Shown: positions 1-32,000 of the stretch, piece after piece | Position numbering within the stretch: position 1 is the first letter of the stretch | Layout of the letters: each line of letters opens with the position of its first letter | NCBI RefSeq assembly: GCF_000341395.1 | Contig: NC_020304.1 | Span: 600,001-632,000 of the forward strand | DNA length: 32,000 bases | Reading direction: 5' to 3' | Source of the DNA: Desulfocapsa sulfexigens DSM 10523 | GTDB taxonomy: Bacteria > Desulfobacterota > Desulfobulbia > Desulfobulbales > Desulfocapsaceae | Made by a program: the position numbers and the translations under genes | Notes under the pieces: model-generated | The model's database searches: none | Seen by the model: the letters and a program-made list of their open reading frames with translations, nothing else | What the model was told of the DNA's origin: nothing

Positions 1-171
1 AAAGAAGATCGTCGCATTGAGCTTAGGGGATTTGGCAGCTTTGCCGTGAGAAAACGTAAAGCACGTAGTACCAAAAACCCTAAAACCGGAACAATTATGA
101 ATATTCCGGAACGCAAAACCATTCATTTTACCATGAGCAAATCCTTAAAAGAAGCGCTCATCAAAGAGTAA
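1..171 (+). CDS. 3' end of an IHF/HU-family DNA-bending protein (partial; start lies outside the window)
   Basis: Frame 1 reads ...RIELRGFGSFAVRKRKARSTKNPKTGTIMNIPERKTIHFTMSKSLKEALIKE with TAA at 169-171. GFGSF...R.P.TG is the beta-arm signature of IHF/HU proteins. Confidence 0.7.
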   Translation, partial: KEDRRIELRGFGSFAVRKRKARSTKNPKTGTIMNIPERKTIHFTMSKSLKEALIKE

Positions 172-219
172 GGGATCTGGGGGATCAGAAGTATCCGGGA
201 CAACAATCCACTGGGAGTA

Positions 220-831
220 TTACAGAAAAGGGGTGACATCCCCCTTACCCTCCCTGAGAACCACTGGATCGTCTCCCGTAAGGTCTATAAGAGAAGAAGG
301 ATCAGAAAAGACTTCACCACCATCAATAACCAGGTCCAGCAGTTTTCCATACAAACATTCGATATCATATGGATCCGAGGCAACAGTATCATCCTCATCA
401 GCGGGAAGCGAAGTGTTGATAATCGGATTCCCCAGGGTTTCAAGAAGCATCTGACAAATTGGATTCTCCGGCACTCTGATACCAACGGTTTTCTGCTTTG
501 TGGACATGGCCTTTGGAACCAGTTTTGTTCCTGGAAGGACAAATGTATATGGACCCGGAAGATTTCGTTTCAGAAGCCGATAGGCGATGTTGGAAACATG
601 GGCATAGTTGCTGATATTTGTAAGATCTGAACACATAAAGGAAAAAGGCTTCCCCTTTGGTCTGCGTTTTATCTGCTCAATTCTTTTTACTGCCTTCTGA
701 CAGGAGAAATCGCAGCCAATTCCATAACCCGTATCCGTGGGATAACAGATAATATCTCCACGCTTCAGGCCATCGACGACCTGTTGTATTAATCTTTGCT
801 GGGGGTTATGTGGGTTTATTGCAAGCAGCAT
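220..831 (-). CDS. tsaC: L-threonylcarbamoyladenylate synthase (YrdC/TsaC family, 203 aa)
   Basis: ORF-track protein has the YrdC-domain N-terminus (ICYPTDTGYGIGCD) and the size of the short TsaC type. Confidence 0.8.
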   Translation of the reverse strand: MLLAINPHNPQQRLIQQVVDGLKRGDIICYPTDTGYGIGCDFSCQKAVKRIEQIKRRPKGKPFSFMCSDLTNISNYAHVSNIAYRLLKRNLPGPYTFVLPGTKLVPKAMSTKQKTVGIRVPENPICQMLLETLGNPIINTSLPADEDDTVASDPYDIECLYGKLLDLVIDGGEVFSDPSSLIDLTGDDPVVLREGKGDVTPFL

Positions 832-1137
832 GAATATTTTCCTCTATTCTGGTTTGACTTACCTCTAGTAGAGCACATATAGCTATGGAAGGCAAAACCT
901 AATAGTATTTGATCTTTTCCGGTTCAATGCTAAAATAGTCCCAGCATCTGTGATAACGGTAAACTGGTGCTCCGGGCAGTCACCCTATTAAAGGATGGGA
1001 ATTTTATACAAAAAGAAAACTATCTCAAGATATGAATCCCGTACCTGCTCCACAAACCGTATCGGATAGAATACGATTTATTTTTATCCTCTATTTCGTC
1101 CTATTTTTTTAATTTGAATTTTGACTTAGGAGCTCTC

Positions 1138-2601
1138 ATGTTATCTGATAATATAGAAACCGCACTCACCTTTGACGACCTGCTTCTCTGTCCTCAAGCC
1201 TCACAGGTTCTTCCCAACGAAGTCTCTCTTGCCACCAGCCTTACTCAGTCCATCAAGCTGAACGCTCCACTGATCAGTGCTGCAATGGACTCGGTCACCG
1301 AGCACCGTACGGCCATTGCCATGGCCCGTGAAGGCGGTCTGGGTATCATTCATAAAAACATGACAATTGATGAACAGGCCATAGAAGTCGAACGGGTCAA
1401 GAAATCAGAATCTGGAATGATAGTTGATCCGATCACCGTAAAGGAAACCCATTCCGTGGGTGAAGTGGAACAAATCATGGCCAAGTACAAGATCTCCGGC
1501 CTTCCAGTGCTCCGGGACGGGAAGCTGGTGGGAATCGTCACCAACCGTGATCTGCGCTTCGTTTCAGACAATGGACTACGCGTGGGCGATGTAATGACTT
1601 CCAAAAATCTGGTTACTGCAAAAGTTGGCATTGATCTTGAGCATTCAAAAGCCCTGCTCCATGAACACCGTATCGAGAAACTTCTCGTTGTCGATGATAA
1701 CGGTAAGCTCAGCGGTTTGATCACCATTAAAGATTTGGAAAAAATAAAAAAATATCCACTCGCCGCCAAGGATGGTATGGGCAGGCTTCTTGTTGGAGCA
1801 GCACTTGGGGTTGGCAGTGACATCGAGGCCAATGCTCAGAGACTGATCGATGTTGGTGTTGATGTGGTGGTCGTAGACTCAGCACATGGTCATTCCCAGG
1901 GTGTACTGGATGCGGTGGCGAAGATTCGGGGTACCTTTCCCAATCTGCAGATCATTGCCGGAAACGTTGCCACCGCGGAGGGTACGGTAGCACTAATCAA
2001 AGCCGGGGCCAATTGTGTAAAAGTTGGCGTAGGCCCGGGTTCCATCTGTACTACACGCATTGTGGCAGGTGTTGGTGTTCCGCAGATGACAGCCATTCAA
2101 AAGGCCGTTGCCGCCGCCGCCAAATATGATATCCCTATAATTTCAGACGGTGGCATTAAACATTCAGGAGAACTGGCAAAGGCCATCGGTGCAGGGGCAC
2201 ATACCATTATGATCGGCTCTTTGTTCGCAGGAACCGATGAGACCCCTGGCGAAACCTTCCTCTACCAGGGACGAACCTATAAAGGATATCGTGGTATGGG
2301 ATCACTTGGGGCCATGCGTAAAGGTTCTTCGGATCGTTATTTTCAGTCTGAAGTTTCCAGCCAGTCTAAACTTGTCCCCGAGGGCATTGAAGGAAAAGTT
2401 CCCTATCGTGGGCCGCTTGCCAATGTTATATACCAGCTCCTTGGTGGATTGCGGTCCGGCATGGGCTATGTCGGAGCCGCAACGATTGAAGAACTGCGGC
2501 AAAAGGCAAAATTTGTTCAGATTTCCGCCTCCGGACTGCGGGAATCCCATGTCCATGATGTTATTATCACCAAAGAAGCTCCCAACTACCGTACAGCATA
2601 A
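1138..2601 (+). CDS. guaB: IMP dehydrogenase
   Basis: [10 protein letters not shown]-terminus, tandem CBS insert, catalytic loop [22 protein letters not shown] and MIGSLFAG motifs. I prefer the ATG at 1138, preceded by AGGAG at about 1129, over the upstream TTG at 1114. Confidence 0.95.
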
Positions 2602-2616
2602 AGAAGACGAACTCCT

Positions 2617-4167
2617 ATGAACATACATGATGAAAAAATCCTGATCCTTGATTTCGGTTCCCAGACCACCCAGCTCATCGCCAGACGAATTCGTGAGCAG
2701 AAAGTCTACTGCGAAATCCATCCCTTTTCCACGCCTCTTGAAACCATTAAGGAGATGAATCCCACGGGTATCATTCTCTCAGGTGGTCCACGCTCCGTCT
2801 ACGATGCTGATGCCCCTCTCTCTGATCCTGGTCTTTTTGAACTTGACCTTCCCATCCTGGGAATCTGTTACGGGGCCCAGCTGATGATGCAGCAACTAGG
2901 CGGTAAAGTTGAAAATGCTGACAAACGCGAATTTGGCAAAGCCAACCTGACGGTCCAGTTCACCGAAGGACTGTTTGCAGGACTTGAGACAGGAGTTCCA
3001 CAACATCAGGTCTGGATGAGTCATGGTGATCGTATTGAAGTGGTAGCAGAAGGCTTCGAAACCACGGCCGTCAGCGATCATTCTCCCTGTGCAGCCCTCA
3101 GACACCGTTCAAAACCCTTTGTTGCAGTGCAATTTCACCCCGAAGTAGTTCATACCCTTATCGGAACGGATGTTTTGCGCAACTTTATTTTCGGGATCTG
3201 TAACTGCAGTCCCAACTGGACCATGGCCTCATTTATTGAGTCCACTGTAAAAGGAGTCCAGGAAAAAGTTGGCGACAACAAGGTTATCTGTGCCCTCTCC
3301 GGTGGTGTTGATTCTTCAGTAACAGCCGCCCTGGTTCATAAAGCCATTGGTGACCAGCTCACCTGTATCTATGTTGACAATGGTCTCATGCGTACTGGGG
3401 AGAGCGAATCCATTCTTCGCTTCTTCAGGGAAAAAAGCCAGCTCAACGTCATTGCGGTGGACGCCGTAGACTTCTTTCTCAATGAGCTTGCAGATGTGCT
3501 TGACCCTGAAATCAAGCGCAAACGAATAGGTCTTGGCTTCATTAAGATATTTGAAGAAGAGGCTGCAAAACTCGGTGAGGTGGATTTTCTGGCCCAGGGT
3601 ACCCTTTACCCGGATGTCATCGAGTCCGTTTCATTTATGGGTGAGGCTCCCATAAAATCCCATCACAATGTTGGTGGATTACCAGAAATCATGAAGCTTG
3701 ATCTTATCGAACCACTTCGTGAACTGTTCAAGGATGAGGTTAGAGAACTAGGCCTTGAACTTGGACTTCCTGAAGAAGCCATCTACCGCCAGCCCTTTCC
3801 CGGCCCAGGATTAGGAATCAGGATCATGGGTGAAGTCAACAGAGAACGCCTGAACATTGTTCGTCAGGCCGATGTCATAGTGCTTGAGGAAATGAAAAAG
3901 AGCGGCTGGTACCGCAAGGTATGGCAATCCTTCGCTGTTCTCCTTCCGATTCAGACCGTCGGCGTCATGGGTGACGGCCGTACCTATGAAAATGTCATCG
4001 CTCTGCGTTCCGTTGATTCCAGGGATGCCATGACTGCAGACTGGTCCAAAATCCCCTATGATCTGCTTGGAGTTATCTCGACCCGGATCATTAATGAAGT
4101 ACGTGGTGTAAATCGTGTTGTTTTTGACATTTCGTCCAAACCTCCCTCCACCATTGAATGGGAGTAA
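2617..4167 (+). CDS. guaA: GMP synthase (glutamine-hydrolysing)
   Basis: N-terminal GATase ([16 protein letters not shown]), ATP-PPase P-loop SGGVDSS, C-terminal dimerisation domain ending STIEWE. Immediately follows guaB. Confidence 0.95.
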
Positions 4168-4213
4168 TAGAGTTGGCTGAAGACTGAATCCCCTTCTGCC
4201 TTCTATCTGAGAA

Positions 4214-6313
4214 ATGCATTCAAACACCCTCTACATAGCATCCCTTGAACCCGAGGCAGGAAAACTTGTCGTTACCATGGGGATCATGGAATTTCTCAGC
4301 CGCTCCGTAGGAAATGTCGCTTTTTTTCGGCCGGTTATTGATACCGAGAGAGATATCGACCCCGACATAAACCTGATCCGTGGCCGTTACTGCCCCAATA
4401 TGAGCTATGAAGAAAGCTACGGTTTTCAGGCTTCAGAAGTAAAAAGCTTTGTGGCAGAGGGGCGGATAAAGTTTTTTCTGGAGGAACTGCTCAACAAGCT
4501 TACCCGCCTCAAAGAACAGTACGACTTTGTCCTCTGCCAGGGCCTGAATGCTACATCCTTCCTCTCCGCTTTTGATCTCGACATCAACATGGAGATAGCC
4601 AAAAATCTCGGATGCCCTTTTATTGGTGTTATCAATGGCATGAACCAAACTTCCCGCGACATCGCCAAAGAAATACAGATTACAGAAGCTGCCATCACTG
4701 AATCCGGTTGCACCCATTTTGCAACCTTTGTGAATCGTATGGCCAAAGATACTCTGGGAGTACTTGAAGTAGAACTCGATGACCCCGACGAAGCATCGGG
4801 TGCTCCGGTCTTTCTTCTGCCTGAAAATGAAGAACTGGACAAACCCTCACTCGCTGGTATTTGCGACGCTCTTGGCTGTGCCAACATCCTCGATCGTAGT
4901 GATGGTATGGATCGTATCGTCAAGCAGTTCAAAATCGCTGCCATGACCATGGAGCACTTCCTTTCCCATGTGGAAGACGGTGATCTGATCATTGTCCCCG
5001 GTGACCGTGATGATATTGTTCTTGCCTCAATCTCCACCCTCTTTTCAGCGAATTATCCTAATGTAGCTGGCATTCTCCTTACCGGTGGATTTCTTCCAGG
5101 AGCAAACACCATGCGTCTGATCACTGGCCGGGAGAGAATTGTTCCATTGCTCAGTGTCACCACCGACACCTACAGCACGACCAGGAATGTTGCGGCGGTA
5201 CCTGCCCTCATTAATCCAGGCGATGAACGTAAAATCGCCCTCGCCCTTGGCCTCTTTGAGACCCATGTTAACAGCGAGCGACTGCGAAAGATGACAGAAC
5301 TCAGCACCACCCCGGAGACAGTCACCCCTATCATGTTTGAATATGGGCTTTTCGAACGGGCACGTTCTGCCAAGAAGCATATTGTCCTTCCGGAAGCCAG
5401 TGATGAACGGATCTTACGGGCAACAGAAATATTACTCCGCCGCAATGTGGTGGATATCACCCTGCTGGGAAAACCTGAAGAAATAACAGCTCATGCTGCG
5501 TCACTGGGACTCGACATCAAAAAGGCCAGGCTCATCGACCCTTCAACTTCGGAGCTGACCGAAGAATTTATCCAAACCTTTTACAAGCTGCGGAAACACA
5601 AAAATATGACCCCGGATGGCGCCCGTGATGCCATGAGCAACCTCTCCTACTTTGGAACCATGATGGTCTACGAGGGAATGGCAGATGGAATGGTCTCAGG
5701 TGCCATACACACCACCGCTGACACCATTCGTCCTGCCCTGCAGATTATCAAGACCATCCCTGGAATATCCGTGGTTTCCTCAGTCTTTCTCATGTGCCTT
5801 GACACCAGAGTACTTGTCTATGGTGACTGTGCCGTAAATCCCGATCCCAATGCCGCACAACTTGCAGAGATAGCAATATCTTCCGCTGACACTGCGACAA
5901 CCTTTGGTATTGAGCCACGGCTTGCCATGCTCTCCTATTCAACTGGAGCCTCCGGCAAAGGTGTCGATGTTGAAAAAGTACGCACTGCCACAACAATGGC
6001 CAGGGAAAAAAGACCAGATCTTCTCATTGAAGGCCCTATTCAGTATGATGCCGCCATTGATCTGGCTGTAGCTAAGACGAAAATGCCAGACAGCCTGGTT
6101 GCAGGCCGTGCAACGGTTTTCATTTTCCCAGACCTCAACACCGGCAACAACACCTACAAGGCCGTACAACGATCTTCGGGTGCCGTAGCAATCGGGCCTG
6201 TCCTCCAGGGGTTAAAGAAACCGGTCAATGACCTCAGTCGAGGCTGTCTCGTCGCCGACATCGTGAACACCGTGGCCATTACTGCCATTCAGGCGCAATC
6301 CATCCAGACCTGA
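4214..6313 (+). CDS. pta: Phosphate acetyltransferase, long (about 700 aa) form with N-terminal regulatory region
   Basis: 699 aa. C-terminal PTA_PTB domain (IVLPEASDERIL, GMVSGA, DCAVNPDP, FPDLNTGN) is preceded by a DRTGG-like region (LIIVPGDRDDI). Confidence 0.9.
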   Translation: MHSNTLYIASLEPEAGKLVVTMGIMEFLSRSVGNVAFFRPVIDTERDIDPDINLIRGRYCPNMSYEESYGFQASEVKSFVAEGRIKFFLEELLNKLTRLKEQYDFVLCQGLNATSFLSAFDLDINMEIAKNLGCPFIGVINGMNQTSRDIAKEIQITEAAITESGCTHFATFVNRMAKDTLGVLEVELDDPDEASGAPVFLLPENEELDKPSLAGICDALGCANILDRSDGMDRIVKQFKIAAMTMEHFLSHVEDGDLIIVPGDRDDIVLASISTLFSANYPNVAGILLTGGFLPGANTMRLITGRERIVPLLSVTTDTYSTTRNVAAVPALINPGDERKIALALGLFETHVNSERLRKMTELSTTPETVTPIMFEYGLFERARSAKKHIVLPEASDERILRATEILLRRNVVDITLLGKPEEITAHAASLGLDIKKARLIDPSTSELTEEFIQTFYKLRKHKNMTPDGARDAMSNLSYFGTMMVYEGMADGMVSGAIHTTADTIRPALQIIKTIPGISVVSSVFLMCLDTRVLVYGDCAVNPDPNAAQLAEIAISSADTATTFGIEPRLAMLSYSTGASGKGVDVEKVRTATTMAREKRPDLLIEGPIQYDAAIDLAVAKTKMPDSLVAGRATVFIFPDLNTGNNTYKAVQRSSGAVAIGPVLQGLKKPVNDLSRGCLVADIVNTVAITAIQAQSIQT

Positions 6314-6388
6314 ATTTTTCATCAAGGAAAAATAAATATCCTCGCTTATGAAGACTGAAGAGTATCTTTTCATCTCCAGGGAAGCATC

Positions 6389-6817
6389 ATGACACTAATT
6401 AAATGGAGAGACTCCTATTCTGTCGGAGTCGAGAAATTTGATAAGCAGCACAAAGTGCTTATTGAACTACTCAACGATATCTTCATCATCGTACGGGAAA
6501 ATCAAAGCGTGGACCACCTTGGCCTTGTTCTGTATAAACTTGTTCAATACACCCAGGAACATTTCAGAGACGAAGAAGAAGCGATGGCGGCGGCGAACTT
6601 CCCCAAACTGGATGAACATAAGGCAAAACACGGCAAACTACTGAACGAAGTAACAACTTACCAAAAACGCCTGGAAGCTAATGACGAAAAGCTGATACCG
6701 GAATTTTATCAGTTTGTCAGGGAATGGCTGCTCGAACATATACTTGAGGATGACATGAAATATAAACTGTTCCTTGGAACAGGCAGCACCACTCCTTCAG
6801 GAAACACCTCGGGATAA
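6389..6817 (+). CDS. Hemerythrin-like metal-binding protein (bacteriohemerythrin)
   Basis: IKWRDSYSVGV..FDKQHK..., HFRDEE, H(K)AKH and EHILEDD iron-ligand pattern; 142 aa. Confidence 0.85.
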   Translation: MTLIKWRDSYSVGVEKFDKQHKVLIELLNDIFIIVRENQSVDHLGLVLYKLVQYTQEHFRDEEEAMAAANFPKLDEHKAKHGKLLNEVTTYQKRLEANDEKLIPEFYQFVREWLLEHILEDDMKYKLFLGTGSTTPSGNTSG

Positions 6818-6908
6818 TTCCTCTCCTCCCCTTTTTGTTCAGAGCCCATACTTCCGAGTCGATATCCCCCACCTGCTTTCTCGCTCGATCTCACATCTGC
6901 GGTCATTC

Positions 6909-7643
6909 TCAACTCGTAAGTAATCCGGGCCCAGCTTGAAAATCATTGATACAGTACTTGATAATACTTTCACAATGGATTGCACTGGTATTGAGAAAGG
7001 GGATTCTCCCCATATCTTCAGTGAGAAGCAGCGGCAACTCAGTACAGCCAAGAATTACAGAATCTATTTGTTGCTGCTCCTTCATTCTTTTGATGATGGC
7101 CAGGAGCTCATCACGGGTTGAGTCTTTGATGATTCCCAGTTCAATTTCAGAAAACAGTCTGTGATGGATAAGCTGCTGTTCTTCAACTGTTGGCACAACC
7201 ACCTTAATTCCTTCCAAAATAAAAGGCTTTTTGTAAAAATCTGCCTCCATGGTGAGACTGGTACCCAGCAGGCCAATTTTCTTGAGCCCCATCGTTTGCG
7301 CTCTACTGCATGTTGCTTCAACAATACTCAACAGTGGAAGCGGTGCTTTGGCGCTGACCTCCTCAAAAACGATATGCGGAGTATTGGAAGCCATGGCCAC
7401 AAAGTCCGCCCCTCCATTGTGGAGAAAACGTATCTTTTCAAGCAACCATTTAATCAGGGCGGGCCAATCCTTATTGGTGACCATCTGCATAAATGCATTG
7501 AGATTGGCACTGTAGACAATGATTTCCGGGTATGCCAGCTTGCGGTGTTGGTGGTTGAAAGCACCGATTATTGTTCTGTAGTAATCAAGCGTTGATTCCG
7601 GACCAAGTCCACCTAAAATTCCTATTTTTCTCATTGTCTTCAA
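6909..7643 (-). CDS. Aspartate/glutamate racemase family protein
   Basis: IGILGGLGPESTLDYY N-terminus and the second half-site ILGCTELPLL are typical of Asp/Glu racemases. Start is either TTG 7643 (SD GGGAGGG 8 nt upstream) or ATG 7634. Confidence 0.8.
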   Translation of the reverse strand: MKTMRKIGILGGLGPESTLDYYRTIIGAFNHQHRKLAYPEIIVYSANLNAFMQMVTNKDWPALIKWLLEKIRFLHNGGADFVAMASNTPHIVFEEVSAKAPLPLLSIVEATCSRAQTMGLKKIGLLGTSLTMEADFYKKPFILEGIKVVVPTVEEQQLIHHRLFSEIELGIIKDSTRDELLAIIKRMKEQQQIDSVILGCTELPLLLTEDMGRIPFLNTSAIHCESIIKYCINDFQAGPGLLTS

Positions 7644-7734
7644 CTGTTAATCCCTCCCAAAAAATGTAAAAGTAGAGTATTTGTAAAAACAATCCCCATC
7701 TCGAAAACCACACGTGTACTGTTTTCGTTCATGA

Positions 7735-8142
7735 TTACAAGCGCAGGGCCGGCCTTCTCCCCTCTGCCACCGTTGTTCCGTCAGGAAACTTTTTTATGCC
7801 GATGTTCATATAGCCCGCGTGCAGAAGCCAATCGCGTTCGTTTCCACTGCCTGCCACCGCTATATAGAGTGAGGCTCCCGGTTTTAAAAGCATTCGACAA
7901 AAACAGAGATCTTCCATAATAGTATCTGCACTACTCTCTTTCTTGCTGTGAGGAGTGTAGAAGATGAAATCAAAATGTGGTTTGCTTCTGAAATTACGTA
8001 ACCCCCGAGGCAGTTGGGTAATCGCAGAAGAATCACAAATTTCCTGTGCCAGGTTTTTGGTAACCTCATACTTTCCATGGACGCTGAGGATAGTAGCTGC
8101 TTGCTTCGCCCTTTGATTGTTTCTGAACCGTAGCTTTTTCAT
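7735..8142 (-). CDS. Hypothetical protein, 135 aa, weak resemblance to the C-terminal half of class I methyltransferases
   Basis: Open frame only. FDFIF...LLKPGASLYI resembles methyltransferase post-I/II motifs, but no glycine-rich SAM motif is seen. Could be a remnant. Confidence 0.35.
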   Translation of the reverse strand: MKKLRFRNNQRAKQAATILSVHGKYEVTKNLAQEICDSSAITQLPRGLRNFRSKPHFDFIFYTPHSKKESSADTIMEDLCFCRMLLKPGASLYIAVAGSGNERDWLLHAGYMNIGIKKFPDGTTVAEGRRPALRL

Positions 8143-8526
8143 TGTGTACCTGTTTTGTGCTGTGTTGTTGCAGAAGTACAGAGTTTTCGCTCAGTGAAGT
8201 CTTGAGAGGAAAATAGTGAGCGCAAGAGCCGTCAGGTAGCAGAAAAGGATTTTTGCAGTGGCATGGAAACACCTCTTTTTTTGCTGAGAAAAAGGCATGT
8301 GGATATCCATCTGTTTCGCCTCCCAACTACTGCTGTCTTCTGTCTGTAACAACTGGAACAACAAGAGCAACGCTTGCCCCTTAGTGTATTTTTTCACTGA
8401 TTCCACCTCCCCATTGTTGCCTCAACTCCGTTGACGCCTTAATCATTTTTCTTTGCATCATTATAACTGGAGTGGTAAACAAGAACAGATACAGAATTCA
8501 AAAAATATTACCATAACAGATTCAAT

Positions 8527-10596
8527 ATGGGCGGTAACGGTATGGAATATCACTATGTAAAATTAGCAAACACTCTCGAACAACAGATTCTGGCCGGAGA
8601 ATATCTCGCTGGAGAGAAGCTTCCTTCACTACGAAAACTGCAGGCTGCGACAGGGCGCTCGATTTCCACGATTTATCAAGCCTACGAAGAATTGGAACAC
8701 CGGGGGCTGGTTGAAGTACGGGAGAAATCCGGTTTTTTTGCCAGACCTCTGCTAAATGATATCCTGCCCCTTCCCAAGCAAAGCACCTCACCGGTAAAAT
8801 CACATAAGGTTGCGATAAATGTACTGGCCTCCATGATGCAACGTTCCCTTACAAATCCTGCACTTATTCCATTTGGAGAGGCTGTGTTAGGCAAGACTCT
8901 TTTACCGGGGAAACAGATGGCCGCAGCGGTACGTTTGGCTGCCGGCGGATACCACGACGGAAGTTGTAGTGGCTATGGTGCCCCAACAGGCTACAAAAAG
9001 CTGCAGCGGGAAATTGCCAAACGGTACCTGGATTTTCCACACAGAGACTATGGCAGTGAGATCATTATTACCCAGGGCTGTATGAATGGGATCGAACTCT
9101 GTTTGCGTAGCGTGGCACGTCCCGGAGATACTATTCTTCTGGAGTCACCCACGTTTCTCTGTTATCTCCAGTTGATTGAAGATTTGAACATGCGGGCCCT
9201 GGAGCTACCGGCAGACCCGGCAACTGGCCTGAGTCTGGAAAAACTACGGGCAACCCTGGATGAACATGATATCCGGGCGGCTCTCCTTAACCCCAATTTT
9301 CAAAATCCCCTCGGTTTTGAGATGGAGGCTGCCAACAAAGAAGCACTGGTGGCCTTATTTGCGAGCCGTGGTATTCCGATTATCGAAGATGGGATTTATG
9401 AAAATCTCTACTTTGGAGAACAGAAGCCGCTGCCTTTAAAGCACTTTGATACCCAGGGAATGGTCCTCTATTGTAACTCTTTCTCCAAAGACCTGATGCC
9501 CGATCTCCGTATGGGCTGGCTGCTGGCAGGAAAATACCGGGAAAAGGTAAAACGACTGAAATTTAACAATAGTCTGGCAAACTCCCAGTTACTACAAAAC
9601 GCGCTGGCAACCTTTCTCAAGGGTGGCAGCTATGACAGACATTTGCGTAAACTGAGAAACAACCTTCGCAAACAGGCTGCCGATATGAGCCAATCCATCG
9701 GCCGCAATTTCCCGCCTGAATGCAGAATTTCCTCACCCAAGGGGGGGCTGACCCTCTGGGTTGAGCTCCCCGAGAGCGTGGACAGTCTGAAGCTCTTTCG
9801 ACTCGCTGAAAAAGAGAATATCTCCCTGATGCCCGGCACTCTCTGCTCTGGTACCGGACAATACGATCATTGCATCCGTCTCTGTTATGGACATCCCTGG
9901 AATGAACGAATGGAACATGGGCTGAAGACCCTTGGCAACCTGGTAAAATCTTTAGTCAAGACGGAAAAGCACAACAGAAACGAGTCCAATGCGCAGGAGA
10001 TAGTCGTGGGTCTCAATTCCGATCCGGAGATCAACAGGATTGAGGATATTATACGTATTTTTGGCAGGAGGAACAGCAATCTATCCCTCAGGTTCCATCA
10101 GTCCATTTCCGGCAATATCCTCAAACTGGTTGCCAGTGGAGAGTTGCATGGTGGTTTTGTTTTTGGTCAATGTGACGATGAAAGATTTGCGTCGCATTAT
10201 TTAACCACCTACTATTTGCGCATAGTAGGCCCGACCCAGATGGCGGAAACGATAAGAAATGGGGATTATCGTGATCTGGCAAGACTGCCATGGATAGGGA
10301 ATCCTGTAGAATGCCCCTATTGTCAACTGATGGAGAATATCTTTCACGACCATGGCTTCCATCCTCAACGGATCATGACTGCCAGTGATGAACCCTCAAT
10401 CTTGAGCATGATCAAAGCGGGCGTAGGCCTTAATTTTATGCTGGAGAACCAGGCCAGAGCGCTTGCCGAAGAGGAGAGCCTTGTGGTGTGGGAACGGGAG
10501 CGTTTCGCCTTTCCCCTCTCTTTCGTCACCCTGGCCAGTGCGCGGGATGACAAACGGGTTATCGAAATCAACAAGGTCATTGAACAGATCTGGTAA
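8527..10596 (+). CDS. Three-domain transcriptional regulator: GntR-type wHTH + MocR-type PLP aminotransferase-fold domain + C-terminal LysR-type substrate-binding (PBP2) domain
   Basis: N-terminus KLPSLRKLQAATGRSISTIYQAYEELEHRGLVE (GntR HTH). Central fold-type-I domain with NPNFQNPLG and PLP-lysine motif YCNSFSKDLMPDLRMGW. The last 200 aa or so (IVVGLNSD...GELHGGFVFG...IKAGVGLNFMLE) read as a LysR effector domain without its own HTH. Confidence 0.8.
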   Translation: MGGNGMEYHYVKLANTLEQQILAGEYLAGEKLPSLRKLQAATGRSISTIYQAYEELEHRGLVEVREKSGFFARPLLNDILPLPKQSTSPVKSHKVAINVLASMMQRSLTNPALIPFGEAVLGKTLLPGKQMAAAVRLAAGGYHDGSCSGYGAPTGYKKLQREIAKRYLDFPHRDYGSEIIITQGCMNGIELCLRSVARPGDTILLESPTFLCYLQLIEDLNMRALELPADPATGLSLEKLRATLDEHDIRAALLNPNFQNPLGFEMEAANKEALVALFASRGIPIIEDGIYENLYFGEQKPLPLKHFDTQGMVLYCNSFSKDLMPDLRMGWLLAGKYREKVKRLKFNNSLANSQLLQNALATFLKGGSYDRHLRKLRNNLRKQAADMSQSIGRNFPPECRISSPKGGLTLWVELPESVDSLKLFRLAEKENISLMPGTLCSGTGQYDHCIRLCYGHPWNERMEHGLKTLGNLVKSLVKTEKHNRNESNAQEIVVGLNSDPEINRIEDIIRIFGRRNSNLSLRFHQSISGNILKLVASGELHGGFVFGQCDDERFASHYLTTYYLRIVGPTQMAETIRNGDYRDLARLPWIGNPVECPYCQLMENIFHDHGFHPQRIMTASDEPSILSMIKAGVGLNFMLENQARALAEEESLVVWERERFAFPLSFVTLASARDDKRVIEINKVIEQIW

Positions 10597-10693
10597 AACT
10601 TGTGTCAAATCCTGTAATTACGCAAAGTGATATGATCGCCAATGTCATCTTCCAGAACCAGGGCTCTGCAGGAAGATCCCCCTCCTCACTGAC

Positions 10694-11747
10694 TCAGTAC
10701 AGTCGGCGAAAGGCCGATGCCTTGATCACAGCCACCACTTCGGCGCCCTTACGGAGATCAAGCTCACGGATCGCCTCCGGCACAACCTGGGAGACAAGAC
10801 TTCTCCCGTTGCAGGCCAGCTCTACCCCGATCCGGTTGCCTTCGCCAAAGACATCGGTCACCCGACAGGCAAGGAGATTACGGGCGGAGGTGGCCACAGG
10901 ATGCTGTTTGAAGAGGGTAATGTCCTTGGCTCCAAGCTCAAAAACGTTCTCCCCCTCCCCTCCCGGTTCGGTGAGAATCAATTCGGTCCCCCCATCGGTA
11001 GGCCCAGAGGTCATCATGCGGCTGCGGAGGCGGCAGGTGAAAAAGGTTGGCATAGCCGCGGTTGCCGGCGACCAGTCCCCGCCGTGCCAGATCTTCCGCC
11101 GCCAGACGCTCCTGGAGCCGCCCCTGGCCAAAAACCAGGACTTCATCTGTCATCAGCCGGATCTCCTGCATTGAATGACTGATAAAGAGCAGAGGAATCT
11201 CGAACTGGTCAAGGACCGTCCGCAGATAGGGAATAATCTGAAACTTCAACTCCTGGTCCAGGCCGGTCAGGGGTTCATCCATCAGAATAAGACGAGGGCA
11301 GGCCAGGACAGTGCGGCCAAGGGCCACCCGCTGCCGCTCTCCACCGGAAAGACTGTTCACCCCCCGCTCCAGGAGATGATCGAGGCCCAATACCTTGATG
11401 ATCGCCTCCGGCGTACCACGACGCTGATCCGGCGGAGTCCGTTTCCAGCCGTAAAAGAGATTGCGACGGACATTCATGTGGGGAAAGAGGCGGGCGTGCT
11501 GAAAGACCACCCCGATCCGGCGCTCCTGCGGGGGAAGGCTGATCTTTTTTTCACAGTCATAGAGGATCTGACCGTCCAGCACAATACGGCCCCGGTCAGG
11601 TTTGAGCAGTCCGGCCAGAATATGCATAAAGGTTGACTTACCACTGCCGGAGGGCCCAAATATCCCACATTTTTTCTCGGCCAGGGAAAAGGCCACCTGC
11701 AGGGAAAAATTACCGACCCTTTTTGTTATATCCACTTCAAAGAGCAT
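10694..11747 (-). pseudogene. modC: Molybdate ABC transporter ATP-binding protein ModC, interrupted by a 1-nt frameshift (or sequencing error)
   Basis: The 269-aa ORF (10938-11747) carries Walker A GPSGSGKST, LSGGERQRV and Walker B LILMDEP. The TOBE/Mop-like C-terminus (...SARNLLACRVTDV...VIKASAF) continues in another frame (10694-11146). Removing one G from the G6 run (C6 on + strand, 10988-10993) joins them into about 350 aa. Confidence 0.85.
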
Positions 11748-11750
11748 CAG

Positions 11751-12428
11751 CTACCTCCTGCGGAAGGAACGTGCCGAGGCTTCGCTGACCAGGAGGACCA
11801 GGAAGGAAAGGCCGATGGAGACCAGACAGAGCGACAGGGCCATGGAATCTCCCCCAGGGGTGTTGGTATACTCGTAGATGGCCAACGGAATGGTCTGGGT
11901 AACTCCGGGAATATTGCCGGCCAGAATGATGGTGGCCCCAAACTCTCCAAGGCTTCTGGCAAACATCAGGGTCATGCCCGCCAGAACGGCCCGGCCGGAG
12001 AGGGGCAGGATGACCGAATAAAGGCTGTCCCACCACCTGGCCCCCAGGGTTCGGGCCGCCTGGAGGTACTGCTCATCAATCCCTTCCATGCCGATCCTGA
12101 TGGAACGGACCAGAAGTGGAAAGCCGACCACGGCCGAGGCGATCACCGCCCCTTTCAGGGTAAAAATGATCCGGAGATCGAAAAACCGGAGCACCGGCCC
12201 AAGAGAGCCGGACTGGCCGAAGAGAAGGAGGAGAAGATACCCGACCACCACCGGAGGGAGTACCAGCGGCAAATTCACCACCCCCTCCAGAGCCGCCCGG
12301 CCCGGGATCCTGGTAAAGACCAGAAGATAGGCCGCAGCAAAACCGAGAGGAAGCGAGAGCAGGGTCGCGGCAGTGGCCACCTTGAGAGATAGGATAATGG
12401 CCTGGATATCCTGGGGAGTAAGAGACAT
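11751..12428 (-). CDS. modB: Molybdate ABC transporter permease
   Basis: 225-aa polytopic protein with an EAA-like loop (AARTLGARWWDSLYSVILPL), sitting between modA and modC. AGGAGG lies before the modC start. Confidence 0.9.
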   Translation of the reverse strand: MSLTPQDIQAIILSLKVATAATLLSLPLGFAAAYLLVFTRIPGRAALEGVVNLPLVLPPVVVGYLLLLLFGQSGSLGPVLRFFDLRIIFTLKGAVIASAVVGFPLLVRSIRIGMEGIDEQYLQAARTLGARWWDSLYSVILPLSGRAVLAGMTLMFARSLGEFGATIILAGNIPGVTQTIPLAIYEYTNTPGGDSMALSLCLVSIGLSFLVLLVSEASARSFRRR

Positions 12429-12467
12429 AATATTTACGTTCTCAATCTATTCAGATTGCCGATTCAA

Positions 12468-13235
12468 TCAGTGGGAGGAAGCAACTGTGAAGCCGTATTT
12501 CTCCAGAATAGTAACGGCCGCCGGCGTACCCAGATAGGCGAGAAAGGCCTGGGCATCCGGATTCTTCATTCCGGCAAGTGTCAGCCCCAATGGATAGGCA
12601 ATGGGGTCATGGAGCTCTGCGGGTACGGTCAAAAGGATAACAGCCCGGCGGGCGAGCAGGGCATCGGTCTTATAAATAAAGGCCCCGTCCACCTCGGCGC
12701 GATCCGCGTAGAGCAGGGCCTGGCGGACATCCTTGGCCATAACCAGTTTATGTTCTTTTTCCAGTTGCTCGTAGATCCCTGCCACCTGCATGGCCTGGGC
12801 CGCATACTGTCCGGCAGGCACACTCTTCGGACTCCCTATGGCTATACGGGAAAGAGTGGCGACTCCCCCCAAATCGTGAACCAGAGTATCCTCGGCTCCG
12901 ACAAAAACCAGAGAATTCCTGGCAAAAATCCGAACCGTTTCCGGAACAACCTGTTTTTCTTTGAGAAGGTAATCCATCCATTTTTTATTGGCCGAGACAT
13001 AAAGGTCGGCAGGAGCCCCTTGGACGATCTGTTTGGCCAGAGAGCCGGATGAAGCGAAATTAGGAAGAATGGCAATCCCTGGATGTTCCTTGATAAATTC
13101 TCCGTTCAGTTCCTTGAAGGCATCAGTCATACTGGCCGCCACCGAAAGCCGGATCTCCCCCCCGGCCAGGGCCTGGACAGCTGTGGCGCAAAGCGCCAGA
13201 AAAACGAATACGAGTAGTCTTGCTTGCCTTTTCAT
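12468..13235 (-). CDS. modA: Molybdate ABC transporter periplasmic substrate-binding protein
   Basis: Signal peptide (LALCATAVQALA), then VAASMTDAF, ASSGSLAKQI and FIYKTDA motifs typical of ModA. ATG at 13235 lies 7 nt after AGGAGA (a GTG at 13238 is also possible). Confidence 0.9.
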   Translation of the reverse strand: MKRQARLLVFVFLALCATAVQALAGGEIRLSVAASMTDAFKELNGEFIKEHPGIAILPNFASSGSLAKQIVQGAPADLYVSANKKWMDYLLKEKQVVPETVRIFARNSLVFVGAEDTLVHDLGGVATLSRIAIGSPKSVPAGQYAAQAMQVAGIYEQLEKEHKLVMAKDVRQALLYADRAEVDGAFIYKTDALLARRAVILLTVPAELHDPIAYPLGLTLAGMKNPDAQAFLAYLGTPAAVTILEKYGFTVASSH

Positions 13236-13343
13236 CACGATTTCTCCTTATTGCTCTTATTTATCCTGTAGACCAACGGACAGAGTTTGGGCCTTTACCG
13301 GGGTCACGTCTCCCTGTACAACTAGCCGCCTTACTTGTTCTTT

Positions 13344-13359
13344 TGCACAAAATATGCCA
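13344..13359 (-). promoter_or_regulatory. Sigma54-like -24/-12 element upstream of modA
   Basis: Minus strand reads TGGCATATTTTGTGCA: GG and GC are separated by exactly 10 nt, about 105 nt upstream of the modA start. Single occurrence with no conservation test possible. Confidence 0.3.
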
Positions 13360-13458
13360 TTCTCTCTTTTCACCCACTGCCCCAGTGGCTACCGGACGTG
13401 GCCGGGAAAAGACACCTCCTTCTTGCTGGATCTGACCGACAGCATCCGTCCCGACACT

Positions 13459-13488
13459 ACCTTTTTGTCACATCTGTAACAAAAAGGT
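13459..13488. repeat. Perfect 10-bp inverted repeat ACCTTTTTGT-N10-ACAAAAAGGT in the modE-modA intergenic region
   Basis: Read directly from the sequence. About 100 nt upstream of the sigma54-like element. Function unknown (protein site or RNA hairpin). Confidence 0.5.
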
Positions 13489-13531
13489 GGAACATGCTCC
13501 ATTCTCCAGATTCCAATCCTCTATCACATTT

Positions 13532-13555
13532 CGATATATTAAACAAAATATAACG
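13532..13555. promoter_or_regulatory. ModE-operator-like A/T-rich inverted repeat CGATATAT-N8-ATATAACG
   Basis: 7 of 8 positions are symmetric. It has the same half-site character and geometry as E. coli ModE operators (TATAT-N7-TAYAT class). Located between the modE-like gene and modA. Confidence 0.4.
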
Positions 13556-13601
13556 ATGGAGAAAAAAAAGGCTCCCAGGAAATGACTGTCTGAAAACACT
13601 C

Positions 13602-13976
13602 TCACCAGGGGAGCTCCATTGTCTCTTCGGCCAGAAAATTCGCCAGCCGCTCCTGCAGGGCGGCGAACCGAGTCAAAGCCTCTTCACCGGCTGTAGTGAC
13701 CCGGGCCCCACCACCGCCCTTCCCTCCCTTACTGGTTTCCACCAAAGGGAAAGGGGCCTGACGATTCATGGAACTAATCAGATCCCAGGCGTGCTTGTAT
13801 GACATTTTCATGGACCGGGCTGCCGCGGAAATAGAACCATATTCCCGGACTCGCTGCAGAAGCACTACTCGACCGACGCCGAGAAAAGTCTCTCCGTTAT
13901 TTTCAATCCAGATCCTGCCATTACAGGAATACCCTGCAACAACCTCTTTCTTCTTATGGGCTCGATGCTTCTTCAT
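13602..13976 (-). CDS. ModE N-terminal-domain-only regulator (wHTH, no Mop/TOBE molybdate-binding domains)
   Basis: 124 aa. GVGRVVLLQRVREYGSISAAARSMKMSYKHAWDLISSMN followed by GGKGGGGARVT matches the ModE DNA-binding/dimerisation domain. The protein ends before any Mop domain. Confidence 0.75.
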   Translation of the reverse strand: MKKHRAHKKKEVVAGYSCNGRIWIENNGETFLGVGRVVLLQRVREYGSISAAARSMKMSYKHAWDLISSMNRQAPFPLVETSKGGKGGGGARVTTAGEEALTRFAALQERLANFLAEETMELPW

Positions 13977-14117
13977 GAGTCGCTATATAAAACAAAATAC
14001 ATCGAATAGCAAGAACAATTCGCTGATCCCTTCTAATGACCGGGCCAACATACATTGCCATCATCCATCAGTGGGTATGGTGGCCGAAACTTCTCAGAGC
14101 TGAGGCTACATGAGGGA

Positions 14118-14543
14118 TCAGGGGACAATAGCCGGAAGCGTGACAATAAATTCACGAATTTCATCTCGGACCCGGCTGTAATGCTTGAGGGCCTCATCTT
14201 CGCTTGCGGCATTTTCAGCTAATTTCGGAGGGTCGTCAAAGCCGTGATGGATTACTCTCACAGGGCCGGGAAAAAAAGGACAGTTTTCATCAGCGTGACC
14301 GCAGACGGTGATTACCAGATCAAACGCATTTTCGGGCAGCTCGCTGACCAGCTTTGAACGGTGACCGGAAATATCCACCCCGGCTTCGGCCATTGACTTA
14401 ACCGCCAGTGGGTTGAGACCATGGGTCTCGATACCGGCAGAAAAAGCCTCGATGGTGTTGCCAAGGAGCCTGCGGGCCCAACCTTCCGCCATCTGACTGC
14501 GACAGGAATTGCCTGTGCAGAGGAAAAGGACCTTTTTTTTCAC
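14118..14543 (-). CDS. arsC: Arsenate reductase, LMW-PTP / thioredoxin-coupled type
   Basis: P-loop LCTGNSCRSQMAEGW plus the distal cysteine pair in VCGHADENCP (three-Cys pattern as in the pI258-type enzyme). GTG start at 14543. Confidence 0.9.
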   Translation of the reverse strand: MKKKVLFLCTGNSCRSQMAEGWARRLLGNTIEAFSAGIETHGLNPLAVKSMAEAGVDISGHRSKLVSELPENAFDLVITVCGHADENCPFFPGPVRVIHHGFDDPPKLAENAASEDEALKHYSRVRDEIREFIVTLPAIVP

Positions 14544-14719
14544 TGTTCTGTATCCTCAATAAAAATTTTCAATCCCTTCCTCTTTACATCCTGAATAAAT
14601 TCCATAACCTTGCTTTTAATCTGGTTTCGGATTTCTCTTACCTTTTCGAGATACGCTTCCACCATCTGGCTTCTGCCGGTATTATGCTCACAAATAAAAA
14701 GAACGTTAAATGCATCCAT
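14540..14719 (-). pseudogene. 59-aa in-frame deletion remnant of a second LMW-PTP/ArsC gene (not in the ORF track)
   Basis: My translation is MDAFNVLFICEHNTGRSQMVEAYLEKVREIRNQIKSKVMEFIQDVKRKGLKIFIEDTEQ. It has an intact CX5R(S) P-loop fused directly to a C-terminal-helix-like segment. GGAG lies 9 nt upstream, and its TGA overlaps the arsC GTG (GTGA). Confidence 0.5.
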
Positions 14720-14746
14720 TGTCTTATCTCCAGAATAAAAAGTTAA

Positions 14747-15834
14747 TCATTCGTCTCTGCTGACATGGCAGACACCGGTCAGAGTTTCCCTGGCATGGGG
14801 AAAGTATTTTTTCTTGAACCAGAAGGCAACGTTGACCAGGGCGATCAGTACCGGAACCTCCACCAGAGGTCCGATAACCGCTGCAAAGGCCTGGCCGGAA
14901 TCGATACCGAATACGGCGATGGCCACGGCGATGGCGAGCTCGAAGTTGTTGGAGGCAGCCGTAAAAGAAAGGGTGGTGGCCTGCTCGTATGTGGCTCCCA
15001 CCTTCATGGACATGAAAAAGGAAACCAGAAACATGACCAGGAAATAGATGGCCAACGGGATCGCAATTCGAACAACGTCAAAGGGCAGCTGAACAATATA
15101 TTCACCCTTCAACGAAAACATGACGACGATGGTGAAAAGGAGAAACATCAGGGTAAGGGGGCTGATCATGGGGATCAGTTTTTCCTGATACCACTCCTCA
15201 CCCTTCAGGCGCAGACCGATGAAACGGGTCAACATCCCGGCGATAAAGGGGATACCAAGGTAAATAAAGACTGACTGGGCGATCTGCCCCATGGAAATAT
15301 CGACCTCCAGCCCTGCAATGCCGAAAATTTTGGGAAGAAAGGTAATGAAGAACCAGGCATAAACCGAAAAAAAAGCACCTGAAAAATGGAGTTGAAGGCG
15401 ACCAGGCCCGCGCAGTATTCCCGATCTCCCTCGGCCAGATCATTCCAGACAATGACCATGGCGATACAGCGGGCCAGGCCGATCAGGATGAGGCCAACCA
15501 TATACTCGTGCTGCCCGGAGAGAAAGCTTATCGCCAGGCCGAACATCAGGACAGGCCCGATAATCCAGTTCTGGATAAGTGAAAGCGTCAGTATCCTGCC
15601 GTTTCTGAATACCTCATGCAGCTGCTCATAGCGCACCTTGGCCAAGGGCGGGTACATCATGAGAATGAGGCCCACGGCGATGGGTATATTGGTAGTCCCC
15701 ACCTGAAAGGCGTTGATAAAATCCTTAATGCCGGGCAGAAAATACCCGCTCCCGACGCCAATCAGCATGGCAAGAAAAATCCAGAGGGTGAGAAATCGAT
15801 CAAGAAAAGAAAGTCTTCTGCCTTCAGCACTCAT
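14747..15834 (-). pseudogene. acr3: ACR3-family arsenite efflux permease, interrupted by a 1-nt frameshift (or sequencing error)
   Basis: The N-terminal part ([20 protein letters not shown]..., from ATG 15834) and the C-terminal part (ORF 14747-15292) are both ACR3-like. The frames join if the T8 run (A8 on + strand, 15367-15374) is T9, giving ...[34 protein letters not shown]... and about 362 aa. Confidence 0.85.
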
Positions 15835-15848
15835 GGGGAGTCCTCCGA

Positions 15849-16208
15849 TCAACCTGGTTCCGTGACGCAGGTGTCTGCTTTTTTTGTTTTCAGAAACGCT
15901 CCCAGGCGATGACGGTCTTCGCGGGCTTGCTCCAAGTGGAGGCAATATTTCTGGAGGAAGTCAAAGAGAGCTTCACGAATCCCGTTATCAGCACTGATGC
16001 GATAGTACATCCACACACCGCGGCGCTTCCCTTCAACCAGGTCGGTGTTGCGTAGTATCGCCAGGTGCCTTGACACCGTTGATTGCGGCATATCCAGAGC
16101 AGCCTCAAGATCGCATACGCACAGTTCACCGTTTTTTAACAGGAGAAACAGGATCCTCAGTCTGGTCTCATCGCCGACCGTCTTAAAAATTTGTACTGTT
16201 TTTTTCAT
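15849..16208 (-). CDS. arsR: ArsR/SmtB-family metalloregulator
   Basis: From M54 of the track ORF: [34 protein letters not shown]..., with the ELCVCDL As(III)-binding motif and wHTH; 119 aa. SD GGAGG for acr3 lies just after its stop. Confidence 0.85.
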
Positions 16209-16214
16209 AAATAC

Positions 16215-16240
16215 AATATATCCGGATATGCGGATATATT
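16215..16240. promoter_or_regulatory. Candidate ArsR operator/promoter: perfect inverted repeat AATATATCCG-N6-CGGATATATT
   Basis: Read directly; it also contains the nested palindrome ATATCCGGATAT. It starts 7 nt upstream of the arsR ATG and includes a TATATT -10-like hexamer on the minus strand. Confidence 0.45.
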
Positions 16241-16645
16241 GCAAACACTTTTTTTGTCGGCGGTGCATGAATTCTAATCTTTTGACTGATAGATTTTTTC
16301 TGGTGACCACCGAGCTCTGTCTTGTCACGCCAGTAATCGGGATATGAGAAGCAATCAGGCAACCCACTGAGAACAGGACCTTTCCATTATCTGCTTCCCA
16401 GGCGAACCGCTTTTATATGTTGCTGTTTTCCGGGGAGTATTATAGGGTATTTTCATGTAAATCCGGCCGGAATATTGGGAATCATGACCTGTGACGTCCT
16501 CTGCGGTGAATATTGTGGAGTAAAAGGGGTGAGAACGGCCCCTCGCAGGCTCCGCGTCAGGCCGTTTTGAGAGAAAAACAGGTTTCTGGAGACCCGTTTT
16601 CCCGCTGATCCTTTGCCTGACGGCAAGCAAAATCCGGTCATTTAT

Positions 16646-17851
16646 ATGGATCAATTCATCGCCAGACAGCCCATTCTCAATATCCATAAAAAGCTGCATG
16701 CCTATGAGCTACTCTACAGGGGGGCAAAGCATTACAGCCTGGACAAGGTAAGCAGTGACCGGGCTACCACCAGTGTTCTTTCAAGCGTTTTTTTGACAAG
16801 AGATATCCAGGAAATTTCTGCCTATCGCCCCTGTTTCGTCAATTTTTCTCAGAATTTGATAGAGACCATGCTTCCCACTTCCTTTCCACAATCGCAAATT
16901 GTGGTCGAAGTCCTCGAAGATGTCCAGCCCACTCCGAAAGTTCTCGCAGCCTGTAATCGTCTGCGCAGGAGCGGATATACCATAGCGCTCGATGATTTTA
17001 TCTATGACCGGAAACTTGAACCTCTTATCGAATTGGCAGATATCATCAAGATTGACATCCGGATGACCCCCCTTGATACCATTATTCGGACCCTGAACCT
17101 GCTTTCCAGGCATAAGGTGAAGCTCCTTGCCGAAAAAGTTGAAACACTTCAGGAGTTTGAAAAGGCAAGCAAGATGGGGTTCGTATATTTTCAGGGGTAT
17201 TTTTTCTGTGAGCCGGAGCAGGTACATATCAAAGAACTTCCTGCCAATAAAGCCAGCCTCGTCGCCCTGCTGGCTGAGGTAATTGGAAAAAAAACAACCC
17301 TTGAGAAGCTCTACAAAATAATCAGCACTGATCTTGCCGTCACCTACAAGCTTTTGAAGTTTCTCAACTCAGCCTATTTTTATCGTCTGGAAAAGGTGAA
17401 AACCGTCAAGCATGCTATCGCCTATCTGGGAGCGAAGGAACTGACGCGTTTTATCATGCTGATCATCATTTCAGAGCTGGCTGTGGAGAAGCCGGGAGAG
17501 CTGGTGCGTCTGGTTCTTGTTCGAGCCAAGTTCTGTGAATTACTGGGAAAGTCCTGTTCTTATGCCTGTGACTCCTCGGAACTGTTCGTCCTGGGGTTGT
17601 TTTCTCTTTTGGATACCATGCTTGAAACGTCCATGAAAAAGGTTTTGGAAAATCTCCCGGTCAGCAGCATGATCAAGGATGCACTGTTATTGAAAACCGG
17701 CCTCTATGCCGATTTCCTCCGGGTGCCCATCGCATTTGAAAAAAACGATGATACCGTTTCCACCGCATTGCTTGCAAAGTTGGGAGTTAACATGGAAAAG
17801 GCATCTGAATCGTACCTTGTGGCCATGCGCTATGCCAACGGACTGGTATAA
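16646..17851 (+). CDS. EAL-domain (c-di-GMP phosphodiesterase-like) protein with C-terminal HDOD domain
   Basis: ARQPILN...YELLYR, FVNF, VVEVLED, ALDDF, IKID, AEKVET and FQGYFF are the EAL catalytic signatures. The C-terminal 200 aa or so (KLLKFLNSAYF...AIAYLG...) is HDOD-like. ATG at 16646 is preferred over TTG at 16613. Confidence 0.85.
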   Translation: MDQFIARQPILNIHKKLHAYELLYRGAKHYSLDKVSSDRATTSVLSSVFLTRDIQEISAYRPCFVNFSQNLIETMLPTSFPQSQIVVEVLEDVQPTPKVLAACNRLRRSGYTIALDDFIYDRKLEPLIELADIIKIDIRMTPLDTIIRTLNLLSRHKVKLLAEKVETLQEFEKASKMGFVYFQGYFFCEPEQVHIKELPANKASLVALLAEVIGKKTTLEKLYKIISTDLAVTYKLLKFLNSAYFYRLEKVKTVKHAIAYLGAKELTRFIMLIIISELAVEKPGELVRLVLVRAKFCELLGKSCSYACDSSELFVLGLFSLLDTMLETSMKKVLENLPVSSMIKDALLLKTGLYADFLRVPIAFEKNDDTVSTALLAKLGVNMEKASESYLVAMRYANGLV

Positions 17852-17930
17852 TCGGCCATGCCAGTCCCCTCACTCGCCTTTTTCACCGTGGAATCTTTTT
17901 CGAATTTCTGATTATTTTCGATATATCTGT

Positions 17931-18281
17931 TCAGGAAAATCTCCCTCTGAACATGAAATATACGGCACCCACCATGCAGAATCCCGCCCACAGATAATCC
18001 AGCTTCAACGGTTCCTTGAGATACAAAACAGAAAAAGGGACAAAGACAGAAAGTGTTATCACCTCCTGGATGATTTTCAGTTGGCCAATGTTAAGGACGG
18101 TGTAACCGATGCGATTGGCCGGGACCTGAAAGAGATATTCAAGCAGGGCAATTGACCAGCTTGCCAGGGCCGCAATGATCCAGGGTTTTCCGTTTAACTC
18201 TTTGAGGTGGGCGTACCAGGCAAAGGTCATAAACAGGTTGCTACACAGCAGAAGACAAACAGAAAGGATGATCGGGTGCAT
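17931..18281 (-). CDS. DMT-superfamily small membrane protein (DUF486 type)
   Basis: 116 aa. SNLFMTFAWYAHLK...EYLFQVPANRIGY...QLKIIQEVITL...LYLKEP matches the DUF486 pattern as I remember it. Confidence 0.8.
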   Translation of the reverse strand: MHPIILSVCLLLCSNLFMTFAWYAHLKELNGKPWIIAALASWSIALLEYLFQVPANRIGYTVLNIGQLKIIQEVITLSVFVPFSVLYLKEPLKLDYLWAGFCMVGAVYFMFRGRFS

Positions 18282-18460
18282 AAGCTATGATTTCAGGTGT
18301 ATTGGGTTGCAGTTGAGAACGGAAGGGAGGCAATGTTCTCAAGTATATGTTTGCCACAGCTTTACGGGCGGCAGAGAAAATTTACAAGTAAAAAAGAAGG
18401 GGCTGGTAATGATGATGCTTCAATGAACGAAATCAGATCAACCCCGGCCCCCGTCATTGC

Positions 18461-18500
18461 AAAAAAAACCTCCAGCTTATCTGAGTAGATACGCTGGAGG
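18461..18500 (-). terminator. Rho-independent terminator of cassette copy A
   Basis: Minus strand reads CCTCCAGC-(16 nt)-GCTGGAGG followed by T8, 44 nt after the 99-aa gene stop. Confidence 0.6.
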
Positions 18501-18543
18501 TTCGCCGTACGGGACTGTATCCCTATGAGTTGTTAACTTCTGT

Positions 18544-18843
18544 TTACTTTGAAACTTTGACTGTTGCGGGTGCCTTATTTACATATTTAAAAAATACCGG
18601 GAAGGCAACAAAGAAAGCCACACAGAGCAGATACTCAATACCTTTGATATGGGTGTAGTAATCAACCAGAGTATGCAGAGGTTTCACCATTCCGATTGCC
18701 ACCATATACTGTCCGGCAAGTTCGCTCACCGACCAGCCAACCGATGAAAGGGCACTGGTAAGGGCTGCACCAACCCAGAGACACATGATGGAACCGGCTG
18801 CGAGAAGTATTCTTGATCCTGTTTTTGATCTATTCTCTTTCAT
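18544..18843 (-). CDS. Uncharacterised 99-aa membrane protein (two hydrophobic segments), cassette copy A
   Basis: Open frame with a basic N-terminus and segments ILLAAGSIMCLWVGAALTSAL and YLLCVAFFVAFPVFF. Residues 6-93 are identical to the paralogue at 28400-28699 despite 15 silent nucleotide differences. Confidence 0.75.
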   Translation of the reverse strand: MKENRSKTGSRILLAAGSIMCLWVGAALTSALSSVGWSVSELAGQYMVAIGMVKPLHTLVDYYTHIKGIEYLLCVAFFVAFPVFFKYVNKAPATVKVSK

Positions 18844-18884
18844 GATATTATCCTTATTTCTCTATTTTAACTTGTGTGTGTTTT

Positions 18885-19079
18885 TCAGCCGATAACTGCA
18901 GTAAGGTATCCCTTGACAACGTTCAAAGGTCCCACGCTTATCATAGCGCTTGCGAGACAGGCAAATCCCCAGATGCCGACAAGGGCTGCCATGGTCATTC
19001 CAGCACCGAGTGCAAATGTAGAAGTTTCGTATCCGGCTTTAACCTGAGTAGTTGTGGTAGCTTGTGTGTTTGTATTCAT
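18885..19079 (-). CDS. Uncharacterised 64-aa single-pass membrane protein with Thr-rich N-terminus, cassette copy A
   Basis: GGAGG-N5-ATG at 19079 (the track's upstream ATG at 19091 overlaps the SD). TM segment FALGAGMTMAALVGIWGFACLASAMI. Paralogue at 28742-28936 shows silent differences in the conserved part. Confidence 0.7.
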   Translation of the reverse strand: MNTNTQATTTTQVKAGYETSTFALGAGMTMAALVGIWGFACLASAMISVGPLNVVKGYLTAVIG

Positions 19080-19136
19080 GGTACCCTCCATATAGAATTG
19101 ATTTGACTTACTTTTTCTTTTCTTTACCCTCTATAT

Positions 19137-19152
19137 AGCAGCTATCATGCCA
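19137..19152 (-). promoter_or_regulatory. Sigma54 -24/-12 promoter of cassette copy A
   Basis: Minus strand reads TGGCATGATAGCTGCT (GG-N10-GC), about 45 nt upstream of the first start codon. The same element is at the same offset in copy B. Confidence 0.6.
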
Positions 19153-19242
19153 GTTTCTGTCCTCTCTGTTTCATCTTTGCAATAAAGACGATAATACATT
19201 GATTCAACATGACATTTACTGGGATAATCACCAAAACTCCCC

Positions 19243-19273
19243 TGCGACACTTATGCGCCCTGGCAGTGTGGCA
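19243..19273. promoter_or_regulatory. Candidate enhancer-binding-protein site (UAS): TGCGACACT-N13-AGTGTGGCA
   Basis: Inverted repeat matching at 8 of 9 positions, about 100 nt upstream of the sigma54 element. Conserved with identical spacing in copy B (29100-29130). Confidence 0.45.
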
Positions 19274-19685
19274 AAACTCGGAACTGTAGTTTTAGGATGA
19301 GATTGTGTGGTTTGTGTCCTACGAATGTGTTGCAGGTCTTGCGGATAGGTGTCGCATTACGAAACAGGCAAGGAAACTGAGGAGATATTTAAACTGGGGG
19401 AAACTTCATTCTCTGTCAGGAAGTGGCACGATGGTGACAACTCATCCTGGGGCACCAGAATCTGTGGTGAACAGACATCTTAATTTCGGCCATGCGGATT
19501 GATTTTGTTCAGTGTTTACGATAAGCTTTTTTAAACAGAGTTTCCCTACGGAAAATCGGATCGGTGAAAAAAAGTACGGGTTGTATACGATGAAAAAAGT
19601 TGGGTTTTAAACTTTTCTTCACGCTAACCACGCTATGTCCTGACCATCTAAGCTTTTAGGAAGAAAAACCTTGAGGAGTATATAA

Positions 19686-20492
19686 ATGAAACGACTGTGT
19701 ATTACCAGAAAACTATTTTTACTTGCTTTCATCGTCTTTTTTTCGCCTCCTCCAGTCTCTGCAACAAATGCTGAACTCACCCTGGCCATTGCTGATTCCA
19801 CCTGCAGCACCATTAAGCAAGTAGGAAAAATTTTCAGCCGGCAAACCAACATTAAACTCAATTATATCTGCCAGTCTTCAGGATTACTTGTTAAAGGAAT
19901 TATAGAAGAGGCCATACTCCCTGATTACTTCCTCTCCGCCAACAAAAAATGGATGAACATCGTGGTAGAGGCTGGCTATGTTGATTCTGCCGCAGTAACA
20001 ACAAACTGGGGGAATCAACTGGTGGTGACTTCTTTTCCATCCAAAACGGGTGATTTACAATTGCAAGGCTTAGCTGACCTGCTCACTCCGTCGGTAGAAA
20101 AGGTGCTTATAGGAGACCCGGAAATCGCCCCTTACGGAGCGTACGCCAAACAGGCGCTGGTCAATGCCGATATGTGGGAAAAAATCCAGCCTAAGCTCAA
20201 AATTAGTCCCAAAATAAGCCTATCCATTAGATCACTGAAAAAATTAAGCCTGACAACACCCTGCATCGTCGCCTTCTTGTATAAAACAAATATCAGCGAC
20301 AAAATGCAGATACATTTTGCTGTTCCCCAAAACCTTTATCCTCGGATAAATTATTTTTCGGCACCACTCATAAGGTCTGTACAAAAAACAGAAATGGCAC
20401 TTTTTCTTGATTTCATCAGAGGAGATAAGGCCTCCTCTATTTTCGAATCCGCAGGTTTTGTTGTTAACTTGCCTGCTCAGAGTCATCACTAA
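19686..20492 (+). CDS. Orphan ModA-like periplasmic oxyanion-binding protein (no cognate permease or ATPase adjacent)
   Basis: Signal peptide ending VSA. LTLAIADST, QSSGLLVKGI, SANKKWMN and AFLYKTNI align with VAASMTDAF, ASSGSLAKQI, SANKKWMD and AFIYKTDA of the canonical ModA in this window. Confidence 0.8.
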   Translation: MKRLCITRKLFLLAFIVFFSPPPVSATNAELTLAIADSTCSTIKQVGKIFSRQTNIKLNYICQSSGLLVKGIIEEAILPDYFLSANKKWMNIVVEAGYVDSAAVTTNWGNQLVVTSFPSKTGDLQLQGLADLLTPSVEKVLIGDPEIAPYGAYAKQALVNADMWEKIQPKLKISPKISLSIRSLKKLSLTTPCIVAFLYKTNISDKMQIHFAVPQNLYPRINYFSAPLIRSVQKTEMALFLDFIRGDKASSIFESAGFVVNLPAQSHH

Positions 20493-20501
20493 AAGGTCAC
20501 C

Positions 20502-23500
20502 ATGTCAGAAAAGAGTAAAAACAAAGAGGATCATTTTGCCTTCACCTTACGCAGGGGTTTAGGGAAAAATATTTTTGTCAGTTTCATGGTCCTTGCCCTT
20601 ATGCCACTTCTTGTGGCCAGCGTCCTGAGTTACCACAACGCCCACACCAGTCTACTCACCAAGGAAGTGAGGAATCTACAGACGGCCTTGTCGCTCCGAG
20701 GTCTTTATTTTGAGGCATATTTTCAGGAGCGCCTGGACGACCTGGCACTCCAGGCTGATCTCAGTGACAACATATTTCTCCTTCAGGATTTAAAAGAAAG
20801 CTATAACAAAAGTGGCCTCTCTCTCTCTCAGTTTGTTAAATCCTATAACCATACCAGAATTGTTACCGAACACTCTCAGGACCTTCAAGATTTCCAGGAG
20901 CGGGCTGGGTACTCGAATATTTACATGATAGACATTGCAGGTGATATCCTCTTTAGCATCACCGCAGAAGAAGATTTGGGCACTAACATTTTTCATGGCC
21001 CCTATCATGAGACAGAACTTGCCAAACTCTGCCGTCTCGCCATCGAAACAGGCCATTCTCTCGCCTCCGACCTAACGATCTATGGACCTTCCGGTACTGA
21101 GAAAACGCTGTTTACGGCTCAACTGATGGTGAATGATTATGGTGAAGAAATCGGCGTTCTGGTACTGCAAATCGAGTTAAAAAAAATAGACACGCTCATG
21201 GCAGATGTCAGTGGGCTTGGCAAAACCGGTCAGATTTTTGTAGTTGGCAACGATAGCACCCTGCGCAGCACCCTTCGCAGCGACAGGACAAAGCAGGTCC
21301 TGTCAACTGATGTAAACAACCCGCTGGTTACGAAATGGCTTCAGAGAGAGGTAATTCGCCACGGGGTTGGCCATGAGGAAGCGAGAAAACACCTTCTCCT
21401 TGGTGATTTCGAGGGTTCTATCTATAAGGGACAGAGCGGCAACAATGTTCTAGGCATTTCCGCAGATATGGATTCTCTAGGCCAATATGATATGCACTGG
21501 CTGATGATTGCTGAAGTAGACGAGGCTGAAGTTTTAGAGGCCGCCAGCAATTTGCAGCACATGCTCATTCTCGTTGTCTCTTTCACCACCCTTTTTATTG
21601 TATTCCTGGCCGCTTTTCTCGCCCGGCGAATGATCATGCCGCTAGTGAGTCTTAGCGCCTGGGCAAAACAGGTCTCTACAGGTGATCTCTCTATCCATGA
21701 GATGCACCCTCCGTCCAATGAAATTGGCACTCTTTACCAAGCACTTTCCGACATGGTTGGTGAACTGCGAGAAATGATCGATGTTAAAGACCGCGAGGAC
21801 TGGTTCAAAACCGGGGAAACCGGCCTTGATAAAGAGATGAGAGGAGAAGGAAACATTGCCACGCTTGGCGATAAAATTCTTAATTATCTCTGCCGCTATC
21901 TTGAGTTACCCGTCGGCGTGTTTTTTGCCTACGAAAATGAGACTTTAAAATTCACGGCAGGCTATGCTTACAAAAAACAGACAGAAGACGACGACATTGT
22001 CTTTGCCTTGGGTGAGGGCCTGATCGGTCAGGCGGCCCGTGACAAGAGAAAAATTTATCTCCGCGAAGGGGCGGCTGAGGAAGCCCACCTGAAAACCACA
22101 TCGGGCCTTGGTATTGTGAATCTCCGATCTTTATTGATCATCCCTCTGGTGCGCGATGACAACATTCTTGGGGTACTTGAATTTGGCTCCAATCGGATTC
22201 TTACAGAAGAGGAAATAAACTTCCTCGAACATGTTTCCGAATCAACAGCAATCGCATTCCAGAGCTCTAATTCCAGGCAACAACTGCAGGTACTCCTCAA
22301 ACAAACCCAGGAGCAGACTGAGCAGCTTCAGACACAACAGCAAATCCTTGAGGAAAGGAATAAAAAAATTGAGCTGAGCAGCAAGTACAAATCGGAATTT
22401 CTGGCTAACATGAGTCATGAACTGCGAACTCCGCTCAACTCCATCCTTCTTCTTTCCAGCCTCATGGCTGACAACAAGCACAACGCCCTTTCAAAAGATG
22501 ATGTTGAGTCTGTTAAAATTATCAACAAGGCAGGTAACGATCTTCTCAATCTGATTAATGAAGTTCTTGATCTGGCTAAAGTCGAATCAGGCCACATGAC
22601 GATCGAGATTGACGATGTACAAATTGTTGAGCTCGCCCAGCACATGAAACATCTTTTCTATCCGGTTTGTGAAGACAAGGCGATTGATTTCAAGGTGACC
22701 TTAGATGAGAATATGCCAGACACCTTCAGAACCGATCAATCAAGGCTGGAGCAGATACTGAAAAACTTTTTGTCAAACAGCTGTAAATTCACAAAAAATG
22801 GCAAAGTATCACTGCATATCGGGAGAGTGGCCACACTTCATCCCGATTTAGCCAGCTCTACACCTGAAGAATTTATGTCACCAGAGAATCTGGCATTTAC
22901 CGTCACTGATAGTGGGATTGGTATTGCCAAAGAAAAGCAGGATCTTATTTTTGAATCCTTTCAGCAGGCAGATGGCAGTACCTGTCGTCAGTATGGTGGC
23001 ACTGGCCTGGGCTTGTCGATAAGCCTTGAAATGGCCAAGCTTCTGGGAGGATGTATTGTCATGACCAGCGAACCTGGTCAGGGATCTCAATTTTCCCTCA
23101 TTGTCCCTACAGAGCAGAACAATGAGGACAATGATTCCCATGGACGAATAACAGCAATACCAAGCAATCAAAGAACTACTTTACCTGTAACAGAGAAGGT
23201 GGTTACCCAAAAAAGTGCTGACAATGTTGCCGATGACAGAAAAAATATCCTGAACGATGATCTGGTTTTGTTAATTATTGATGATGATCCTGATTTTGCA
23301 ACGATTGTCCGTGACGTAGCCAGGAAACAGCAATTTAAGGTTTTGGTGGCTGAAAGCGGTGAGATTGGCCTGCAGCTCATCGAGTTATACAATATAACTG
23401 CTATTACTCTGGATATCGGTCTCCCGGGTATGAGCGGCTGGACCGTTCTCAGTCGGCTTAAAGAAGACAGCTCCACACGCCATATTCCTGTTCACGTTAT

Positions 23501-24452
23501 TTCTGCTTCAGATCACGATAATGAGGCCTTAAAAATGGGAGCCTTGAATTTTGTTACTAAACCGATAGATGCTGAAGTACTTATTGACGCATTAGTTCAG
23601 TTGCGTGACATGGCCTCTGCCCGAGGGAAAAAGGTTCTTCTGGTTGAAGATGACAACACCCTGTCACAGGTGTTGAAAAATTTCATCATGGCTGATGATA
23701 TTGAATTCCTTCGGGCATCGACCGGAGCACAAGCTCTTACCATTTTACGAGAAAGTACACCTGATTGCGTCATTCTGGATCTCGGTTTACCGGATATGGG
23801 TGGTGAAGAGTTGTTGCGGATAATTAACGACGTGGAGGAACTGCAGAAAATCCCGATAATTGTCTATACAGGGCAAGACCTGACATCACAGCAGAAGGCC
23901 TTGCTCGACCAATACAGTCGGACAACAATCTTGAAAGGTCCGTTGTCCCATGAACGCTTGTTGGCAGAGATAACCCTTTTTATGCATCGGGCTGAAAAAG
24001 ACCTACCTCCTCAGCAGCAGGAGATAGTGCAGCGCTTTTATAATAAAGAACATGTTTTTAAAGGTAGAAAAATTCTCCTGGTTGACGACGATATGCGCAA
24101 TGTTTTTTCTCTGCGCAAAATACTTTCGGACAAGGACTTAGATGTTGTTGTCGGTAAGAATGGCATGGAAGCCTTGGAGCAGTTAAAAAAGAATGATGAT
24201 ATTGATTTGGTACTCATGGATATCATGATGCCTGTTATGGACGGTTTCGAGGCCATGGCCAAAATACGCAAAGAGAAAAAGTTCAAAAATTTACCAATTA
24301 TTGCCATTACGGCCAAAGCCATGAAGGGAGATCGCAAAAAATGTATTGATGGCGGCGCCAATGACTATCTGGCAAAACCCATTGATACGGAAAGATTATT
24401 TGCCATGCTGAGGGTCTGGCTCCACGACCGGGAAAGCAATACAAACATATAA
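20502..24452 (+). CDS. Hybrid sensor histidine kinase: TM, about 300-aa extracytoplasmic domain, TM, HAMP, GAF, HisKA, HATPase, then three receiver domains
   Basis: H-box FLANMSHELRTPLNS (about 22410). N/G boxes (DSGIGI, GGTGLGLSI). Three receiver cores (LLIIDDD...TLDIGLPGMSG; VLLVEDD...ILDLGLPDMGG; ILLVDDD...LMDIMMPVMDG...ITAKA). GAF-like segment with LIGQAARD. No HPt motif seen. Confidence 0.9.
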   Translation: MSEKSKNKEDHFAFTLRRGLGKNIFVSFMVLALMPLLVASVLSYHNAHTSLLTKEVRNLQTALSLRGLYFEAYFQERLDDLALQADLSDNIFLLQDLKESYNKSGLSLSQFVKSYNHTRIVTEHSQDLQDFQERAGYSNIYMIDIAGDILFSITAEEDLGTNIFHGPYHETELAKLCRLAIETGHSLASDLTIYGPSGTEKTLFTAQLMVNDYGEEIGVLVLQIELKKIDTLMADVSGLGKTGQIFVVGNDSTLRSTLRSDRTKQVLSTDVNNPLVTKWLQREVIRHGVGHEEARKHLLLGDFEGSIYKGQSGNNVLGISADMDSLGQYDMHWLMIAEVDEAEVLEAASNLQHMLILVVSFTTLFIVFLAAFLARRMIMPLVSLSAWAKQVSTGDLSIHEMHPPSNEIGTLYQALSDMVGELREMIDVKDREDWFKTGETGLDKEMRGEGNIATLGDKILNYLCRYLELPVGVFFAYENETLKFTAGYAYKKQTEDDDIVFALGEGLIGQAARDKRKIYLREGAAEEAHLKTTSGLGIVNLRSLLIIPLVRDDNILGVLEFGSNRILTEEEINFLEHVSESTAIAFQSSNSRQQLQVLLKQTQEQTEQLQTQQQILEERNKKIELSSKYKSEFLANMSHELRTPLNSILLLSSLMADNKHNALSKDDVESVKIINKAGNDLLNLINEVLDLAKVESGHMTIEIDDVQIVELAQHMKHLFYPVCEDKAIDFKVTLDENMPDTFRTDQSRLEQILKNFLSNSCKFTKNGKVSLHIGRVATLHPDLASSTPEEFMSPENLAFTVTDSGIGIAKEKQDLIFESFQQADGSTCRQYGGTGLGLSISLEMAKLLGGCIVMTSEPGQGSQFSLIVPTEQNNEDNDSHGRITAIPSNQRTTLPVTEKVVTQKSADNVADDRKNILNDDLVLLIIDDDPDFATIVRDVARKQQFKVLVAESGEIGLQLIELYNITAITLDIGLPGMSGWTVLSRLKEDSSTRHIPVHVISASDHDNEALKMGALNFVTKPIDAEVLIDALVQLRDMASARGKKVLLVEDDNTLSQVLKNFIMADDIEFLRASTGAQALTILRESTPDCVILDLGLPDMGGEELLRIINDVEELQKIPIIVYTGQDLTSQQKALLDQYSRTTILKGPLSHERLLAEITLFMHRAEKDLPPQQQEIVQRFYNKEHVFKGRKILLVDDDMRNVFSLRKILSDKDLDVVVGKNGMEALEQLKKNDDIDLVLMDIMMPVMDGFEAMAKIRKEKKFKNLPIIAITAKAMKGDRKKCIDGGANDYLAKPIDTERLFAMLRVWLHDRESNTNI

Positions 24453-24515
24453 AATAGACGAACCAGGCAGAGCAGACCCACTGCATCTGTACTGATTTAT
24501 TACTGAGACTGCTAA

Positions 24516-25493
24516 ATGAATACACCTGAAATTCTTGTTGTAGATGATAGAGCGGAAAATCTTCTGGCCATGAAGCGGCTTTTCGAGGATTTTGATGCCG
24601 AAATATATGCCGTCTCATCAGGAAATGATGCTTTATCACTCGTTCTTGATCATGACTTTGCCCTCATTTTATTGGATGTCCAGATGCCAGACATGGATGG
24701 CTTCGAAACAGCGGAAATGATCCGTTTATCCGACGACAAAGCACATATCCCTATCATTTTTGTGACGGCTATCAGCAAAGAACAACAACATGTGTTCAAG
24801 GGATATGAAAGTGGGGCAGTTGATTATATTTTCAAGCCTGTGGACGGGAAAATTCTCCTCAGCAAAGCTGCCTTTTTCCTTACTCTTTACAGGCAAAAAC
24901 AGGAATTACAACAGCTGATAGAAGAATTAAACCAGTCTAAAGAACTCATCAAAAAACAAAATGAAGCATTAAGCCATCTGGCATTGCATGACGACCTTAC
25001 CGGTTTATACAATCGCAGGCATTTTAACACCATGCTGAAACAGGAATTTTACCGTAGTGAGCGTTATGGTAGCGACCTCGCCATTCTGATGCTCGACCTT
25101 GACCATTTCAAGAAGGTCAATGACACTAAAGGGCATGATTTCGGTGATTTTGTCCTTAAAGAGTTTGCACGAAGAATGAAAGAAACAAGTCGGCCCACAG
25201 ACCTGGTTTTTCGTTTCGGGGGCGAGGAATTTATCATTCTCCTGCCTCAGACCGACCTGGCAGGAGGCATACAGGTTGGAGAAAAAATTCGCAAAAGCTG
25301 TGAAAAAGAAATGTATAGCAAGGGGCCACTAGAACTTTCGGTGACCACAAGTATTGGGGCAGCAGCAATCCATAGCAATAAGCCGCAAAAAACTGGTGAC
25401 TTGATTCAAATGGTCGATATGGCATTATATCAGGCAAAAGATGGTGGTCGGAACAGGGTTGTCGGTTATAGAGGGGCAAAAACAAGTATATAG
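24516..25493 (+). CDS. Response regulator with GGDEF output (diguanylate cyclase, PleD/WspR-like)
   Basis: Receiver (ILVVDDR...LLDVQMPDMDGF...VTA), coiled linker, GGDEF domain with RPTD I-site 5 residues before GGEEF. Confidence 0.9.
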   Translation: MNTPEILVVDDRAENLLAMKRLFEDFDAEIYAVSSGNDALSLVLDHDFALILLDVQMPDMDGFETAEMIRLSDDKAHIPIIFVTAISKEQQHVFKGYESGAVDYIFKPVDGKILLSKAAFFLTLYRQKQELQQLIEELNQSKELIKKQNEALSHLALHDDLTGLYNRRHFNTMLKQEFYRSERYGSDLAILMLDLDHFKKVNDTKGHDFGDFVLKEFARRMKETSRPTDLVFRFGGEEFIILLPQTDLAGGIQVGEKIRKSCEKEMYSKGPLELSVTTSIGAAAIHSNKPQKTGDLIQMVDMALYQAKDGGRNRVVGYRGAKTSI

Positions 25494-25598
25494 ATGGAAA
25501 CAGGATTATTCAGTGCGAATCAACGGTTGTGAAGAAAATTCTTACAGTACCACACGTAAGATTAGTCATTTATTAAAAGCAAAGGACACTCGACAGTG

Positions 25599-25968
25599 AT
25601 GTACAATACAAAATATCTACTATTGACAACCTGTTTTTTTCTCCTTTTTGTGCCATTATCCACATTCGGAAAATGTATTGAGGGGGACATTTGTCACGCC
25701 CCAAGGAAGTAAATACGTTGGAGACTGGGAAAACGGCAAGAAAAACGGAGATGGCACCCTGACATCTCCAGATGGCTATCGGTATGTCGGCACCTTCAGC
25801 AATGACCGACCAGATGGGTTGGGGATATTGACTTTTGCTGATGGTAGAAAGTATCAGGGTGAGTTCAGGGATGACAAGCCACACGGCCAAGGCATTTTAA
25901 CCCTGCAGAACGGAGCCAGGCAAGAAGGTACATTCAGAGACGGTATATACGTAAATGGCCAGAACTGA
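25599..25968 (+). pseudogene. Exported MORN-repeat protein, apparently split from its signal peptide by a 1-nt frameshift (or sequencing error)
   Basis: ATG 25599 encodes MYNTKYLLLTTCFFLLFVPLSTFGKC... and stops at about 25710. The MORN repeats (YVGDWENGKKNGDG, YVGTFSNDRPDG, YQGEFRDDKPHGQG) are in the +1 frame (track ORF 25648-25968). Deleting one base from G5 (25682-25686) or A4 (25670-25673) fuses them into about 122 aa. Confidence 0.6.
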
Positions 25969-25998
25969 AGAACAACCAATCAGAAAGCTTACCACAAG

Positions 25999-26535
25999 TT
26001 AGTCAATCTGCAATTCTGAATCTTTGCAACCGCCACCACAGCGACACAAAAGAGGAGGTGGTTTGTGATTGCTGGAAAAGCCAAGAATACGTTCCAAAAC
26101 TCGAACCATCACCATAAAGTTGGACTCTGACAGACTACAGTCCGCATGAAGATGATAGAGTCGAGTTTCCTGGATTATGATAAAATCCCAACCATAGGTA
26201 AGCCCTATGTCTGGGTCTGCCTTATTGGAGACCTGTACAAAAGAATCGATAGTTGCTTTCTTGCTCCTATAGGTGCTTATGTCGAGAATCATCTTCAGAT
26301 GCACACCACCCTTGCCTGTATCCCCCTGACTCTCGAAAAAAATACGACGGTTTGCGCCCTCTTTTTGCTCAATACTGAAACTCCACGGTAATTCTGATAT
26401 CAACTCACCACATGAGGATTCAGTGCCGGGAATAACACAGGAAGCATTGGCAAATACAGAAAAGAGTAAAAAGAAGACTGACAAAAACAACAGCTTAAAG
26501 AAACGTTTTGAGAGGGGAAATCTCGCGGAGGTCAC
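25999..26535 (-). CDS. Hypothetical exported protein, 178 aa
   Basis: GTG start, hydrophobic signal-like N-terminus (FFKLLFLSVFFLLFSVFANA), Cys-rich C-terminus (LLCRCGGGCK). No family recognised. Confidence 0.55.
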   Translation of the reverse strand: MTSARFPLSKRFFKLLFLSVFFLLFSVFANASCVIPGTESSCGELISELPWSFSIEQKEGANRRIFFESQGDTGKGGVHLKMILDISTYRSKKATIDSFVQVSNKADPDIGLTYGWDFIIIQETRLYHLHADCSLSESNFMVMVRVLERILGFSSNHKPPPLLCRCGGGCKDSELQID

Positions 26536-26775
26536 ATTGTCACCTGAATACAGGTTGCTGGTTTTTATGAAAGCTGATAGAAATTGAGTACCTTAGAAAT
26601 TCATTTCCTGTTGTTTCTAAATGAATTCCAACAGTGTACTTGTTCTACTAATCTCTTGGGAATATCAGTAACACAATTTTACCGAATAGTACCCAAAAAT
26701 AGAAAATGCATATGATACAAAACGGTCACAGACACCCTTTAAGTAGAAGAACACTTGAATTTCAAAGAGAAGAAA

Positions 26776-27300
26776 ATGATTAAAATTCTGATGTTCGCAA
26801 TATCTCTTTTACTACTGAGCACTACTCTTTCCATGGCAGACAATGAATTCTTTCTAAAAATAGATATGACCTACAGCGAAACCAGCAAAGATTCAAACTC
26901 CCAAAGATACCTGATAGAGATGAAAGACAAAAATCTTAACTACGAATACAGCTACAGCGGGTTTCCGTTCCCTGAAAATAGCAATGAATCAGTAGCTCGC
27001 ACATTGAGCTCAGAAGAGTTGGATGGGATCATTACATATATAAAAAATAAAAAAATTAATACCTCCATAGTAGAGAACAAACCTCAAACTGCCAATGGCT
27101 CAACAAACAGGATACACCTTTCTTTATTGTTAACATTAGATGGGCAAACCGTTGAATCTGAAATTTCCGGTATTCTCAACATATCCAGAGCAGATGGAAA
27201 GACAAGTAGTGTAACTCTAGAAAACAAATCATATATTAAGAATGTTCATTTTTTAGTACAACGCCTAAAAGCCAGTAGCTCTGAAAAAATTAGAAATTAA
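26776..27300 (+). CDS. Hypothetical exported protein, about 174 aa
   Basis: MIKILMFAISLLLLSTTLSMA signal peptide in a very A+T-rich, Asn/Ser/Lys-rich ORF. Its stop overlaps the next start (TAATG). No family recognised. Confidence 0.55.
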   Translation: MIKILMFAISLLLLSTTLSMADNEFFLKIDMTYSETSKDSNSQRYLIEMKDKNLNYEYSYSGFPFPENSNESVARTLSSEELDGIITYIKNKKINTSIVENKPQTANGSTNRIHLSLLLTLDGQTVESEISGILNISRADGKTSSVTLENKSYIKNVHFLVQRLKASSSEKIRN

Positions 27301-27878
27301 TGATGCACTCAATTACAAAAATATCAGCAATCTCTTTTATAATAGTTTGTCTGATATTTTTTGTTAGCGGCTGTCAAAAGGGCAATGTTGACAGGCCAGA
27401 GAACGTTCAACCCTTTGTCCCCCTTCGTGTCGAATTTAGCGGACTCACGAAAGACATATCAGTTGAAAGAGAGCTTGAAAAACTATTGTTCTGCCGAAAC
27501 TGCCTGTTTCTTCGCGCAGCAACCACTCCTTCTCTCTACACGTTAAAAATCGAATATAATCGCATCATTGATCTTAAAAGTTTAGGATTTTTTCTTTTGA
27601 GTGCTGCTCTGGCCCCCATAAAAGCTGACTTTCATTACAGCCTTCGGGTACAGGTGGTCAAAGATGATCTTGTCCTCAAAGAGTACCTATATGCAACACA
27701 AAATCAGGAATATACTGATTCTGCCTTTGAGAGCATGTTCAACCCCTTTCATGATGCAAACGGCAGGTCTGAAGAGATATTTACTACATTAGCGAAGAGC
27801 TTTCTCCATGACATCCTGGCTGATAAACCTTTACCGCAGATTAGTCCTCAAGATGAGAAGCACTCTTTGAAATACTGA
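27300..27878 (+). CDS. Hypothetical lipoprotein, 192 aa
   Basis: Lipobox FFVSGC after a hydrophobic N-terminus. Translationally coupled to the upstream ORF. No family recognised. Confidence 0.6.
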   Translation: MMHSITKISAISFIIVCLIFFVSGCQKGNVDRPENVQPFVPLRVEFSGLTKDISVERELEKLLFCRNCLFLRAATTPSLYTLKIEYNRIIDLKSLGFFLLSAALAPIKADFHYSLRVQVVKDDLVLKEYLYATQNQEYTDSAFESMFNPFHDANGRSEEIFTTLAKSFLHDILADKPLPQISPQDEKHSLKY

Positions 27879-27968
27879 AAACTAATGGAATACTGAATGC
27901 TTCCCTTAAGTGTTTTTTTTTGATATTACATTCCAACCTCAGGGCCTCGGATCCTTGCGACTTACTAC

Positions 27969-28241
27969 ATGCCTTGTCCGGGATTTCTACATAAAACTGG
28001 AGTTATAGGGTTGAGCATGGCACCACTCTACAAAAGTATCGGAAGGTGGTTCCTGGCCGGGTGCAGAATCTTTGTTGGAGTACTGGTTGCCAAAACCGGT
28101 ATAGGACTGCTGCAGGGACTGCCTTTCCGTGGCTACAACAGGCAGGATGACTTATTTATCGGCGGCTTTGTCCTTTTACTCGGAGCCTATATTATTTTCT
28201 CCACCTTCTTTTCCCTCTTTTTTCCTGACAAGAAGATATGA
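27969..28241 (+). CDS. Hypothetical small membrane protein (start uncertain; ATG 28017 is an alternative)
   Basis: Open frame with two hydrophobic segments (IFVGVLVAKTGIGLL, FIGGFVLLLGAYIIFSTFFSLFF). No other support. Confidence 0.35.
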   Translation: MPCPGFLHKTGVIGLSMAPLYKSIGRWFLAGCRIFVGVLVAKTGIGLLQGLPFRGYNRQDDLFIGGFVLLLGAYIIFSTFFSLFFPDKKI

Positions 28242-28326
28242 TGCAGCATTCTGCGGACAGCTATACCAGCTCATCATCGTCAAATGAAATCGAATGGGAT
28301 AACACCTGTCAATGGGATCGCAATAC

Positions 28327-28364
28327 AAAAAACCTCCAGGCTAACGATGAGATACCCTGAAGGT
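28327..28364 (-). terminator. Rho-independent terminator of cassette copy B
   Basis: Minus strand reads ACCTTCAGG-(15 nt)-CCTGGAGGT (8 of 9 pairs) followed by T6. Homologous in position and sequence to the copy A terminator. Confidence 0.5.
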
Positions 28365-28399
28365 TCATATGGGGATATTCCCCTATTAATTTTTTCTTT

Positions 28400-28699
28400 C
28401 TATTTTGAAGCTATAGCCTCGGCAGGAGCCTTGTTTACGTATTTAAAAAATACCGGGAAGGCGACAAAGAAGGCCACACAGAGCAGATACTCAATACCTT
28501 TGATATGGGTGTAGTAGTCAACCAGGGTATGCAGAGGTTTTACCATTCCGATCGCCACCATATACTGTCCGGCAAGCTCACTTACTGACCAGCCAACCGA
28601 TGAAAGAGCACTTGTAAGGGCTGCACCAACCCAGAGACACATGATTGAACCGGCTGCGAGAAGTATTCTTGATCCTGTTTTTGATGTATTTTGTTTCAT
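28400..28699 (-). CDS. Uncharacterised 99-aa membrane protein, cassette copy B
   Basis: Paralogue of 18544-18843. It differs only at residues 3 and 5 and in the last 6 residues. Confidence 0.75.
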   Translation of the reverse strand: MKQNTSKTGSRILLAAGSIMCLWVGAALTSALSSVGWSVSELAGQYMVAIGMVKPLHTLVDYYTHIKGIEYLLCVAFFVAFPVFFKYVNKAPAEAIASK

Positions 28700-28741
28700 G
28701 GTCGTATCCTTATCTCTATATTTTAAATTTTTGTTAACTTA

Positions 28742-28936
28742 TCAGCCGATAACTGCGGTCAAATACCCTTTAACAACGTTCGTGGGTCCCATGCTCATCA
28801 TTGCGCTTGCGAGACAGGCAAATCCCCAGATTCCAACAAGAGCTGCCATGGTCATGCCAGCACCAAGTACAAATGTAGAAGTTTCGTATCCAGTGTTAGC
28901 CCGAGTAGTAGTTGTGATTTGAGTGTTTGTAGTCAT
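28742..28936 (-). CDS. Uncharacterised 64-aa single-pass membrane protein, cassette copy B
   Basis: GGAGG-N5-ATG at 28936. Paralogue of 18885-19079, with 10 of 64 residues different, mostly in the N-terminal tail and just after the TM helix. Confidence 0.7.
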   Translation of the reverse strand: MTTNTQITTTTRANTGYETSTFVLGAGMTMAALVGIWGFACLASAMMSMGPTNVVKGYLTAVIG

Positions 28937-28993
28937 GGTGTCCTCCATATAGGTTTGATATAGCTGAATTTTTCTTTTCTTTGCCCTCTATGT

Positions 28994-29009
28994 AGCACCA
29001 ATCATGCCA
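28994..29009 (-). promoter_or_regulatory. Sigma54 -24/-12 promoter of cassette copy B
   Basis: Minus strand reads TGGCATGATTGGTGCT (GG-N10-GC), at the same offset from the start codon as in copy A. Confidence 0.6.
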
Positions 29010-29099
29010 GTTTGACTCCTCCTCGCTCCGCACCAACAACAATAGCGCTATCGCAATGATATTGCGTGCAAATCAACAACAACACCCCCAAAAACCCAT

Positions 29100-29130
29100 T
29101 GCGACACTTCTGTATTCTGGTAGTGTGGCA
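29100..29130. promoter_or_regulatory. Candidate enhancer-binding-protein site (UAS), copy B: TGCGACACT-N13-AGTGTGGCA
   Basis: Half-sites and spacing are identical to copy A, while the 13-nt spacer and flanks differ. Confidence 0.45.
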
Positions 29131-29246
29131 AAGATCAGAACTGTAGTTTAAGAGAGGAATTGTGTGGTCTTACTTCGACGGATGTGTTGCAAGTCTTACG
29201 GATAGGTGTGGTTGGAATGGGACAGGGGATGATTTTTAGTCAGGAA

Positions 29247-30587
29247 TCAGAAAAAGTATCGTGCCCGCAGCTCTAACTTATTGGAATTAACTTTTTCTCC
29301 GTACTCGGTGTGGCTTCCGCCATCAATCATTGAGAAATTAAGACGAAATTCCCAATTAGTGACCCCGGTATAGACAACTTCCGGGGTTATGGAATAGCTT
29401 TGATCTTCCAGATTGATAAGGGCAACTATCCCGGGACTCAAATAAAGAAGGTCAAAGGGTTCCTTCTGGCTGAACTTTGCATACAAATAATGGCGTCCTG
29501 GCTGTGGCCGGCCATATCCCTTCAGGCTCATTTCTCTGGCCCTGTCCAGCAAGTCAGTTCCAGGTTCCAAGCTTTGGGAAAACCCAGCCTCTGCAAGTTG
29601 ATAAAAATCTGCCATCTCCTCCTCACTGTAGCCACCACCGTTATAATAATATTCCACAATAGACGTGACATCGTTTTCTGAGAGATAGCGAATCCCAAGC
29701 AAAGCGGAAAAGGTATCGTTTTCTTCAATGGATGAGGAGTTGTCTTCTTTAAGAATATTTTTTTTAAAACTGGGAATATACGCGGCTTCACCGTGGATCT
29801 CAAAGTGTGGCGCCAGATTGGTGGAGAAATCAAGGCCGATACTCTCGGAGCGGCTATTGCCAGTCAAGACCATCAGATCTATGTCGACATCCCTGTATAA
29901 GAGGTACAATTTCGCTGCCAGGTTGACTTCATCACTTTCGCCAAAATCATCATTGATATCATCCCATACCGGCAGCACGGCAATCGTCAGGGCAGCGGTT
30001 TGCAGAGCAGACTGCTGCCAGCTTTTAATAAAATCGCATTCCAGCGTCACATACCCCTCGAGGGCATCTTCGGGGTTATTGGGATCCTTGCGACGATTAA
30101 CAAAGCCCACCGGATTCCATGCATATCCCTTTCCCCATTTATAGGATTTTTTCCCAAGCGAGAATGTAGCGGAGGGAGTGGGTTGCAGAGACACATAGGC
30201 GGCGTTCACAAGCGTAAGGTCACTCCAGCCAATGGTATCCTGTTGCGCGGCAGCCTTAAGCTGTACATTTAGACTGCTTATACCATATTCATAACTGCCA
30301 TCAAGCTGTATACTGCCATAGAGCGAATCCATAGTGGATATATTGGGATCGGTAAGATTCAGGCGAGTAAAAACAGAGCCCTGGTTGATATCCGCATGCT
30401 CCCCCCTCAGCTCAACATACCCCCCGAGCTGATAGGGCTTCTTCTCAATCTCTTCAAGGTCAAAGGAGAATTCGTCACTACCATTTACAGGAGCAGCAAC
30501 TAACAGCAAACCAGACAGCAATAAAATCTTTGAAAAAAGAGATACAGTTATTCTACGATGAACTGTCCCTTTACTTTCGTAATTCAT
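29247..30587 (-). CDS. Putative outer-membrane beta-barrel protein, 446 aa
   Basis: Signal-like N-terminus (LLLSGLLLVAAPVNG), alternating amphipathic pattern, aromatic-rich C-terminus ending ELRARYFF. Downstream of a LolA-like gene in the same operon, with a 17-nt overlap. Confidence 0.6.
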   Translation of the reverse strand: MNYESKGTVHRRITVSLFSKILLLSGLLLVAAPVNGSDEFSFDLEEIEKKPYQLGGYVELRGEHADINQGSVFTRLNLTDPNISTMDSLYGSIQLDGSYEYGISSLNVQLKAAAQQDTIGWSDLTLVNAAYVSLQPTPSATFSLGKKSYKWGKGYAWNPVGFVNRRKDPNNPEDALEGYVTLECDFIKSWQQSALQTAALTIAVLPVWDDINDDFGESDEVNLAAKLYLLYRDVDIDLMVLTGNSRSESIGLDFSTNLAPHFEIHGEAAYIPSFKKNILKEDNSSSIEENDTFSALLGIRYLSENDVTSIVEYYYNGGGYSEEEMADFYQLAEAGFSQSLEPGTDLLDRAREMSLKGYGRPQPGRHYLYAKFSQKEPFDLLYLSPGIVALINLEDQSYSITPEVVYTGVTNWEFRLNFSMIDGGSHTEYGEKVNSNKLELRARYFF

Positions 30588-31317
30588 TAATCCGAGACAT
30601 ATAATTCAAGGTAAAGACTTCATCGGCAAATTCTTTTTTCTCTACCTTGGCAAAGAGCATCACCGACCGATAGCCCTTATGTAGAGGACTGTCTGTTTCA
30701 AGGAGTGACGGCCGCACCATACCATCACCAAAATCCTGTATCTTTGAATAGTGCAGAGTTTTAATAAGCATTCCGCTCACCGCATAACACTCGATATCCA
30801 AAGGCAGCAAAGACTCCTTATCAACCGTCATCTTTAAATGATCGTAGGCAACGGATGGTGATTTGGCCTTAAGATCCAGCTGATAGGTTTTTTCCTGTTC
30901 ACTGATACCCGTTGCATCATACTCGACGCTGTAATCGAGGCGCAGAATGTCGGAGTTATTAAAAATGCCTCCGATAACCGACTGGAGACTGGTGATACGT
31001 AGAGGTTTTCCGACATTGGGAATATAGAGCCACATATTATCCCCAAGACGCAGAGTAGCCCTTCCCTCTTCGCTGGCGGGTGAGATAAAGAGAGCAACCA
31101 TTTTATCCTGTCCGGTTTTTACGGTATAGAGAACAAATTCCTTTTTTTTCCCATCGGGCTCGACGTTAATCAGTTTCCGATACATTTCGTAGGATTGAGG
31201 CTGCATGTTGGCATCGACCTGACGAAGAATCTCGTTTCCATCGAGGGCAAACGCTGTTCCTGTGTGAAGGAAGACAACAACAACTGAACATATTATTCTT
31301 TGTAATATTCTATGCAT
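30571..31317 (-). CDS. Outer-membrane lipoprotein-sorting (LolA-like) protein
   Basis: Signal peptide, then the pattern ...GNEILRQVD...KMVALFISPASEEGRATLRLGDNMWLYIPNVGKPLRI...FNNSD... typical of LolA-like proteins next to FtsX-type permeases. Confidence 0.7.
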   Translation of the reverse strand: MHRILQRIICSVVVVFLHTGTAFALDGNEILRQVDANMQPQSYEMYRKLINVEPDGKKKEFVLYTVKTGQDKMVALFISPASEEGRATLRLGDNMWLYIPNVGKPLRITSLQSVIGGIFNNSDILRLDYSVEYDATGISEQEKTYQLDLKAKSPSVAYDHLKMTVDKESLLPLDIECYAVSGMLIKTLHYSKIQDFGDGMVRPSLLETDSPLHKGYRSVMLFAKVEKKEFADEVFTLNYMSRINELRK

Positions 31318-31343
31318 AACTTATTTATCCTTTCCTTCAGAAT

Positions 31344-32000
31344 TCAAACATGACGCAGAGCTGTTATCGGATCCATCTTCGCAGCTTTCCAGGCAGGCTG
31401 CAAGCTGGCAAGCACCGAGATAGCAACAACAATAACTGAAACTGTGATCACCTCTGAAGTCCCTATGGTAGGTGATAGAAGCAGACCTTTCTGTCGACCA
31501 AAGTCAAAACTGATCTGAAAGATATTCATGGCATAAATGGACCCCAGACTGATAACAACACCAACAAGCGTCCCGAGCAAGCCCAGCAGAAAACCTTCCA
31601 TGATAAACAGGGAAAGGATTTTATTGGGAGCAGTGCCAATGGCCGCAATGGTTCCGATTTCATTAATACGTTCATATACGGCCATTATCATCACATTCAT
31701 GATACTCACCAGAACAATGGCCACCAGCATTATCTTAATAAACAGTGTCATAAGATCAATCATACGGGCAATATTGAAAAAAGGTGAAAGCTTCTCCCAG
31801 GTATGAACATCAAACACAGGTTGATCCATTTTGTTTTTTATCGACCCGAGCGTATCGTTCAGGCTGGCAAAAACAGCTTCCAGAGACTGAATCGTTCTCA
31901 GGCGAATGGCAATTTCGCTGACCTCTTTATCCTCCATGCGCAGGAGACTTCTGGCATCCTCAATATGGATAACACCATCACGCCCACCTGGCCCGGAAAT
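31344..32000 (-). CDS. ABC transporter permease, FtsX/MacB/LolC-type (C-terminal part; 5' end outside window)
   Basis: The frame is open to the window edge. C-terminal four-helix FtsX module (ERINEIGTIAAIGT..., ...LASLQPAWKAAKMDPITALRHV). Confidence 0.8.
   Translation of the reverse strand: MSGPGGRDGVIHIEDARSLLRMEDKEVSEIAIRLRTIQSLEAVFASLNDTLGSIKNKMDQPVFDVHTWEKLSPFFNIARMIDLMTLFIKIMLVAIVLVSIMNVMIMAVYERINEIGTIAAIGTAPNKILSLFIMEGFLLGLLGTLVGVVISLGSIYAMNIFQISFDFGRQKGLLLSPTIGTSEVITVSVIVVAISVLASLQPAWKAAKMDPITALRHV

Follow-up and report, generated by a model that had tools for sequence, protein, structure and literature searches.

The window analysed here is a stretch of 32,000 nucleotides from Desulfocapsa sulfexigens DSM 10523 that covers the UWK_00529 region. 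On its minus strand lies a self-contained, enhancer-dependent unit of two genes for two membrane mini-proteins, which we call copy A. The first gene (UWK_00529, 18885..19079) encodes a 64-aa protein and is preceded by the ribosome-binding site GGAGG (19089-19085), 5 nt before the ATG at 19079. The list of open reading frames gives this frame 68 aa, counted from an ATG further upstream, but the start at 19079 is favoured because of the ribosome-binding site and because of homologues that are 64 aa long. After a gap of 41 nt, which has its own AAGGA site, follows the gene for a 99-aa protein (18544..18843), whose residues 40-99 make up an HmcD-like domain. Transcription would end at a predicted intrinsic terminator (18461..18503), a hairpin (18503-18469) followed by eight T residues (18468-18461). 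The hairpin folds with -25 kcal/mol (z = -5.3), and none of 200 shuffled sequences folds equally well. A simple scan for terminators found none here, although folding did, because the stem contains an internal bulge or loop to which the scan is blind.

The promoter of copy A is a sigma-54 -24/-12 element, TGGCATGATAGCTGCT (19137..19152), that fits TGGCAC-N5-TTGCW with canonical spacing of GG and GC. Further upstream lies a predicted activator region (19243..19356), which consists of a conserved block, CCACAC repeats and the near-palindrome TGCCACACT-N13-AGTGTCGCA (19273-19243), complementary at 8 of 9 positions. The motifs CACCTATCCGC and TGCAACAC of the upstream block stand at about -199 and -182 from TGGCA. 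Between block and promoter, a possible IHF-like site can be read from the sequence, AATCAATGTATTA (19192..19204; consensus WATCAANNNNTTR). A preliminary description of the window had named the parts of copy A, and on rechecking the positions we find all of them where it put them.

It had also announced a second copy, and this copy B is indeed present on the minus strand of the same window (28327-29212). Its predicted activator region (29100..29212) contains the same conserved block, with a near-palindrome at 29130-29100, and its promoter TGGCATGATTGGTGCT (28994..29009) fits TGGCAC-N5-TTGCW as well. The gene for the 64-aa protein (UWK_00538, 28742..28936) is followed by the gene for the 99-aa HmcD-like protein (28400..28699), which is 94% identical to that of copy A. 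A predicted terminator (28327..28366) closes the unit: here the hairpin (28366-28330) folds with -17.7 kcal/mol (z = -2.8), and the six T residues (28332-28327) overlap the end of the stem. Between the two copies the upstream block is kept, whereas the stretch from the block to the promoter has diverged.

Three lines of evidence show that both open reading frames are real genes. Copies A and B differ mostly at third codon positions, with a pN/pS between them of 0.24 in the small gene and 0.10 in the big one. Database searches returned more than 555 homologues of the 99-aa protein and 104 of the 64-aa protein. Small gene and big gene follow each other in this order in 88 of 92 units, and three of the four exceptions lie at contig ends. 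The survey of homologues, which the preliminary description had proposed, bears out the pairing.

Hydropathy predicts one transmembrane segment in the 64-aa protein (about residues 22-50), between a Thr/Asn-rich N-terminal tail and a conserved C-terminal tail. In the 99-aa protein it predicts two (about 12-34 and 66-89), framed by a basic N-terminus and a basic C-terminal tail. Between them lies a conserved loop (36-68; KPLHTLVDYYTHIKG) that is predicted to face outward. We also considered that the first helix of the 99-aa protein, which carries an A-L-S motif, could be a cleavable signal peptide. We think this less likely, given that the hydrophobic stretch extends over about 23 residues and is well conserved.

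Searches against collections of known families were mostly empty. Neither protein matched Pfam, in a release older than PF28260, or PADLOC; the 64-aa protein had no match in NCBIfam. The PHROG matches (E 0.025 for the 64-aa protein, and 0.69) are at chance level. With the profile of the 99-aa family as query, a search of PDB sequences returned no match up to E = 10, and an AlphaFold2 model of the 99-aa protein from an alignment of 36 sequences is of low confidence (pLDDT 55, pTM 0.26). The small protein could at most tentatively be seen as a free-standing copy of the first helix of the big one, as hhalign aligns the 64-aa family with the N-terminal half of the 99-aa family at only 47% probability over 21 transmembrane residues. 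Our literature search found nothing on PF28260 or on UWK locus tags.

The exception concerns the 99-aa protein, whose residues 40-99 are homologous to HmcD according to several profile comparisons. The NCBIfam model for HmcD (NF045712) matches residues 57-84 with E 1.3e-4, and its 21.8 bits lie below the curated equivalog cut-off of 34 bits. In the opposite direction, the profile of the 99-aa family, searched against 1.84e9 proteins, picks up single-span proteins of 41-63 aa. One of these (P0277, E 6e-6) scores 46.8 bits on the curated HmcD model, over the cut-off of 34, and is hence a bona fide HmcD. The HmcD model matches 9 of 13 of the short proteins. In hhalign, the 99-aa family and the short proteins align over residues 40-99 with 99.65% probability (E 4e-25), where the set of short proteins had been collected with the profile of the 99-aa family itself. 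Homologues of the 99-aa protein also carry a precomputed Pfam label, PF28260 'DVU_0533', which is flagged 'weak' in most loci and unflagged in one (L087). We take DVU_0533 to be the HmcD of D. vulgaris.

The two kinds of protein share the motif HTLVD(Y/F)Y.(Y/H)IKG.EYLI, followed by a transmembrane helix with a basic tail. This HmcD-like domain coincides with the most conserved part of the 99-aa protein, and about 40 of its consecutive residues are nearly invariant across genera. However, the 99-aa protein is no ordinary HmcD. HmcD spans the membrane once and is about 40-60 aa long, whereas the 99-aa protein is twice as long, with an additional conserved transmembrane helix at its N-terminus and thus two hydrophobic segments. 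Unlike HmcD, it is encoded behind a partner gene from outside the known families (the 64-aa gene, in the 88 units above), it has its own sigma-54 promoter instead of a place inside the hmc operon, and it occurs in 2-9 dispersed or tandem copies. The preliminary description had considered both proteins unclassifiable; this stands for the 64-aa protein but not for the 99-aa protein, whose last 60 residues are homologous to HmcD.

What the homology says about function is limited. Both Hmc and Nhc have a small hydrophobic fourth subunit (PMC10924467; PMC8076601), and HmcD is described only as 'a hydrophobic peptide' (PMC10924467). HmcD is a named subunit of HmcABCDEF, a respiratory complex of sulfate reducers such as Desulfovibrio, and NhcD is its counterpart in NhcABCD, but the literature we found gives neither a function. 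A confident match to a characterised family, which would have spoken against a novel pair, is present in name, yet it brings no defined role. Because the role of HmcD is undefined, the assignment tells us with what the pair associates and not how it acts.

Taken from the window alone, the call of a sigma-54 promoter is weak evidence: a search of the window for such elements gave 3 matches, and 0.69 were expected. Related units change this. Among the approximately 85 homologous units with enough flanking sequence for a promoter scan, about 80 have a -24/-12 element that precedes the start of the first small gene by 64-89 nt (mode about 73), and the position is kept in further loci beyond these. 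Together with the support for coding, this upholds the earlier view of a self-contained enhancer-dependent unit for two membrane mini-proteins. The conserved upstream block spans -200 to -95, and its motif counts are far above those in shuffled sequences. CACCTATCY occurs at the matching distance in 29 of 74 related units (0.2 expected), TGCNACAC in 38 of 74 (0.5 expected), and C[CA]ACAC is present in 71 of 74 (13.6 expected). In one related contig (L009), homology to copy A starts at 19356, the upstream edge of the predicted activator region. An Rfam search of the whole window found no family; hence the block is not a known RNA. A relaxed IHF-like pattern, WATCARNNNNTTR, is found at about -51 in 16 of 74 units (0.4 expected), but the assignment of this site is tentative because copy B does not have it.

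The pair is almost entirely limited to the Desulfobulbales, where a genome can carry up to nine units. Some units are arrayed in tandem, and some have two to three small genes per big gene. Around the two units in the window lie genes for a DMT_6 protein, an EAL-HDOD protein and a solute-binding protein accompanied by a hybrid kinase, together with an ars operon and guaBA/pta. The preliminary description had noted that no gene nearby explains the unit, and within the 32-kb window this is correct: it contains no sigma-54 activator, no redox complex and no hmc gene. NtrC-family activators are encoded in linked clusters of relatives.

These relatives show that the genomic context is informative after all, contrary to what the preliminary description had implied. 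In other Desulfobulbales the pair closes an hmcABC-like cluster that includes a sigma-54 activator. In 20 of 38 assemblies a unit directly follows a set of genes that encode a cytochrome c, proteins like HmcB (398 bits) and HmcC (363 bits), and a kinase. A reverse search, starting from orthologues of the HmcC-like protein, found the pair downstream in all five loci. The order in all five clusters is: response regulator-PAS-sigma-54 activator, [IS1595-like ORF], FtsH-like protease, cytochrome c, HmcB-like, HmcC-like, [kinase], small gene, big gene, where the genes in brackets are not in every cluster. The same association can be seen further away: a distant single-span HmcD-like gene (P0245) lies immediately 5' of genes for a cytochrome c, an FeS protein and an NrfD-like protein, at a locus that lacks FtsH and also adjoins a sigma-54 response regulator and a kinase.

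A cytochrome c, a tail-anchored 4Fe-4S protein and an NrfD-like quinone subunit are the trio known from Nhc/Hmc and HybA/HybB modules. Against curated models, the trio in the clusters comes closest to HmcA (in its C-terminal domain), HmcB and HmcC; HybA and HybB come next. The HmcB-like and HmcC-like proteins nevertheless remain under the equivalog cut-offs (398 vs 420 and 363 vs 550 bits). The cytochrome is small, with 162-176 aa and, as read from the sequence of one example (L069), five CXXCH motifs. The operon also differs from these modules in having a sigma-54-type element in front, a gene for an FtsH paralogue and, in many cases, an IS1595-like ORF. In contrast to HmcABCDEF, the clusters we examined contain no hmcE or hmcF.

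The link to hmc-like genes is not visible everywhere. No unit adjoins such genes in the window or in the closest relatives (the MAGs CAZIDU, CAZUPS, CAZDJE and DQTH, with up to nine units), and no D. sulfexigens protein is among the 120 best matches to the HmcC-like protein, all of which are at least 70% identical. The -24/-12 element and the upstream motifs keep their positions in dispersed and cluster-linked units alike. In the literature, we found nothing on Hmc in Desulfocapsa and, for the Desulfobulbaceae, no paper with HmcB or HmcC.

We lean towards reading the two units of the window as dispersed and amplified copies whose products are inducible accessory subunits of a quinone module of the Hmc/Nhc type, and think this somewhat more probable than not. 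Each unit would then be a stand-alone sigma-54 operon whose two products are subunits of a single small membrane assembly. The 99-aa protein probably inserts as a hairpin whose two ends lie in the cytoplasm, so that its loop and second helix, the HmcD-type domain, would face the periplasm. The 64-aa protein would be its single-span partner from the same transcript. We infer that the pair docks on the NrfD-like quinone-interacting subunit, as HmcD would in Hmc and NhcD in Nhc, and may there affect the complex. The target would be a periplasm-facing module of multihaem cytochrome c, HmcB-like FeS protein and HmcC-like membrane protein. Transcription is presumably turned on by an NtrC-family activator that acts from the conserved upstream block, about 100-200 bp off the promoter. 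The signal would be one that the kinases of the hmc-like cluster sense. The ancestral site of the pair may have been the 3' end of this cluster. Copies of the entire cassette, upstream block and terminator included, would then have reached several unlinked places in Desulfocapsa, which presumably raised or diversified dosage. Among the functions that the preliminary description had listed, the evidence favours an accessory pair of a complex, and the others less so.

It is, however, not obvious why a structural subunit needed at 1:1 should have 3-9 copies with strong inducible promoters. The pair might instead be a dosage-amplified, signal-inducible adaptor for several different NrfD-type quinone modules and not a fixed structural subunit, a reading that has a small but real chance of being correct. 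Binding would then alter the direction or energy coupling of NrfD modules when sulfur metabolism switches, say from disproportionation to hydrogen-dependent sulfur reduction or back. On this reading, copy number would be highest in Desulfocapsa because its life depends on such switches. Amplification could also mirror a demand for bulk protein, if the pair formed an autonomous membrane assembly, such as an abundant homo- or hetero-oligomeric channel or scaffold, that is unrelated to the Hmc-like module and resembles HmcD through shared ancestry only. The unit is multi-copy, its tandem arrays and its units with two to three small genes per big gene both resemble families of structural protein genes, and the dispersed copies have unrelated neighbours. 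Yet synteny with hmcBC-like genes was found from both search directions, and it is precisely the HmcD-like domain that is most conserved, which makes an unrelated assembly unlikely.

The genes around the clustered units invite other explanations. A gene for a membrane kinase of 477-675 aa immediately precedes the pair in about 17 loci; the C-terminus of this kinase is related to AtoS and ZraS, the partners of sigma-54 regulators. Hence, the pair could be a feedback modulator that binds this sensor kinase, as MgrB does PhoQ, and that is induced by the two-component system; its own inducible promoter, separate from the transcript of hmcABC, would fit. With MgrB and with PspG the pair shares small size, membrane location, tight signal-dependent control and often a place beside a kinase, but this is analogy only, as there is no sequence similarity. 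We consider this rather unlikely: in one locus (L090) the pair follows the HmcC-like gene without an intervening kinase, the HmcD homology indicates a subunit of a respiratory complex, the distant HmcD-like gene lies inside a redox operon, and feedback peptides are usually neither amplified to nine copies nor 80-94% conserved across genera. The FtsH-like protease draws attention to membrane stress and quality control, where the pair might be a substrate, adaptor or inhibitor of the protease, or a Psp-like protector, induced through sigma-54. In all five clusters the sigma-54 operon indeed has a full-length FtsH paralogue as its first or second gene, and pspG is a precedent for a small membrane stress protein under sigma-54. 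Searches of Pfam and NCBIfam, however, showed no similarity to Psp proteins or FtsH modulators, the distant HmcD-like locus does without FtsH while keeping its cytochrome, FeS and NrfD-like genes, and the invariant outward-facing loop suggests a specific contact on the periplasmic side. A stress effector thus seems quite improbable. Finally, two small hydrophobic proteins in a sharply bounded cassette that has been copied around the genome could be a toxin, bacteriocin or holin-like pair or a mobile cassette. This would be very surprising, given strong purifying selection and a family that is almost wholly confined to one bacterial order with stable synteny. PADLOC and PHROG gave no meaningful match, no genes for export, immunity or transposition were found nearby, and the cassette ends, as read from the sequence, have no terminal repeats.

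The family shows the HmcD domain under extreme purifying selection, paired here with a previously unrecognised 64-aa partner, placed under a dedicated enhancer-dependent switch and amplified up to nine-fold in sulfur-disproportionating Desulfocapsa. It offers a genetic and regulatory handle on the role of this small subunit. In all five clusters the FtsH/cytochrome/hmcBC operon has another sigma-54-type element in front. This operon and all pair units probably form one sigma-54 regulon in the Desulfobulbales, which matter for sulfur cycling in sediments. An upstream motif common to the promoters of operon and pair was convincing in one cluster (L083) only, and we do not claim it. The sigma-54 activators near different units fall into at least 3-4 orthologous groups, which counts against naming one regulator. 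As for possible partners in the genome studied here, the genome paper of D. sulfexigens (PMC3739170) reports seven NrfD/PsrC genes, and four of these share an operon with genes for a 4Fe-4S protein and a cytochrome c.

Both open reading frames of the pair are real genes. Between copies A and B the small gene differs at 5, 6 and 20 first, second and third codon positions (pN/pS 0.24) and the big gene at 2, 5 and 23 (pN/pS 0.10), with third positions carrying most of the differences in both. Homologues number more than 555 for the 99-aa protein (E <= 0.01; mostly 77-94% identity) and 104 for the 64-aa protein. In the big protein, a run of about 40 residues (GMVKPLHTLVDYYTHIKGIEYLxCVAFFVAFPVFFKYVNK) shows no or almost no variation. 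The hydropathy and charge of this protein (transmembrane segments at ~12-34 and 66-89, end charges of +4 and +3) indicate a hairpin whose two ends lie in the cytoplasm, with loop 36-68 facing outward. For the small protein hydropathy gives a single transmembrane segment (~22-50). The helices of an AlphaFold model agree with hydropathy, at low confidence.

The anatomy proposed in the preliminary description was borne out, and all elements could be located in copy A, a compact cassette on the minus strand (18461-19356). A near-palindrome TGCCACACT-N13-AGTGTCGCA (19273-19243), which lies inside a conserved upstream block, is followed by an IHF-like AATCAATGTATTA (19204-19192), the putative sigma-54 -24/-12 element TGGCATGATAGCTGCT (19152-19137), the 64-aa ORF with its GGAGG-N5-ATG start (19079-18885), a 41-nt spacer with its own AAGGA site, the 99-aa ORF (18843-18544) and a bulged hairpin plus T8 (18503-18461; -25 kcal/mol, z = -5.3). 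Copy B (28327-29212) is 87% identical overall, with its limits at the start of the upstream block and at the terminator. In D. sulfexigens DSM 10523, UWK_00529 matches the 64-aa protein at 100%, copy B is UWK_00538, and UWK_02539, at another place in the genome, is a third paralogue of the 99-aa gene.

What kind of protein is encoded? A local Pfam search gave no match, and NCBIfam aligned residues 57-84 of the 99-aa protein to HmcD below the cut-off (E 1.3e-4; 21.8 bits against 34). Nearly all homologues carry the precomputed Pfam label PF28260 ‘DVU_0533’; DVU_0533 is hmcD of the D. vulgaris hmc operon. The 99-aa family is narrow, since its profile retrieved just 65 proteins from 1.84 billion representatives. 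Some of these are only 41-63 aa long with a single span, and they align to residues ~44-95. One of them, P0277, scores above the cut-off of the curated HmcD model (46.8 bits), 9 of 13 match this model at E <= 0.01, and a profile-profile comparison of the 99-aa family with the short proteins gave 99.65% probability (E 4e-25). The big protein thus consists of an extra N-terminal helix and then an HmcD-type domain. ‘Unclassifiable’ no longer describes the 99-aa protein. It still describes the 64-aa protein, for which no family was found and which may weakly resemble the first helix of the big protein (47% probability). No solved structure matching the 99-aa family was found, and neither protein gave a defence match or a meaningful phage match.

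HmcD has been described as ‘a hydrophobic peptide’ subunit of Hmc (PMC10924467), and the cytochrome c:quinone oxidoreductase NhcABCD has NhcD as its fourth subunit (PMC10924467, PMC8076601). The pair is not categorically new. It joins an HmcD-family protein that carries an extra helix to a new obligate partner (the 64-aa protein), is transcribed as a free-standing sigma-54 cassette and is amplified within genomes.

The preliminary description also held that no neighbour explains the unit, which fails in relatives. Neighbouring genes of dispersed copies vary. In 20 of 38 assemblies, one unit lies directly downstream of genes for a small multihaem cytochrome c (best curated match: HmcA, C-terminal part), a tail-anchored 4Fe-4S protein resembling HmcB (398 bits), an NrfD-family protein resembling HmcC (363 bits) and a membrane histidine kinase. 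A reverse search from HmcC-like orthologues found the pair downstream in all five loci. Common to the five are an RR-PAS-sigma54-HTH_8 activator, an FtsH paralogue, cytochrome c, HmcB-like, HmcC-like, small and big; the kinase often follows the HmcC-like gene, and an IS1595-like ORF sometimes follows the activator. These clusters have one sigma-54-type element ahead of the FtsH/cytochrome/hmcBC operon and another ahead of the pair. The more distant gene P0245, which encodes a single-span HmcD-like protein, directly precedes cytochrome c, FeS and NrfD-like genes and has a sigma-54 response regulator and a kinase beside it.

The IS1595-like ORF (~304 aa; Zn_ribbon_IS1595 with or without DDE_Tnp_IS1595) has the same position in three clusters of different organisms (L083:4608-5522, L084:4729-5652, L090:1239-2153), first after the sigma-54-type element and just before the FtsH paralogue. 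It looks like a domesticated transposase and not an active insertion. The distant HmcD-like locus (L085:3649-4623) also encodes a stand-alone receiver protein and, ahead of its HmcD-like gene, two paralogous 78-85-aa proteins, each with a signal-peptide-like N-terminus and one transmembrane segment, and unrelated to the 64-aa protein. Thus, lineages differ in the small membrane partners combined with HmcD-like proteins.

From the window alone the evidence for the promoter is weak (three matches to TGGCA-N7-TGCW, 0.69 expected); the comparative evidence is strong. At 82 loci of other genomes and of metagenomes, where the flank is long enough, a sigma-54 element precedes the first small gene by 64-89 nt, most commonly ~73 nt, in about 80 of about 85 units. 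In related units CACCTATCY (-198 from the promoter), TGCNACAC (-181), CCACAC repeats at fixed promoter distance and GTGTNGCA (~-99) all recur far above shuffled controls, although common ancestry means that these sites are not independent. The sequence between them has diverged while the motifs were kept. All this argues strongly that the predicted promoter is real. No known RNA was found anywhere in the window (Rfam).

A third sigma-54-type element, TGGCATATTTTGTGCA (13344-13359, minus strand), lies ~105 nt upstream of an SBP_bac_11 solute-binding gene (12468-13238, minus strand) and lacks the pair's upstream block. This gene is the first of three in an ABC transporter operon (permease 11751-12428, ATPase 10938-11747), whose substrate is possibly molybdate or tungstate. 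In one of the hmc-like clusters, the stretch from the activator gene to the sigma-54-type element of the FtsH/cytochrome/hmcBC operon contains a perfect 20-nt inverted repeat (TTCCCCATGCCACACTTGTG / CACAAGTGTGGCATGGGGAA; L083:4287-4332). The repeat shares a CCACAC/GTGTGG core with the pair's upstream block and could be an activator site, or merely the terminator of the upstream gene.

With one genome per species, the distribution scan gave 158 matches, nearly all in Desulfobulbales (Desulfocapsa, Desulfobulbus, Desulfogranum and unnamed Desulfobulbaceae or Desulfocapsaceae); two odd taxonomic assignments come from tiny contigs. Three Desulfocapsa MAGs carry at least nine, seven and five units. 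Pairing is kept among homologues, with small preceding big in 88 of 92 units. Ahead of the single big gene there can be one, two or three small genes in tandem, and in some genomes two or three whole units form tandem arrays (L068:4265-5297; L076:2064-5288; L073; L045; L046). This variable architecture hints that small subunits outnumber big ones, or that duplication is still going on.

The evidence is best explained if the pair serves as an inducible membrane accessory to an Hmc/Nhc-type module that interacts with quinone on the periplasmic side. This agrees with the ‘accessory pair’ option of the preliminary description. The ancestral home of the pair would be the 3' end of an hmc-like cluster, and an NtrC-family activator would control its expression via the conserved upstream block. 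Copying of the whole cassette to unlinked sites would then have taken place in Desulfocapsa, and both window units would be such dispersed copies.

There are weak points. No unit lies next to hmc-like genes in the window or in the closest relatives, and no D. sulfexigens orthologue was found among the best 120 HmcC-like matches. The paper on this genome reports seven NrfD/PsrC genes, of which four share an operon with genes for a 4Fe-4S protein and a cytochrome c (PMC3739170). Activators near different units belong to several orthologous groups, and amplification to many copies is not expected of a simple stoichiometric subunit. Because of these points, there is an appreciable probability that the pair is instead a feedback modulator of a kinase, a stress or quality-control factor linked to FtsH, or an autonomous, abundant membrane assembly. 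The pair offers a concrete route to learning what the small subunit of Hmc/Nhc-type complexes does.

The two copies differ in their setting. L009, a contig of a related Desulfocapsa MAG, is collinear with window positions 4213-6781 and 28393-32000. The ~21.6 kb between them (6781-28393), which hold copy A, ars genes, ABC-transporter genes and a hybrid kinase, are replaced by 2.4 kb in L009 (5307-7730). Hence, copy A lies in a strain-variable segment and copy B at a conserved position, common to L009, with a 446-aa protein without family, a LolA-like protein and an FtsX-like permease as neighbours. The ars cluster includes ArsR (15849-16367) and an LMW phosphatase/ArsC-like gene (14118-14543). 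Its ACR3/SBF-family arsenite carrier (14747-15945, minus strand) is broken up into two ORFs that overlap and match profile positions 2-107 and 129-190, a pattern that points to a frameshift, a pseudogene or a sequencing error.

Follow-up and report, generated by a model that had tools for sequence, protein, structure and literature searches.

A ModA-derived binding protein encoded with a hybrid kinase and a REC-GGDEF regulator in Desulfocapsa sulfexigens: a probable oxyanion-sensing pathway to c-di-GMP

Within the 32,000-nucleotide stretch of the Desulfocapsa sulfexigens DSM 10523 genome analysed here (the window), three co-oriented genes on the forward strand (19686-25493) encode, in order, a secreted ModA-like solute-binding protein (SBP), a hybrid sensor kinase and a REC-GGDEF response regulator. 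This operon probably represents a binding-protein-dependent signalling pathway in which molybdate or tungstate is sensed and the signal is passed by a dCache kinase to the REC-GGDEF protein and so to c-di-GMP. The most likely role of the SBP is to sense the ligand on behalf of the kinase encoded next to it, since the family to which it belongs is always paired with signalling proteins. The system is a real one, and binding-protein-dependent signalling as such is already known.

The three-gene operon and its surroundings

The features of the three genes are strong profile matches in long open reading frames and are not chance occurrences. The SBP gene (19686-20492, +) encodes a protein of 268 aa which matches PF13531 (SBP_bac_11; E 1.8e-32) and TIGR01256 modA (95.7 bits, cutoff 62.5). 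Its N-terminus, MKRLCITRKLFLLAFIVFFSPPPVSA followed by TNAE, reads as a Sec signal peptide predicted to span residues 1-26 (19686-19763, +), and at this end the AF2 model of the protein (pLDDT 89) has a helix (residues 5-18) followed by a disordered stretch. The intergenic gaps are 9 nt, the kinase ORF starting that far past the SBP stop codon, and 63 nt, between the kinase and regulator genes. The original prediction of a ModA homologue with a signal peptide and conserved motifs, 9 nt before a hybrid kinase of 1316 aa, was correct in each of its coordinates.

The kinase (20502-24452, +) was assigned a TM-dCache-TM-HAMP-GAF-HisKA-HATPase-REC×3 architecture from Pfam matches and motif positions. 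On the same strand these comprise TM1 (20571-20633), a periplasmic dCache-like domain (about 20673-21506), TM2 (21561-21623), HAMP (21615-21773), GAF (21855-22262), HisKA (22389-22592, with the H-box at 22413-22439), HATPase (22731-23114) and three apparently intact receivers, REC1 (about 23262-23570), REC2 (about 23631-23942) and REC3 (about 24069-24386). The periplasmic domain reaches 37 bits against Pfam dCache_1, short of the cutoff of 45 bits, and its assignment as dCache-like is supported by an AF2 model of residues 1-430 (pLDDT 70.7), in which a long stalk helix and two alpha/beta modules are predicted, and by Foldseek, which matched this model to the dCache sensor domains that chemoreceptors and kinases carry. 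The best NCBIfam match of the kinase core is LuxQ, with 343 bits over the core only and a cutoff of 1200. Pfam detected no HPt domain, either in the kinase itself or in the small ORFs close by, which counts against the proposed transfer of phosphoryl groups to the regulator.

The regulator (24516-25493, +; 325 aa) matches PF00072 (E 5.6e-24) and PF00990 (E 6.4e-48). Reading of its translation identified the receiver residues D54, T84 and K107 and, as previously claimed, both an intact GGEEF active site (residues 235-239; 25218-25232, +) and an RxxD I-site, RPTD (residues 226-229; 25191-25202, +), at the canonical five-residue spacing. Residues N202 and D211 are, from the sequence and from what is known of PleD, the canonical guanine contacts.

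Neither a permease nor an ATPase gene adjoins the SBP gene, which is thus the orphan it had been taken for. The genuine modCBA operon (10938-13238, −; Pfam ABC_tran, BPD_transp_1 and SBP_bac_11) is composed of modC (10938-11747), modB (11751-12428) and modA (12468-13238), all on the opposite strand to the SBP gene, and its presence nearby had been rightly noted, with the distance from the SBP gene start being 6.4 kb and not 7 kb. The transport ModA of this operon and the sensor SBP share 26-27% identity. Upstream of the sensor operon, no Moco riboswitch or other Rfam element was found.

A clade of ModA-like proteins encoded with signal transducers

The SBP belongs to a small clade of about 20 clusters at 50% identity, compared with more than 5,000 ModA-like clusters, whose hallmark is a pair of invariant cysteines (C40 and C62) beside two retained ModA anion-binding serines. 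A published description of this family was searched for and none was found. Carriers of the C40/C62 signature were examined at 50 loci, with 32-86% identity and differing flanks. A membrane signal transducer is encoded directly downstream of the SBP gene in every one of them (46/46 genome and 4/4 metagenome loci), the transducer of two contig-truncated loci having been confirmed by homology of the partial ORF, and modBC never occupies that position (50/50). These partners are dCache kinases, four-helix-bundle (4HB) kinases or HAMP-PAS-GGDEF-EAL proteins. All-against-all clustering of the flanking ORFs revealed no family in more than eight loci other than the signalling partners, and most of the 50 loci lack any mod gene within 8 kb.

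By comparison, ordinary ModAs were found beside ABC-transporter genes in all seven cases examined, namely the window's own, those in L017, L049 and L055, the L062 and L063 proteins, and P0019; modB and modC were both present in six of these and only a ModC-like ABC+TOBE ATPase was called near the seventh (P0019). In a neighbor-joining tree the signature proteins group together on a long branch of their own, separate from the transport ModAs, including those encoded at the same loci. An exhaustive profile search indicated that the signature ends where scores reach the range of ordinary ModAs (about 130-143 bits), the lowest-scoring matches that bear it being fragments.

Enzymes of c-di-GMP metabolism are the dominant output of the family. 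A fused HAMP-PAS-GGDEF-EAL partner is present at 32 loci, and of the seven loci with a dCache kinase, the window included, six have a REC-GGDEF gene downstream of it; at one locus (L014) a REC-only protein is found where related loci have REC-GGDEF. The pairing is kept at all the loci examined and modBC never follows the SBP gene, and the earlier proposal of an orphan ModA-like protein as the sensory partner of a kinase with c-di-GMP output gains support both from this and from the dominance of c-di-GMP enzymes. The only transporter that recurs beside the module is modABC, which immediately precedes the sensor gene in L017, L049 and L055, with modBC nearby in L041. The three betaproteobacterial loci with adjacent modABC are close relatives in the tree and so represent few independent events.

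Comparison with characterised binding-protein-dependent systems

The closest characterised analogue of the SBP/kinase pair is HptA/HptS (HptRSA) of Staphylococcus aureus, an SBP_bac_11 protein with a dCache kinase. As in the window, the gene for a PF13531 binding protein accompanies signalling genes and not those of a transporter; the ligand of HptA, however, is glucose-6-phosphate and its host is a Firmicute, not a Gram-negative bacterium. HptA/HptS has a transcriptional output, through HptR, and none in c-di-GMP is known; nor is HptS known to be a hybrid kinase. HptA was not detectably related to the window SBP, being absent at E<=1e-3 from the PDB sequence search and from the top 50 fold matches. 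It binds the dCache domain of HptS (PDB 6LKG/6LKH; PMC8050422). AibB of Helicobacter pylori, a ModA-family protein (IPR005950), is reported to signal to the chemoreceptor TlpB (PMC8050422) and, unlike the window SBP, is linked to transporter genes and reported to bind AI-2. With these two systems already known (PMC8050422), the novelty that had been attributed to a ModA-family protein feeding a kinase whose partner makes c-di-GMP was overstated.

LuxP/LuxQ resembles the window in joining a periplasmic binding protein to the dCache-superfamily domain of a hybrid kinase, but LuxP is a Peripla_BP_4 protein and its ligand is AI-2. Ligand binding toggles LuxQ between kinase and phosphatase activity, and LuxQ relays through the HPt protein LuxU to LuxO, with no known GGDEF output. 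In TorT/TorS the hybrid kinase has a helical-bundle periplasmic domain, through which it is switched on by a binding protein devoted to signalling and not to transport. This pair is the closest parallel to the 4HB-type partners that the family has in beta- and gammaproteobacteria; it differs in that TorT is a Peripla_BP_1 protein and its ligand is TMAO. TorS has its own HPt domain, and its output is the transcription factor TorR. In NspS/MbaA of Vibrio cholerae and in ScrB/ScrC, c-di-GMP is under the control of a binding protein whose gene neighbours that of a membrane GGDEF-EAL protein, a logic which matches the 32 family loci with a fused partner, although the ligands are polyamines and S-signal and there is no kinase step. 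AioX binds the oxyanion arsenite and belongs to an SBP family other than that of the window protein, and neither AioX/AioS nor AibB/TlpB is known to feed c-di-GMP. In Vibrio AI-2 sensing LuxP binds the tandem-PAS periplasmic domain of LuxQ, and AioX is an SBP listed as a partner of the sensor kinase AioS (PMC8050422).

Binding pocket, proposed pathway and alternative readings

In a Foldseek search of the PDB with the SBP model, the best 26 matches were all of the ModA type (TM up to 0.90), and the best matches of a PDB sequence search were likewise all ModA; sulfate binders rank far below in both comparisons, with SubI present among the fold matches. The SBP shares with the ModA of ModABC (E. 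coli 1AMF, K. pneumoniae 8K8L and others; TM up to 0.9) its fold, the S12/S39/Y170 donors and the SANKKWM and GDP..P.G.YAK motifs, at a sequence identity of 24-27%. Alignment with the window's transport ModA agreed with the claim that the ModA motifs are kept while the first anion-binding motif has diverged, the SBP having IADSTC, CQSSG, SANKKWM and FLYKT where the transport protein has VAASMT, ASSG, SANKKWM and FIYKT.

In the first anion-binding loop, IADSTC (19788-19805, +), S38 is the equivalent of E. coli ModA S12, and both it and C40 are present in 71/71 family members; D37 stands in place of A11, this position being N in 50 members, D in 19 and H in 2, whereas transport ModAs have A-A-S-[LM]-T. 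The family alignment places S65 of the second loop, CQSSG (19869-19883, +), at E. coli S39 (71/71), together with C62 (71/71), which is F or A in transport ModAs. The APYG loop (20127-20138, +) corresponds to P124-A125-G126, which donates a backbone NH; neither P149 nor G151 varies, and the intervening residue 150 (F in 59, Y in 8, L in 3) puts an aromatic in place of A125. In FLYKT (20274-20288, +), Y199 is the equivalent of Y170, a side-chain donor to the oxyanion, and of the 71 members 44 have F here, 25 have Y and 2 have L, the Tyr being kept in the window's Desulfobulbia clade. The invariance of both serine donors argues that selection maintains ligand binding by the SBP and that this binding has a central place in the system, and the two invariant cysteines and the Asn/Asp added at the pocket suggest that its specificity may differ from that of ModA.

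On the reading preferred here, the ModA-derived SBP would be exported to the periplasm, where the cleft between its two lobes would capture a small tetrahedral oxyanion, most likely molybdate or tungstate, and it would dock on the periplasmic dCache domain of the kinase and not on ModBC, a mode of binding for which HptA on HptS and LuxP on LuxQ are structural precedents. Closure of the SBP on its ligand would alter the dimer geometry of the kinase, and a signal passing through TM2, HAMP and GAF to the DHp/CA core would shift the balance of kinase and phosphatase activities. Phosphoryl groups would then pass to the REC-GGDEF protein, with the HisKA histidine as immediate donor or with the kinase receivers and an unlinked HPt protein as intermediates, and phosphorylation would switch on c-di-GMP synthesis, with the RxxD I-site providing product feedback. 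The docking, the direction of the response and the phosphotransfer route are those we infer. The docking mode cannot be the same throughout the clade, as its SBPs pair with two unrelated periplasmic folds, dCache and the four-helix bundle.

Molybdate or tungstate is favoured as the probable ligand, and sulfur oxyanions are possible. That the same architecture serves a sulfur or selenium oxyanion (thiosulfate, sulfate, sulfite, tetrathionate or selenate) or thiomolybdate is a reading of lesser but appreciable likelihood. Many of the named hosts come from genera known to oxidise or disproportionate sulfur (Desulfocapsa, Desulfobulbia, Desulfurivibrionaceae, Sedimenticola, Thiobacillus, Sulfuricella, Sulfurimicrobium, Thiohalomonadaceae and Ectothiorhodospiraceae), SBP_bac_11 includes sulfate-binding proteins such as the SubI seen among the fold matches, and the pocket is unlike that of ModA at A11 (Asn/Asp), at A125 (aromatic), often at Y170, and in its two additional cysteines. 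Against this stand the ModA identity of all the best sequence and fold matches, the TIGR01256 score above its cutoff and the recurrence of modABC as the only transporter beside the module.

It is unlikely that the dCache domain of the kinase senses a small molecule of its own, with the SBP as an accessory modulator, a second input or an inhibitor in its apo form, as proposed for NspS-MbaA. The kinase does have its own dCache domain, most characterised examples of which bind ligands directly, in the membrane-distal module (PMC8050422), and the pairing of the clade with both dCache and 4HB sensors suggests a loose interface. However, the strict one-to-one adjacency of SBP and transducer (50/50) and the invariance of both serine donors argue for a central role of the SBP, and the canonical amino-acid-binding R-x-W-Y motif was not seen by eye in the dCache region.

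More doubtful still is a role of the SBP as a redox or thiol sensor, in which C40 and C62 would form a reversible disulfide or react with sulfide or polysulfide, either gating oxyanion affinity or giving the signal itself. Both cysteines are absent from transport ModAs and flank S38 and S65, the model placing C40 in the opening turn of helix 37-54 and C62 where strand 57-63 ends, and there is a precedent in A. baumannii ModA, where the non-canonical disulfide C141-C189 lowers molybdate affinity about 170-fold, from 0.177 to 30 nM (PMC11734730). Those cysteines sit in the other lobe, though, and a structural disulfide is the simpler reading for a periplasmic protein. A second transport ModA, for example a tungstate-preferring one feeding the ModBC 6.4 kb away with its kinase adjacency incidental, is highly improbable despite the modA-level score, the naming of SBP relatives in public sources as molybdate ABC transporter substrate-binding proteins and the modCBA operon in the same region, given the conserved transducer adjacency amid unrelated flanks, the scarcity of mod genes within 8 kb and the separate clade.

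The biology of the host provides a link to molybdenum. A MoFe nitrogenase is present in Desulfocapsa sulfexigens, its molybdopterin oxidoreductases have been linked in its genome paper to thiosulfate or tetrathionate reduction, and molybdate is described there as a competitive inhibitor of sulfate activation, with inhibition experiments reported in this strain (PMC3739170). Were the ligand a sulfur-cycle compound instead, the system would report sulfur-cycle substrates to c-di-GMP.

Predicted operon structure and the binding protein

Three ORFs in the same orientation fill positions 19686–25493 of the window. The first (19686–20492, +; 268 aa) encodes the secreted ModA-like solute-binding protein (SBP), whose N-terminus, MKRLCITRKLFLLAFIVFFSPPPVSA followed by TNAE, reads as a Sec signal peptide. 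The second (20502–24452, +; 1316 aa) starts 9 nt past the stop of the first and encodes a hybrid histidine kinase. The start of the third (24516–25493, +; 325 aa) lies 63 nt beyond the second ORF, and its product is a regulator with receiver (PF00072) and GGDEF (PF00990) domains. The ORFs, domains and motifs described for this region in the original prediction were all found to be correct. Judged by gene spacing, the three genes are predicted to form an operon; a consensus scan for terminators did no better than shuffled expectation, and a promoter scan returned no informative site. Neither a Moco riboswitch nor any other Rfam family was detected at gathering thresholds in the ~600-bp leader or in the window as a whole.

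By three independent measures the SBP is really ModA-like. It passes the ModA family models (TIGR01256, 95.7 bits against a cutoff of 62.5; PF13531 SBP_bac_11, E = 1.8e-32), all 15 matches from a PDB sequence search were ModA-type with E-values down to 3e-19, and the best 26 Foldseek matches of its AF2 model (pLDDT 89) were also ModA-type, with TM scores up to 0.90. When the protein is aligned to E. coli ModA, all three side chains that donate to the oxyanion are present (S12 as S38, S39 as S65 and Y170 as Y199), and the backbone-donor positions A125 and V152 correspond to Y150 and I177. It shares only 26–27% identity with the window's own ModA.

That second ModA belongs to a modCBA operon (10938–13238, −), which adjoins a ModE-like HTH gene and an ars cluster. 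The original prediction had placed this genuine transport operon about 7 kb from the SBP gene; its presence nearby stands, and the distance is refined to 6.4 kb. The ModE-like gene (13602–13976, −; 124 aa) encodes HTH_1 only, without Mop/TOBE domains, and ModC (10938–11747, −; 269 aa) has no TOBE domain, so Mop-domain cytoplasmic molybdate sensing seems absent at the modABC locus. The ars cluster also contains arsR (15849–16367) and an LMW-phosphatase arsC (14118–14543). Its ACR3/SBF-type arsenite carrier is split between overlapping ORFs at 14747–15292 (−) and 15229–15945 (−), which match profile positions 129–190 and 2–107, respectively; this suggests a frameshift, a pseudogene or a sequencing error.

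A number of other features were recorded in the window. About 600 bp of apparently non-coding DNA without an Rfam match lies upstream of the SBP gene (within 18844–19685), together with two tiny membrane-like minus-strand ORFs (18544–18843 and ~18890–19080), and a 106-aa MORN-repeat protein is encoded directly downstream of the operon (25648–25968, +). Some 2 kb upstream of the operon there is a gene for a protein with a partial EAL domain and an HDOD domain (16613–17851, +), possibly a c-di-GMP phosphodiesterase or effector that has degenerated; its EAL match spans only profile positions 101–236, so the TTG start of this gene may be wrong. Further away, a 689-aa regulator (8527–10596, +) is an unusual three-part fusion of a GntR HTH, a class I/II aminotransferase-like domain (MocR/PdxR type) and a C-terminal LysR_substrate domain, and a 446-aa ORF without a Pfam match (29247–30587, −) adjoins LolA-like and FtsX-like genes.

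The putative sensor clade and its likely ligand

A word-indexed search of 5.8 billion proteins returned only 18 relatives of the SBP, at 44–86% identity. The next match in that search had 31% identity, and a gene for a ModC-like ABC+TOBE ATPase was called in its vicinity. The SBP's nearest relatives are from a Desulfocapsa MAG (86%) and Desulfobulbia MAGs. Alignment of 71 non-identical members allowed a signature to be defined, consisting of two cysteines, C40 (S38+2) and C62 (S65−3), which are invariant in 71/71 members, as are the binding serines S38 and S65 themselves. The clade also has Asn, Asp or His at position 37 (A11 in ModA) and an aromatic residue at position 150 (A125 in ModA); C40, C62 and these residues at 37 and 150 are all missing from transport ModAs. 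At position 199, equivalent to Y170, Phe is present in 44 of the 71 members, with Tyr retained in the clade of the window.

The clade profile retrieved 48 loci from 185,579 species genomes. When 1.84 billion cluster representatives were searched exhaustively with an HMM, 5,258 were ModA-like at E ≤ 1e-10, only about 20 of them with the signature, which ends where HMM scores reach the ordinary ModA range (~130–143 bits); the lowest-scoring signature-bearing matches are fragments. A neighbour-joining tree (no bootstrap) groups the signature proteins in a single clade on a long branch; transport ModAs fall outside it, even those whose genes lie within a few kb in the same locus. Members of the clade are named "molybdate ABC transporter substrate-binding protein" in public sources. 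In the literature searched on this question no published description of a ModA-derived sensor family was found, and the Geobacter genome paper covers ModE and modABC only.

Molybdate or tungstate is the favoured candidate ligand. In both sequence and fold, the nearest relatives are ModA proteins without exception, and the invariance of S38 and S65, together with the retention of Y199 in the clade of the window, points to the same oxyanions. The modABC genes lie immediately upstream of the sensor gene in three loci (L017, L049 and L055), modBC is close by in a fourth locus (L041), and in the window the mod operon is 6.4 kb away; the three betaproteobacterial cases are phylogenetically close and do not count as three independent events. 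D. sulfexigens has a MoFe nitrogenase as well as molybdopterin oxidoreductases that are linked in its genome paper to thiosulfate or tetrathionate reduction; molybdate is described there as a competitive inhibitor of sulfate activation, and molybdate inhibition experiments on this strain are reported (PMC3739170). The physiology of the organism fits a molybdate or tungstate ligand. It is also possible that the protein binds thiosulfate, sulfate, sulfite, selenate or thiomolybdate, as the pocket has been remodelled, including the replacement of Tyr by Phe at position 199 in the majority of members, and many of the host taxa are what we take to be sulfur oxidisers and disproportionators.

The two signature cysteines lie next to the binding serines; in the AF2 model of the SBP, C40 falls at the start of helix 37–54 and C62 at the end of strand 57–63. 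A disulfide between them, holding the two anion-binding loops to each other, is probable. The pair might conceivably gate the site by redox state, by analogy with ModA of A. baumannii, in which a non-canonical disulfide shifts molybdate affinity from 0.177 to 30 nM (PMC11734730).

Conserved pairing with signal transducers

A membrane signal transducer is encoded directly downstream of the SBP gene in 46/46 signature-bearing genome loci and in 4/4 additional metagenome loci. Of these, two loci cut off by contig ends and one incomplete metagenome locus were assigned because the partial ORF downstream is homologous to partners seen in other loci. The original prediction had allowed that homologues might routinely be found with ABC permeases and that the adjacency might not be conserved; with a transducer downstream in 50/50 clade loci, the adjacency has held. 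The gap between the two genes is small where it was read (9–60 nt in the first five loci), and the pairing persists amid differing flanks, in Desulfobulbia as well as in loci from beta-, gamma- and alphaproteobacteria. Only two of the retrieved loci were without the signature (25–30% identity), and both have modB and modC downstream, as do the ordinary ModA genes of the window and of L017, L049 and L055. When all flank ORFs were clustered against each other, no family besides the signalling partners turned up in more than eight loci; modBC or generic ABC ATPases occurred in a few. The presence of SBP and transducer in all signature loci, with no other recurrent family, indicates that the conserved unit is the SBP plus its transducer.

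No ABC genes, whether for a modB permease or a modC ATPase, adjoin the SBP gene in the window. The protein is not classed as a transporter ModA because of this and because of the transducer found downstream throughout the clade. The idea of a spare transport ModA in incidental adjacency to a kinase was rejected on account of this pairing, maintained amid unrelated flanks, and the separate position of the clade in the tree.

Three architectures were found among the transducers. In 32 loci, from Sedimenticola, Thiobacillus, Sulfuricella, Methyloversatilis and others, the partner is a protein of ~840 aa that joins a four-helix-bundle-like (4HB) periplasmic domain to HAMP-PAS-GGDEF-EAL. In ten others it is a 4HB-HAMP hybrid kinase, in some cases with HPt. 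The Desulfobulbia clade of the window has a dCache-HAMP-GAF hybrid kinase. A REC-GGDEF protein comes after this kinase in six loci, the window among them; in the remaining one, L014, a REC-only protein takes that place. This combination of one binding-protein clade with dCache kinase, 4HB kinase and 4HB-GGDEF-EAL partners is a natural experiment on the recruitment and swapping of binding proteins among signalling receptors.

Individual loci show further variation. In a Thiohalomonadaceae MAG (L023, 9344–10546), the gene after the 4HB hybrid kinase encodes a REC-SpoIIE (PP2C phosphatase) regulator in place of a c-di-GMP enzyme, so the output of the sensor family is not exclusively c-di-GMP. A Deltaproteobacteria MAG whose SBP is 55% identical (L019, 4785–6207) has two genes between the dCache hybrid kinase and REC-GGDEF, which were judged from their translations to be CheR-like (272 aa) and CheB-like (200 aa, no REC); if so, they hint at methylation-based adaptation on the kinase pathway. 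In two related loci, a gene for an NMT1_2-family binding protein is located just upstream of the module (L007, 313–1446; L014, 4294–5412), and the one in L014 has its own PAS hybrid kinase, which suggests tandem arrays of SBP–kinase sensor pairs.

Proposed signalling model and significance

The window kinase is ordered as TM1 (residues 24–44), a periplasmic domain of ~310 residues, TM2 (354–374), HAMP, GAF, HisKA, HATPase and three receiver domains, each of which keeps the acidic pocket, acceptor Asp, Thr/Ser and Lys. Its periplasmic domain matches dCache_1 with E = 3e-9 at 37 bits, below the gathering threshold of 45, and the kinase orthologues in two other loci (L017 and L018) score above it. 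Homologue searches with residues 1–430 and 44–352 returned 5 and 0 matches, too few for a deep alignment of this domain. The AF2 model of residues 1–430 is of only moderate confidence (pLDDT 70.7; thin alignment). It has a long stalk helix, two alpha/beta modules and a return helix, and its Foldseek matches are the dCache domains of chemoreceptors and kinases (McpB, McpH, PctA/B, mmHK1S and DctB).

In the regulator, the translation contains the receiver residues D54, T84 and K107, a GGEEF motif at 235–239 with the RPTD I-site (226–229) exactly five residues before it, and a canonical guanine-contact Asn/Asp pair. With a single REC, it scores 258 bits against a cutoff of 474 for the PleD equivalog (NF007135; REC-REC-GGDEF), and its architecture is WspR-like and not that of PleD. 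A Hypr-GGDEF (cGAMP) output was rejected from a reading of the sequence, as the specificity position is the canonical Asp (D211).

The secreted SBP would bind a tetrahedral oxyanion by Venus-flytrap closure and dock on the dCache domain of the kinase, shifting the kinase/phosphatase balance via TM2, HAMP and GAF. The phosphorylation state of the regulator would then set c-di-GMP synthesis, and the I-site would provide product feedback. No HPt domain was found in the kinase or in six small neighbouring ORFs (E ≤ 0.1); a related kinase in L007 does carry REC-REC-HPt. Kinases of the window type combine three receivers with the lack of an HPt, whereas a 54%-identity relative has REC-REC-HPt, so phosphotransfer might take either of two paths. 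Phosphoryl groups might pass directly from HisKA to the regulator, in which case the internal receivers would serve as sinks or modulators, or they might pass through an unlinked HPt protein.

The original prediction had proposed a route from SBP to kinase to c-di-GMP and was aware of no characterised ModA-family protein in such a role. The logic of this route is supported by the domain architecture, the fold, the retained site residues and the strict pairing, but its novelty was somewhat overstated, as activation of a membrane kinase or c-di-GMP enzyme by a binding protein independent of transport is well known from HptA/HptS, LuxP/LuxQ, TorT/TorS, NspS/MbaA and AioX/AioS (PMC8050422). Docking of a binding protein on a dCache-type domain is established for LuxP/LuxQ, and in the most relevant case, HptA/HptS, it is an SBP_bac_11 protein, HptA, that docks on HptS (PMC8050422). 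A ModA-family protein, AibB, has been reported to signal to a chemoreceptor. The present system works like HptA/HptS, LuxP/LuxQ and TorT/TorS but is not an orthologue of them; no homology of the SBP to HptA, LuxP or TorT was found in the PDB sequence search (E ≤ 1e-3) or among the top 50 fold matches.

What is new is a coherent, signature-defined clade descended from ModA that has gone from transport entirely and is wired mostly to c-di-GMP. The C40/C62 signature together with gene context provides a simple rule for re-annotating its members as sensor components. A bolder reading, which we consider rather doubtful at this time, is that this is the first extracytoplasmic molybdate/tungstate sensing pathway, in which a dedicated, transporter-independent ModA-derived family, its site gated by the invariant cysteine pair, reports oxyanion availability and periplasmic redox or sulfide state straight to c-di-GMP in sulfur-cycling bacteria. 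To our knowledge, the established molybdenum sensors (ModE, the Moco riboswitch and TunR) are all cytoplasmic. On the bolder reading, the signal would act through c-di-GMP on the choice between biofilm and motility. More generally, a periplasmic ModA-derived sensor wired to c-di-GMP would tie the availability or toxicity of a trace-metal oxyanion to lifestyle decisions in hosts whose energy metabolism needs molybdenum or tungsten enzymes and which, where they use the APS pathway, are also inhibited by molybdate.

Follow-up and report, generated by a model that had tools for sequence, protein, structure and literature searches.

Gene pairs and their architecture

Two pairs of short open reading frames (ORFs) on the minus strand of Desulfocapsa sulfexigens DSM 10523 raise the question of whether such small, closely similar ORFs are functional genes and, if so, what their products do in the cell. 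The window analyzed here is a 32,000-nucleotide stretch of that genome (NC_020304.1, positions 600,001 to 632,000), and all coordinates below are positions within it. An original prediction, made from the letters of the sequence, held that the two copies diverge almost only at silent sites and that both ORFs are therefore under purifying selection. All four genes were already annotated, as hypothetical proteins. Each copy follows the same order: upstream block, sigma-54-type promoter, A-rich leader with GGAGG, gene A, spacer, gene B, and terminator.

Copy 1
19160..19356 (-), putative upstream activating region, from conserved blocks
19137..19152 (-), sigma-54-type promoter TGGCATGATAGCTGCT, by pattern match
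18885..19079 (-), gene A (UWK_00529), 64 aa, from the ORF list and codon comparison
18544..18843 (-), gene B (UWK_00528), 99 aa, HmcD-like
18461..18503 (-), intrinsic terminator, 11-bp stem and U8 run, -31.1 kcal/mol, z = -4.9
18530..18658 (+), antisense ORF of 42 aa, overlapping the 3' part of gene B

Copy 2
29017..29214 (-), putative upstream activating region, hexamer array and imperfect dyad
28994..29009 (-), sigma-54-type promoter TGGCATGATTGGTGCT (-24 GG / -12 GC), by pattern match
28742..28936 (-), gene A (UWK_00538), 64-aa single-pass membrane protein, GGAGG 5 nt before the ATG
28400..28699 (-), gene B (UWK_00537), 99-aa two-helix membrane protein, HmcD-like C-terminal half
28327..28366 (-), intrinsic terminator, 11-bp stem and U6 run, -25.6 kcal/mol, z = -2.25
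28284..28514 (+), antisense ORF of 76 aa, overlapping the 3' part of gene B

Gene A was assigned a length of 64 aa, starting at its second ATG, rather than the 68 aa called by the ORF finder, because GGAGG lies 5-6 nt ahead of that ATG in both copies and because GenBank and most homologs have the 64-aa form. The 41-42 nt between A and B carry a separate ribosome-binding site (RBS) for gene B. Protein A has a single hydrophobic helix (residues ~21-50), and protein B has two (residues ~10-33 and ~66-89). By the positive-inside rule, both ends of protein B would be cytoplasmic, and its invariant segment GMVKPLHTLVDYYTHIKGIEY would therefore face the periplasm. An AlphaFold2 model of protein B (20-sequence alignment) was uninformative (pLDDT 55.8), and PDB sequence searches with the A profile, the B profile, and an associated HmcC-like protein (see below) returned nothing usable and no related solved structure.

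Alignment of both regions delimited a duplicated unit of ~890 bp (19356-18463 versus 29214-28327), with the following identity between copies:

Upstream block, 64%
Promoter and leader, 80%
Gene A, 84%
A-B spacer, 69%
Gene B, 90%
3' end and terminator, 68%
Outside the duplicated unit, about 36-40%

Upstream sites, promoter, A, B, and terminator were duplicated as one unit. In a neighbor-joining tree of B-core DNA, the window copies were sisters, 6.8% apart, with the next sequences at least 12.9% away. The flank of copy 2 that encodes a 446-aa protein of no assigned family together with LolA-like and FtsX-like proteins also borders a cassette in another Desulfocapsa species (L006), which is thus a positional ortholog, and the flanks of copy 1 were matched by none of the fetched loci; for these reasons, copy 1 probably arose from copy 2 by a lineage-specific duplication after the split from the L006 species.

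Silent divergence and purifying selection

Codon-aware comparison confirmed that the two B proteins are identical at residues 6-93. The accompanying claim of 15 nucleotide differences in this core, all synonymous, stood as to their nature but not their number, which is 18. All 18 fell at codon position 3 (position-3 binomial p = 2.6e-9), and the six replacements in B were all terminal (E3Q, R5T, T94E, V95A, K96I, and V97A). The Nei-Gojobori estimates were as follows:

B core (residues 6-93): 18 differences over S = 64.7 sites and none over N = 199.3 sites; dS 0.35, dN 0, omega 0; Fisher p = 1.5e-12
B whole gene: dS 0.40, dN 0.032, omega 0.079; Fisher p = 5.1e-10
A whole gene: dS 0.53, dN 0.096, omega 0.18; Fisher p = 1.5e-5

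The 10 amino acid changes between the A proteins were clustered, as had been proposed: six in the Thr-rich N-terminal tail (residues 2-15), three at residues 47-52, and one at residue 23. The different codons noted earlier in the C-terminal tail of A include, in the VKGYLT stretch, six consecutive synonymous codon changes. The same constraint extended across the family of homologous gene pairs described below: among pairs with dS between 0.05 and 1.5, the median pairwise omega was 0.078 in the B core (1178 pairs from 67 cassettes), and A residues 18-50 gave 0.23 (1021 pairs from 74 cassettes). Both the dN/dS values in the window and the low family-wide omega agree with purifying selection on the two ORFs.

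The non-coding spacers within the duplicated unit provide an internal yardstick. They were only 64-69% identical, on par with the synonymous divergence, and so set a neutral baseline of ~30-35% difference; the coding cores lie far below it, and purifying selection is therefore the right reading. The argument against recent gene conversion also held, since silent differences and spacer divergence both persist. Could concerted evolution, or a very recent duplication, nonetheless account for the protein identity in place of selection? Paralogs from one genome often group together in the B-core tree, a pattern that past conversion and lineage-specific duplication could each produce, but either process would have erased the silent differences too, yet dS is 0.35-0.53, the spacers have diverged, the longest identical runs between copies are just 29 and 44 nt, and omega is 0.08-0.23 across the family. 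We regard this explanation as very improbable.

Two further sources of a spurious signal were weighed, and both are next to negligible. The first is the antisense strand: in the frame aligned with gene B at third codon positions, 16 of the 17 changed codons are also synonymous, and it is this coincidence that makes the antisense ORFs look conserved. Stop codons interrupt that frame, however, leaving only the 42-aa and 76-aa ORFs, which are most likely not genes, and the frame lacks expression signals; the minus-strand frames are fixed by RBS, promoter, terminator, and hundreds of homologs. The two antisense ORFs have the peptide ...GALFTYLKNTGKATKKATQSRYSIPLIWV in common. The second is duplication of reads during assembly, which the original prediction had itself raised as a concern: the copies lie 10 kb apart in a finished genome, have distinct and unrelated flanks, differ at 10-16% of nucleotides, and include one with a positional ortholog in another species. 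Artefact, antisense coding, and recent conversion were accordingly rejected on the basis of synonymous divergence, spacer divergence, stop codons, and flanks.

The description of variable termini around invariant cores proved apt throughout the family, in which variation falls at B residues 2-5 and 93-98 and in the A tail. For the window pair, dN at the termini (0.32) about equals dS in the core (0.35), and because the same positions are variable family-wide, the termini look like sequence under relaxed, near-neutral constraint rather than the product of adaptive divergence. A suggested co-variation of the A and B tails did not hold up beyond what co-inheritance would give: the Mantel correlation was r = 0.60, and the partial correlation after removal of core distance was r = 0.30, with phylogeny not properly controlled in either. 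Because A and B are co-inherited and their tails evolve faster than their cores, the tail correlation is not evidence for co-adaptation. That A and B are real, selected protein-coding genes is firmly supported.

Promoter, upstream array, and terminator

The window promoters have the form TGGCAT-N6-TGCT, with the -24 GG and -12 GC expected of sigma-54 (TGGCAC-N5-TTGCW), and the pattern was matched three times in the window against 0.25 expected. In copy 2, the element stands 57 nt ahead of the start of gene A, and 63 of 78 cassettes across the family have it at about this distance; those departing from this spacing are mostly the ones with an extra A' gene in front. At the other end of the cassette, the terminators were recovered by folding, having been missed by a generic terminator scan because their loops exceed 8 nt. 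The third exact match to the promoter pattern, TGGCATATTTTGTGCA at 13344-13359 (-), is without an A-B cassette and closely precedes an ABC-transporter operon that encodes an SBP_bac_11 solute-binding protein (12468-13238) and a permease (11751-12428).

Upstream of the copy 2 promoter, C[C/A/T]ACA[C/T] hexamers recur ~21-22 bp apart, together with an imperfect dyad, GCCACACT-N-AAGTGTCGC; an exact-seed inverted-repeat search of this region gave no match because the dyad is imperfect. Conservation of the upstream blocks extends beyond the two copies to ~55 cassettes drawn from many genomes. When 55 upstream regions were anchored on the promoter, a common array emerged between about -200 and -90, reading CCACACCTATCCGCAAA-CTGCAACAC-N-GTTG...ACTACAC...TGCCACA...GCCACAC-N-AAGTGTGGC, with the hexamers again every ~21-22 bp and an inverted copy at the end. 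Since this array is common to the cassettes, the simplest reading is that a single regulator would act on all of them. Genes for NtrC-type enhancer-binding proteins (EBPs) occur near cassettes in several related loci, and no EBP or rpoN gene is encoded within the window. The sequence elements firmly support each window copy being a complete predicted operon of the sigma-54 type.

Family of A-B cassettes in the Desulfobulbales

The two window copies are not the only ones in this organism: D. sulfexigens encodes further B proteins (UWK_01342, which has an identical twin, and UWK_02539), each preceded by a 64-aa gene, for a total of at least five A-B cassettes. A word-index search with protein B gave 555 matches at 75-95% identity, and an exhaustive search of a library of 50% representatives gave only 62 clusters; the B family is therefore narrow and very conserved. 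A genome scan, with one genome per species, yielded 158 matching stretches, from which 79 loci were retained. Hosts were almost entirely Desulfocapsa, other Desulfocapsaceae, Desulfobulbus, and Desulfogranum (families Desulfocapsaceae and Desulfobulbaceae), with 3 to 9 or more copies per genome, including at least nine loci from one metagenome-assembled genome (MAG) and at least seven from another.

An A gene of 62-70 aa was found 30-120 nt upstream of B at every locus for which sequence was available. Residues E18, T19, S20, F22, G35, W37, G50, and G64 of protein A are invariant in the family, and no relatives of A were detectable outside it. The A-B cassette is thus a conserved, multicopy module of the Desulfocapsaceae and Desulfobulbaceae (Desulfobulbales) with one common promoter and upstream architecture. 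Two or three complete cassettes in tandem within 3-6 kb, cassettes with a second A-like gene, A' (A-A'-B), or both, occur in Desulfogranum marinum (L077) and at L080, L090, L042, and L056; the A' variants end in ...GGxxKGLFTAITG instead of ...GPLNVVKGYLTAVIG.

The small size, hydrophobicity, and multiple copies of these proteins would also suit a type I toxin-like or bacteriocin/immunity pair, or phage or defense cargo. Such an identity is very hard to reconcile with the extreme sequence conservation across two families, the dedicated sigma-54-type promoter, and homology to a respiratory subunit (see below), and we consider it highly unlikely. Searches against PADLOC and PHROGs gave no meaningful matches, an Rfam search of the whole window found no RNA family, and no mobile-element genes flank the two copies; toxin, defense, and phage identities were rejected on the three database results.

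Relation of protein B to HmcD

HmcD (DVU0533) is a subunit of Hmc, a respiratory membrane complex of sulfate reducers, and has been described only as a hydrophobic peptide of that complex, in which HmcC is described as the HybB/NrfD-type quinone-interacting subunit. Several lines of sequence comparison connect protein B to HmcD. The NCBIfam equivalog model for HmcD (NF045712) matched residues 57-84 of both B copies at 21.8 bits (E = 1.3e-4), a score below its curated cutoff of 34 bits. A Pfam search of A and B gave no match in a collection that lacks PF28260; that family ("DVU_0533") is precomputed on most of the listed B homologs, with matches that are weak wherever their strength is given. 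In an exhaustive search, the B profile retrieved both 41- to 49-aa proteins that pass the NCBIfam HmcD cutoff, one of which is encoded directly after an NrfD-family gene and before a multiheme cytochrome gene, and 58- to 63-aa single-helix relatives. The latter aligned with the B family over 57 columns (B residues 40-96) by hhalign at 99.7% (E = 4.9e-27). Because the NCBIfam, PF28260, profile-search, and hhalign results agree, the reading of protein B as an HmcD homolog, consisting of an HmcD-type module with an extra N-terminal helix, is firmly supported at the level of sequence. The HmcD-like module is also the most conserved part of the protein.

Comparison with HmcD of the Desulfovibrio HmcABCDEF complex reveals both what is shared and what is new. 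The module common to the two, the amphipathic segment (H/Y)TLVD(Y/F)Y-x-(H/Y)IKG(I/V)EYLI and then a single transmembrane helix with a basic tail, is carried by B residues ~40-96, and in some genomes hmcB/hmcC-like genes precede the cassette, just as hmcB and hmcC precede hmcD. In contrast, (i) HmcD has ~40-50 aa and a single helix, whereas B has 99 aa and two hydrophobic helices; (ii) B is always paired with a second small protein, A; (iii) the B cassette has its own sigma-54-type promoter and terminator; and (iv) hmcD directly follows hmcC in the hmc operon, whereas B cassettes are dispersed and mostly far from hmc genes. The single-helix proteins of 61-63 aa (e.g., P0243 at L087) are homologous to B residues 40-96, including the segment before HTLVDYY, and the P0243 gene adjoins genes for a multiheme c3-like cytochrome and a Tat FeS (HmcB-like) protein; they differ from B in having one helix and no recognizable A partner. 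Both the gene neighborhood and the lack of a partner come from a single locus context (L087-L089).

The N-terminal helix of B may have its own history. Residues 26-51 of A aligned with residues 12-37 of B by hhalign (69%, E = 4e-5, 26 columns), a score of a kind that transmembrane composition can yield. Protein B might have arisen by the joining of an A-like helix to an HmcD module, or the resemblance might reflect transmembrane compositional bias. The helix of A and the first helix of B have a common xLWVGAALxSALxSxG-like pattern.

Genomic context of the cassettes

Neither window copy lies inside an hmc operon after hmcC, and their neighbors are unrelated to hmc. Copy 1 is bordered by a DMT_6 gene on one side and, on the other, by divergent genes for a solute-binding protein, a hybrid kinase, and a receiver-GGDEF protein. 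Copy 2 has small genes of no assigned family on one side and, on the other, the genes shared with L006. Most other cassettes are likewise nowhere near hmc-like genes. The genes divergent from copy 1 (19686-25493, +) encode an SBP_bac_11 protein, a 1316-aa dCache-HAMP-GAF hybrid histidine kinase with three receiver domains, and the receiver-GGDEF protein.

Neighbor clustering nevertheless recovered a recurrent arrangement, here called the primary locus, in at least 13 fetched loci of this group. Its order is cytochrome, HmcB-like protein, HmcC-like protein, histidine kinase, sigma-54-type promoter, A, B, and later an NtrC-type EBP. The upstream cytochrome is of c3/c7 type (176-178 aa); the HmcB-like Tat FeS protein (396-398 bits) was noted where the flank reaches it; the HmcC-like membrane protein scored 351-358 bits; the kinase (~480 aa) usually lies between the hmcC-like gene and the cassette; and the EBP gene follows the cassette by a few kb. 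HmcE/F-type genes were not seen in the primary loci examined. At L057, contrary to the usual order with a kinase in between, the cassette comes immediately after hmcC. At L094, the primary locus is without any A-B cassette.

Some further observations concern these loci. L094 derives from the same metagenome as L004, whose cassette adjoins MFS and Mla-type genes. At L093 (position 4212, +) and L094 (position 4278, +), a sigma-54-type promoter precedes genes for an IS1595-type Zn-ribbon/DDE-like protein and an FtsH-like protease, which run straight into the cytochrome-hmcB-hmcC-kinase genes, and a receiver-PAS-sigma-54 activator is encoded just upstream.

Proposed role of A and B

As a whole, the two loci are best explained as paralogous sigma-54-type bicistronic operons whose products would be accessory to an HmcBC-type module, a reading to which we assign a probability of roughly 0.55 from sequence and gene order. 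As a component of that reading, the chances are about even that A and B are accessory small subunits or anchors of a cytochrome c-HmcB-HmcC-type module, co-induced by the neighboring kinase and EBP. In the proposed mechanism, A and B would assemble in the cytoplasmic membrane with a module made up of a periplasmic tetraheme-type cytochrome c, a Tat-exported FeS protein, and a HybB/NrfD-like quinone-interacting membrane subunit. One NtrC-type EBP, partnered by the histidine kinase adjoining hmcC in the primary locus, would switch on transcription of all cassettes together. If all cassettes did answer to one EBP, their many copies would serve dosage rather than differential regulation.

Several observations count against an HmcBC subunit. 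Protein B is twice the size of HmcD, has an extra helix, and scores below the HmcD cutoff; most copies lie away from hmc-like genes, and L094 is without a cassette. Five to nine or more copies are also odd for a stoichiometric subunit.

The main competing explanation is that A and B form a stand-alone membrane pair with no stable tie to Hmc, in which an HmcD-like helix was co-opted. Such a pair could act as an envelope or redox-stress effector in the manner of PspB/PspC/PspG, or could modulate the adjacent kinase by feedback, in the way that MgrB acts on PhoQ. The cassettes are mostly dispersed among unrelated neighbors that are often signaling genes (kinases, GGDEF, HD-GYP), a kinase sits between hmcC and the cassette in the primary locus, expression is predicted to be of the sigma-54 type with a common upstream array, and the high copy number suits a subunit poorly. 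On the other hand, neither protein has any sequence relation to Psp or to any Pfam or NCBIfam family except HmcD, the HmcD-like module is the part of B best conserved, and the operons that carry this module in distant relatives are always of the cytochrome c / FeS / NrfD type. We view a stand-alone pair as possible but rather unlikely. The phage shock proteins, which are likewise small, membrane-bound, and made from an EBP-controlled sigma-54 promoter, offer a functional analogy and no more: their sequences are not similar to A or B, neither PspA nor PspF is encoded nearby, and the taxonomic range is different.

Another analogy comes from the pucBA/pufBA operons for the light-harvesting alpha and beta peptides of purple bacteria, two-gene operons for very small, conserved membrane peptides with variable termini that are present in several dispersed copies. 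The parallel is one of dosage and isoform use; there is no homology, no pigments are involved, and the host is non-phototrophic. A bolder proposal, which we rate as unlikely, is a new sigma-54 regulon of dosage-amplified, interchangeable mini-subunits, or else a pair that has departed from the complex and is now an abundant, independent membrane effector. One kinase/EBP pair encoded beside the cytochrome-hmcBC genes would then activate all the scattered copies, 5 to 9 or more, simultaneously, and the mini-subunits would remodel, or massively populate, the membrane around the HmcBC-type quinone module. Either variant, if true, would be a new mode of respiratory-module regulation in sulfur-disproportionating Desulfobulbales.

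Returning to accessory proteins of an HmcBC-type module as the preferred reading, part of what is reported here was already at hand: the genes were annotated and B falls within PF28260, so that the coding conclusion is correct but modest. A search of the literature by locus tag and by the terms HmcD, Desulfocapsa, and sigma-54 returned nothing on the A-B family. The searched literature held no description of an obligate A partner, the extra helix on B, a sigma-54 promoter belonging to the cassette itself along with its conserved upstream array, amplification to 5-9 or more scattered copies, or the link to cytochrome-hmcBC-kinase-EBP genes. For annotation, the 64-aa and 99-aa "hypothetical proteins" are real genes that merit a family name. 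For biology, a longer HmcD-type protein, always with a mini-protein partner, is amplified in sulfur-disproportionating and sulfate-reducing Desulfobulbales, and an autonomous sigma-54-type cassette with omega of ~0.08 offers a tractable handle on the role of HmcD-type peptides. The prediction that follows is of a simple regulon, in which one upstream motif is common to many identical-looking operons.

Other features of the window

Elsewhere in the window, a 689-aa protein (8527-10596, +) combines a GntR HTH domain, a class I/II aminotransferase domain (MocR-like), and a LysR substrate-binding domain, an unusual architecture. Between the two cassettes, a 106-aa MORN-repeat protein (25648-25968, +) is encoded beside a series of small predicted proteins without a family match (25999-26535, 26755-27300, 27300-27878, and 27969-28241).
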